A stretch of 64,000 nt of DNA from Rhizophagus irregularis. Taxonomy: Eukaryota. Where the stretch lies: positions 2,356,001-2,420,000 of the forward strand of contig NC_089430.1 in assembly GCF_026210795.1 (NCBI RefSeq), given 5' to 3'. A program made the translations under genes and the position numbers. The notes below the pieces were generated by a model. That model searched no databases. It saw nothing but the letters and a program-made list of their open reading frames with translations, and had not been told where the DNA came from. Positions 1 through 64,000 of this stretch are shown here, piece by piece (position 1 is the stretch's first letter; every line of letters begins with the position of its first letter).

Positions 1-1298
1 ACTTCCTCTTCAGCAATTCTTCTTTCTGATCTGGATTAAGTATCTCCTCACGATTTCTTATTAAAATATGATGATATTTTATGCGAATCTAACCCACGAC
101 GCCTACTCAAGCAATATTCACAAATGCTGTGGATGCATAGATTAACGCATTTATCGCGTTTTAACTTTACCATTACTTTATCTTCTATCTCAGATTTCGT
201 GATTGATTGGGATCTTACTTGGTTCTCGTTAAATTCTGAACCTCAACATGATGCTTCTTTTACTCGTGATCATGCTTCCTCTCATCGCACCTTCAAATTC
301 AAACTCTTTTTGGAAGATTTGCCTACCTTAGAACATCTTAAAAGAATTCGCCCGGACTTGTATATCGACATTTTATTGTGTCGTTCATGCCTTGACTCCA
401 AGGAAGATTTCATACACTTGTTTATGTGCAAATGTAGACGAATCGCTATGGAACAGATTCTCCTCTCCTACCAACATTATTTTATCAACAAACTTCAAGA
501 AGCTGGTGATCTCGCTAAGATAGATCCCTCTTTAATTATTAACAAATTTAAATCTCTTCCTTGTTGGTCCTTTTCTTCTTCAAATTGGGCTTCATATAGT
601 CTTGTCCGTGGCTGCCTTCTGAAATCCTTTGTCGAATTTTTTGAAGAACTTTCTATTCCACGAAATTCTGCGATGAAGGTTATCTCTGCTATCCACAATC
701 ACTTTATCCAAAAGATCAGAAAACGAATTTGGCTACCGCGCTCCTATGATAAATCTAAATGGAAAGACGTGATGAATATTACTCATAAACTTAAACTTTC
801 TCGGCCTTCAAATTTGCCAAAGTCCACGTACTTACCTTTCTCGACTTTACTTCCTCCGACCCTTTCCGACGCCGCACGTGACTCCGACGTTGATTATTTA
901 AAGAACTCGATGAAATATGGTTTGCCTTGGTTTAATCACTATTCGGGCTTTATGGGTCGTCTAACGGTGCAACTTACTAACAGCTTTAGCAGGGTGGTGT
1001 GTCGATTTTAATAATGGGCGCATTGTTCGTTGGTTTGTTTGCATAGTTGCCTCTTTTTAGGTTGAAATATATTTAGGCGGGGGATCAGGATAGTTTTAGT
1101 GTTATGCGATTTTTCTCTTTGAATTAATTTTATAGCTTTATTACTGTTTTGGAGACTATATAGTTTTGTTTTTAGTTAATTTTATTTTTCTTTTTTGTAC
1201 TTTGAAAATTTTATTTTATTTTTGTAAGTTCGTTAAATAAATTTAATAAAGATAAAGGCTACTATGCCATATTTGCCTTGATAAGGACTGATGATGAT
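1..1298 (+). mobile_element. 3' end of non-LTR retrotransposon (LINE) copy 1, cut by window edge
   Basis: Closely matches ~9424-10720. ORF 124-1011 encodes the C-terminal CxxC..H..C region of ORF2, followed by a T-rich 3'UTR, AATAAA and the tail GCCTTGATAAGGACTGATGATGAT. Confidence 0.92.
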
Positions 1299-2558
1299 CA
1301 TACTTTCTCCCCCGTTGGGCTCTGCCCATTTTTTCCCATGAAGTTATGGATGAAAAATATGAGGATTTTTTGCCTTGAGTGATAGTAAAAGGACTTTTCG
1401 ACGTTATATGAAGTTATTACTGAGGTCTTTAGTTTCGCCCGAACTCCTTACGGCTTATATTGAGTTAGGACCGTTATCATGAGTCTTGGAGTTACCAATA
1501 ATACTGTAAAATGGCAGTTCCATACGAACGTTCCACTGGGCTTTCTGAAAGGTTGAAAAGTAGTGCGTCTTGGTTTCTACGCCTTTAAAGTCTAACTGGC
1601 CAAGTGGTTCGCAGGCCGGACCGGTATTTCTTGGAAGGAGCTCCTGACCAACGTATTTCTTGCTAGTTGATGTTGTTAACTGGGGAGTTAGTCTTCTAAA
1701 ATAAGGAGACGGAGTTGAGATGTATGTTTGGTGAATTTTACTCAGGTTTTTCTCATTGCACTTCGAGTTTTCCTGAGGTTTATGTCTTTATTTTTTGCTT
1801 TTTGTTTTTCTTGGTCATTTTTTTTGGTGTAACCTTATTTTCTTTGGGGGGTGGGGGGATACTGGAAAATTTGATCGTCATGGTGGCTTGGTGTTACAAT
1901 TTTAAAATCGATCATCATTGGGGTGATAAGGGGGTGACAGGTTGGGTACCGCAGTTTTTGTAGTATGCCGATCAAGGTGGTCACATGATGGACTATCATT
2001 GGATTGACTTATCTAGGTAGATCTTAGGTCGATGGATTGTTCGCAATGAGGTGGGTGTCCACCGTTTGGGATCGTTCGAAATGTGGTGGGTGTCCCTTCA
2101 GGGATTGCACGACACTAAAAAGTTCCCCATCGGCTGGACTGCACGACACTAAAAAGTTCCTGGAGGTCTTAGTGAAATAGGTTTGTTATCCATAGTATGT
2201 AGTCAAATAGGGGAAATTGAATTTTAGGCGTTTTTGATAGTGCTAATGGTAGCTCGGAGGTTCTTTACCGATTCTAGGAGTGGGTACGGCGCTAGATGGG
2301 TTACGTATAGCATAGTCGACTTTACTCATTTTGAGATATATTTGGGGGAGTAGCCGTAGTTATTTATATAGAGAGGGTGGGGTTTTTAATCTTAGCTTTT
2401 CTTATTTGTAATTTCGGAAGATTATTTGTTCTTTGTTTTTCTATTAGTTCTGCACTTGTTGCGGTACTTTTTAGATCACTCTGTGTTTCTCTAAAGTTAC
2501 TTCAGCATTAATTAATAAAATTCAAGCTCATGCTATGTTTACCTTGATAAGGACTGAT
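1299..2558 (+). mobile_element. 5'-truncated or non-autonomous retroposon sharing the LINE 3' tail
   Basis: Ends in AATAAA...GCTATGTTTTACCTTGATAAGGACTGAT, like the tails at ~1290 and ~10717, but the body is unrelated to the LINE 3'UTR. Internal 21-bp direct repeat TGCACGACACTAAAAAGTTCC at ~2106-2160. Confidence 0.6.
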
Positions 2559-2634
2559 AAAAAATTTTCGGAAAGAAAATTTTATATCTTCGTACTAACA
2601 ACTCTTATATTTTACCTAACTCATACCTTCTAAC

Positions 2635-4766
2635 ATGTCTAGAAACCTTGCTAGAAGAGGTGGCGGCAGTTATAATCCTAATAGTAATAAGGCTGCTCCT
2701 CAAGAAAAGAAAAATAATAAAAAACAACTCCCTGACAACTCTGATTCTGTTAGTGATAACGCTTCTCAAAAACGTTCCCGTATTATTACAAAAGACTCCA
2801 TAGATGAAAACTATGAAGATTTCGTTGCCGACGCGCCGGCTGACGGTGGTTTAGTTGGTTCAACTTTGACCACTATTCCTCAACAAAATAATTCCCGCAG
2901 CACTGCCCAAGAAAATACTCATGCTTCTACCCTGAAAAATTCTGCTGCGCCCACTGCGCCTGGCCAAGACGCGTCCTCTGAAGCTAACGCGTCGATTCAT
3001 GCACCTCGTAACAAAGAAAATAACTCATCCCCTAACACGTCCCCTAATATGGATGTAAATGATGATTCATCACCCGATCAGGCTGTTGATCCCTCCCCCA
3101 CCATTACCATTAATCGTCAAGATTTCCTGGCTGCGGCTGCGCCCAACTCCGCTCCCCAAACTCTTGAGAAACTTAAAACTAATAAGGCAATTATTGAAGC
3201 TGTCAACAATTTATTTTTAGAAACTTATGAATCGTATACCGGTCAGGCTCGTATGACTGGTTCAGGGACGCTAAACGTCTTATTATTCATTTTCACACTG
3301 CGGAGGCTCGTGACTTGTGTGTTGGTAGTACACACCCAGATTTTCTGGACCTACAATTCCACCTGTACGATCCCAAACAACTCCGATCTGATGAAGACCT
3401 CTGTGCCATTCAAGTCACGGATATACCATTCTTCATTACTAAACTTCAACTCCAATCTTACTTCAAGAAATTCGGCAACTTACTTGCCCTCCATCTTTAT
3501 TCTAGGAAAGGTGCTAAGATGCAACAAGCCCGTATCGTCTATGACCACGCCGATGCGATCTTCCGTTTTACAACACAATGGGCAGTTTACTGCTTTTCCA
3601 CTTGTTTACGTGTCATCCCCTGTCATTACTCTTTAGATCAAAAAGCTGCTCAAAGAGCGTTTGTGGCAATTCTCTCTGGACTTCCCGCTAATACTAAAGA
3701 TATCCATCTCGCTCCTTTGGTTAAAGAACATGGAGCAAAAGCTATTAATATTCCCCTTTCCTTAAATTCATATAAACCCAAACCTTGGGCTTATGTTACC
3801 TTCAACTCACAAGAAACAATGGATGCCGCTATGGAGCAAACTATTGGTTTCCAAGGTCGCACTCTTCGATGGGGTACATCCAACGATTCGAAAGCTCTTT
3901 GCCACCGATGTGGTAAACTCGGTTGTGCTCCTACCTCCTGTCCGCTTAATCAACGCCGTGGTCGCTCACGTACATGTGATTCTGTTGCTGCTCTTAAAGA
4001 ACGTTTCAACATTGGCCAAAGACCCACTCAACAAAGAACGCCGCGTAATAATTCTTGTTCTCGATCTCGTTCTAAATCCCGGGATCGTTCTGCCTCTGCT
4101 CACCGTTCTAATTCCAATTCCAATAGCTCTAATAATAATGGTAATAACAATAACAATACTAAACCCTCCTCCTCTGGTTCAGCTCACTCCTCCTCAACTG
4201 CTCATGGATGAACACCTTCTAACAACCGAAAAGGCAAAGATAGATCTGTTTCTTTTTCATCCAATGCTCATGCTCTGCTCCCTGATCCAAATTCCTCTAC
4301 TGCTTTTGAGGCCGCTCTCGACATTCTAAATGTTTTGAAGACCCTCCAGCTAGATGTTGCTCATGTGGAATCCCGCATCTCATCCCTTGAACTTAACAAC
4401 CAGCGACTTTCTGCTATAGAAGCCCATCTAGGCATTAATCCTCCCTCTGCACCTGTCTTTAATTCTGAACCTGACCGAATGGAAGAAGACCCTCCTGAAA
4501 CCACTGGCACTTTAATACAGCATCCCAATGCTGCCTTATCTTCTGGTCCTATAAAACCCTCCTCCCCTAAATCTGCATCCAACAAAGCTCCGCACTCTGC
4601 TCCCGCTTCTACTTCTAACCCTTCCCCGCAAGACGAATTGAACTCAGTTATTCAAGATCAAAAAGCGATTAAAGATACTTTGCAATCGCTCACCGGTTCC
4701 ATCCAAGGTTTTATTGCTTCTCTTGGTGGTCCTCCCTCCGATCGAGCTTCAGCTCCTTCGCAATAA
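2635..4766 (+). pseudogene. LINE ORF1 (RRM-like domains, Cys/His knuckle, RS-rich region, coiled coil)
   Basis: ORFs 2635-3636, 3315-4211 and 4335-4766 join through one frameshift (~3270) and one in-frame TGA (4209-4211). Motifs WAYVTF and CHRCGKLGCAPTSC. Confidence 0.85.
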
Positions 4767-4813
4767 CTGATCTCTCACCCCTTTTCCCCGTACTTTATTA
4801 TCATTGTGTTCTA

Positions 4814-7800
4814 ATGTCTGACAATTTTAATTATGATACGTTTGTTCGCAACCCACCCAACCTTGTAGATATTTATAATTTTTCAGAATCTGAATTTTTA
4901 TTTACTACTTTAAATTCTTCTCCTATCCCTAATTCTTTTAATATCTCATCCTTTAATGTTAATGGTCTTCGCCATAATAGCCAGGTTAAAATTGAACAAA
5001 TTTCAAACTTTTTCAACATCAAACATATTTCTTTTGGTGGTATTGTAGATACCCATTTGACCCCCAAACAAATTCATTTCTTATCTAAACGCCTTTCTAA
5101 TTATACTGTCTTTTCATCTGATATAGATAAAACTAAACAAGTCAAATCTACTGGTGGTGTTTCCCTTTTTATTGAAAAATCCCTTGCTTCTCATGTACAA
5201 GATTTTGTTTCACATTCTTCACGCATTTTATCTGTTGATCTTTATTTTAAAGGCAACGTTAAACTACGCATTTTTGTTATATACATTCCTCCTATTTCTG
5301 ACTCTAAATTACGATTAGATACTATTGATATTCTTTTACAATTATTGGTGCAAACCAAACAACAAAATTTTTATCACGCCATTTGTGGCGATTTCAATAT
5401 GCATTTAGATACATATTACCCTATTTATTTTAATCGTCCTTCTATTGCTACTCAACGAACTTATCGTTTGCTACATCACCTTTTATCTCATGGTTATGAA
5501 GATATTTCTCCTGTTAACGCTTCTGCTTCCTTAGGCACCTTTTACCGTGATGACCAAGTTACTTATATAGATTATGTTTGGTCTTGTCCGATGCTAAAAA
5601 GCTTTGCTCTCACCTCCTATATATTTGACGCACAAGATACCTGTTCTTCCGATCACAATCCTATCATCACTTATTTTGATGATTCACTCATGGTTGCGTC
5701 TGTCAAGGTTGCTCGTGCTAAACAACTTTAATGTCGAACTCGTCGCATATTCAAATTTGATTCAGTCACTGCTCAACAATGGGAATCCTTTTCTGCTCGT
5801 ACTGATTCTTTATGCGACGCATCTCCGTCAACCTTTTCAACATGGCACATTAACCAACAATGCGAATATTTACATTCTCGTATCGTGAAAGCTGCTAATG
5901 CCTCTCTTCCTTCCATTACGATTGGAAATCAACATACACCTACGGTGACCAAAGATTTGGAAGCCTTAACTCAACATTATCGTTTCCTCAGTCGCCTTTT
6001 GCATTCGATACGTTTATTGCGAAAATATCCTTCTACTTATTATAATAGATATGAAAGTACTTGGTCCACTCATTTCATTAGACTTCAAAAAATTCTTCAT
6101 CTTTATAAGAAGGTTATTCCTTCTCCCCCTATTTTGCCTGTTTCTTTATCCACTTGTAGGCAAGACGATTTTAAATTTTTATTGGATTCTTTAAAGACTA
6201 TCTCCAGTGCCCTTCACGGCCTCCTTCTTCTTAAAGAAAAAGATTTTCAAGATTCTTCCATTCGTGCTAAATTGGATGATAGGGATAACAATTTTGATAC
6301 TGACATCTCCTCATTTATTGACTCAGCTCTCTCAAGAACTCGACGTAGTATTACCTTGGATCGTGTTTTTATCGACCACCCTACACATCCAAAATTATTG
6401 ACAGACCCACATGATATTGACGACGCTGTTATCAACCACTTCCGGAATTCCGTTCCTGTAAAATCATCTCCTCCAGAAAACATTTCAGCTCTCTCTGAAC
6501 GATGGTCTTTTGCTTATCACCCTATAAATGATGTGGATCCCTCTATTTATATTTCTTTATTACATGCTCCTACTTTAGAAGAATGGTTGTCTACGGTCTC
6601 TTCTATGCCTAATGATAAAGCTCCTGGTCCTTCTATGATTACTTATGAGATGCTCAAACATCTGGGTTCTAACACCTCTGCTTTGGTCTTAATCCTGGTC
6701 CAATCATGTCTTCGTACTGCAGATATCCCTGATTTATGGTGCCAGGCTATGGTTTTCCCTATCCCCAAACCTCACGAGTGGAAATGTCAACTCAAAAATA
6801 CAAGACCGATTACTCTACTCGAAGTAATTAGAAAATCTTTGGTCAAACTTTTTTATAATCGTCTCGCTTCCATTTTGGCTTCAAATGATGTTCTCAAAGG
6901 AGGAAACTTCGCCGGTCTCCCTGGTGGTTCTTGTCGCGACCCTATTGTCGTTCTCGAATCTATTATCCATGATGCTCATGTCAACAATTCGCCACTTTGG
7001 ATCCTTTCGCAAGATATTTCGAAAGCTTTCGACTCGGTTGATCTCAAGATGCTGCGTTTCGCTTTAGAACGCATTAAACTTCCTGCTTCTGCTACTAAGT
7101 TTATTTTATCCCTTTTTATGAAATGCTCTAATCGCGTTTTTACCGCTCATGGAACTACTCCTTCTTACCGTGTTCGCATTGGTATAGATCAAGGCGAAGT
7201 TATTTCTCCTTTACTCTGGGTCATATATATAGACCCTTTATTGACTGTTCTCAAAAATGAAATGATGGATCCGTATATACTTCATGCTCCTTCTTTATCT
7301 AATCCCTTGACTGAGATAAGTTCAGATGGATTACGAATCAACAACTTGGTCTTTATGGATGATTCTACTTTAATCTCGTCTTCCAAATCTGGAATGGAAT
7401 CGATGCTCTCTATTACGGAAGAATTTTATCATATCAATAATACTTCCGCTAATCACAACAAATATGTTTTAATTACTAATTCGTTGCCTCCCACTTCAGT
7501 TTCTTCGCCTTCTCCAGTCGTGTTTGACTTGCAATTATCTGAACTGAACTATGTTCCTTCCATTTCTATTGTGCCTATCTCCATGAATAGCTCTTTCCGC
7601 TTTCTGGACGTCTGGTTCAATGTCGCTGGATCTCGCGATTTTGTCAGGAAACAAGTTTCTCGTGAATGTAATTCCTTTGCTGCTACCGTTCGCCCTGCCA
7701 AATTATCTGCAAAACAAATTGTTTACCTACACAACACCGTTCTTATTCCAAAATTGGAATATCGTATGCAAGTCACTCACTTCTCTGAACCTGAATGTGC

Positions 7801-10435
7801 TTCGGCAACTAGCAGTATTCGTTCCATGATTAAACACAAGGCCAATTTCTCACGTGTTCTCCCTGATTCTATTCTGTTCTTGTCTCAAGGCTTGGGATTG
7901 ATTAATTTATTTTTTCACCAATCACAAACACATTTAACTAATTTATTTTTGTTAGCTAATTCTTCTTCTCTTTTTATGAAAAATTTATTTTTATATAGAT
8001 TACGTTTAATTCAATTTTCTTTTTTGATTCCTATTTCCCCATTGTTAGTTAAAGATTGGACTATATGGTCTAAACTTTTTGCTTTTAAACAGGATTATAT
8101 CGCTTGCACTATTGCTCTCCTGACCACCACTCCCTTCAAGTTGTTGCGTTCACGACTTTCAACTTTGTCTGACCTTACTATACCCGATGGTTATACACCC
8201 CTATTTGACGTTATGACTCCAAAAATTTTTATATCTTACTTCCGACGTCTTAGAAGTTTGCAACTTTATTACCTATCACAATTTATTACGCCTCAAGGAA
8301 CCCATATGATTACTTGGAACGTTTATCTATCCAATTTATCGAGCAGGAAAGGTCATCGTGTCCTCCCACACAAATAGTTCAATAACATTCACCAATGCGT
8401 CACTGTTCCAGGTTCCAACTCTCTCCTTTTGGATCGGTTCTCTTCTGATGCTATTCCTTCCAATATCGACTTGGTTCCCGCCTTTGGTTCCTCTCGAAAA
8501 TCCATGAAATGGATCATAACTTTGGATGATGATGGCTCTCCTCTTTTTGGAAAACAGCTCAGTAAACAGCAATATTCCTGCAAGATTGTCCATTGGACTT
8601 CTGATTGTGTGACTCGACCTAATGATGTTAACACGCTCACTCCTTGTCCTATTTGTTCTAAACATGTACCGGTTACCCATACTAAAAGCAATCCAACAGA
8701 TGTTACTCCTTTATGTATTATCCCAAAACTTTCCCCTCTTAGATCTTTGCTTCTTCCAACAACGCAGAAGCGTATTAGACATGACACCACCACTATTACT
8801 TCTCCTTTTACTTGGGCGGACCTGGACGAGACTGTAAGAACATATTATGGTCGTCTGGACATTCAACCTAATTTTTCACCTGAAGATGTGATTACTTTCC
8901 CTTCTCCTTCTCTTCCTCCCTCTTTGGACTCAGCTACTCCTTTTGCTTTTGCTGCTTCTCCGTTAGCGACTCCTCCTGACAACCATTATTGTTTTTATAC
9001 CGATGGTTCCTTAATTAACCTTGGCACTCCCGATGTTTCAATGGGTTGGTCTTGGATTCAAGTCCTAGATAGCGCTGGTTTTTTCCAATCTATCGCTGCT
9101 CACGCTCATGGAATTATTCACAATTGGCCTTCTTCTACAAGAGCTGAAATCGCAGCTATACATGCTGCTCTTACAGTCACTCCTCCTTCTTCAACGGCCA
9201 CTATTTATACTGACTCTCAATCCGCCATAGATGGTCTTCGTCTATGCGCTACTTTTTCTTATTCCAATAGTAGGCTTTATTACAAAACTACCAATTATGA
9301 ACTCTGGGCTATTATTGAGCATCTTATTTCATCCAAATCTTTATCGGTCACAGCTGTTAAAGTGAAAGGTCACTCTGGTAATTTCTACAATGACCACGCA
9401 GACTCTTTGGCTAATTCTGCGCATACTTCTTCCTCAGCCATTCTTCTTTTTGATCTGGATCAAGTATCTCCTCATGATTTCTTATTAAAATATGATGATA
9501 TTTTATGCGAATCCAACCCTCGACGCCTATTCAAGCAATATTCGCAGATGTTGTAGATGCATAGATTAACGTGTTTATCACGTTTTAACTTTACTTTAAC
9601 TTTGTCTTCCATTTCAGATTTCATAATTGACTGGGATCTTACCTGGTTCTTATTGAACTCTGAACCTCAACATGATGCCTCTTTTACTCGCGCTCATGCT
9701 TCCTCTCATCGCACATTCAAATTCAAACTCTTTTTGGAAGACTTACCCACTCTTGAACGTCTTAAAAGAATTCGTCCGGACTTGTATATCGACATTTTAT
9801 CATGTCGTTCATGTCTCAACTCCAAGGAAGACTTCATGCACTTATTCACGTGCAAATGTAGACGATTCGCTATGGAACAGATTCTCTTTGCCTATCAAAA
9901 ACACTTTATCAACAAACTCCAAGAAGCTGGTGATCTTATTTAAAAAGATCCCTCTTTAATTATTAACAAATTTATTTCTTTTCCTTGTTGGTCCTTTTCT
10001 TCTTCAAATTGGGCTTTATATAGTCTTGTCCGTGGCTGCCTTCCGAAATCCTTTGTTGAATTTTTTGAAGAACTTTCTATTCCACGTAACTCTGCGATGA
10101 AGGTTATCTCTGCCATCCACAATCATTTTATCCAAAAGATCAAAAAACGAATTTGGCTACCGCGTTCCTATGATAAATCTAAATGGGAAGACGCGATGAA
10201 TATCACTCAAAAACTTAAACTTTCTCGGCCTTCTAATTTGCCAAAGTCTACGTACTTACCTTTCTCTACTTTACCTCCTCCGACCCTTTCTGACGCCGCA
10301 CGTGACTCCGACGTTGATTATTTGAAGAACTCGATGAAATATGGTTTGCCTTGGTTTAATCACTATTCGGGTTTTATGGGTCGTCTAACGGTGCAACTTA
10401 CTAACAGCTTTAGCAGGGTGGTGTGTCGATTTTAA
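4814..10435 (+). pseudogene. LINE ORF2 (AP endonuclease, reverse transcriptase, RNase H, zinc finger)
   Basis: ORFs at 4814, 5885, 8429, 9557 and 10097 lie in one frame, broken by four stops (5729, 8375, 9554, 9941). Motifs: FNVNG/GDFN/SDH; KAPGP/RPITLL/DISKAFD/QGEVISP/FMDD; YTDGS/RAE/DSQ/KGHSGN. Confidence 0.95.
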
Positions 10436-10787
10436 TAATGGGCGCATTGTTCGTTGGTTTGTTTGCATAGTTGCTTCTTCTTAGGTTGGAATATATCTAG
10501 GCGGGGGATCAGGATAGTTTTAGTGTTATGCGATTTTTTCCTTTTCGAATTAATTTTATAGCTTTATTACTGTTTTGAAGACTATATAGTTTTGTTTTTA
10601 GTTAATTTTATTTTTCTTTTTTGTACTTTGAAAATTTTATTTTATTTTTGTAAGTTCGTTAAATAAATTTAATAAAGATAAAGGCTACTATGCCATGTTT
10701 GCCTTGATAAGGACTGATGACGATGTCACTTGGTTATTGTAAATTGAAGATAACAATTAGGTATGTAGACACATACAGAAAAAAGAC

Positions 10788-11372
10788 ATGTCTTACACTT
10801 ATATAACTAATCCTATAACCGGACGTCCAATCCGTGTTGGTGGAGATACCTTTAATCGAATAGTTATGGAATCCCATGATTATATCGATGGAAGCCTTGT
10901 CCGTAGACAAACCGCACCACCTCCACCTCAGGAACAACCTGTATATTTAAATACAGATACAGGACGCTATATTCAACACGGTACTAGAACGTATCATAGA
11001 CTGGTTGAGAGTGACTACGAGGTAGTTGAAGACTACTACCTTGTTCGTTATGAAGAGGAGGAGCTTATAGAAAAAATCATCAATGAAACACGCTATAATG
11101 AGGAAAATCTTGATAGCCAGCGGTTAACTTTCAATGTTATACAACAAATCAGGGCCGCTATTCAGGCTGACCAATATGAATATGATGATTTTATCTTACA
11201 GCAGGATACGACTAACGGGACACCTTCCTCTGGTCCTTCCGGTCGTCCACGAACTTTGGAGGATTATGCCCCGAGACTTGCAGAGCTTAATATTGAGTTG
11301 TGTAGGGAATGTCTCATGCCTGTAAGCCCAAGTGACTTAACGAACAAGTTGTGCAAGGACTGCGCTTCCTAA
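10788..11372 (+). CDS. Virus-like protein with two NPxTGRxI repeats (2-cysteine adaptor-like) and a C-terminal C4 zinc finger
   Basis: NPITGRPIRVGGDTFNRI and NTDTGRYIQHGTRTYHRL; CREC..CKDC. Confidence 0.65.
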   Translation: MSYTYITNPITGRPIRVGGDTFNRIVMESHDYIDGSLVRRQTAPPPPQEQPVYLNTDTGRYIQHGTRTYHRLVESDYEVVEDYYLVRYEEEELIEKIINETRYNEENLDSQRLTFNVIQQIRAAIQADQYEYDDFILQQDTTNGTPSSGPSGRPRTLEDYAPRLAELNIELCRECLMPVSPSDLTNKLCKDCAS

Positions 11373-11524
11373 TGGTCAGTCCTCCGGTCCTCCGGTCTTT
11401 CCAACGGTTGATCCCTTAATGCCAGTGATTTTTTTTTCTACAAATGACAGGTATTTAAAGATAACAATATATAAAAAAGATTGTGAAGGATACTAAGTGA
11501 GCGAATAATCAAAGAAAAATAGCC

Positions 11525-12076
11525 ATGTCAACATTAATCGTAATAAACCAGTGTCAGAACTGTGGAGTATTCTCTGCGAAAGCGGCATATAGAGGATTAT
11601 CCAGCGTGTTGTATAGACAGATTATAAAAAAGATTGGTGACGAGAGTGAACCTTTACAAGCCTTGGGACTTGCCAGGGATAAGTTGGTCCAGATTATCCG
11701 TCAGGCAAGTAATGCAGATTTTACGCAATTATTCACACAAAGACTGGATATGAAAATTATGGACGGAGATTCATATGAGGATACTAGGAAGTGGCTTCTT
11801 GAACAGCTTATAGCTATTGGATGTGACAGTGGGGAAATTGCCTTATATCAGTTCTTACGGAATATATACCCGGATGGTATTGACGAACCCTTTACTACAT
11901 TCTATGAGAACTATGTAAGTCATGTAAGAAATCCGATGACTAAGAACTTTGCTTCTCGAGCCTTAGGAGCTATTGAGTTAAAAGCTAGGATGCTACAGAT
12001 TGACTTCGAAGGACGTAAAAAAAGCGCCATGATTCTTAGGGCTTCTGCAGAAGAACTTCGCGAGATGGGTTGCTAA
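11525..12076 (+). CDS. Hypothetical element protein (183 aa, N-terminal CxxC)
   Basis: Intact ORF, convergent with the ATPase (13-bp gap). Confidence 0.6.
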   Translation: MSTLIVINQCQNCGVFSAKAAYRGLSSVLYRQIIKKIGDESEPLQALGLARDKLVQIIRQASNADFTQLFTQRLDMKIMDGDSYEDTRKWLLEQLIAIGCDSGEIALYQFLRNIYPDGIDEPFTTFYENYVSHVRNPMTKNFASRALGAIELKARMLQIDFEGRKKSAMILRASAEELREMGC

Positions 12077-12089
12077 AGCAACCAGATTC

Positions 12090-13313
12090 TTACAAAATAC
12101 TATTGATCTCTACTCGTAATGCTCGACGGTCCATATGGCCCTTAGAAAAGATCTGTAAAAGGACCTCGATGCCTTCTATTATTTTTTTATTATCCAAAGG
12201 GTGACTAGACTTCAGGACTTCATATCGAGAGAATAACTCTTTTACAGTCTCAGGTTTTGGAATTTCAGTCTTCGTGGTCCTATCCCGTACTTTCGCTAAG
12301 AAGTTTTGGAAGTCTGATCCCAGGGTCTTACCAGATAGTCCGTAGGCTTCCCGAAAGACGTACTTAATCCAGGTATCTGCGTTCTTAGCTATAACACCAG
12401 ATACGAGGAGGTGTTTTCTCTCTTTGGGCGATGGATATTCCTGAGCAAACTCGATTAGCTGGGAGGACTTTTTTGCTTCAGCTACGGCTTTCTGGCCATA
12501 AGGACTAAACTTCGATCGAACTGGGTTCAAACTCGGATCGAACAGGGATCGAACTGGGTTCAAACTCAGATCGAACGGGGATTGAACTGGGTTCAAACTC
12601 GGATTGAACGGGGATTGAACTGAGATCGAACTGAGACTAGTATCCCATCTAACCCGAATAGATAACGGATCGCTCTTGGATCTTCTAAGATCAAATACTA
12701 TAAATTCGCGTTGTAGAGTAAGGTCATCGATTACTGGAGCTAGTGACTCTGATTCTTCTGTATACTGGCGGATGATCCTCTTAGTATCGGTCAAACTTCC
12801 GTGACCTCCATGTAGGGAAATATAATTCACATTTTCACGAATAGCCTTGGGAATGGTAAAGAATCTTTGGGCCACATAGATACACAAGATATTTTTATGA
12901 CGCCCGTGTGTAAAAAATCCAGTGATGAGATCCTGGGTTTTTTTAGGTGCATCCATCAAATCCTCGAAGATTACCACAGTAGCCTGGGTGGAGTTGAAGT
13001 CCTTAACATTTGGAATCTCACTATGGGATACTGCGGTAAACAGAATTTCTTCTTCTTTGAAAAAATCACGTATGACTGCCCACTTCGGTTCATCGAGGTA
13101 TCTGCCAACTAGAATTTCCGCATCACATAATATGTACCTTTCGTTATCCTCCTTTGCCTTCTTGTCTCCCATTAACAAATTAATGATTATAGTTGTCTTA
13201 CCTGAGTCAGAACTTCCTGCTACGGCAAGACGGAAAGGCCATGATGGGGCAAACTCATTACCCTGTCTCGAGTCGGTCATGTACTCGTCCAAATTGTATA
13301 CATAAAGATCCAT
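12090..13313 (-). CDS. A32/FtsK-HerA-like DNA packaging ATPase
   Basis: Walker A GSSDSGKT, Walker B VVIFEDL, arginine-finger/sensor motif HGRHKNILCIYVAQ, IPKAIRENVNY. Confidence 0.88.
   Translation of the reverse strand: MDLYVYNLDEYMTDSRQGNEFAPSWPFRLAVAGSSDSGKTTIIINLLMGDKKAKEDNERYILCDAEILVGRYLDEPKWAVIRDFFKEEEILFTAVSHSEIPNVKDFNSTQATVVIFEDLMDAPKKTQDLITGFFTHGRHKNILCIYVAQRFFTIPKAIRENVNYISLHGGHGSLTDTKRIIRQYTEESESLAPVIDDLTLQREFIVFDLRRSKSDPLSIRVRWDTSLSSISVQSPFNPSLNPVQSPFDLSLNPVRSLFDPSLNPVRSKFSPYGQKAVAEAKKSSQLIEFAQEYPSPKERKHLLVSGVIAKNADTWIKYVFREAYGLSGKTLGSDFQNFLAKVRDRTTKTEIPKPETVKELFSRYEVLKSSHPLDNKKIIEGIEVLLQIFSKGHMDRRALRVEINSIL
12513..12632 (-). repeat. In-frame 33-bp tandem repeat (~3.5 copies) inside the ATPase
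   Basis: GAACTGGGTTCAAACTC units encoding (S)PF(D/N)PSLNPV(Q/R). Confidence 0.85.
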
Positions 13314-13344
13314 TTGAATTTTATTCTAACTTAGTTTAAATACG

Positions 13345-15534
13345 ATGTCGACACCAATTGCAATTTATACTCCTTCAGAGCCTACTGGACCGCCTCCTAG
13401 GGATTTGCGTGATATGAATAATATACCATTAGTTGCGGTAATTAAGGATCTAACAGATTTTTTAACTGTTAGTGATCGCATGGTTGTTAATCGAGATATA
13501 CAAAATGCAAACCATCGTCTTAAACATGCTCTTAATTTATTAATTCATCACTGTAGAGAAACATACGAAGAACGCGATATATTAAAAGCGGAACGCGATC
13601 GATCTCGAAAAGAACACGATGAATTACAAGATGAACTCGAGGTTCAAACAGGTTTGTTAGGTCTTACACAAGATGAGCTAAATATCGTACAAGATACTAT
13701 TACTGGTTTGGAAGCTAATTTGGCTGAATTGGAACGTGAGTTTGGTGGTATGCGGACGACTAATCGTCGTCTTCAGCAGCAATATAATCTTATGAGAGGA
13801 GAACGTAATAGAGCTATAGGTGAACGTAATAGAGCTATAGGCGAGCGTGATGCGGCACGAAATCGGCTTGTATATGCCAATAATCGGGTTCTTTTTGGAA
13901 TTCGAACATTGTGACGTCTTAGGAATCGACTTTTTCAACAAATAGCCGCTCTGCGTATCCAAGTACAATGGTTTTGAATTAGACAATTAAACCCTCCTCC
14001 ACCTTTTCTCAACCATCCACAAAATACGATATGGCTGCCGTTGGTATAGCTGCCCCATATTTCATGGTCGGGAAGATGAAGATCTTAATCTTTTTATTGA
14101 TAACTTTTTAGGGTATATTAATACCGTTGGTATTGATCCATTGGACGATGTTGGTGCGCCTCCTGGTCGGGTGAGAGCGATGGGGTTCTTCGTAGCTGTA
14201 TGAGAGATGAAGCGGCAAGGTGGTTTGATGCAGAACTTACTGGAAAAAATTGGGAACTCTCGAATATTCGGTTAGTAGCTGCTGCAAATAGTGGAGCCAG
14301 TGATACTCGCCGAGCATTCAGAGCTTTGGCTATTCCTGAAGCTGTTAATGGATTACATGTTGGTACTTACTTACCCGGATCTGATGCTGATGCATATTCA
14401 AGGATTGGAGTTAATGCGGCGCTAACCGTTGGAGATACATTTTTCCCATCACGCGCTGATATCGTTAGAACGAATTTTAAAGTTGAAGAGCAGTGGAGGC
14501 GTGCAGGCGGACGTCCTACTCATCAACCCATTAATGGGTTGGGAAATCATGGAGGTCCATTTAATGCTGCTGCCCAGAATCAACCGATAGTCTTACAGGG
14601 GATTCTCCTGGATCAAGCATTTATGCATATGCGCACAAATTTTCCAACCGTCGTGGAAGAAAGACTTCAGATACGATTTAGTAACCTTTACCAGGAACAA
14701 GGCGAACCTGTTCGATCTTACTATAAGCGAGTTGAGAGGGCTGGGGATATTGTAGGATATAATCGAATTATGGTTACTGACCAGTTCTATAGAGGACTTT
14801 TGCCGGAAAACGTTATTGAAGCTTCCAGAATCAGGGCGGCACCTCTTAATATATTAATCGATAGATTGAGTGATCTTGAACGACAAAAGGGTGAAATGTT
14901 CTATGGATTACAAAGGCGCCAGGGTATTGAAAAGGCTAAAAAAGAGGAATTGGCTGGCTATACTCATCCCGTGACTCCACACAAAGGTGCTGTAATACAA
15001 AGGTCAACAGATGTTATTACTCAAGAACGATTACAAGAATTGCTCAAGGCGCAGGCCGAGGAACTTACCAAGAATTTCCAGGCGCAATTTAAACAATTAC
15101 AAGCATTTAAGCCAGTTCGTAAACCACCGGTCTATAGACAACAGATTAAACCTGTTCGGCTGAAGCCACGGCCACGCGTTGTCCAACAAGATGATGATTA
15201 TCCTGATCCCGATTGGGATGATGGTTATATAGATCATGATGTTGGTGACGACCCTGATGCTCCTGAGTGGACTAGGGAGGATGATCAACATGTTATTGAT
15301 TTTATTTTGGGATATGAGACGTCTAAAAGATTTCCAAAGCGACTTCAGAAGGCTAAAGATAGACGCGATGATCTGAAATTAGCCTGAGCAATGAGAAACC
15401 TCGATCTTAATGATGATGCTATGGATATTGATACTAATACCGCGAGTTTTGATGACTTGAAAATTGTTCCCGATGAGGAAGGTGGTTTTCGGATTTGTGC
15501 GGTTCGAAGTACAAAAAAAAGTAAACTCAGATAA
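13345..15534 (+). pseudogene. Coiled-coil plus Ty3/retrovirus-like Gag capsid protein, disrupted
   Basis: Coiled coil at 13345-13914, then across TGA stops and small frameshifts: FHGREDEDLNLFIDNF...LRSCMRDEAARWF (capsid NTD-like) and FSNLYQEQGEPVRSYYKRV...DQFYRGL (MHR/CTD-like). The frame runs on past the TGA at 15385 to 15534. Confidence 0.72.
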
Positions 15535-16243
15535 GGGTGTAAGTATCTCGAAACTTCTTAAATCTGTTCCAAAAAAATCAGTTAAAATGACTCCTATTAA
15601 GATTCCTGTGAAGGTTACTAGTAGTAAGCCCACACTTATAAAAGCCGTCACCAAGAATGATTCATTAAGCTTATTAAGGTCTGCAGATTTTAGAAAATTA
15701 CTCCGCAAGATTCTTCGGGAAGAATTAAAGTCTGCTCGTAAAAGTACAGAGATTCCGAAAGACCTAGTTAAGGAAAAACAAGAAGAGGATATCAGGGAAG
15801 ATGACCCTATAGATATTGACATAGCTCGTTTGGAGAATACTAAAGATCTTTTAGCGCTAGATGGGAAGGTCAATGGGATAATGATTCAATGTTTAGCTGA
15901 CACTTGTGCTAACGCGTCTTTTATTCAGAGGGAAGCCGCTGAGGAATTAGGGTTGGATATTGACAAGAGTATTACACATAACATATCCGGCGCTCCGGAA
16001 TCTGGTAGGACATTCGGCATGGTAAAAGGTGTGTCAATCAAACTAACCCCTGATTGTGTAATCACTGAGAATCTCGCGGTTTTAAGCAATTACAAGCATA
16101 AGGAGATTGGATTGAGCCGGACGTGTCTGAAACATTACAATTATGATGTCCATGAATCACGCGAACATATCGCCCTTACTTGTAATGAGAAGAATGTTTT
16201 TATCCCGATAGTTTCTGACGTGAATCGAGGAGACAAAAAATAG
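15511..16243 (+). CDS. Retropepsin-like aspartic protease, overlapping the Gag end at an A8 run
   Basis: GKVNGIMIQCLADTCANASFI...AAEELGL and IGLSRTCL match the retroviral D(T/S)GA and hhGRDhL motifs in degenerate form. Confidence 0.75.
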
Positions 16244-17344
16244 GGAATATTTATTTTTTATTTCCAAAACTTGCGGATTAAATCAGGGACATTTTCCTCT
16301 AATCTACTAGCGGGTTCCCAAGTGGCTTCAGTATCTGAATAACGCTCCCACTTGACTAGGTACTGGTCTTGACCCTTCCTGATGTGATGCCGGAGTATCC
16401 GCTCAGGTACAAATCTTTCGGGTTGCCCTCTTATCACGGAGTTAGGTGGGGGACGTTCATTTTCTGGGACAACCTGCAACTCTTTTCGGGTGTACGCACA
16501 TCTGGATACACTTAGTCGCCCGTGTGGCCCATCAAGAAGATACGTAGGAGGCTGTTCGGGTGAGAGGATCATTTTTTTGATGACACGGATATTGGGATTC
16601 CATCTTATGTCTCCTGTACGAAATTTTCCATGAAGTTTATTACCGAGTACTGAGATAGGTTCATTTAACTTTACTCGGACACGCGTTTCTTCAGAAAGAA
16701 GTTCCGTCTTTTTTGACACTTTGGGTGACCCAGTCGGAATGTCTGGGGGATTTCTTTGCCAGAGTTTATCTATTTTATTAACTACATCATCAGCAAGTTT
16801 TAAACAGGCGTATAAAGTGTTGAAAACCGCCATGTGTTGCTCAACGCCAAAAAACGTAGGGAAATGAACCCTTTGTCAATCAACGCTACTTAAAAACGTT
16901 TAAAAACGCGTAAAACAACACCGATTTAAATGTAAAGCTACACGTAGTAAAACAACAATAGTTTAAAACTGCGTATACAATGTATAAAAACGCGTATATT
17001 GATATTAAAAACGCGTATAGCAACAGTATTTTTTAGTCATCGTACGATAGTTAACTTTAATTGTAGTATTAGTAATTTATTAACATATATCATATTATTG
17101 TATATTATTAACATATAAAATTTAATTGTAAAATATTGTAAATTTATTTATAAAATACAGTACAATACAAATAATACAAATACATTATTTAAAGAAATTA
17201 ACCTCTTGTTATAATTGGATTGCCGCGGATTTTTAAGTGATCAACGTACTAAATTTCCGTTGACAAAGCGCCCCTGGTGACACAACCATAACAAGGTGGG
17301 TTTTCAAATAAAAAAAACACAAAAGTTTCGTTAACGAAATTTAC

Positions 17345-19790
17345 ACAACCATTCGTTTTTGATGAATTTCTCTAAGTCCATTAATAATATTCCACAACAA
17401 AAGTAATCACCTTCTGCGATCTGATCCATATTCCAATAACCTGACCGAAGCCTACAAAAAAAGGAATCGTTAACAAACGTTTCCTAAAAAAGTCAATAAA
17501 TTTAAGTTTCGCAAAGATTGCGAAACTTACCATTTTTCCAAAGTAAAACACCGAATGGATCCTATAAAATAAAAGAAGGAAAACGTTAATAAACGCTTCC
17601 TAAAAAATAAAAATGAGGAAAGTTTCGTAATGAACGAAACTTACCTCAAGTTCCCGGCCAACTCAAAACTCCTGGAACTTACAAGAAAAAAAAGGAAATG
17701 TCAGTAAACATTTCCTAATTAAAAAAAACAAAAAAAACGGAAGTTTCGTAACGAAACGTACAAAACTTACCGTTTTCCAAATTTCAAAATTTCCAGAAAT
17801 CGAACCTACAAAAAAAAGAGAAAAGTTCAGTTAGAACGTTTCATAAAGAATAAATCAAAAAAAAAGAAAGTTTCGTATGAAACTTACCGTTTTTTTTTGA
17901 TTTTCTTAAATTTCCGAAACCTAAAAAAAGATCAAAGGAAACGTTAGTAAGAGTTTCCTAATTAAATAAAAAAATTATTATTAAGTTTCGTAACGAAATG
18001 AAACGTTACGAAACTTACCATTTTAAGTTTTTAATCAAAGACAAACCGAAACCTAAATAAAAGAAAAAGGAAATATTAGTAAATATTTCCTAAAAAAAAA
18101 TAAAAAAAAACAACGGAAGTTTCATAACAAAACGTTACGAAACTTACCGTTTTCCGAATTTCGAATTCCCAGAAATCAAACCTACAAAAAAAAGAGAAAC
18201 GTTCAGTTAGAACATTTCTTAAAGAAAAAAAATAAAAAAAAATGGCAGTTTCGTAATGAAACGTACGAAACTTACCATTTTACAAATTTCAAAATTCACG
18301 GAAATCGAACCTACAAAAAAAAAGAGAAACGTTCAGTTAGAACGTTTCTTAAAAAAAAATTTAAAAATAAAGTTTCGCAATGAAATGAAACGTTGCGAAA
18401 CTCACCATTTTGCCTACCCAAAGTCCGATATCTACAAAGAAAAGAAAAAAAAAGAAACGTTAGCATCATTTCTTTAAAAAATCAAAGCTTCGCAACAAAT
18501 GTTGCGAAACTCACCATCGTACTATCCAAAAGTTCGATACCTACAAAAAGAAGAAAAAAGAAACGTTAATATCATTTCTTTAAAAACAAAAAATAAAGAA
18601 AAGACTTTGAAGTTTTACCTTCAAAATCTTGTTCAGAAAACGTCCAGAAATCCGCGGACCTAAAAAAGAAAGAAAAACGAAACGTTAGTCACGTTTCGTT
18701 AAAATAAATTAAAATTAAAAAAAAAATAATTTTACCTGAATCATCCAGGAAGCGGTCCTAAAAAAATAAAAAAACGAAACGTTAGATACGTTTCGTTAAA
18801 AACAAAAAATTTAAAAAAAATTTTCGAAACGTTTTTTAACGTTTCGTTAAAAAATGAAAAAATCGGAACGTTAGCCAACGTTCCGATTAAAAAAATCAAA
18901 AAAAAATTATTTTGGAACGTTAAAAAACGTTCCGATTAAAAAATCAAAAAAAATATTACGAAACGTTAAAAAACGTTTCGTTAAAAAAAATAAAAAAAAA
19001 TAAAAAAATCGGAACGTTAGCCAACGTTCCGATTAAAAAAAAAAGAAAAAAGTTAATAACGAAAGCGTTAAAAACGTTTCGTTAAAAAAAGAAAAAATGT
19101 AAATCGAAACGTTAGGTAACATTCCGATTAAAAAAAATGAGAAAAAAAAGTTATTAACGAAACGTTAAAAACGTTTCGTTAAAAAAAAGAATAAAAAATA
19201 AAAAAATCGGAACGTTAGCCAACGTTCCGATTAAAAAAAAGAAAAAAAAGTTATTAACGAAACGTTAAAAATGTTTTGTTAAAAAAAGAAAAAAAATGTA
19301 AATCGGAACGTTTTTCAACGTTCCGATTAAAAAATGAAATAAAAAAATTAATCGGAACGTTAGCCAACGTTCCGATTAAAGAATTTTTTAAAAAAACAAT
19401 ATTTCGGAACGTTTTTCAACGTTCCGATTAAAAATTAAAAAAAAATAATAAATCGGAACGTTAGTCAACGTTCCGATTGAAAAAAATTAAAAAAAAAAGA
19501 ATATTTTGGAACGTTAAAAACGTTCCGATTTAAAAATTTAAAAAAAAAATAATAAATCGGAACGTTAGCCAACGTTCCGATTAAAGAAATTAAAAATAAG
19601 AATAATATTTCGAAACGTTACTAAAAAACGTTTCGTTAAAAAATGAAAAAGTAGTTTCGCAATGTTTCGTTGCGAAACTTACCAGAAGTTTGATACCTTC
19701 CAACTTTTTTCCGTATAAGGCTCATATCTCAGGAATTAATAACCTTATATTACGGAATTTACAGAGTTTTTACATAAATAACGGATAAAA
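17345..19790 (-). other. Putative spliced micro-exon transcription unit, probably non-coding or decayed
   Basis: 12 GT(A/G)A...poly(T)-AG introns flanking 11 internal exons of 22-41 nt. Confidence 0.7.
18770..19680. repeat. Array of about 20 palindromic units separated by A tracts
   Basis: AATCGGAACGTT-AGCC-AACGTTCCGATT alternating with CGAAACGTT-AAA-AACGTTTCG. Confidence 0.9.
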
Positions 19791-20938
19791 CTTTTTATAG
19801 GATGAAGGGGAGAATGAAAGGGTTATGGGAAAACGAATGGGAAGGGGATAATGAAAGGTAATGGGAAAAACGAAGCAAAAAAAAAATTAAGCTTTGCTAA
19901 AAAAAGCTTAATTTTTTTTTGCTATACCACAGTGGCGCAGTGGTAATTATTAATCCAGTATCACGTGACACACGTGATATATCATTACATAAAATACGTA
20001 ATGCTTAATATTAATTTTAATAAATACTTATAATAGTACAATGGTTAGATCGTGAGATTTGATATATTAATAGTGTAATTGAAGTAACCGGTTCGGTTCC
20101 TAAGGTGAGTAAAAATAAATAAATTAATATAATTTATTTAGTTGTGTTAATACTTAATATACAGTGCGTTGAACTACACATTAGAGTTGAATGACGCGTA
20201 TATTAACATTATGCGTTGGTATACTCCAGTATACGGGTGTTGATTAATATTGTAAAACGTGTTGAACAACTAGCTGGTGTTGATCAACGCGTATACTGGT
20301 GTGAATCAACACTTTTCAAACTTGCTGATGATCATGGAAATCTTCTGACCATTCCACGGATGTCACCCCGGTCTTCAACTCCTGTGCCACCATTCGTTTG
20401 AGAAGAGGTTCTTGAATAGCTTGGATAGCTCGTTCGGCATATGACTGCTGTTTGTATCTTCCCGGATCTCCAAACCTCATCATCACCCCTAGGCTGTTCA
20501 GGAAAAAATCACGTACCTGATCATTGGTTAATTCTGATCCAGAGTCTGTCTCTATTCGATGTGTTGGTGGCTTAATGCGATTTCTTCTGTAGATTTTAAC
20601 AAATCCATTGAGAACCCTATTTGCAGTTTTATCCTTTAGGGGTTCTGCGTCAACTCGTTTACCCGTGACTTCTACCACTACGAGGAAATAGTGGAATCCT
20701 TTGGGGTCGACTGACACCTCTGCGAGATCTGCCTGATGCATTGCATTTGGTTTCCATACAACTACTCGTGGACGCTCTGATGACTTCTCCTTTAGGGGCT
20801 TTTTGTATAGGTTGTAGTGCTCCTCACCTTTTAAAATTCGTGCCGGTATTCCGGATAGACTGTAGTACTTGTAGTAATTCTCTAAATGTGACATATTACG
20901 ACAAATTAAAGGAAAGATTTCGGACTTCAAATCTTAAG

Positions 20939-21258
20939 ATGACACGATTTTATTACCTAAAGTGTAAGAAGGAAACTGAGACTGCTAGTGAAATACAAGA
21001 TATGACCACAAATGGCCGCTATCATTTACATGGTGACTGTGTAGTTTGTGGGATGCATAAGAATACTTTTACTGGGATAGACTGGGTTATCAAAAAAAAA
21101 CCAAGGAGAAGAAAAAAGAAACCGCGGCTAAAAGACATCAAACGGCGTATAATCGGCAATGCAAAAAACTCGGGCAAAAAATTTTAGAGGCTGATGACGC
21201 GTGTAAACAATGTATTGATAAATGCCTTAAGGAGGCAAAAAAGAGAAAGACGGATTAG
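20939..21258 (+). pseudogene. Small zinc-ribbon protein (DUF5679-like, Polinton-associated)
   Basis: MTRFY(Y)LKCKKETET...TTNGR..LHGDCVVCGMHKNTF. The first Cys is apparently mutated and there is a frameshift in the A run at ~21095. Confidence 0.65.
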
Positions 21259-21267
21259 TACCGCCTT

Positions 21268-21792
21268 CTAAAAGTATTCCTCATCATCTGAGTCATCGAG
21301 AGATACCTCTCCATCATCTGATTCATCATCCGAGTCATCAAGAATACGACCTTCCTTAAGCAATTAGATGTTATACGTTATTTGAGTCCATTTCTCCCAG
21401 TTAGACTCTTGCGTTATAAAGCCACATCTGAGGAGGGCTTTTTCTACTGCCACCATTCCTGCGAATCTAGTGTATTTTTTCTGATCGGCTTCATTGAAAT
21501 TGTCAATGGCCTCTCTGTAGTAGTCTACTGCCTGTTTGTATACCTCCTCAGCTTCTTTATGCCGCTTCCAGAGTACTTGTTCAGCTTCGGCTCTCCAGAT
21601 TGGGCTGACTTCTAGAAGATGCGGTCCAAAATTGATACTTGGAATACATTCCAGGATATGGCCTACAAGTTCGGGGATTACTGATACTGCGTGCGGGTTT
21701 TGGTGGCTTTTTAGAATCTCCCTATTGATACCCATAAGATCAGGGACTGTGCAGCCAAAGATTCCTGCCAACTTTTTTACAGTATATGCCAT
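21268..21792 (-). pseudogene. F-box-like protein with acidic tail
   Basis: VIPELVGHILECI...LLEVSPIWRAEAEQVLWK. The frame continues past the TAA at 21364 into a D/E-rich tail. Confidence 0.55.
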
Positions 21793-22289
21793 TTTTTGTT
21801 ATATCAAATCGAGTACTAATTTATAGTTACCTAATCTTCAATTGCCGAATATATTTTTTCTGACGGGGGCAAGTGGTCATAGTTCGGGTGCCATAGTTCA
21901 GGACATAGGGGGTCATACTTGGGGGTCTAGGTGAGTATATAAATGGTAATCATAACGTGAATCGGGTTTTGGGGTTTGAGGGGCTGACTAAGGATGCCAT
22001 AGTATTATTATAAGGTTTGTTGTACTATGGCAGGTACTATGGCAGGAGATTCTGTCTGATTTCGGCTTTATTCGCATTTTTATTCCGTTTTTAAGTAGTC
22101 TGCCATAGCTGCCATAGTTGTCATAGTAAGTTATATATAAGAAAAAATGTAGAAAAAAAAATAAGTGGAAAAATACCGTGGCAGACCATGGTACTGTGGC
22201 AGGTAAACCTGCCCCACGAAGGGGGATGTAGGTACTGCGAGGCCGTGAGGCCGAGGTGGGAGGAGCGTAGCGAGGCGCACTACCAGCCC

Positions 22290-22930
22290 GATGACATATA
22301 TCCATTCTGCACATTTTTCAAATGCTTCCAGAAAGCCCTGTGGTTGATCAAGTGCTAAGTGCAATATTCTAAGAACATGCTGTAATTGCTGAAAACGTAC
22401 TAATGCTATTGCACCTCTGTTTAGAGAGGCTCAGTGACCCTTCTCGTTTCTTTCTAATTTATATGAAAACAACATCTCAAATTCTTCAATTTCCATCCCA
22501 TGACCTCTAACTAAGTTGGAAACTCTCGACTGAACTGCATGATTATTTTTAATTTTGTTGTATAACCAGCTGATATTTTTCGCTTGTTTAATAGATTCCA
22601 AACCTATATTATATTCATCCATTAAAAGTTTAAACCATTTTCCAATAATATGAGAAATATCATTCCTGGCGTCAGTCTTTATCTCAGAGGAACATTTGTC
22701 TAGCAATAATTAAGTTTAAATTTAACATAACTAAGTATCTGTATTAGACCAAGATATACATACTTTTTATATTTTTCTTTACAATTAACATAGCGTCTTC
22801 TTGAGCGATCACACTTCTCCACTTGTCATATGGAATGTTGAAAAGTTTCGCTATACCTTTAATTTTATAAGTAATCCACGTAGCTTTATTATCTGGATCA
22901 ACTCATACAGAATTTTTTTGTTCCATATAT
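22290..22930 (-). pseudogene. Fragment of unknown gene abutting the element terminus
   Basis: ORF 22431-22706 plus a further open stretch ending at the GC-rich element end; lower, host-like GC. Confidence 0.35.
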
Positions 22931-24245
22931 AATCCATTTTTCTCATAAAATTGTGCCATCAATGAATTAAAACGTAAGTCGTAAACTCGTTATATAGTTT
23001 ATTCTGAAATTTCTCTTATAAATATGATCTCATAGTGTTCCGTACAAATCAGATTTTCGCTCTGCAGATTCAATTTGATTTGGATTCAGTTCGAACCAAA
23101 AAGTTTCCATCACGTGATCTAGTAGCTGTAGAGTTTTTTTTGTTTGATAGATCTTGTTATTCTCATCAAATAAAAAAAAGATCCTAAAAATCAGTTGAGT
23201 AGATCAGAAGTTATTCTTAAAAAATGTTTTTGAACTTAGAAAAACATGCACTTACGATCTAATATATTTCCCCTGATATGCACCATTGAAATATCTGCAT
23301 GAGCAAAAAATTTAATCTACAGGGATACTTCAGATCAAAGTTTGACGCAAAATCATAGTACGTAAATAATAATTTATGCGTTTTTAATTCTAAAAAACTA
23401 TTATGAACACCAGTTCTCTTCTTAACCAAATTCGCCAAATGTATAGCTCAAGAACAATTTTTTGACGGGAATTATATGGTAAATACTCCTAATCATAGAT
23501 TTCAGGTATTTCTATCTTCCAAAGTTTGAGTTCGTTAGTGAAAGTTTTATACTTTTTCGCCTTTATAGCATCCTTGAGCTTGCTAATAGATTTGTTCTTC
23601 TTAATATCAACTTCGAAAGCGTTTGTGAGTGTATTGCTTTTGACAAGACAGAATAAAGTGAGACATGTTTGAGTTATATAGTATTTTTTGTTTTTTTGTG
23701 GAATGTTTATTGGTGCAAACTAGCGTATGTGAGGACAAGTATGATAAAAAAATTTTATTTGCAAAAAGCTCACTATATGCGAGAAATTCATTTATTGCAC
23801 AGGCCTGCCATTTATATTGTATCACAAATGTTACTATAAAAATTGAATCAGAATTAGTACTACTTTCATACTCGCCCATCTCATAATGAAAACCACCTGT
23901 TCATGGCCAATCCAAAGCAATATCTACAACTGCAAAATTTTGAAAAATACGATCATGTTTATGATGCTCAGTTAAACTTTATAATCGTCATTAATAGGAA
24001 GACTAAAGAATATTTGATTTTAATGAGCTTACCCATTATTTAGAAGTGAATCAATTCTATGATAGTATTAACAAAGTAAAATTAATTCAGAATGCTTTCT
24101 TGTATAGCCAAAAAAGCCCCCTAATTCCCACTACTCACCTAATCTGTCAATAGTGACATCATCTCGTACAAATGAGACAAATATGGAAATGCTTTTAGCT
24201 TACAACAACATAAATGATTTGTAATATTTTTTTATTGTATATATA

Positions 24246-24556
24246 CCGTATATCGCGGGCCATAGTACCCCTATGCATAGTACCCCCCTTGAAAAATTTC
24301 ATAGAATTGTATAGTACCCGGGGGGATATTTTACAATTATCTCGTGATTTAGTGATCAGATTTGAGCCATCATTTTTTTGTTTGATAGCTCTCATTGAAC
24401 TCTTCAAAATAAAAAAAAGATCGTTCAAATTGGACTGGTAGATCGTGAGATATTCGCAAAAAACAGAATTTTTAGGCTTTGTTTAGTACCCGGGGGTACA
24501 GGGTCAAACCCCGATTTTTGCAAGATACCCGGGGTACTGTGGCCCGCTATATACGG
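24246..24556. mobile_element. Tc1/mariner-pogo-type MITE
   Basis: TIR CCGTATATCGCGGGCCATAGTACCCC with 2 mismatches, TA TSD. Confidence 0.88.
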
Positions 24557-27046
24557 TAAGTACTTTATTTATAAAATTTATGAAATAAAAACATTGTCGA
24601 AACAACTGATACATAAATTTGCTGTCACACAGCCCTTATTCTGCACATTTCAGGTGATCGATCTCACATGATCGGTCTAAGCCACAATTGCGACTTTGAA
24701 TTTATTGCCTGAAGTGAAGTAAGTAAGACAATATTCTGTTTCATTTCTATACCATGAGCCATGTAATCCATAATTCCCATGTTTTCCATTGCAAATAGGG
24801 CATGGCGAGTTCTACGGCTGAGGTAATGCAAAATTATAATTATCAATTCTTCTAAAACTATTTCAGAATTTTAAGTATGTGAAATGCTTTAAGACAGACT
24901 TAATAATTAATTCTGGATCAGGTTTGGCTTTGAAGGTAATGATAGGCTTGAAATCAGAGGCTTAAGGTTCTGCTAACATATTTATCACAGCTTTTGGTAA
25001 TTGCTATGATTCATTTTCAGTTTCTTTCTTATATGTTTTATATAATTTGGAGCAAATTTTATCTGTCAAAATGCTTGGTAAGACTGCTACTAATTTTTTC
25101 AGATTCTTTTCAGCTCTATAGCAGGCAAATTCCCATTGTATATTTTCTTCAACTTTCAATCCTTTCATTACGCTCTCTTCATTATGACCTTGCCTTCGAA
25201 AATAAGACAATTGTAAGAAATGCTTCTGAGATTCAGGTGAACTAAAATTTTCAATGAATTTTCTATTGCAAATATTATTCCAATCCTCGATACTCATGTC
25301 TTTGCAATAAAGATTCCTCATATAAAAACGTTTAAGTGCCATAGTATCTGCAATAAAACGTTTTTGGTCAAATTTAAGAACTTCAGCTTCTTCAGGACTA
25401 AGATTCTAGAAAGTAGCAATTGCGTTAAAATCCGTATTTTTGATAACTAATGCTTCAACCCTAATCTCATTGCAAACTTTTTTATGATTTTCTATAACTT
25501 CTCAGTTTTCATCCATTTTATAAGTTAGAAAGAAGCACCTGTACTGACTATAAGACTACAAAGCTTTTCAATAAAATATCTTGCAGAAAGACATTTCTGA
25601 TGCTTGACTTCAATGAATGTTATTACAGCCAGAAACTCATTAACTTTATAAGAAATGGTATTATTATTCCATTTACAATGTCCTTTTATTGCTGTGGGTA
25701 AATTATTAGGCCAAGCACTTGCAAGTTCTGCTCAAATATTCTCACGGCCTGGTGGGCGAAAAAGCTCATTAAAATTTTTCTGATAGAACATGAAAATAAT
25801 ACAACGAGAACAGTCACGAATTCGGTAAAGCATTTATGCAAGAGCTTCAACATGAATTGGAGTGACGATATTTGTAATGGCTATGACTATATCGAAATGG
25901 CTTGTAATCTCGAACGATATTTTTGCCTCTACTGTATTTGTATAAGCTACGCAATCAAGTTCATCTCAAGCAACATTAATATCAGAAAAGTCTTTTTGAC
26001 GTTGTCTTCCAAGAAGACGAAGGCTGAAGCAAGATTTATAAAGGTCAAAATCAATAAAAACTGAGTATGGTTTTCCAACTCTATCAGCAACTTTTTTTAC
26101 AAAACCTTCAAGGTCTCTATAATCAATAAAATGGGTATAAGGATACAAATATGCCAATTGCATTTATTAGCATTAGACAAACTGGCTAAAGCAAATGCAT
26201 CTAATATTATGAAATGATTTAAATCAGAATTTATAATATCAGTGCAATTAAGATTCTGGATAATAAATTTTTGCAAGAAATTTTATATTCATCTAAAGAA
26301 GGAAGTTCAAAATTCATGGGATCAGAATACTGCCTTGCATCAATATCTAAAACCAGGCGAAGAGGCAGATTCCTATCAATGCATTTGTGAATATCAGAAA
26401 ATCCATAAACTTTAGATGGATGATCAATTACCGTAAAACCCTTTCCTGCTACCTGAATAATATATTTTGAATAAATCTCTTCAGGATGATAGACGCCTAC
26501 CCTATAAAAAATATGTATACGGTTTTTACACTGTATATACGTATTTTTGATACAGTTCGCATTTTTACATACGGCATATCAGTATAATGTATACTGTTTG
26601 CAAAATGTGTTTAGTAAAAAATACAATAAAGTATACGGTAAACATACTGTGTGATACGGTATATTAAATTCATATGTCTATAACGTATACCATTTCTACT
26701 GTATATCAGTATTTTGTATACGGTTCACAAAAATATTGTAAATGAAGGATACGGTATACGTATTATTCTACAGTATATTAAAATTCATACGTTTATAACG
26801 TATTTTCTACAGATATACACAGGTCAAATAAATAAAAATCAGATTTTTGCCCTTTTTAATATGGCTGTCTGATTTTTTGGCAATTTTAATATAATATTTC
26901 CAATTTTAATAAATATTTTTGATTTTAATATAATATTTCTGATTTTTAACATGAAATTGCCGATTTTTGGCTATTTGTAATAGGATTTTTCGATTTTAAT
27001 ATAAAATTTCTAATTTTAATATATAACATGTGATTATGTATTACGG

Positions 27047-28285
27047 TGTAGCCATAGATACTGGAGTAATCGCATAATATGGAGGAATAATATGGAATAA
27101 AAGATCAAACGATAGAAAGTCACATGATTGGATAAAATTAACCGGAAAGGATAAACTTTTAGGAGAAGGAATGATCTACATGATGTAATGTTTATTAAAT
27201 GATTAACGGAGAACCAATAGATCAAGTAGGGAGTCGATCGATGTGGTTTAGCAACCAGTTTATCAAGTTCAACAATAGGAACAATTAGGAGGAGTAATCA
27301 TAAGCCACAAATGATAAATCATATAAAAAGGAAGGATAGCGAATTAAAGGAACAAAAAAATAGGAACATGTAAAATATTGATGAACTGCAGCCGCAGTAG
27401 AAGAATAGCTGACGAGACGCAGTAGAAAAGATAGCACAGCCACAAAAGATGGATCTTTACGATATAATATTTGAAAGATTATTTTATTTTAAAGAAAAGA
27501 TAGCACAGCCACAAAAGATGGATCTTTACGATATAATATTTGAAAGATTATTTTATTTTAAAGAAAAGATAGCACAGCCACAAAAGATGGATCTTTACGA
27601 TATAATATTTGAAAGATTATTTTATTTTAAAGAAAAGATAGCATATTAAAATAGTATAACATATTAGAAAAGATAACATATAAAATAGCATATAAGATAG
27701 CGCATAAAAGATAACATATAAAATATTAGAAAGAAATAAGAAGTAGGAAAAGAAAGAATAAGAAAGTTGGTTTAAATAGGAGCGGAATGGGAAGTGAATT
27801 CCACAGTCGTCAGATACGATGTAAAACTTTAAGTAAATTAGTTAATTGTGAATTTTATGAAGAATAAATAAAATACCCTTTATATGAAAATTAATTGTTT
27901 CGATTGTTTTTGTTACTATTTTCTTATGATGAAAAAGTAATTTTGTTTAATTAATTGTTAGTAAAGCGTAATGTTATTTTAAAGGTAATAGGTTTGCCCT
28001 AAACTTTACTGTAATGTTCGCTTAATTAATTTTAATTGGACAAATTCATGGTGAATTTAATGTCATAACAAGAATTATGAAATGAATAAAATATAAACTT
28101 GTGTAAAGAAAACTATCGTATTTTGAAAGAAGATAATGGATGAAATATCGTGGCGAGAGCTATCGCAATTTGAAAGTTAAGTAGTAATAAAACTAAACCA
28201 AGCAAGAATATTAATGTTTCGCTGAGAGCACATATAACAGAAGCAGGGAACTTTGTTTACCGCCGGGTGGCAGACGGGGGTGACA
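27047..28285 (+). mobile_element. Probable solo LTR
   Basis: TGT...ACA termini, 4-bp TSD ACGG on both sides, TATA-like TTTAAATA at ~27771 and AATAAA at ~27863. Confidence 0.62.
27424..27643 (+). repeat. 69-bp tandem repeat, 3 copies
   Basis: AGAAAAGATAGCACAGCCACAAAAGATGGATC... repeated exactly. Confidence 0.95.
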
Positions 28286-28648
28286 ACGGTTTAATATTTA
28301 TTTATTAACTTAGATTTTTTTTTTTTATTTCAGTTATAATTATTTTTTTGCCTCAAAAACTTTACTAAAATACTTTTTAAATACTTTATAAAATAGAATT
28401 AAAATATTTTTTTTCTTAAATATAAACACATTTAAATTAAATAACTCATAATTTAAAATATAAACAAATATTATATTTTTTTTACACATATTTCAAAGTA
28501 TGGTTTAAGCATTTTGGTTAAAGTAAATCTTATTCTTTTAATTAAAAGTAGTTCAGTAAGTTTAAAACTGTTAAGATATTAATCTTCATAAAAGTACAGT
28601 TAATATTTTTGGAATTATTTACATTTTTTATATAATACAGTAGTATTA

Positions 28649-28955
28649 GACCACACAAATTCAATTTTTCGGTTCACGTAACATTGAAATTTAAAATCGA
28701 CCCGGGGACCCGGGGTTTATTGTTTATTAGTAAAAAAAGTTTATATATAAAATCGTGATATTTGATTGGTTGACTTTTAAAAGGGAGGAATTTATTTTCG
28801 CTCTAGAAGTTCTCAGCTGCGTGATAAACTTACCCACCAATAAATTTACGTCCTGATCACGTGATAAATTTTTTATATATAAACTTTTTTTTATTGAAAT
28901 TTGAAAAAGTGACCCGGCCGGGTGAAGTGAACCGAAAATTCGAATTTGTGTGGCC
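28649..28955. mobile_element. Harbinger/Zator-type MITE
   Basis: 29-bp imperfect TIR G(A/G)CCACACAAATTC..TTTTCGGTTCAC, TTA TSD. Confidence 0.78.
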
Positions 28956-28959
28956 TTAA

Positions 28960-30215
28960 GTTACAAATTTTTTTACCTTCAGAACGTATTTTGAGATCTT
29001 TTGCCAAAGTAAATCAACTTCTTATATTAATTGTAAGTTGTTTGGCAGGTTAAAATCTACTTGAATATTAAGTTTCACGAAGGTACAGTTATTACTTGAT
29101 GAGTTATTCACAATTTTCACAACAGTACTCATTTACGAATTTTATTTTTTTCATTTTATCACTTCAGAGCGTATTTTGAGACTTTATCCAAAGTAAACCA
29201 ACTTCTAATATTAATTGAAAGTTGTTTAGCATGTCAAAATCTACTTGAATATTAATTTTCACGAAGGTACAGTTAATACTTGATGAGTTATTAATGATTT
29301 TCACAACGGTACTCATTTACGAATTTTATTTTTTTCCGTTTTGTCACTTCAGAGCGTATTTTGAGCACTTTATCCAAAGTAAACCAACTTCTTATATTAA
29401 TTGAAAGTTGTTTAGCATGTCAAAATCTACTTGAATATTAATTTTCACGAAGGTACAGTTAATACTTGATGAGTTATTCACAATTTTCACAACGGTACTC
29501 ATTCACGAATTTTATTTTTTTCCGTTTTGTCACTTCAGAGCGTATTTTGAGCACTTTAGCCAATGTAAATCGACTTCTTATATTAATTGAAAGTTATTCA
29601 GCATGTCAAAATCTACTTGGATATTAATTTTTACGAAGGTACAGTTAATACTTGATGAGTTATTCACGATTTTCACAACGGTACTCATTCACGAATTTTA
29701 TTTTTTCCATTTTGTCACTTCAGAGCGTATTTTGAGCACTTTAGCCAAAGCAAATCGACTTCATTTATTAATTGAATATTGTTCATCATGTCAAAATCTA
29801 CTTGAATATTAATTTTCACGAAGGTACAGTTAATACTTGATGAGTTATTCACAATTTTCACAACGGTACTCATTCACGAATTTTATTTTTTTCCGTTTTG
29901 TCACTTCAGAGCGTATTTTGAGCACTTTAGCCAAAGTAAATCGACTTCTTATATTAATTGAAAGTTGTTCAGCATGTCAAAATCTACTTGGATATTAATT
30001 TTTACGAAGGTACAGTTAATACTTGATGAGTTATTCCCGATTTTCACAATGGTACTCATTCACGAATTTTATTTTTTCCATTTTGTCACTTCAGAGCGTA
30101 TTTTGAGCACTTTAGCCAAAGCAAATCGACTTCATTTATTAATTGAAAATTGTTCAGCAGCTTAGAATCTACTTGAATATTTATTTTAATGAAGGTACAG
30201 TTAATATTTGTGGAA
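28960..30215. repeat. ~185-bp tandem satellite, ~7 units
   Basis: CTTCAGAGCG anchors at ~28977 (variant), 29162, 29347, 29533, 29718, 29904 and 30089. Confidence 0.93.
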
Positions 30216-30839
30216 TTATTAATTTTTATAATTGTGCATATTACATTGAATTACAAGTAAATTTATATTCTTAAATGTATTTTGTTTAAAATTTAATTAT
30301 TTAAGATTAGTTTTTTATTTAATATTGCTTAATAAAATATTTTTTAAAATTTAATTCAATATTACAATATAATTTTTTATAAAAATATATATTTCATAAT
30401 GTACAGTATATACAATTTTTTTGTATAGTGAAAAAACTGAAAAATGTAGTTAAGAATTGGTAATACGGCTGTAAAAAGTCACAAATCAGACAAATATAGC
30501 TAAAATCAGCAATCCGATTTGAATATGCAATTTAAAAATTGGCATATCCAATTTTTGTCAATTCGTACTAATTACTAAAAAATCAGCTACAAAAAGTTAC
30601 AAATCGGACAAATATAGCCAAAAATTGGCTATCTGATTTTTTTGCCAGTTTTTATTTATTTGACGTAAGTTTTTCTACACTTTAAAGCATCAAACAATAC
30701 TAGTATCCACTAATATATACTACCCTAAAACTCACTGATGTAAAATCACAATTATTAAAAATTCACAAGAATTTTTGTTAATACTGTTTAATTTTTAAGT
30801 TCAAAGTCTGATTGATAATACTAAATTCAAAACTCAATT

Positions 30840-32540
30840 ATAAATCATTTTTATAAATTAGTATTAAGATTTTAATTTAAAAATTAAGCAGTATCAAGGA
30901 AAATTCTTGCGAATTTTTCTTAATACTGCTTAATTCTAATTTAACTAATTTAGTATTAAGGCTTTAATTTAAAAATTAAGCAGTATCAAGGAAAATTCTT
31001 GCGAATTTTTCTTAATACTGCTTATATTCGCCAATTTGTGGAATTAGCCAAAATTAAGATTTTCATAAAGATTTGCACATTTTAACAAGAATTATGTTTC
31101 ACAAGCTTAAATTATATGTATTACATAATCAGATGATCTAAATCTATCAAAAAATAAAAAAAAATTTTTTAACGTTTATTCAAAAATAACAATGGCAACT
31201 ACTTTCTTTTTTAATCACTTTTCAATCACTTTTCAATCACTTTTCAATCAGATTTTTGTTAGGTGACTTAGAAAAGTTTATAGGCATATATAGCAGGTTT
31301 TTTTTAATCAATAATTAAGAAAACAAATATTAATAATTTATATTAATAAGAAAAATCTTTTTTCATTTATTTTTAACCTTAGTTCCTTCTTTTTTTAGTA
31401 AAAATATACAAAATAAAAATGTGAGTTATGCTTTAGAGTTTTTGAGATGTTTTTTTTTGTTTTTTACTATACTGATTTTATTCTACTTGTTAATTACTTT
31501 TTAAAATTGATTTTATTAATTTATTCAATTTAAAACAGAAATAGCAAATAAAACCTTGTTAAGTAAAGTAAAAAGAGCTCAATAATACCTGTAAAGATTA
31601 TCTTTTGGTAAGAATTATAATTTTAAAAATTTTTGTATCAGAGTTTTATTCAATTAACAAAATCGTTAATATATCAGCGTAAATACATGTAAACACATAT
31701 ATTTATATTCATATGAAAGGCCAGAACCTAAACTACCTGAACGAAAAAAGATCATTCAAATTGAATTACTAGATGTGAAGATATTAACGATCAAAGTCAA
31801 AAGTTAAAAACAAATATATTGAACGTAATTATTCAGCAACTTGTGATTCAATTTATGCGATATTTGGTTTATAGATAGCTCTTGATTACCTCTTTCTAAT
31901 GAATATAAATTCATTCATCTAGCACAGATACACGTTAAGTTATTCAATATTTTGTCATGACAATTATATTTAAATTTTTTAATTTTAATGATATTATTAA
32001 AAAAAATCAAAAAATAATATAATCAAATCAATTTTATTTATGTCAACTGGTGTGAATCTATCATTTTCATGTAACTTGTATTTGCATTTGCTTAATAAAG
32101 TTAGTTTTTTGAATATAAAAACTTAATTCCATAAATCAGCCCATATGTTAAGGGGAGTTACACATATCACGTAATATTCATTTTATTATAAACCTTACCC
32201 CCCGTTAGATTTCATAACCAATCAAATTATAATATTTATAAATCATATGATTTAAATAAGTGTAACGTAAAATTTTAACTACCCCCTCCCCCCTATAATA
32301 ATTACATAATATGTGTAAGCCCTAATTCTAATTTAACTATTAAGCAGTATTAAGGAAAATTCTTGCGAATTTTTCTTAATACTGCTTAATTCTAATTTAA
32401 CTAATTTAATATTAAGGCTTTAATTTAAAAATTAAGCAGTATCAAAGAAAATTCTTACAAATTTTTCTTAATTCTAATTTAACTAATTTAGTATTAAGGC
32501 TTTAATTTAAAAATTAAGCAGTATTAAAAAAAATTTTTAC
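30840..32540. repeat. ~92-bp palindromic repeat units interrupted by a nested insertion
   Basis: TTAAGCAGTAT(C/T)AAGGAAAATTCTTGCGAATTTTTCTTAATACTGCTTAA at ~30884, 30976 and 32340, with a degenerate copy at ~32432. Confidence 0.75.
32152..32322. mobile_element. Small MITE with TAA TSD
   Basis: GGGGAGTTACACATATCACGTAAT / ATTACATAATATGTGTAAGCCC flanked by TAA. Confidence 0.55.
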
Positions 32541-34649
32541 AAATTTTCTTATTAAAAAAAAGAACTTTTAAATTACTAATTGAACTTTAAAAACAATCTG
32601 TATGATTTAAATTTTAAAAAAATACTTCTGCTTTTTAATTTTCGCATTTCTATATTTAACCAATTAAAATTCAGCTGATCGCTGATCACATGCATTAATA
32701 ACACGTTATTGTTTATTTTTTGTTTTCTCTTCTTTTTTTTAGAAAAAAAAAGACAATAAAAATGAATACCAAAACTATTTTAACATATAATAATAAAAAT
32801 TAAATAAAAAACTTATTTTGATAATATACAATATATATATTTGTACTAAACTACTAATTATACAAAAAGTGATACGCACGTATATCAATTAACAATTACT
32901 TTTGCTAATATCTCTCTGGAATTGTAATGGTGAATTTTAACAATATTAATTAAACAACTATATGTACACCTTTTTATGTTTTTATTTTTATATTAATATT
33001 ATATGTTAACATATATTAATTATATTTTTTTTTACTTTTATGTATTTTATTTAATTTTTTTAATATATTACTAACATTACTACTATCGTTTTATTACTTT
33101 TTTATATCTAACTAATATATTAATAATATTACTAACTTTTTATTATTTCTTTTTTATATTTAAAATAATGATAATATTACTAATTAAGTTTCTTTTTTTT
33201 TACTAACCTTTTATTATTCCTTTTTTATATTTAAAATAATGATAATATTATAATATTACTAATTAAATTTCTTTTTTTTTGTTTATATTTTGCTAATATT
33301 ATTTTTTTTACAAATAGTATATTATTTTATACTAGTTTTTTATTTATATTATTTATAAAAAATATTTGTATATTTAATATTATTTAATAAAAATTTTATT
33401 GATTATAAATGCATTTTAAATTCTGTTTGCAAATATAAAATATACGATTTAATTGAATAATATATACTATTTATCAGTACAAAATATGCAGTTTAAACTG
33501 GAAAAAAGTACTGTTTATCAGTATAAAATATACGGTTTATCCTGGAAAAGTATACTGTTCGCAATATAAAATATAAAACAATATACTGTTTATTAGTATA
33601 AAACATACAGTTTTTCTACTGTTTACAAGTATAAAACATACGGGTAAAACTGGAAAAATATACTGTACGCAAACCGTATATATGATACGGTGTGCAGAAT
33701 ACCGAATATATACAGTATGTGAAAATACTGTAATCATACGGTAATAATACTATAAATATACTGTTCGCAAAATACGAAAATACAGTATACTAACCGTATA
33801 TATATTTTTTATAGGGCTAGAAGAAAGATATCATTTTTATTATTAGACAAATATTGAAAGTATATATGATCATTATAATCAGACTCATAGTTAAGGTCCG
33901 CTAACCCTGAAAAGAGCCTGATTGCTTCATTTATTGTTTTAGGGCTCAGCCTGGGTTTTTTTTGCGCAAGAAGCATGATGTATATGCAAGAAAACAGTAT
34001 AAAATAACAAAGAAACTTGTAAAGTTCAAATAAAAAATCTATATGATCGCTAGTAAAGTATTGGGTCAGTAGTAGTACCCAAAGTAATCAATATAATAAT
34101 GCCTAAAAGTAATTGATATAGTAGTACCCTAAAGTATCCCAGAGTAGTAACTATACAGGAAAGAGTTCGAGAAACGCAAGGGTGAAAACTAGGGTATAGA
34201 TTTAGTAGTATTTACAGGTAGAATAATATATAGGAAAGAAAATAGAAAGTTATGCTTATAGATACTACTAGCGATAGGCAGGAAAGAGATCGGAAAGGCA
34301 AAAAGGTTCAGGAGAATACACTAAAAAAAAGTATAAAAGCTGTAAATTCTGAATCAATTTGGCACTTTGTGCCTCATTCTTGGCAATCAAAAGGGTCATA
34401 GATGGAATTGCGCATCTGGGTCACCAATTCAGCACTTCATACCTCATTATTAGCAATCAAAGAGTAAGTGAATGAATTGCAACACATCTTCAGCAAATAG
34501 ATAGATTGCAAATTCAGCACTTTATGCCTCATCCGGCAATCAAATGGGCATCTCTAAACCTCCAACCAACTGATTTACCAGACTGAACTCTGAATATTCT
34601 TTGAAAGTAACGAGAAAGTTGCAAGAAAGTAACAGGAAAGTGCTAGAAA

Positions 34650-36206
34650 AGGACCCAGAAAATGCTTATACAGTATATGTAAGGTACCAAGGTGCTTAGC
34701 CAACATAGTAAAGTTTTATGATGTAAGAATTTTATAATGCTTAATTTTAAGAAAATTTTATACTATGTAAGATAATTAAATTGCATATTTTTGGTATTAT
34801 TTTAAAATACTAAGAGTTTTTAGTTGCTTATTTTTCATATTTATATAACTTTTTAAAATATTATATATTGAATTTATAATTAATTTTTATTTTATTTTCA
34901 CTAACGGTAAGTGTTAATTTTGTACTACATTTCACAATTTTATATAAATACATAAACAAAAATTTTTTTTTGATGAAATTTCATTTTTTTTTCAATGTTT
35001 TATTAATTATCTGCCAATAGTATCTTTTTAATTTTTATTAAACTCAGTGTATTATTTTTAATATAAAATTACTATATTATACATGTTTATTTTGTTAAAT
35101 AGTAAAATTACTATAAATATGTTTTACTTTAAATATAATTTCAATACTCACCACTTTGGTTATATCAAATTATCTTTTATGCTTAAGTAAGTTTGTTCAG
35201 CAAGTTAAATCTACTTGTATTTTAATTTTCATAAGGCTAAGTATGATATTTATATAGAAAAGCATATTTTTTTTAACGGTAATAACTTTTAAATTTTTCA
35301 CTTTTTCGTTTATAACTTCAGAGCGTAATTACACCACTTCAGTCAAATGTAATCGACCTTCTAAATTAATTGAAAGTTGTTCAGCAAGGTCGAAACTACT
35401 TATATATTAATTTTCATGAGTGTGGGTATAATACTTATGGAGAAAAGTGCATTTTTCATAACGGTACTAACTTCCGAATTTTTCATTTCTCCATTTACAA
35501 CTTCAGAGCGTAATTACACCTCTTTGGTCAAATGAAATCGACTTTCTAAATTAATTGAAAATTGTTCAGCAAGGTCGAAACTACCTACATATTAATTTTT
35601 ATGGGTGTAAGTATAATACTTATGGAGAAATTTACATTTTTTGTAATAGTATTAATTTCGAATTTTTCTTTTACTGTTTATTAACTTTATTAATTGAATA
35701 TTGTTAATCTATTTGTATATTATGTTTAGTTTAGCTTCACAACATATTTAAAATTGGATTTAATAAAATATATTAATTAATAAATATATTTTATAGATTA
35801 TATGTGTTATAATAAAAATTTAATTAGGTTAGAAGATTGATTTGCTTATTTTTATATAATTTTTAAGGTTAGATATTAACAATGCTTAGCGATTATAGTA
35901 AAAACCTATGCTTAGAGCTATACATGTAGCCGAAACCTCTATGAAGCTGGACAGAGTTTCGGACTTTCAGTAATTTAATTATAATAAATTATTAAAAACT
36001 ATCCAGAAATCCATCCGAAACTCCATAGACTTTATATTATAGTTTCGGCTGGATGTAGAGATTAATTTTTATCATTTTTTAACTTAATTTTTATTTAAAG
36101 ACATGGCCGAAAATCACGTGAAAAGGTTTCGGCTACAAGTATACTTAGAGCTACTAATAAAAAATATTTTTGGGACCTTACCTATATAAGTATTTTCTGG
36201 GGTCCT
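34650..36206. mobile_element. Non-autonomous P-like element
   Basis: TIR AGGACCC(C)AGAAAAT(G/A)CTTATA, 8-bp TSD GCTAGAAA, internal 185-bp repeats. Confidence 0.82.
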
Positions 36207-36631
36207 GCTAGAAACTGAAGGCGCAGTAAATTTTTATTCAACTTCGGCTTGACCAATACTATTCCACAATTTCGGCCAGAACTTTGGATATAATAATTTG
36301 GCATCCAAGCTGGCATATAAGTAGTCTGAACTGGCAAATTAATAAAACTATACTAGCTTCTTGCCAGTTCCATAGCACTAAGTTAGATTCCAAAAAATTA
36401 TATGTCCAAAAAAATCAGTCAAAGTTGTCTTCATTATAATGCCAGCCAAAATTAGTAATACTATATGGCAAAGGGTGTTCTGGGCTTCTGGTATCAGAAT
36501 GGTATCACGTGACTATGGCGCAATAAGGCACAGTATAAATTCGCTTAATTTCAGCTAACACTATTGACTATTCTATGATTTTGGCCATAATTTTGAATAT
36601 AATAATTTGGCATCCAAGCTGGCATATAAGT

Positions 36632-39600
36632 AGGATCCCGAGCTATTAGTATATAAGTCAGGAAATTAGATGCGTAACCAACTTAATACCCTTTTCAGAT
36701 GTAAGATTTTTTATTTGCGTAAAATCGTCAAAATTTTTTAAAAGATCTGATTTTCATTTTGCATAATTTTGACCAAATTTCAAGATAGTAAGAAGTTGAC
36801 GATACTTATTTTTAATATAAATTAGGAAATTTTGTTATATCTTATAGCAGATCAATAGCAGATTAAAACTCACTTATTTTATATAATAACCACGAAATTA
36901 CCATATGACTATTAAAACACAATTCTTTGTTATTTATAAAAAAAAAATTTTTTTTTTGTCCTTTATAGAATATCCATTCTATAAAGAGCTTTTAATGTTT
37001 AAGTGAAAGTACAGTAAAAAAAGACTCTTAAAACACGAATTTTGTGCCCACATTATTCATCCAAAAAAGGTGGTATGCATATGTGGTAAAGTTATTAAGT
37101 TGAACCGAAAATGGAAAGAAGATTATCTAAACCGACATGCTGGAAATTCTGGTTGTAAAGCTAAGGAAGGTCATAGATCAATTTACAATTTCTTTAAATC
37201 TACTAAAATCCAACGTATTGAAAGTTCAGATAATGAATGGGATTCAGATATTTATGACGATATGGATGATGATGATTTGTTGCAAATAGATGAGGCAGAG
37301 GAAGGAGAAATAAATGAAGATGTAGATACCTTGCTTACAGATGATGAATTTTTAAGTGATACAAACAAATCTGAAAAACGTTTAATTTGTAAAGGTCTTC
37401 AATCTGAACAAATTTCTAATTACATAAAACGCACTCCAGCACAATTTGGTAGTTCTCAACGAGTAGAAATTGTTGCATGTGAATTATTTTCTAACAAGTT
37501 TCCTAAAAAGTTTAGCCGAAAGAAACTAAATTATAAATAAAAATGGAAATTAAATCATGCTTTATATGCAAAGTCCACTTGGCAAATTGATCAAAATAGT
37601 AAGTTATTATTGTTATATAAATATTTTTTTAAATTCAAAAAAAAAAACAAAAAACTTTAATTTTTTAAATTTATGTAGGTTGTGCAGTACATGCCAAAAC
37701 ATGTTCAGGATTTGCAGAAAATGGTAACGTTTGTAATGAATGTCGTTATATTCGATCTGATACAAACCTTTGCAATAAAATTGGAAAAAAAATACCATTA
37801 CCAGAGAATGTCAAATTTACGCCCAAATTTTATTGGGAAAATAGTCCTTTAAAATCTCATCTTCAAAATTTTGACCTCCGCGAAATCTGGAATTCACTTA
37901 ATAATGATAATGAAAATAAAAATAATCAAACACCAAATTCTTGGATTATATTGGCTGATAAAGCAATAAATGGAGCATTTAAAGATGCACCAGTTTTTTC
38001 AGGACTTTGCAAAGTAATGAGTGAAGCTGCTGAACGAAAAGCTAAGAATAAAAGTAAGCAAAATATGAAGTACAGTGAAGAATTTACCAGTTTCTTAATC
38101 CTTTTAGGGAATATTAGTTCCAGGGCTTTAGATTTATTTCGTCAAAATTTAGAAGGAAGAGGAATTCAATCATTAAGGTATTATTTATAATATTCATATT
38201 AACTTCTTTAATATAAATATTTTATTCAATTATAAACTGTTTTTTAATTATTAGAAAATTACGCCGTAATAGTGAAGATTATTTAACAGATCTTGATTTA
38301 TATTTTGAAAATGTTGCTCGTTTCAAACAATTACTTGATACAATTAGATATGATGGCCTTATAGCTGCAATGACCGATAATACAAAATTAAAATCACAGT
38401 TGAAATATTCTTCTACTTTTGGTTGTATTATTGGATCAATTTTTTCTAAAGAAGAAACATATGTAAATGTTTATTCTGATATTCCAAAGATAATTAAATC
38501 ATCAAATGGAATTGCTAAAGTTGTTCGTGTATATCTTTTGCAGGTATAATAAATTAATTATATTAATATATATTATACAGTAATTTAAATTCTCAGAAAA
38601 AATGCTAATTTAATTTAATTAATAATTTTAAAAGATACCTTTACCTAAATTTCCACTGGTTGCTATTGCTCTTATTCCTAATAAAGGATCAGATACTGTT
38701 AATGATATTGAAAAGTTACATAGAAAATTGATTGAAGAAATTGCACTGCAACTTCATCTTCATATTTTATCATTAGGTTCTGATGGAGTAATTACAGAAT
38801 TTTAGGCATAACAATCAATTCTTAATACTCAAACTTCAAAAAGACTTATAGTTCGTGAACCTTCTTTGAATATCAATTTTTCATGCCCTATTTTGGATGA
38901 AGTTGGACCTATAATTAGAGTACAAGATCCTAAACATGCCAAGAAAACTGCACGAAATGCAATTATGTCTGGAGCATGTCTGTTAACTTTTGGAACATCA
39001 TCTGCATGATTTCAACATTTTTTACCTCTTATTAATCATCATGATTCAATAATATATAAAAATGATGTTATTAAGTTAGATCGGCAGGATGATGGTGCCG
39101 CGTATAGAACATTCTGTTCATCAAATTTTAAACAATGTCTTGGAAATGATTATAAAGTTGAACAAGATATGGAAGGATTTTCCATATATCTATTTGTAAT
39201 GGATTAATATAAATATTTATTGAAAATAATTCTTGTCTTTAGTATTATTCAGTACTAAATTATATTTTATTTATTTATTTTAATAGGAGAATTAATAGAT
39301 AGTTATCTCAATCGTGATATTGCTCCTATTGAACGTATTCGAATGGCAATGACTACCTATTTTTTCCTTCATTTATGGAAATTTCATATTGAAACTTTAG
39401 TACAAAAGTATCCAGATTTTGTATCGATGTGAACAAATTTTTTAGCTAATCAAAGTTTTGCTATATTTACGTCTCTTGCAGAATCAATAGTTTTATTGGT
39501 AAAAATACATCATGAATTCTATCCACAAATTCCATTATTACCTTGGTTTCATAGTTCTGAACCCTGTGAACATTTCTTTGGTATTGCTCGTCAAATCAAT

Positions 39601-41330
39601 GCTGATTTTAACTTTGCTGAATTAATACAAATGGTTCCTAAAATTGCTCAATACAATAATGCTTTATGAAATCAAAAATTAAACTTTAACAAAGAAAAAA
39701 CAGTTAGACAAGGTAATTTTATAATTTAATTAATTAATTATTATTTTTATTACTCATTTATTTTTACATTTAATTTATAAATAACTATTTTCCAATAGGG
39801 TATCTTTTTGATTATAATGAAGGCTAATTAAACGATTTGTCTTTAGAAAAATTAAGATTATGGCCCACAGACGAACAAATTATGCAAACTATTCATCATT
39901 CTCATCGATTGGCACTTGAACTTACAAAATTTCTTGGCATGATCCAACCTGCAAATCCTGAAAACTTATCTATTGATATAAATAATTCACTTATTACGAT
40001 TGGCTCACATGAAAATGAAGTTTCAATGTCATATACATATAATGAAACAGATCCATCCTCAAATAGACATAATATTCAAGACATTCAAGAAAATGATGAT
40101 GACATATCTTCTTCAATAAATATTGCATCAAGAGAAATAGGTTGAAATAGTAATAATTTGGATGATAATATTGATTCCTCCCCTATTAACATATTTCAGA
40201 GTGGTCAAACGCAACTCAATATTATTGATGAATTTTCAGTTTTAAATAATGGTGATAGTGGTAAGTATTAGATATTTATATTTTAAAGTATTTACAATTT
40301 TAAACTAAAAATTATGACAGTTAATTTAGATTATCAGTACTTTCCAGAAAATACTTTTGAATTTGAAGCTTTACTTAATCAACGTAAATCACATGATGCA
40401 TATTGTTCAAAACCTCTTAAACGAAAATTTAAAATAAAAGCATCAAATTCAATTAGATTGGATGCATCAAACTCTATTCAACCTAATAAAGCTAGCCATT
40501 TCATTGCATACTTTACAAAGAATAAAAATCCTGAACAGCAATTTATTAAACAAAGAGAAAAAAGATGGAAAGAGAATCGTAAAAATATATCTTTAACACT
40601 AGCGCAATTATATACAGAAGAGATAAAAAAATCAAGACAAAAACAGAAGTCAAATAAAAGAAATATTCAATTGGAATTAATTCCAAGTAAATATATTTAT
40701 TTTTATTTAATAAATTTTTTTGTAATTATAATATCATTGAATTTAACTAATTAATTATTTTAACATGTAGTTCCCAATATTGAAAATGCAAATATATTCA
40801 AGGAATTTCCGCTATTGAAGGGTGATTATGTTTTTGTTCTATATGGCGAAACTATGTGTATAGGAAAGGTTGTAGCAATATATTTTGAGGGTTACAATAA
40901 CCATTGTTATATAGATGAACCTATTACAAATTTAAATGATATTTCTTATATTTCATTATATGTTTATTTACCTATTCATCTTGATCTGTTTAGTGACATT
41001 TTGAAAAAGGGTTGTAATCTTTTAACGCATCATTTAGCATCTAATATCATTTATCATTTTGGTAAATCAGGAGTATCAATTGATGGAAATATTTTAAAAT
41101 TATTAGGTAATGAAAAAAAATATTATTTTGATTATTTTGGCTGTAAGGATATTATTCAAAAGATATATGATGTTTTGGGAGGAAGATAAATGATCATTTT
41201 GCTTATTTTAGATAAAATTTTAAAGTTAGGTTCTTAGAATGCGTATTAATAATAATAAAAACCTATATGTAGAGCTAATATAAAAAAATTTTAGTTTCAC
41301 CTGACCTATATATGTATAGCTCGGGGTCCT
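36632..41330 (+). mobile_element. P-element-superfamily transposon, 4.7 kb
   Basis: 31-bp imperfect TIR AGGA(T/C)CCCGAGCTAT...TATATA(A/G)GTCAGG, 8-bp TSD ATATAAGT, transposase inside. Confidence 0.85.
36995..41189 (+). pseudogene. Multi-exon P/THAP9-like transposase
   Basis: AAMTDNTKLK, LSLGSDG, QDPKHAKKTARN and SEPCEHFFGIARQ resemble the P-transposase DDE motifs. N-terminal CxC..H zinc motif, GT-AG introns, several stops. Confidence 0.75.
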
Positions 41331-41924
41331 ATATAAGTGGTCTGAAACTGGCAAATTAATAAAACTATACTAGCTTCTTGCCAGTTCCATAGCGCCAAGT
41401 TAGATTCCAAAAAATTATATGTCCAAAAAAATCGGTCAGAGTTAGCTTCATTATAATGCCAGCCAAAATTAGTAATACTATATAGCAGAGGGTGTTCTGG
41501 ACTTCTGGTATCAGAATGGTATCACATGACTATGGCACAATAATTTTGGCCAGAACTTTGGATATAATAACTTAGCATCCAAACTGGCATAGAAGTGGCA
41601 TGAAACTGGCAAACTAATAAAACCACTCTAGCTTCCTGCCAGTTCCATAACAGCTCTACAGTAGTTCCAGGATACTACCAAGTCACCATCATGACGTCAA
41701 GCTGGATCCTCAAATCATGTGCTCTAAAGATCGGCCAGAATTATGGCATAATGTCAGCCAAAATTAATCGCAAATCTACTGCGCCACCTGACCCAATTTT
41801 TTTTTTACGCATTTTAACAGGCAACCAAATAGGCGCACAGTTCATCTATATTTACTAACCAACTGGTCATAGAGAGGGAAAACAGACCCCATCTTTAGGA
41901 TACATAAATTAATAGATTATCAGT

Positions 41925-42115
41925 TATAACATCCTAGGACATATTAATCAATAAACTATAATTTCCTAGGACATATTAATCAATAAACTATAACATCCTA
42001 TGACATTAATTAATAAACTATATTGTCCTAGGACATATTAGTCTGGAACAAGTAGTATGTCCTAAGACATATTAATATATTAATAATATATTAATATGTC
42101 TTAGGACATACTACT
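41925..42115. repeat. ~30-bp tandem repeats followed by a perfect 65-bp palindrome
   Basis: TCCTAGGACATATTAA-type unit x4; 31-bp arms with a 3-nt loop at 42051-42115. Confidence 0.9.
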
Positions 42116-42270
42116 CAAGAAACAGAGTATTTAAAATTCCACACGTTTCTCCATAAAATTCTAACGGAAGTCTTACACCAAAGTCGATTAACTAACAGAC
42201 ATGAATGTAAAGAAATCTTATCATCTTCTAAGTATTCAAAGATCTCATTTAAGCAATCACTTATGACATT
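42116..42270 (-). pseudogene. Truncated F-box gene
   Basis: SDCLNEIFEYLEDDKISLHSCLLVNRLWCKTSVRILW, cut off exactly at the palindrome. Confidence 0.85.
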
Positions 42271-43859
42271 TTTTTTTTCAGAAATGTGGGACCGTACGGT
42301 CAATTTTATTTTGAAATGTCCGCTTTGTAACAATTTATCATATGACTTTATGAAGTTTTTCCGGAAAATCATGAGATACGTGCTAATACACTACAAAGAT
42401 TTAGGTGTAACAATAATACCTGTAAGTAGTAATTTCATTCTTTTTACGATCGCTTTATATGATTTAACTTGTTAATTTATTTGGTCCTTTGTTAAATGCC
42501 TTTTTTTTCATAACAATTCAATCTTTTTTAATATTGATATTGTTGTTTATAGATTATCACTTAAATCACATAGCATTTATGTACAGTATCTATTTATAAT
42601 TCAGATTTATTATTAACAACAACTTAAAAAGTCATTGGATTTACTATATATATCGTACTCAGTTACGTACGCCAAATTTTAATTTAAACAAAATATCCGA
42701 GAATTAAATAATTTGTTTGATCAACGAGCAATAAAATTACTTTAAATATTATAATCATTAATCATTACATGATTTTTTAGTAACAATTAAAACAGCATTA
42801 TTGACAATAAATGCGATAAATCTATTGTGTAAATTTATACATCAGCAATGATGATTCCACGATGCAATTCTTGCTGATATTTTAAGATATGACGCGTTAT
42901 TATAATATACTTGCTCGTGATTCATTAGATAATTAACTACTTCAGTTTATTTAGTGGATTCAAGATTCTGCGAATTGTCAGACTCGTAATTTTTAGACCA
43001 ATCATCAATGATTGATTATTTGATTTTGGTGCTAGTTCTTTTAGACTTATAAATGTGATGCTTGTTCTTTGTCATAAATTTTTTTGTAGCTATTCCTTTC
43101 TTTCCACATACTGGTCAGGCAGCATTATTTTATATCAAAGTAACAAAAGACAGGATCATTAGGAATTATTTCGGAATATTTTACAAAGCTGAAAGATTAC
43201 AGAAAAACACTTTATTAATAATCCCTTATGAAGAGCTCTATTTAAATTTGAAAACTACTCAATTCAATAGCAGTATTACAAGCTTATTATCAAACAGAAA
43301 AATGAATTAAAAATCATTTACTAACATTTAACAATAATGAAGATTTACAATTGTGACTTATTGTATAGTGAAAATGAGTATTTATATATTCAGATATCAA
43401 TCATGAACAAAAAAAAAAAGAAAAAAGAATTATTTTAGTTTGATGAAAGTAGCAGATCACGATAATTTAAAGAAATGATAATAAGTTATAATAAGGATAT
43501 ACTGTGTAAATATGAATTATACTGATAATAATGAATTAGTGTTTATTAGTTTTTAAATAAAAAATTTAATTCTAATAAAACAAATTAAAATATTTTTTTT
43601 TATGTTAAACAATAATAATAATAATAATAATCATCTGAATTAAACTTACTAAGTCATTCAATTGAGGGTTAAATTTTACGTATTATTAATAATTCAGCTA
43701 TTTTTAACGTTCTTAATGATATGTAGATCCCTCGCTCGCATCATCATAGATATCTCTGCGATGGATCATCTTCTCTCCGCATCATTTTAGATCTCTCGCT
43801 CGCATCATCTCAGATACCTCTGCGAGAAATCTAATTTCGCTTTAAAGATTTAATCCTTT

Positions 43860-46330
43860 TGGCCGTTAATAATCTTATTTCTTTTCTGAACATCACAGAT
43901 TCTACCAATCTATCAAATTCTACTTTTGATTCTGACTCATTAGATTCTACCATAAATATATTTGCAACTGTCCAAATCCATAAAAATTATTTTAAATCCA
44001 AAAAAAAAATAAAAAATAAAAAAAAATAAAAAAATGTTTTTTAACCCCAAAAATAAAAATAATTTTTTTTTTAATTACCTGATTTACCTCTATAGCTTCA
44101 ATTCGGTGGTGTTTTTTTTTGAATTGTCTGACATAATAAATTCATGAGCACAAATTTGGTATATAAGATTTTATCAATAATTCAATAATTGAATTATAAT
44201 ATATTGCTATCTGAAAATAATATTTCTTTAAAATTGATAAGGAATAAATAACCAACCCTATATATCCAAGAAATTGATAAAATATCTGATGAACTAAAAG
44301 ATGCAATACATTTATCCCCTCCAAACTTCACAACCAAGATGTGCAATTTACTAGTAAATAAGAGACAAAATTTATATATTTATTAATAGATAATAATAGA
44401 ATTGACATAAAAAATATGAATACTACTAACACGCAAATAGGTAGTCGGTCGTGAAGTATACTAAAAAAAAAAAAAATTATAAAAAGTGGTATGTATCAGA
44501 ATAATTGTGTAAATTCAGATGACTCCTATACCGGCTGGACAATTTGTGTCCGCATAAGCTTGTCCCCCACTTTGATGAATTATTATTACAGCTTCATTTT
44601 CAAAAAACGCCAAATATTTGAAGACAAGTAACCAAACGGTGTAAAATCCGTCTATATATTTTGCAGCTTTCCAGACCTTTAAACATCAAGATTACTGTCT
44701 CTCATTTAACAGGTACAGCTTCCATCCCTGTATTACTTCCTTGATTTATGATATGCTTCAATAATACATAATCCTGCATATTTTCCTTGAGCTTCAGAAT
44801 ATTGTAAAGAAATGTCATCAAATCCCGTTATAACGGAATCATCATTATCACCGATCTCTCAAATTTAAATAAAAATTGAGCCGGTTTCTCCAATATCTTC
44901 AATCGAAATTTATCAACTAACATTCCAAACGCTCAACCAATTTCTACATTAAATATAACTGATTACGGTCTTGCTCAACAGCTCAAGTTCCTAAAAATTT
45001 GTTCGGCCATTAACATACTTAACGTAAATATATCTCATTGATTAAAATTAACTTTAATTAAAATTTTGTATCGTTTTTCGAGTCACATTATTGAGATTAT
45101 CTTTAATAGCATAAAGTTTCATAGTGCAACTACCTAAAGGTATCATATAATGAGCTAACGAAAGATCTCTTAATCAATTGGTATAAGTATCAACATTTTT
45201 TTCTGTAAAATAAGAATTAAACACTTGACAATGATTTGATTTTAGTGACTTGATATTGCTTTCGAATGGTATCGTCAACGCTTCCTTCAATATGAACATC
45301 CAATGTATCAAAGAGTGTTTGAATATTCATCTTTTTAATTTTTCCGTTAATGCACTGGGTAAATTATGGATATGTTTGAAAATGGCTATCCACTTTTCTA
45401 TTATAAGAAAATATGATCAAATTTCGTCTTAAAAATTTAGTTCTTAAGATACCTCTGGTCCATGACATACAATAGCAGCCATATTAGCCAAGAGCGCTTG
45501 TGAAGTATCCCTCATTTAATATGTTGTTTGGTTTGTAACGGCAATGTAAGTCTTATTTCCAAATGCATTCCAACTAATCAAGCAAAAAATGCAGCGTGTG
45601 GGCCGTCATAACCTAACACCAAAACGCCGAATATTGCCTGGCAATAGCGTTCCACTTTCCAAGTTATGCTAATAAAGTTAATGCCATCAAATCAATTGCA
45701 CAAACTACTTTGCCACATAAGAAATAAATTTTAGCGGAATGTCAGAATAGTGGGTACTAAATAATATTAAATATGATAATTGAATAATGAAATTGCCTGA
45801 ATAACACACAAGCTAAACCATTTTATGTTTGTGCCTCCTACTACTACATAAATCCTAAATTCTTCGAAACGTGTCTGAAGACGTGCAATAGTTTAAGATG
45901 ACACATTTCATTCACAACCAAAAGTGTTTCTTTGCAGGAAAAAATCGGTATGGCTTCCACATCAGCAATCATTGGCGAGATCCATGCAAGTGAGGTTTAA
46001 AAGTTCAGAAATGATTTCAATTACCTAAAAGATTCATAATAATAATTAATTTGACCTGGATAATTTTAGTATAAATCATTAACGAATCAACCTTAGATTC
46101 TATTTTTGATTCTTTACTTGCATCTCACTTCCTGACCGATGAAAGTCACTTCTTTCGCGCGAAATTCTGAACTGTTTTTTTCTTTAACACTTATAAGCAT
46201 TGCTAGCATCAGATGATCCATTATGCTTTCGAAGAAAATCATATTTTAATGGAGTCGATGAAATTTTCATAATGTTCATTATACCCTTTGAATCCAAATT
46301 TTAATTTCTGTACTGAAGTATTATAAGTCG
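43860..46330 (-). pseudogene. GCV2: Glycine dehydrogenase (glycine cleavage P protein) pseudogene
   Basis: Collinear remnants: TIARLQTR..F.I.VVVG, LGYDGPHAAFFA, TSQALLANMAA, DLSLAHYMIPLGSCTMKL, TGFDDISLQ.SEAQGKYAGL, IIHQSGGQAY, CAHEFI, VANIFMVESNESESKVEFDR. Many indels and stops. Confidence 0.88.
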
Positions 46331-48508
46331 TGTTGTAATAGTACAAATCCGCCTCGATAAAAGGGCTCGATATAAACATGTGTGTCGAATTTTATGGAAC
46401 GTAATTGAGATATCTCAATACTTTTGAAATCGAAAGCTCACTTTTTCTAAAGTTAAATAGTATTAATTATAATTAATTTCGTTATTTAACTAAACGAACC
46501 CTTAAATTACAAAAAACTATTTGAACTTCTGAGAAGGTGAAATTTTATCAAGTTTAAAACATCATCAATTTATACCAGATGAAAGAATCGACAAAATTCT
46601 TTCTTTATTTGGAAATATCAAATCTTATTGATCAATAAAATTTAAATTAACCGATCCATGTAAAACAACCACGAGAGCTGTAAATACGAAAGCAAGTCAA
46701 CTTGAAATTATAATACAAGTTTTCCTATTTATCTTCACAATAAACGGGGGCTTCTACATTACGGCTATGGCAAAGTTTTGGAATTATTTCACTTCTCGTT
46801 CACAGACATTAGCAACATTCAAAATAAAGTACATCTTTAACAGCAAGAAAATTTATTGGTTAATTTAACAATTTGAAACTTGCAACACCACAAGGATTTC
46901 CTAAAAATTATGAATAGGCTTTCCGATATACTTTGCTCGGCCATAGTCGAGTTTATGAATATCTTTGCTTCTATATGAATTCTAACACCGAATTAAGAAT
47001 CAAGATGTATATTTTGGATTGTTATTCTATTAAATCCAAGGGTAATTCGTGATCAATTTGCACCTATCAGATAAAATTATTCCGCGTTAACCAAATTAAT
47101 GTTGACGTCTCGGATTATACTCTTGATTAAGTAAAAACATGAAAGAAAGTATTACTTGTAATACAAATGGTTTTAGCATCTGTAAAAGTTGAAGATTTTT
47201 AGAAAAATTTTTATATTGCAACTAACTCCACAAAGAGAGATACAAATTGTTTTGCTGGGAGATTAGCTAAAATAAGAGCTGAATGATAATATTAGTCAAA
47301 ATGGAAAGCTATAGTCATACTTTTCTCATAAGATGACGAAAACCCAAGCATGAGATACGTAAAAAATTTATAGATTTGTTTCAATAATTAATTTATATTG
47401 TTCATATACGTATTTCTGTGGATCATATGAAAAGGCTGACAGACAGTTGTATAAAAGAACAAGACGTTTATGCATGGGATCGTTATTACAAATTTCATCA
47501 CTCACGCAGTCTATTAAATCAATATCACCATTTTTCCAATAAGACGTGCTGATTATGACGATGGTATCTATAAAACAGAAGTGAGAGAATTATTAAAGTC
47601 ATGGTGTGAAAATTAACGGAAGAACAAGAAGTCCTTACTTGTGACTTTGTGAAACCGAAAGGATACAAAATCCAAGTTCGGCAATGCAATGTAAGTTTTA
47701 ATTGTTTATTAGTCATTGAATTTAATTGTATACTTTTATTAATATCTTTGAATTATTAGCAATGATAGTTCAATAATATTTCCAGTATCTAAATTAATCA
47801 AGTTTCTGCATCATATTATTTCTTTGATCTCATATTTTTGAGACATTTTGCAAGACTCAGATCAATAATAACTCAAGTATTCTTATTCATATTTTGACCA
47901 AAACTTATAAAGATGTTGTGTTTAAATAGAATAGTTCCGTAGCCAGAATTTCAGTTGTACTAATTTTAATTTTAGAAAATTCCATTTATCTATTACGAAA
48001 TAAAATTTAATATGTAGTGAATCAAATAAAAAATAAAATAAAATAATACGGATTAACTCTTATCTTTATATTTATTCTGATTCATTTTTGTACCAAAATT
48101 TTTTACTAATTGTGCATATTCTACTACTGTTCTGAATTTAGCTGTACCAGAATTTATGATGAAAATCAGGTAAAATTTTGCTGTTAATATCCACAAAGAA
48201 ATCGTAGTAACAAATGTATTTATACTATGACATTTAATCTATAATTCGTAGTGACTGGTAGTTAAAATGATTACAATTTATATGATTTAAAAAATCGGAT
48301 AATATTACATTATGATATGATTAAAGTAAATTACTCAAAATACTAATTTATAATATCAAACAAATCGAAAACCTACTTTTTAGTTATTAGATCATAACAA
48401 CAAAAACAAATTCAAATTTAATTATTTATTTCTTTATTATATTATTCATAGAAGTAATATATAATATAGAAAACAAATTAATACATTTCATTTACTTGAT
48501 ATAAGATA

Positions 48509-50029
48509 CTATTTTTTTCTTTTGATAATTTGAAATACTTCATAATCTTCTATTGCAAATTCTTCTTTAGTATCACTTATCTTTTTTTCATAATATTCTT
48601 TTTTACAAATTATTGTATTAATACCTGTAACTGATTCTTTTGCTGCATCTAATATAAGATCATTTCCAAAACCTGGACCATGTTCATGATGATTATTTAT
48701 TGCACAATCCATATCATTTACTTTACTAATAATTGAACCTTTAAAGCTATAAGTATTTTTAAAGGAAAATATAAAACTATCTTTAGTTTTTCCCCAAGAA
48801 TCAGAAGATATAAATGTTGAAGGATTATATCCCCCTAAAATTTCTTCTGTCCCTTTTATTTTAACAAATGTAACAGTATATGCTTTATCATCACATAATG
48901 TATGGAATGTTCCAGGATTAAAACCATCTTTACTTGCTCTTAATAATAATTTAAATTTATATGGCACATATAATTCTCTTAGTTGAGAAAATTTATCATT
49001 AATTTCAACTTTATCAATCCATCTTGAAATAGTTGAAACAATACTTAGATTAACAATCTTTGAATCAATAATTCCATCAACTTTAATATTTCTAGGAAAT
49101 GAAATATTATCTTTTGGTTCATAATTAGGATCCAAATAGGAATTTAATAAATCCTCATAAAGTTGATGCTTTAAAAGTTTTTTATAAGGATGAACTTTTT
49201 GTAAAAATTCTTTAGATGATAAACTAAAAAATCTAATTAAAGGTAAACAATGCTTTAAAGTATTTTCCACTGTTTTAAAATCATCATCAGTCCAAGTGTC
49301 AGGATCTGGAATGAGAGTTGGATTTTGTGCAAGACCCCATTTTAATACATGCTCCCAAACTTCAATTTCATTCATTTGTAAATCATTTCTCTTAATAAGT
49401 AAGATTAAAGACTTTTCGGGAAGTGAAGTAAAATCAAATGATTTAAATATTTTTTCTGGATATTTAGCCATTAAATTCGTACAAAATTGTTGAATTTTTA
49501 AAAGATTATTACGCTGAAAACTTGTTTGATGAACAAGTTCAAAATGTTGCTCTATCCATTCCGATTTATTTTCAATTAAATAATTCTGTAAATATTCAAC
49601 TATTTCTTGAAGTAATAACTCATCTGCAGCTATCAAAACTTTTAAAATATCTGAAGTTTCTTGTTCATCTAATGAAAGAATACCACCATAAATATACCTA
49701 GAATATTATAAAATTTAAAAAGATTGCAAAATTAAAATATTAAAAATATTACAAGTTAATTACACCATAACTTACTTCAAAATAATTTTTAGGATTTCCG
49801 GTGATATATTTGATAACTTAATATGAGCTAAGGTATTATCATTATTCTTTTTATTGGAAGCTAAAGCTCGTCGTAAATATGGAGAACGGTAACATAAAAT
49901 ATTCATATGTGCACGAAAGATATTTACATTAGGATCTTCTCCAGCTTCAATTGTAACATCATAATATTCATCATCATTTAACAGCTCAATATAGTTTTGA
50001 CTTAATTTCGGAAAAAATTGCGATGACAT
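48509..50029 (-). CDS. BTB/POZ-BACK-TLDc domain protein
   Basis: Exons 50029-49776 and 49697-48509 with a GT-AG intron. IFRAHMNILCYRSPY, EIEVWEHVLKWG, LLRASKDGF..FHTLCD..ILGGYNP. Confidence 0.92.
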
Positions 50030-50137
50030 AATTTTAAATTTATCAGTGGTAGGTGAGGAGAATTTATAAAGGATTATCCGGATCATGCATGTTGATTTCA
50101 AATAAGGTTAAATTAAAATATAACGTGATGATTACCC

Positions 50138-50332
50138 CAGCGTACCCTTCAAAAATGTCACGAAACGGCCGGCATTACGGCGTTATGCACTAACACGTGA
50201 AAATAAACAGTGACGAATAAGGAAACCAAGTCCCTCAGATACTTATGAAAAATGGAAACAAGGAAGGGTGTGACGGATGTGACAAAAACAGTCACGTGCT
50301 TTTATATTGTGACATTTTTGAAGGGTACGCTG
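50138..50332. mobile_element. MITE with perfect 24-bp TIR, just upstream of the BTB gene
   Basis: CAGCGTACCCTTCAAAAATGTCAC / GTGACATTTTTGAAGGGTACGCTG; no TSD seen. Confidence 0.75.
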
Positions 50333-50664
50333 TGTCGCTGTGGAAATCTAACGTGATTTACTGCGCCATTTACAATCAGCTATTTGTTATATAGTTTCCG
50401 TTCACGCACAATTGGAATATCACAAATAAATCACACTTGAAGGATCGCAAAAGGAATGTTAAATCAGTAAAAAATTTATGTGATCTTTTTTGAAGTTTGA
50501 CTTACAATTCCATTATTTATAAGGTTTATACTGTAATGCGTTCTGGAAATTAATCCATCAGAAGTTTAGAACTAAATTTCGAAACAGAAAATATACTTTT
50601 TCTTAAAAAAAAAATCCAAAGATGTTTCAAATATATGTGAATTTCAAGGACTATTACAGTGCAT

Positions 50665-51075
50665 TAGTGTTACGATCCGGATGATTAACGGATGGCCAAT
50701 TTGTTCAAATATTTCCCATCTATTTTTGGAAAGAGATGCCTACATTTCCTAAATTATGTATTTGCTATTAGGGTTTACATTTAACATTATAGGACGACCC
50801 AAAAAAAGAATTATTCTATTGACTAAATGTTAAAAATGAAATATAATTCAGACGGATTGAATTTTATTATCTATACGGATGAATATTTCCGATTTTTGAT
50901 GAGTTTTCTAATTTATCTCTTTTTTTTTTATTTCCGAAGGAGATATTTAAGTTTATTAAATTATATATTAAGATATACTTACAAAATATCTCGAAAAAAA
51001 ATTATTCCTTTATTGATTGATTGCACATAATTATTAAAATGTGACGATCCGTTAATCATCCGGATCGTAACTCTA
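50665..51075. mobile_element. hAT-type MITE
   Basis: TIR TAG(T/A)GTTACGATCCGGATGATTAACGGAT, 8-bp TSD CAGTGCAT. Confidence 0.9.
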
Positions 51076-51504
51076 CAGTGCATTTATCGACATCAATTAG
51101 AGTGCGCTAAAAAGGTAAATATATTAATTTATAATAAAGTATGAAATTTTTTTATAAATAAGAACAGTTCACGAACTAAAATAAATACTTCCATATTTGA
51201 CATAACATAGCCTTTCTTTTTTTTCAAAAAAATCATTTACGCTTCGAATAAATCATCTTTGCTACTTTATATGAACAAACTTTTCAGCGATACCTCATCA
51301 CTTAAGCTTAGCGATTTAAATTAATTTATTTTTATTAATTATAGTACGATATTAAATTAAATTCGCAAAATCAATTTATATGCACACTGAAATCGTATTA
51401 TTCCAAAAAACCATACAAAAAAAATGATAAAAATATAAACTACTGTAATTTGTTACACTCTCTTTACGTAACTAAAAATAAAATTTCGTTAAAATACTGT
51501 ATCA

Positions 51505-52797
51505 TTACTCAATTGGAAAATTATGAGATACTTTGATACACCCTTTTGTATTACGTGGATTATCATTTTTACAATTCTTACACCTCGTTTTGCAACCTTC
51601 CGCATCTGATATTTTCTTACAGTTTTTACAAATTTTAAGACAAGGAGCCTCCCCATGTTTGTGTTTGCACTCATCATAAATTTTTTGACACCCAGGTGAT
51701 TGATAATCTCTTCCGCAACAATGATAAACTTGCTTGCATCCAGGTGAATTAGCATTTTTATTATGACAGCACTTCCAGTATCCAGATACAAACGCGGGTC
51801 TAGTAGGATTTAATATTCCAAAAGTAACGACACGAACCGTCCAAGCTTGAGGACTATCGTCAAACTCCTGTCTCGTTGTAGCTTCAACATAGTAATCAGA
51901 ATGCTTACGATAATGCGAAGATGGATGTGTAACTATAACATTTCCACGATGAACATCCTCTACATTGGGATGAAACGATTCCGTTTCCAAATGACATTCA
52001 GGAAACGCTAACCTTGGATCAGTTTCTTCAAAACACTTAGAACACTTGACCACTCTAAGGTTGAGACCTATCGGATGTTTAAGGTGTCCATCCATAAATG
52101 ATTCATACTTCGCGAGGATTCGTTCCGGTTCCGATCCTTTAAAAACACCAAACGTGTTTAATCGTTCACTTGTGAGTCCCATTTGAACATAAACGTCTGT
52201 AGGCAGTAAACTTTCATACAACAAAATCTTAAATTCGCCAGTGTTTGAAAGTAAGTTATCTTTATTATGTTCTCTTAAGGCTATTTCATTGGCAGCATCA
52301 CGAGGGCCGTTTCCAATTTTATCACCTTTAGTAACAATAATGGTATTATCCCATACATTTCCTTTATAGTATTTAGCCAAAGATTCTATAAATCTTGCTT
52401 GACGTTTGTAAGAGCCTTTCGCTCTGGCATCAGGTACTACAAACCACAAGATTGTTGTTATATCCTGAATTTTCGCTTCCATCATCTTACGAAAAATCGA
52501 ACGTACAGTTTCGTCATCATTCTTATATTCATCAGAATCATCGAAACCAGGTGTATCAATGTAGAAGCCTCCTTTAATACCGTAAATCGTAATTGTGTCA
52601 GTTTCTGATTTGCTCGAATGTCCGATTTTCACATTTTGTGCTCCAAAAATTGTTGCTGTAAAGCTTTTTCCATTCCCCGTATTTCCAACTGCAAGAATGC
52701 ATCGTTGTAATGACTAATAAATATGTATCGATTGAGTATAAATTCTTATTTAGGTTCTTTAAAGTTACAATATCATACTTACGCTTGCACCGGACAT
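51505..52797 (-). CDS. AIG1/GIMAP-like P-loop GTPase with Cys/His-rich C-terminus, paralog 1
   Basis: 15-nt first exon 52797-52783, exon 2 from 52713. GNTGNGKS, SETD, DTPG, VTKGD. Confidence 0.85.
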
Positions 52798-53673
52798 TTT
52801 GTCGCAGATAATAAGAGATTAGGGTATTTGCTAGAGATGATTGTATGATATAACCAATCGTAATAAATACGTCATACTGACTTCTGCATTTTTTTTTTAG
52901 ATAAAATGCCCTGAAATAGAATAATCTTATTGGCTTATCCAGATTTATAAATGAGAATAATACACTAAATATTTGGGTTCTAATATGGTATCGGGACATT
53001 TCGCCGAAAAATAATCTCTATTTTTCGGCAAAATGGCTTTCGGCAAAATGTTCCCATTACTATCTCTTCTAAATTCAAAAGTTATATTTAAAATGTACTG
53101 TATATTACGATAGTAATTTATTTATATAGGAGCTACGGCTGGTGGATATTTTATATAAATTTTCTTCATATTTCATATTTTATATATAGATTACTTTTTC
53201 ATAATTTGCGGAAAATAAAAAAAAAAAAATATCGAATGCTGTAAGAGAGAATACTGGTAACAGATAATGATAATGACTATGAATAGAATTAGGATGGATT
53301 ATAATCGTATACTGAAATTGTATACTGGTAACCAATTTTTTTTTAACCCAAAAAGTGAATTAAAAATAATATATCATGGAATTGTAAACAATGTACAAAA
53401 ATATAGAATAGGAAAATGTTTTCTACACGAATTTTTTTTTCTAACAAATCATATTTTTTATTATTTAACCACAGCTAATTCATGATTTTGATAAAACTAC
53501 ACTAGAAAGGGAAAAAAGCATCATTTATTTTATATATATATTTCTCATTCCTAAAAAATAATTCGTTGCGATAAAATATTCTATACAATTCTAATGTCCT
53601 AATTGTATAATAACAAGTACTTGAGGTCTCAATTTCAAGAGTATGTAAATTTACTTCATTTTCAATAAATATC

Positions 53674-54956
53674 TCAATTGGGGAAATTATGAGATATATG
53701 GGTACATCCTTTCGTATTATGTGGATTATCATTATTGCAATCCTTACACTTCTCCTTGCAACCTACTGTATCAGACCTTTCCTTACAGTCTTTACAAATT
53801 GTAAGACAAGGTGTTCCGCCATAATTATGTTTGCATTCATCAAAAATTTTTTGACATCCAGAAGATTGATAATCTCTTTCGCAACAATGATAAACTTGCT
53901 TGCACCCAGATGAATTAGCATCGTTATTACCACAACACTTCCAGTACCCAGGTACAAATACGGATCTAGTAGGATTTACTCCTCCAAAAGAAAAAGCACG
54001 AACCGTCCAAGCTTGAGGACTATCGTCAAACTCCTGTCTCGTTGTAGCTTCAACATAGTAATCAGAATGCTTACGATAATTGGAAGATGGATGTATTTTT
54101 ATTACATTTCCACGATGAACATCCTCTGTAGCTGGATGAATTAACTCTATTTCCGTATGACATTTAAGAGACGCTAACCTTGGATCAGTTTCTTCGGAAC
54201 ACTTAGAACACTTTACTTTTCTAAGGTTGAGACATACCGGATTCTCGAGATGTCCCTCTATTAATGATTCGTACTTTGCGAGGATTCGTTCTGGTTCCGA
54301 TTCTTTAAAAACACCAAACGTGTTTAATCGTTCACTTGTGAGTTCCATTTGAACATAAACGTTTGTAGGTAGTAAACTTTCATACAACAAAATATTAAAT
54401 TCGCCAGTGTTTGAAAGTAAGTTATCATTATGTTCTCTTATTTCATTGGCAGCATCACGAGGGCCGTTTTCAATTCTATCACCTTTAGTAACGATAATGG
54501 TATTATCCCATACATTTTTTCCAATATGGTATTTAGCCAAAGATTCTATAAATCTTGCTTGACGTTTGTATGAGCCTTTCGCTCTAGCATCAGGCATTAC
54601 AAACCACAAGATTGTTGTTAAATTCCGAATACCCTTTTCCACCATTTTAAGATAAATCAAACGCACAGTTTCATCATCGTTCTTATCTTCATCAGAATCA
54701 TCGAGCCCAGGTGTATCAATGTAGAAACCTCCTTTGATATCATAAACCGTAATTGTTTGAGTTTCAGACTTGGTTGTATGTCCGATTTTCACATTTTGTG
54801 CTCCAAAAATTGTTGCTGTAAAGCTTTTTCCATTCCCCGTATTTCCAACTGCAAGAATGCATCGTTGTGATGACTAATGAACACGTATCAAATAAGTGTA
54901 AATCCTATTAAGTGCTTTAAAATAAAAAATATCACACTTACGCTTGCACTGGACAT
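53674..54956 (-). CDS. AIG1/GIMAP-like P-loop GTPase with Cys/His-rich C-terminus, paralog 2
   Basis: Exon 1 54956-54942, exon 2 from 54873; tandem duplicate of paralog 1. Confidence 0.85.
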
Positions 54957-55422
54957 TTTCCTCTCTTTACCTATTTTTAACAAGCTTAAACTTCTCTAAA
55001 ACTCTAATTTACCAAAGCTTAAATCTTGTAACCGCCTAAACTTCGGATAATCAACTGTTACTAGAGACGTGCTTGTTTATATGATATTTCTGGACAACTA
55101 TCGTAATAAATACGTCATAATGCCATTTTAGATTTAAAACAAAGAAAATACTTTTTCGATAATCGCGGTTACATAATATTTATTATCTTTTTTTTCGTAA
55201 TAATTCTTACGGTCTTGTCACAATATCACATTACATTGTATGGTAATAAAAACTAATTATAATGTAGAATAAAGAGTGAACAACTGCTCATTTGTTATAT
55301 ATGACACAACTATTGAAATTTTACTCCAGAAGAAAATGATTAAGGTTGTACCGAAAAAAAGGATGTGATTATAAAAAAAGTCATATGTTGTGACTATAGA
55401 GGAGGTTTTTCTAATATATTTA

Positions 55423-56171
55423 CAGTCGCACCTCCATAAGTGCACGCACCTGGGGCCCGGCTATGCACATGCAGTTAGGGAGGGTGTGCACTTAAAGAGC
55501 AGCCAATAGAAAAATCAATATTAGTAATTTGAGGGAATATTTATTTAAATTCATACGATTCAGTACTTGAATAATTGAATAATTAACTGGAAGTAGCGAT
55601 ATTTACTTTTTTTACCAAATTGAACCAATTAGGGATTAGAAACTTGAAAGATTCGATTTTCAATTCCAACGCCTAGACTTTTATTTTATATTTTCGTTCT
55701 AATAAAAGAATTGCACATACAAAAATGATCTGTGGTGTAAAATAATCTAATAAAATTAAAAAAGATTGAAAAATATTTTTTATTAAATTGTCAAATTTAT
55801 CTATTTTAAAGAACCAAACAGCTATCGATGATTGGTCAATATTATATAGTTATCACGTGAATGCATTTATGGAGAGTGTTCTGATATGGACAAATTTATC
55901 CTGAACCGGGGTCCAGGTTCTTTATCCTAAACCCCCTATATAAATAAGTTTTTTCAGAGTAATCGTCACGTGATTAATACAGTTGCGGTCTAGGATAAGA
56001 ACCTGAACCCCGGTCTATTTTAAGGACACTCGTTCTGATATACCCGGAATTCAGAATTACATGCACGTGTAGAACATAGAGTGTGTTAAGTCCTTAGCTT
56101 GGGGCCAAGCCATGGCGTGCATATAGGGAGGAAATGCACTTATAGAGGGTGCACTTATGGAGGTGCGACTG
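55423..56171. mobile_element. Tc1/pogo-type MITE with a nested inverted-repeat element (~55880-56030)
   Basis: Perfect 23-bp TIR CAGTCGCACCTCCATAAGTGCAC, TA TSD; inner IR ACCGGGGT.CAGGTTCTT..ATCCTA. Confidence 0.88.
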
Positions 56172-56558
56172 TATTAGTACATTGGGCCAAAATATGGTGA
56201 ATTGGTATTTTAGGATTTTTTTCCGCCGGTTATAAACTGGCGGACTAATTAGTATATCTAGGATGATAAAAAAATTATTTACTGTAAAACGTTATGACTA
56301 CATACTGATTGCATAAAATCTGATGTGCTTTATAACCATTTTGAACACAGCGAAAAAGCAATACATATATTTAGAAATTCTATGTCTTCTATAAGGGTCA
56401 ATGCATTTACATAATTTTTCCTTTGGTATAGTAGCTTACTCTAATATATTGTAAAAAAGCTCTTATATAGATTTTATTTATTCTATAATTAACGTTTAAA
56501 TATTAATAGTGATCAAACGATGTGAATTCAGCATAATTTTATAGGGTACTTTATATTA

Positions 56559-57273
56559 TTATTCGATTTCATCTATAATATTCCGCATCGATTTAAAAGC
56601 AGAATTTATCTCCGAATTAAATTCTTGTCTAAGAGGATTACTTCCAATATCCCATTTATTTAAAGGTTTTCTCAAATCAACCAATAAAGTTGGTACAGAC
56701 CTAAAAAAAAATAATTTTTAAATTGTCAAATAAATAACTTTTAAAAGAATTAAGATTGAATTCGTTAGTTACTGTACCTAGGTAGAGTTACTTCTTTTCT
56801 TTTATTTTCATTTGTCCGAGAAAGTTTATTATTATTATCATTCTTGTTAGTATTTAATTGTGTTTCAGCTTTTATCTCATTATTGAGTTGGTTTACATAT
56901 TCGAATTTCTGACGATAAACTTGTTCAACACTCGTCGTAGATTTATTATCAGGTGCTAAATAATGTTATTTGAACTTTATACATATATATTTTCTTTTTT
57001 AAGAAAAAAATATATATAATTTTTAAAAATTTTAATACCTATTTTAGGTTTTTTAATTTTACAAATCTTTGGTTTAACAATACGACCACTTTTAATTCTT
57101 TCACTTCTCCTACTAGGAGTAAGGTTACGAAATGTTTCCTGTGATAATTGTTTTTGTTGTAAAACTTTTGCTTTACCACGCGAAATATTACATAATCCCA
57201 TTTTTGTGTTTATAGATTTCCATTGTACGGAATTTTTATGAAGTAATTGATATTGCAGTCTATTATTTCCCAT
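56559..57273 (-). CDS. Hypothetical multi-exon protein
   Basis: ORF from 57273, plausible GT-AG introns, last exon SVPTLLVDLRKPLNKWDIGSNPLRQ...IE*. Confidence 0.5.
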
Positions 57274-57404
57274 TGTTTACGTTTTACTTGTTCGTGAATC
57301 GTGGTATTAAATAAAAAAAGAAATGTTTATATAAAATTTCTTGTGTTACATTAAAGTTTAAAGTCATGTGATACAATAAAATAAATTAACTATATTATAC
57401 TATA

Positions 57405-58889
57405 TTATACTATTTGGGTAGGATCATTTAAATTTTCTACAGAATCACATAGAGTACTATATCTATAAGAGTTTAATGGCCAAGATTTTCCATCCCCAAA
57501 TGAATTTCCAATGGGAATAAACCAAAAATACCATTTTGGTCCCATAACTTGAATCCAATTATTCTTATTACCAACATCAAATAAATTTAAATATTTGCTC
57601 GTAGTAACATCACCATCTTCTTTTATTTTATAATTATGTTTTTGTAAACTTTCTAAAGTAGTCTGATTTGATAAAATAAGGTTAGTATGAAATAATGTAA
57701 AACCTACTAAACACAATGAAAATACTCCTCCAAGTAATATTAAAAATGTCCAATTTAAGTCAATTTCTATTACTGGCTAATAAATTACAAGCGTTAGTTA
57801 CAAGGTGAATTTTAAATTTGATTTCCATTTTTAAAAATAAAATAATTTACCTCACTAGTTGATTGGGCATATTTAATTACTGGAATTAATGTAGTTAATG
57901 AAATGAAAAATGAATATAATGTTGCCCATATAAGAAATAAATAAAAATATTTTTGATTACGATGTCCTATGCAATTATTTAACCATGGACAATGACTAAA
58001 TAAGAATAAAAATAAAATGAATTTTTTCCCAATTTATCGCGTAAAGTTCACATAAGACAAACGAATAAATTCTTACTGATCCATCTTCGAAATACATCTT
58101 ACATAAAAACAAAAAATGAAAATTAATATTGAATAATAATTAACGCGTCTTTTCCTTCCTTTATACATACTTTTTGCAAACTCTACAATGATGAGTTCTA
58201 TCAGGTTTATCAATATCACATTTATTACAAAAACGTCTTTCCCCATTTTGTTTTACCATAATATACCCAAGTGATATAGGATCCCCGTTCTCATTTAAAA
58301 CAACCAAATTTTTCGTTTGTCGTCGTCGTTGGGAGTCATCTTGTTGTTCTTGACTATTGTTACTTGCTATTTCTCCTGAATCTGAACGACGTTGATCAAG
58401 TGGTATATATGTTGATGATGTTGAATCTGCTAGATTTGAAATTTTTCTAGTCTAATATTTATGAATGATGCGAAATTAAATTACGCGATTTTAATTTCTC
58501 AAAACCACATATACTCTAAGTTAATTTAAGATTAACTCACTTCGGTCGGGGATCCAGGTGATGTGAAAGTAGCTTTAAAGTAACTCCACATCATTAATAT
58601 AAAAAGTATATGATATACTAAAAGATAAATAACTCCTAAAAAAAAAATCCGTTTTTAACTTAATACAAAGTATATTCAGTTCTTCCTCATTTCAACGCCC
58701 TAAATTACCTTGTCCGGGGAAACTATTTAATAAAAATAATATACATAACCTAAAAACAAAAGCATAATAGCTCCACCCTACTAGTATTATTAAAAATAAC
58801 ACAGGAAAATAATTTCCTATTCGCACTGTAGTTTGTATACAATAGTTTTCTTCCCACCATTTCTCAAAATTTTGCCATATTTTAACCAT
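57405..58889 (-). CDS. DHHC palmitoyltransferase (Pfa3/ZDHHC2-15-20-like)
   Basis: [19 protein letters not shown], a 21-nt micro-exon [23 protein letters not shown]. Confidence 0.92.
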
Positions 58890-59514
58890 GACAAGCTTTT
58901 AAAGAAGATACTACTTTAGATTTATAGAATTGTGAGAAATTTTAGATCCTTTCTTACAAATATAAATTTTTGAGGCTTGACATTGTGGCAAAGTATTAAC
59001 GGCAAAATACACGAGAAATAACAGTTCCCGATAAACGGGGGACAACTCAAGGTTACACACATTAAGAGTCAACATAAATTGGTTAAAAGTGAAATCCATA
59101 TTAAAATTCACAAAATTTTTAGAAAGACAGCTGATTTCAAGAGTTAAGGTTGTATATGCTAGTTAGTTCTATACAAGCGATGAAGCGAAGCTTTTTATCC
59201 AAATTGGATCACTGGATTCACTGGTCCACTAGTTATTTTGTTCTTAGTTTTATGTTTGATAATAGTAAGTTGAAATTACACTCTTTTTTTTTTATTTAGA
59301 ACGTTTAAAAAAATAGTATTCAAGTACCTGAAATAAGATTCATGGTGTGCATGGTGTGATTGTCATATCATGATTATCACTTTCTGTATAAAATAAATGT
59401 TATTCGTGTAACTCTGAGTTATCCCCCGTTTATTTATCTAGTATTTATCTATCCCCTCTGTCCCCCTAGGTTAAAATTATTGTGATAAAAAAAAAATTTT
59501 CTATTTGTTGAAGA

Positions 59515-61736
59515 ATGTCGGGAAGAAAAGTATTGGTGCTTGATAACGGTGCATACACAATGAAGGCAGGTTATGCTGACGAAACACAAGCAAGGTAACT
59601 TGCTAAAATTTAACAAATAATGAGTCCTTTTAGCGTTTAATGGTGTTTTTTGTTTGAATTCTTATAGAATAATACCAAATTGCATAGTAACGCGGGGGAA
59701 AGGTGATAAAAGATCATATATAGGAGATCAATTAAGTACATGCACAGATTTTACTGGTTTATATTATAAATTACCATTCGAAAAAGTATGATATCATTCA
59801 AGTGATTACATTTGCATTAAGTTTACGATGAAATTGATTTTCGCAATATTATTTATAATTAGGGATTTCTTATTAATTGGCAAAATGAAAAAGAAGTTTG
59901 GGATAGAATATTTTCTAAAGATGTTCTTAATGTAAGGTTTTGTTATTGATACATTAACATTATTTTTATTTATGTTGCTTTTAATTTTATCATTTTTTAG
60001 TGTGATCCGAAAAATACTACTCTATTAATTACGGAGCCATGTTTTAATTTACCGAACGTTCAACAAAATTATGATGAAGTTATATTCGAAGCATACGAAT
60101 TCGAAGCCTATTATAGGACAAATGGTAAAACTAAAAAAAAATTATGGATTTTACACAAAAATTTTTATTTTACATTACGAATCTTTACATATAGTTCCAT
60201 GGTTATGTATTCAAAACGATACAACTTCACTTTATAAGGATAGATTCTGTAAATTTAATGAAGTACCCGATTGTGCATTAGTAGTTGATTCTGGTTACTC
60301 TTTTACTCATATTGTTCCTTTTGTTATGGGAAGGCCGATATTACCAGCTATTAGAAGGTGAATCTTTACTTCACATCAAGACTTTTATTATTTATTTACT
60401 TAATTTTGATTATTATTACCAGAATCAATATCGGAGGAAAATTATTGACAAATCATCTAAAGGAAATTGTATCATTTAGGTAAAGATTAGATTTTTTACT
60501 CGAAATATGTTGACATTGTTTTCTTACAAGTTACAACACCATAATGATTAGATATTGGGATATGATGGAACAGACCTACATTATGAATGAAGTGAAAGAA
60601 ACTTGTTGTTTCGTTTCTCAGAATTTTTTATCGGATCTAGAGATTTGCCGGTAAAGTTAACGAAATATTTTTATGTTAGAACATCCTAGTATCTTGTTCA
60701 CCAATATCGAATTATCTAGGAGAAACCCACGAGATAATCCAATTCTTCAAGAATATGTTCTCCCAGACTTTTCGAGAAATTCAAAAGGATATATAAGAGT
60801 ACCATATTATTTATGTCCTTATGGTTAAGCTACATTTATTGTTTATTTATTTTACTTGTAAATTACAGGAAAAGAAACGTGGAGGGACGTATGACCAATC
60901 TGACGAGCAAGTTTTGTACATGAACAATGAAAGGTTATCTGTTCCTGAAATATTATTTAATCCTATGGATGTTGGTATGAATATTACATTTACATTAATT
61001 CCGATTCGTACATACATGAGTTTATTAACTTCATTCATTAATCTCCAGGAATGAACCAAGCAGGAATTCCGGAAGTAATAGTGGAATCAATTAATGCAAT
61101 TCATTCTGGTATCATATATCGCGACTATTCAAATTTTTTTTATTATTTTTTTTTCATTGGTTCTAAAGCGTAAAAAAGAGAGAATTTTTTGGTGGTAACT
61201 GACTTCTGGTATTTTGGGTCAATTTGAGAATAGAAATGTTTCCTTCTTTATCTGTAAATGATGTAGATTTACATGGATTACTCTACGGAAACATCATCTT
61301 AGTCGGCGGAAACTCCTTATTCTCCGGATATAAAAGAAGAATGTAAATGAATTCTCGGATTAGTTAGAATTTTATGGGTGTTTTTTTTATTAAAATTTAT
61401 ATTCTTTTTTTATTTATTATTAGTGAAAAAGATTTACGTTTTCTTGCACCAACGGAATTTGAAATTAGAGTTGGAATGTCAGAAAAGTAAGCATGACCAA
61501 CGATTTTTTTCTTTGAATCATTTGAATCAGTTAATATTCTTCTCTTCATTATATATATATATTAATGAAAAAATAGTCCTATCACATACGCGTGGCAAGG
61601 AGGTGCTAAATTTGCGAATTCAACTGAATTTAACGAAAAGTTAGTTACACGTGCTGAATTTAACGAATATGGTCATAATATTTGTCTTCAAAGATTCGGT
61701 TTAGGCGATGATGATGATATTGAAATGTCTGAGTAA
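59515..61736 (+). CDS. ARP6: Actin-related protein 6
   Basis: VLVLDNGAYTMKAG, LITEPCFNLP, VVDSGYSFTHIVP, IGGKLLTNHLKEIVSFR, NERLSVPEILFNP; multi-exon. Confidence 0.9.
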
Positions 61737-61911
61737 TTATTACAATCTTATAACCAGAAAAATTTCTCAAGAAAATATATTATTCTATGTATCATTGAAA
61801 CAGATTTCTTTAAATAAATAATAAATAAATAAAAATATATAAAATTTATATCCACAATACATACATTATAAATTTTTACATAACTTTAGATTTCCGATTA
61901 GTACATTAATA

Positions 61912-63559
<1,648 letters not shown>

Positions 63560-63883
63560 CTTGTCAAATACTTTCAAATACCTTCAATTAAAAAAAAATA
63601 TCTTTATTAATAGTAACGAAAGAAAGACTATATATATTATCGAAACATTGTTTTGTTGATTTTTTGGAGTAATGATCATCGTGCACTGTAACATAAAATA
63701 TTTTCGGTCATAATTCCGCCCAAAATATTTTTACTACACAGTGTTTTACGTATATTAATTAGATATCAGATATTGTAAAATATTTATAAATTTATCATTT
63801 ATATTTTTTATTATTATTGCTGAAAAACATTATACAGGAAGTATTAACTATACAAAATAAATTTAAAGAATGATTATAATAAT

Positions 63884-64000
63884 TTAGTCTTCAGCATCAC
63901 TTTGGTATGGAGTTGGTTGCCATATTTCAACTTCATTAGGAGCCAATGGACCTAGGATCTCATCGGGCCAGCAATAAGTTGTATCTTTATCATCATCTAA
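63884..64000 (-). CDS. 3' end of an unknown gene, cut by window edge
   Basis: Open frame LDDDKDTTYCWPDEILGPLAPNEVEIWQPTPYQSDAED*. Confidence 0.45.
   Translation of the reverse strand, partial: LDDDKDTTYCWPDEILGPLAPNEVEIWQPTPYQSDAED

What the first reader, a model, noticed from the sequence alone, without database searches (positions are those of the whole stretch)
10723..22284. Polinton-like element combining a DNA-packaging ATPase with a retroviral-type Gag capsid and aspartic protease, without RT
Seen: an intact A32-like ATPase (13313-12090) sits head-to-head with a coiled-coil/Gag-like gene, with 31 bp between ATGs. The Gag-linked retropepsin stops 14 bp from the stop of a convergent chromodomain DDE integrase. 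There is no room for LTRs, RT or RNase H around gag-pro, so it does not look like a separate Ty3 insertion. Known: Polintons/Mavericks pair this ATPase and integrase with double jelly-roll capsids, an adenain-type cysteine protease and pPolB, while Gag and retropepsin belong to reverse-transcribing elements. Inference: this may be a chimeric integrating DNA virus or transposon in which Gag and aspartic protease replace or supplement the jelly-roll module. The left arm lies beyond the LINE array, outside the window, so pPolB and capsid genes cannot be excluded.
Basis: partly seen in the sequence, partly recalled or inferred. Interest (0 to 1): 0.93.

Follow-up and report, generated by a model that had tools for sequence, protein, structure and literature searches.

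The report
Fungal virophage-like element with retroviral capsid
A repeated mobile element of mycorrhizal fungi pairs the DNA polymerase, helicase, integrase and packaging-type ATPase genes of virophage-like DNA viruses with a predicted retrovirus-type capsid and protease, with no jelly-roll capsid gene found, so it likely moves its DNA in retrovirus-like particles, a mix of two unrelated virus kinds.

Summary
This is a decayed copy of a multi-copy Rhizophagus element. The ATPase sits head-to-head with coiled-coil/Gag/protease in 18 of 19 soil-metagenome loci long enough to tell (9 of 10 lineages) and at 10 annotated R. irregularis loci (not a census). A relative's Gag models confidently, and the top 39 structural matches are all retroviral or retrotransposon capsids. 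Gag and protease are under purifying selection and joined by a nine-A run with a -1 frame change in 10 of 10 intact junctions. No RT or LTR was found. Relatives show the missing left arm: a small PolB closest to mavirus's plus an SF3 helicase (one lineage has a large Polinton-type PolB). Two overlapping contigs span one ~14-kb element between inverted repeats, with no jelly-roll capsid or cysteine protease. Best reading: a mavirus/Polinton-derived self-synthesising element whose capsid module was replaced by Gag-protease. Particle formation and DNA packaging are inferred, not shown. Partial precedent: capsid-less, ATPase-positive Glomus Mavericks are listed in print, and a 2021 figure legend names Gag/retropepsin in such an element.

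The parts
10788..11372 (+). orfA, 194 aa, weak 2-cysteine-adaptor-like repeat; conserved element gene
   Evidence: Pfam 2C_adapt E 0.001, below cut-off; homologues at the same position in L009, L011, L019, L024, L026, L030, L037, L038
11525..12076 (+). orfB, 183 aa, likely a D5-helicase C-terminal-like DNA-binding protein; not capsid-like
   Evidence: Homologues convergent with the ATPase in many loci; L045 homologue matches the SF3 helicase tail at E 5e-5; Atlas leads only, score 0.83 or less, DUF3874/VapE/Pox_D5
12090..13313 (-). A32-like packaging-type ATPase, intact, 407 aa, with a repeat linker and a conserved ~130-aa C-terminal extension
   Evidence: Pfam Pox_A32 E 3.9e-9; 234 homologues; alignment
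13345..14049 (+). Coiled-coil ORF with proline-rich tail; two premature stops in this copy; overlaps the Gag ATG in the -1 frame
   Evidence: other copies read through at 13912 and 13975; same overlap in relatives
14031..15523 (+). Gag: capsid N- and C-terminal domains with a ~100-aa insertion, no zinc knuckle; broken here by two 1-nt losses and one stop
   Evidence: Model of relative P0346, pLDDT 90.3; structural matches; PEG10 CA-CTD E 8e-4; no CCHC in 8 of 8 complete Gag ORFs
15512..15523 (+). A-run just before the Gag stop; predicted -1 slip site into the protease frame (8 A here, 9 A in relatives)
   Evidence: Nine-A run and -1 frame in 10 of 10 intact junctions; extra A in contigs of 3 of 3 DNA-type runs, at varying share
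15461..16243 (+). Retropepsin-type aspartic protease frame (DTC at the catalytic motif; DSA/DSG in relatives)
   Evidence: Pfam Asp_protease_2 E 4.8e-7; motifs
16258..16787 (-). Integrase C-terminal half with chromodomain
   Evidence: Pfam Chromo E 4.7e-17; 34-41% identical to integrases of virophage-like contigs L066-L069
16788..20330 (.). Secondary 3543-bp AT-rich non-coding TIR transposon with 2-bp AT duplication, splitting the integrase
   Evidence: joint 16785-20331 in contigs of 3 of 3 DNA-type runs
20331..20894 (-). Integrase N-terminal half, rve core with D-D-E, no HHCC zinc finger detected
   Evidence: Pfam rve E 6.1e-9; intact relatives are 363-364 aa with rve and Chromo hits only
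20939..21260 (+). DUF5679 small zinc-ribbon-like ORF, frameshifted at an A-run in this copy; head-to-head with the integrase
   Evidence: Pfam DUF5679 E 1.9e-16; same position in L011, L020, L039 and L015
21364..21792 (-). orfC, 142 aa, unknown, possibly F-box-like accessory gene
   Evidence: No homologue in the loci; Atlas leads only, score 0.81
21878..22295 (.). Right terminal region, likely the terminal inverted repeat; inner boundary approximate
   Evidence: Summed contig depth falls from thousands to about 200-260 after 22293 in 4 of 4 runs, and loose ends diverge after 22295

Best explanation
This is a decayed copy of a family of integrating, likely self-replicating DNA elements of arbuscular mycorrhizal fungi whose jelly-roll capsid and cysteine protease were likely replaced by a retrotransposon-derived Gag and aspartic protease, which would form intracellular particles carrying the element's DNA. 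Shown: conserved gene set and order; purifying selection on Gag and protease; the conserved nine-A/-1 junction; PolB plus SF3 helicase in relatives; inverted terminal repeats and no capsid-sized free ORF in one full inventory; no RT. Predicted: the capsid fold, and mavirus affinity of the PolB. Inferred steps: (1) the element is excised or copied and amplified as linear DNA by PolB and helicase from its termini; (2) Gag is made in excess and Gag-protease at low level by slippage on the A-run; (3) Gag assembles a shell and the protease matures it, taking the role of the lost cysteine protease; (4) the retained A32 ATPase loads or condenses the ~14-kb DNA, since this Gag has no RNA-binding zinc knuckle; (5) particles move between nuclei of the shared cytoplasm and the chromodomain integrase inserts the DNA.
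For: Head-to-head ATPase/Gag in 18 of 19 loci with at least 1500 nt upstream, 9 of 10 nucleotide clusters, ATPases 44-63% identical to the window's. Near-consecutive accessions at 10 R. irregularis loci, PolB within about 10 numbers of the ATPase at 5 of them or at similar loci and in R. clarus. Capsid fold: ranks 1-39 all CA proteins, best Z 9.7, rmsd 4.5 over 154 residues; first unrelated hit Z 4.0. dN/dS median 0.39 Gag, 0.31 protease, 0.12 ATPase. Nine-A/-1 junction in 10 of 10 (5 lineages). L015 and L045 overlap at 99% and share an inverted 123-nt end; every ORF over 200 aa is assigned. 0 hits for 12 capsid, penton-sized or protease queries from virophage-like contigs. PolB model's best viral match is mavirus PolB, E 4e-30; the integrase, PolB and helicase match virophage-like contigs L066-L069. 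Capsid-less Polintons usually lose the ATPase too, yet Glomus P_Gi1.2 keeps it (PMC4028283).
Against: No particle, packaging or activity was observed. One polyA RNA run (about 24% read) gave mean depth below 1 over ATPase-Gag-protease. From established knowledge (recalled), Gag shells co-assemble on RNA and no motor-filled Gag capsid is known. Foldseek gave no match at E 0.001 or better (best PEG10 CTD, E 0.023). The PolB model is poor (pLDDT 64, pTM 0.40; TM 0.38). Gag and ATPase distances correlate weakly (Mantel rho 0.19, p 0.066, n 13), and L001 pairs an ATPase 81% like the window's with a Gag only about 46% alike, which fits a swappable module more than a tight motor-capsid pair. L048 (41% ATPase) lacks Gag, and L038 has no integrase hit in the 617 nt beyond its protease. 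The window's own left arm was not seen. The full inventory rests on one pair of contigs from different assemblies.
Confidence: 0.55

Rival explanations
1. Same conserved element, but Gag does not package the genome. It serves as a scaffold or escort for the integrase-DNA complex, builds a replication compartment, or blocks host LTR retrotransposons, and the ATPase has some other DNA-handling job.
For: Gag evolves about three times faster than the ATPase and only weakly co-diverges with it. Lone capsid C-terminal-domain ORFs occur in L005 and L015, resembling Ty1 p22/Drt2-type restriction factors (comparison recalled; a Drt2 structure is rank 32). Domesticated Gags such as PEG10, Arc and PNMA2 are among the structural matches.
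Against: Keeping a protease under selection, in a low-level -1 fusion, is the usual logic of particle maturation. Both capsid domains are kept. The ATPase is strongly conserved although capsid-less Polintons usually lose it.
Confidence: 0.27
2. It is a virophage-like element that gets, or once got, a jelly-roll capsid in trans from another endogenous or helper virus; the ATPase is kept for that, and Gag-protease is an accessory module.
For: Integrase, PolB and helicase are related to capsid-bearing virophage-like contigs. R. irregularis carries a 1.5-Mb endogenous giant-virus region (PMC10640383).
Against: That paper found no major capsid gene in five strains, though its profiles were not virophage-specific. 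No capsid hit in 62 loci or the window. It does not explain why Gag sits beside the ATPase in 9 of 10 lineages.
Confidence: 0.1
3. Gag packages the element's RNA, and a reverse transcriptase borrowed from a host retroelement copies it.
For: Gag, retropepsin, frameshift and rve-chromodomain integrase are all retroelement-like parts; the window holds an RT-coding LINE.
Against: Inverted rather than direct terminal repeats, genes on both strands, its own PolB and helicase, no zinc knuckle in 8 of 8 Gags, and an integrase of virophage type.
Confidence: 0.05
4. Gag-pro is the leftover of a nested, deleted LTR retrotransposon in a capsid-less Maverick.
For: This copy's Gag is broken. Retrotransposons do insert into endogenous virophages (PMC8547959), which is a likely origin of the module.
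Against: Intact 437-487-aa Gag ORFs across 34-79% identity with dN/dS below 1 in all usable pairs, a fixed position and conserved junctions; other copies lack this copy's lesions.
Confidence: 0.03

Closest known systems
Mavirus and endogenous mavirus-like elements (low-GC EMALEs; PMC8547959, passages)
   Same: Replication/integration module of primase-helicase, small protein-primed PolB and rve integrase; packaging ATPase; terminal inverted repeats. Best viral structural match of the 617-aa PolB is the 617-aa mavirus PolB.
   Different: No virophage major capsid, penton or cysteine protease detected; Gag and retropepsin instead; fungal host; no helper virus shown.
Glomus Mavericks/Polintons P_Gi1.1, P_Gi1.2 and Polinton-1_GI (PMC4028283 Table S1, rows seen)
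   Same: Same host genus in old naming; 11-12 kb; P_Gi1.2 is scored MCP -, penton -, ATPase +, protease -.
   Different: No Gag or aspartic protease column in that table. Whether P_Gi1.2 is this family could not be checked (sequence not available here).
Unnamed element in Fig. 5 of Starrett et al. 2021 (PMC8502044; section 3.4 read, figure not visible)
   Same: [quoted passage not shown] 3 legend names Rhizophagus PolBs.
   Different: The section's text does not discuss it. Host and gene order cannot be seen. It is labelled with NC, which this family's Gag lacks. No conservation, frameshift or selection analysis in what I read.
Ty3/gypsy LTR retrotransposons and their domesticated Gags (PEG10, Arc, PNMA2)
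   Same: Two-domain capsid fold, retropepsin, -1 gag-pro junction (retroviral comparison recalled).
   Different: No LTR, RT, RNase H or zinc knuckle; the integrase is a separate, convergent gene of virophage type.
Caulimoviruses (recalled)
   Same: Gag-derived coat and aspartic protease around double-stranded DNA.
   Different: They make that DNA by reverse transcription and have no PolB, helicase, packaging ATPase or integrase.

Membership tests
Polinton/Maverick | rve-family integrase | tested here: met
   rve and Chromo hits; intact 363-364-aa relatives
Polinton/Maverick | Protein-primed family B polymerase | tested here: met
   In relatives only: DNA_pol_B_2 E 1.8e-6 in L045; large Polinton-type PolB in L022, which overlaps Gag-bearing L021/L035 at 98%. 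Protein priming itself untested; window's left arm not visible.
Polinton/Maverick | FtsK/A32 packaging ATPase | tested here: met
Polinton/Maverick | Terminal inverted repeats | tested here: met
   Relative L015/L045: 123 nt identical and inverted at both ends, about 800 nt long if the inferred end is right
Polinton/Maverick | 5-6 bp target-site duplication (recalled) | not testable with these tools
   No locus holds both flanks; no genome is held
Polinton/Maverick (polintovirus state) | [quoted passage not shown] | tested here: not met
   No unassigned ORF over 200 aa between the repeats of L015/L045; 0 hits. Applies to that relative; many Polintons also lack it.
Polinton/Maverick (polintovirus state) | Penton | tested here: inconclusive
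   No hit, but small ORFs of 106-197 aa were not folded
Polinton/Maverick (polintovirus state) | Adenain-type cysteine protease | tested here: not met
   0 hits with 3 protease queries that do find each other's contigs; no Pfam hit in the L015/L045 ORFs scanned
Mavirus-type virophage | SF3 helicase + small PolB + rve integrase module | tested here: met
   L037, L045; helicase tail joined to PolB in 5 R. irregularis gene models
Mavirus-type virophage | Virophage major capsid, penton and protease | tested here: not met
   (penton inconclusive as above)
Mavirus-type virophage | Dependence on a giant helper virus | not testable with these tools
   Needs infection experiments
Ty3/gypsy LTR retrotransposon | Gag with capsid fold | tested here: met
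   Predicted fold; Retrotrans_gag E 3.5e-5 in L038
Ty3/gypsy LTR retrotransposon | Reverse transcriptase and RNase H | tested here: not met
   None in the L015/L045 inventory; 74 of 74 long Gag-protease models are 737-921 aa with no RT Pfam (that search scored only 7990 candidates)
Ty3/gypsy LTR retrotransposon | Long terminal direct repeats | tested here: not met
   ends are inverted
Ty3/gypsy LTR retrotransposon | Integrase within the pol polyprotein, same strand as gag | tested here: not met
   Separate, convergent gene in the window and in 7 loci

The most novel reading that the evidence does not exclude
A double-stranded DNA virus lineage of virophage/Polinton descent swapped its jelly-roll capsid for a retrotransposon Gag shell, and its A32 motor now fills Gag capsids with linear DNA made by a DNA polymerase, with no reverse transcription: a cross-realm capsid replacement and a motor-packaged Gag particle, spread across arbuscular mycorrhizal fungi.
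Probability: 0.35. Interest if true: 0.95.

Novelty: new variant of a known kind. Interest (0 to 1): 0.8.

Why it matters
Capsid type defines the deepest divisions among viruses, and Gag shells are tied to reverse transcription in the cases I know (recalled). A selected, conserved Gag-protease module in a PolB-replicating element would show a Gag capsid working for a pure DNA replicon. It would also explain a listed oddity: a Glomus Maverick that lost capsid and protease but kept its ATPase. It gives a direct test (express Gag, protease and ATPase; look for DNA-filled particles) and a candidate vehicle for DNA movement between nuclei in fungi, where Maverick elements are reported as recently expanded (10.1101/2021.03.30.436303).

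Tried and rejected
No whole genome is held, so no census, left end or target-site duplication. IMG/VR scans with the Gag alignment and with a zinc-knuckle Gag found no relative; the ATPase scan found only 3 distant virophage/PLV-like contigs. The prokaryote genome collection was not scanned. No RNA holder was listed by the run search. Foldseek on the Gag model: no match at E 0.001 in PDB or BFVD. PDB sequence search with the PolB profile: 0 hits at E 1. No strong RNA structure downstream of the slip site (-4.6 to -11.0 kcal/mol per 75 nt), so a classical pseudoknot-stimulated frameshift is not supported. A possible shared promoter motif occurred 3 times in 11.6 kb of element against 9 in 41.7 kb of flank: rejected. 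The weak Gag_p24_C hit on orfB (E 0.048) was set aside as noise. The L061 row was dropped from the junction count (protease frame itself broken), leaving 10 of 11 rows. The accession pair on the contig whose ATPase is 100% identical to the window's was left out as possibly the same locus. The ATPase-Gag complex prediction gave no verdict. Earlier scan notes: nothing. Literature searches found no paper describing this family in its text; the 2006 and 2007 Polinton/Maverick papers were not seen.
Full report
1. Observation. The 'Gag-like gene' is three frames: a coiled-coil ORF (13345-14049), Gag (from 14031) and protease (to 16243). This copy has premature stops and single-base losses in homopolymer runs that contigs of other runs do not share. 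The integrase is interrupted by a 3543-bp TIR element; the uninterrupted joint exists in 3 of 3 DNA-type runs laid. Multi-copy sequence ends near 22295 in 4 of 4 runs. The only RT and RNase H are in the LINE to the left.

2. Host and copy number. The ATPase search returned 234 proteins; most of the closest are labelled Rhizophagus irregularis, with R. clarus and many unnamed metagenome proteins further down. PolB relatives include Diversispora epigaea. A search for longer relatives of the Gag frame gave 74 proteins, all R. irregularis gene models of 737-921 aa ending in the protease, none with an RT family; that search scored only 7990 candidates.

3. Synteny. Of 62 metagenome loci found with the ATPase, 19 hold at least 1500 nt upstream and 18 of them carry Gag head-to-head; 7 shorter ones do too; the other 36 are too short. 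The profile was built from these loci, but R. irregularis queries found the same ones. The 19 loci fall into 10 nucleotide clusters, 9 with Gag. The exception, L048, has a distant 41% ATPase. A convergent integrase follows the protease in 7 loci of 3 clusters; L038 shows none in the 617 nt available. In R. irregularis annotation, ATPase and Gag-protease have accession numbers 1-5 apart at 10 loci (CAB4441470/71, GET56454-57, GET67232/35, GET67062-67, CAB5188301/02, GBC12195/97, GET52522/24, GET65743/44, GET66491/93, GET54509/12). These were picked or noticed by shared contig length, so they show recurrence, not frequency.

4. Gag is a capsid protein by prediction. A profile of the Gag region hits the PEG10 capsid C-terminal domain first in PDB sequences (E 8e-4). 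A relative (P0346, 43% identical to the window's piece) folded with pLDDT 90.3 and pTM 0.82. Against 48,161 representative chains, ranks 1-39 are all retroviral, Ty1/Ty3/copia, Arc, PEG10 or PNMA capsid proteins. Best: HIV-1 CA, Z 9.7, rmsd 4.5 over 154 residues spanning both domains; C-terminal-domain matches have rmsd about 2 over about 70 residues; the first unrelated row has Z 4.0. Foldseek ranked the same proteins first but none reached E 0.001. The N-terminal domain carries a confidently modelled insertion of about 100 residues. None of 8 complete Gag ORFs has a CCHC knuckle.

5. The module is maintained. Pairwise dN/dS medians are 0.39 for Gag (101 of 105 pairs usable, maximum 0.62), 0.31 for protease (14 of 21) and 0.12 for ATPase (63 of 105); pairs are not independent and many are near saturation. 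At the Gag end, 10 of 10 intact junctions (5 clusters; one broken row dropped) have exactly nine A's just before the stop, with the protease in the -1 frame. No strong downstream structure was found, so slippage on the A-run, by ribosome or polymerase, is the likely route; ribosome sliding on A-runs is reported in PMC4363877 (search listing only). Splicing is not excluded, as RNA coverage was too low. Against tight coupling: Gag and ATPase distances correlate weakly (rho 0.19, p 0.066).

6. The missing left arm. Beyond orfB and orfA, relatives carry a 624-663-aa family B polymerase and then a 770-800-aa SF3 helicase (L011, L024, L037, L045). The same PolB lies 6-10 accession numbers from the ATPase at R. 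irregularis loci CAB4441334/40, CAB4420166/72, GET67074/67, GET66500/493 and GET56444-49/54, and 2 apart in R. clarus; 1 of the 5 PolB queries could not be compared. L015 and L045 overlap at 98.8-99.8% and share an inverted end, giving one inventory of about 14 kb: repeat, helicase, PolB, orfB, 178-aa ORF, ATPase, coiled-coil, Gag, protease, integrase, DUF5679, 106-aa ORF, repeat. No ORF is left for a major capsid protein, and 12 capsid, penton-sized or protease queries from virophage-like contigs hit neither the 62 loci nor the window (such queries are weak across lineages). One lineage (L021/L022/L035) has a large Polinton-type PolB instead.

7. Ancestry. The PolB alignment retrieved 4 IMG/VR contigs. 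All 4 encode an SF3 helicase and an rve integrase, 3 with a chromodomain; 2 have Sputnik-type capsid hits and 2 an A32 hit. The window's integrase halves match all 4 at 34-41%, so the integrase belongs with the DNA-virus module, not with the Gag donor. A low-confidence PolB model matches mavirus PolB far better than anything else in BFVD (E 4e-30, next 1e-12). Low-GC endogenous maviruses have this helicase/PolB/integrase module and are often hit by Gag-coding retrotransposons (PMC8547959, passages), a plausible route for the capture.

8. Mechanism. I commit to intracellular Gag particles that carry the element's DNA and integrase, with the protease maturing the shell and the ATPase loading it (0.55). 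The strongest indirect argument is retention: capsid-less Polintons tend to lose ATPase and protease together with the capsid (PMC4028283, passages), whereas here the ATPase is strongly conserved and sits beside a new capsid and a new protease. The main rival is a non-packaging role for Gag (0.27). None of this was observed. One polyA RNA run, matched by species label only and about 24% read, showed mean depth below 1 over the module, and this copy is dead.

9. What is known. Glomus Mavericks without capsid but with ATPase are tabulated (PMC4028283 supplement rows). R. irregularis Mavericks are reported as recently expanded (10.1101/2021.03.30.436303, passages). No major capsid gene was found in five strains (PMC10640383, passages). 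A 2026 preprint notes Glomus and Rhizophagus A32 ATPases related to Maverick-Polintons from fragmented assemblies, with no occurrence of 'gag' (10.64898/2026.06.19.733378, passages). Most importantly, the Fig. 5 legend of PMC8502044 lists Gag, retropepsin and S3H labels for MELD-related elements (section 3.4 read; same legend in the preprint 10.1101/697771, passages). The figure cannot be seen, and the supplement was cut before its tables, which may bear on priority. PMC5751038, PMC4409740, PMC3671162 and 10.64898/2026.10.13.758929 (passages) added nothing on this. Searches found no paper treating the family in its text.

10. Verdict. A real, conserved and selected chimeric family; works like a mavirus/Polinton in replication and integration; fails membership of virophages, capsid-bearing Polintons and LTR retrotransposons on tested features. 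New variant of a known kind, with a bare gene-label precedent. Interest 0.8. It would be categorically new if Gag is shown to package the DNA (probability 0.35 for the full motor-filled version).

Noticed in passing
window 16788-20330: 3543-bp AT-rich non-coding element with 13-bp terminal inverted repeats, a 2-bp AT duplication and internal arrays of short palindromes; superfamily not determined.
   Followed up: partly
window 1306-10731 and 1-1305: Tandem 9.4-kb LINE units (RRM ORF1; endonuclease, RT, RNase H) abut the element's left side and hide its left arm; a 17-nt motif at each 3' end recurs at 2543.
   Followed up: partly
L015:128-445 and L005:2508-2879: Small ORFs matching only the Gag capsid C-terminal domain (one fused to an F-box), in two lineages; may limit copy number in the way Ty1 p22 does (recalled).
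   Followed up: partly
window 14031-14049 and relatives: Gag ATG lies 13-16 nt before the coiled-coil stop in the -1 frame in 18 of 23 junction rows, after a proline-coding C/A-rich run; 5 rows have the stop just upstream. Reinitiation, a separate transcript or splicing are all open; R. irregularis gene models bridge it with an intron.
   Followed up: partly
L021/L022/L035: A lineage with the same Gag/ATPase pair but a 1193+-aa Polinton-type PolB, 41% like that of viral contig L063: replication modules appear to have been swapped.
   Followed up: partly
P0368, P0372, P0379, P0383, P0391, P0411: More distant Gags with the same insertion plus a CCHC zinc knuckle (10 of 150 listed hits); genomic context unknown; candidate donors or sister elements.
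   Followed up: partly
L011, L024, L037, L005, L013, L017, L018: Variable F-box-like accessory ORFs between ATPase and PolB.
   Followed up: no
L048: Distant short ATPase (41%) with a Uma2 endonuclease upstream instead of Gag and a 164-aa ORF downstream that looks retropepsin-like by eye, with no Pfam hit.
   Followed up: partly
window 48509-54873: Host-type genes: BTB/TLD-like ORFs and a duplicated ~400-aa P-loop GTPase-like gene (labels by eye; duplication).
   Followed up: no
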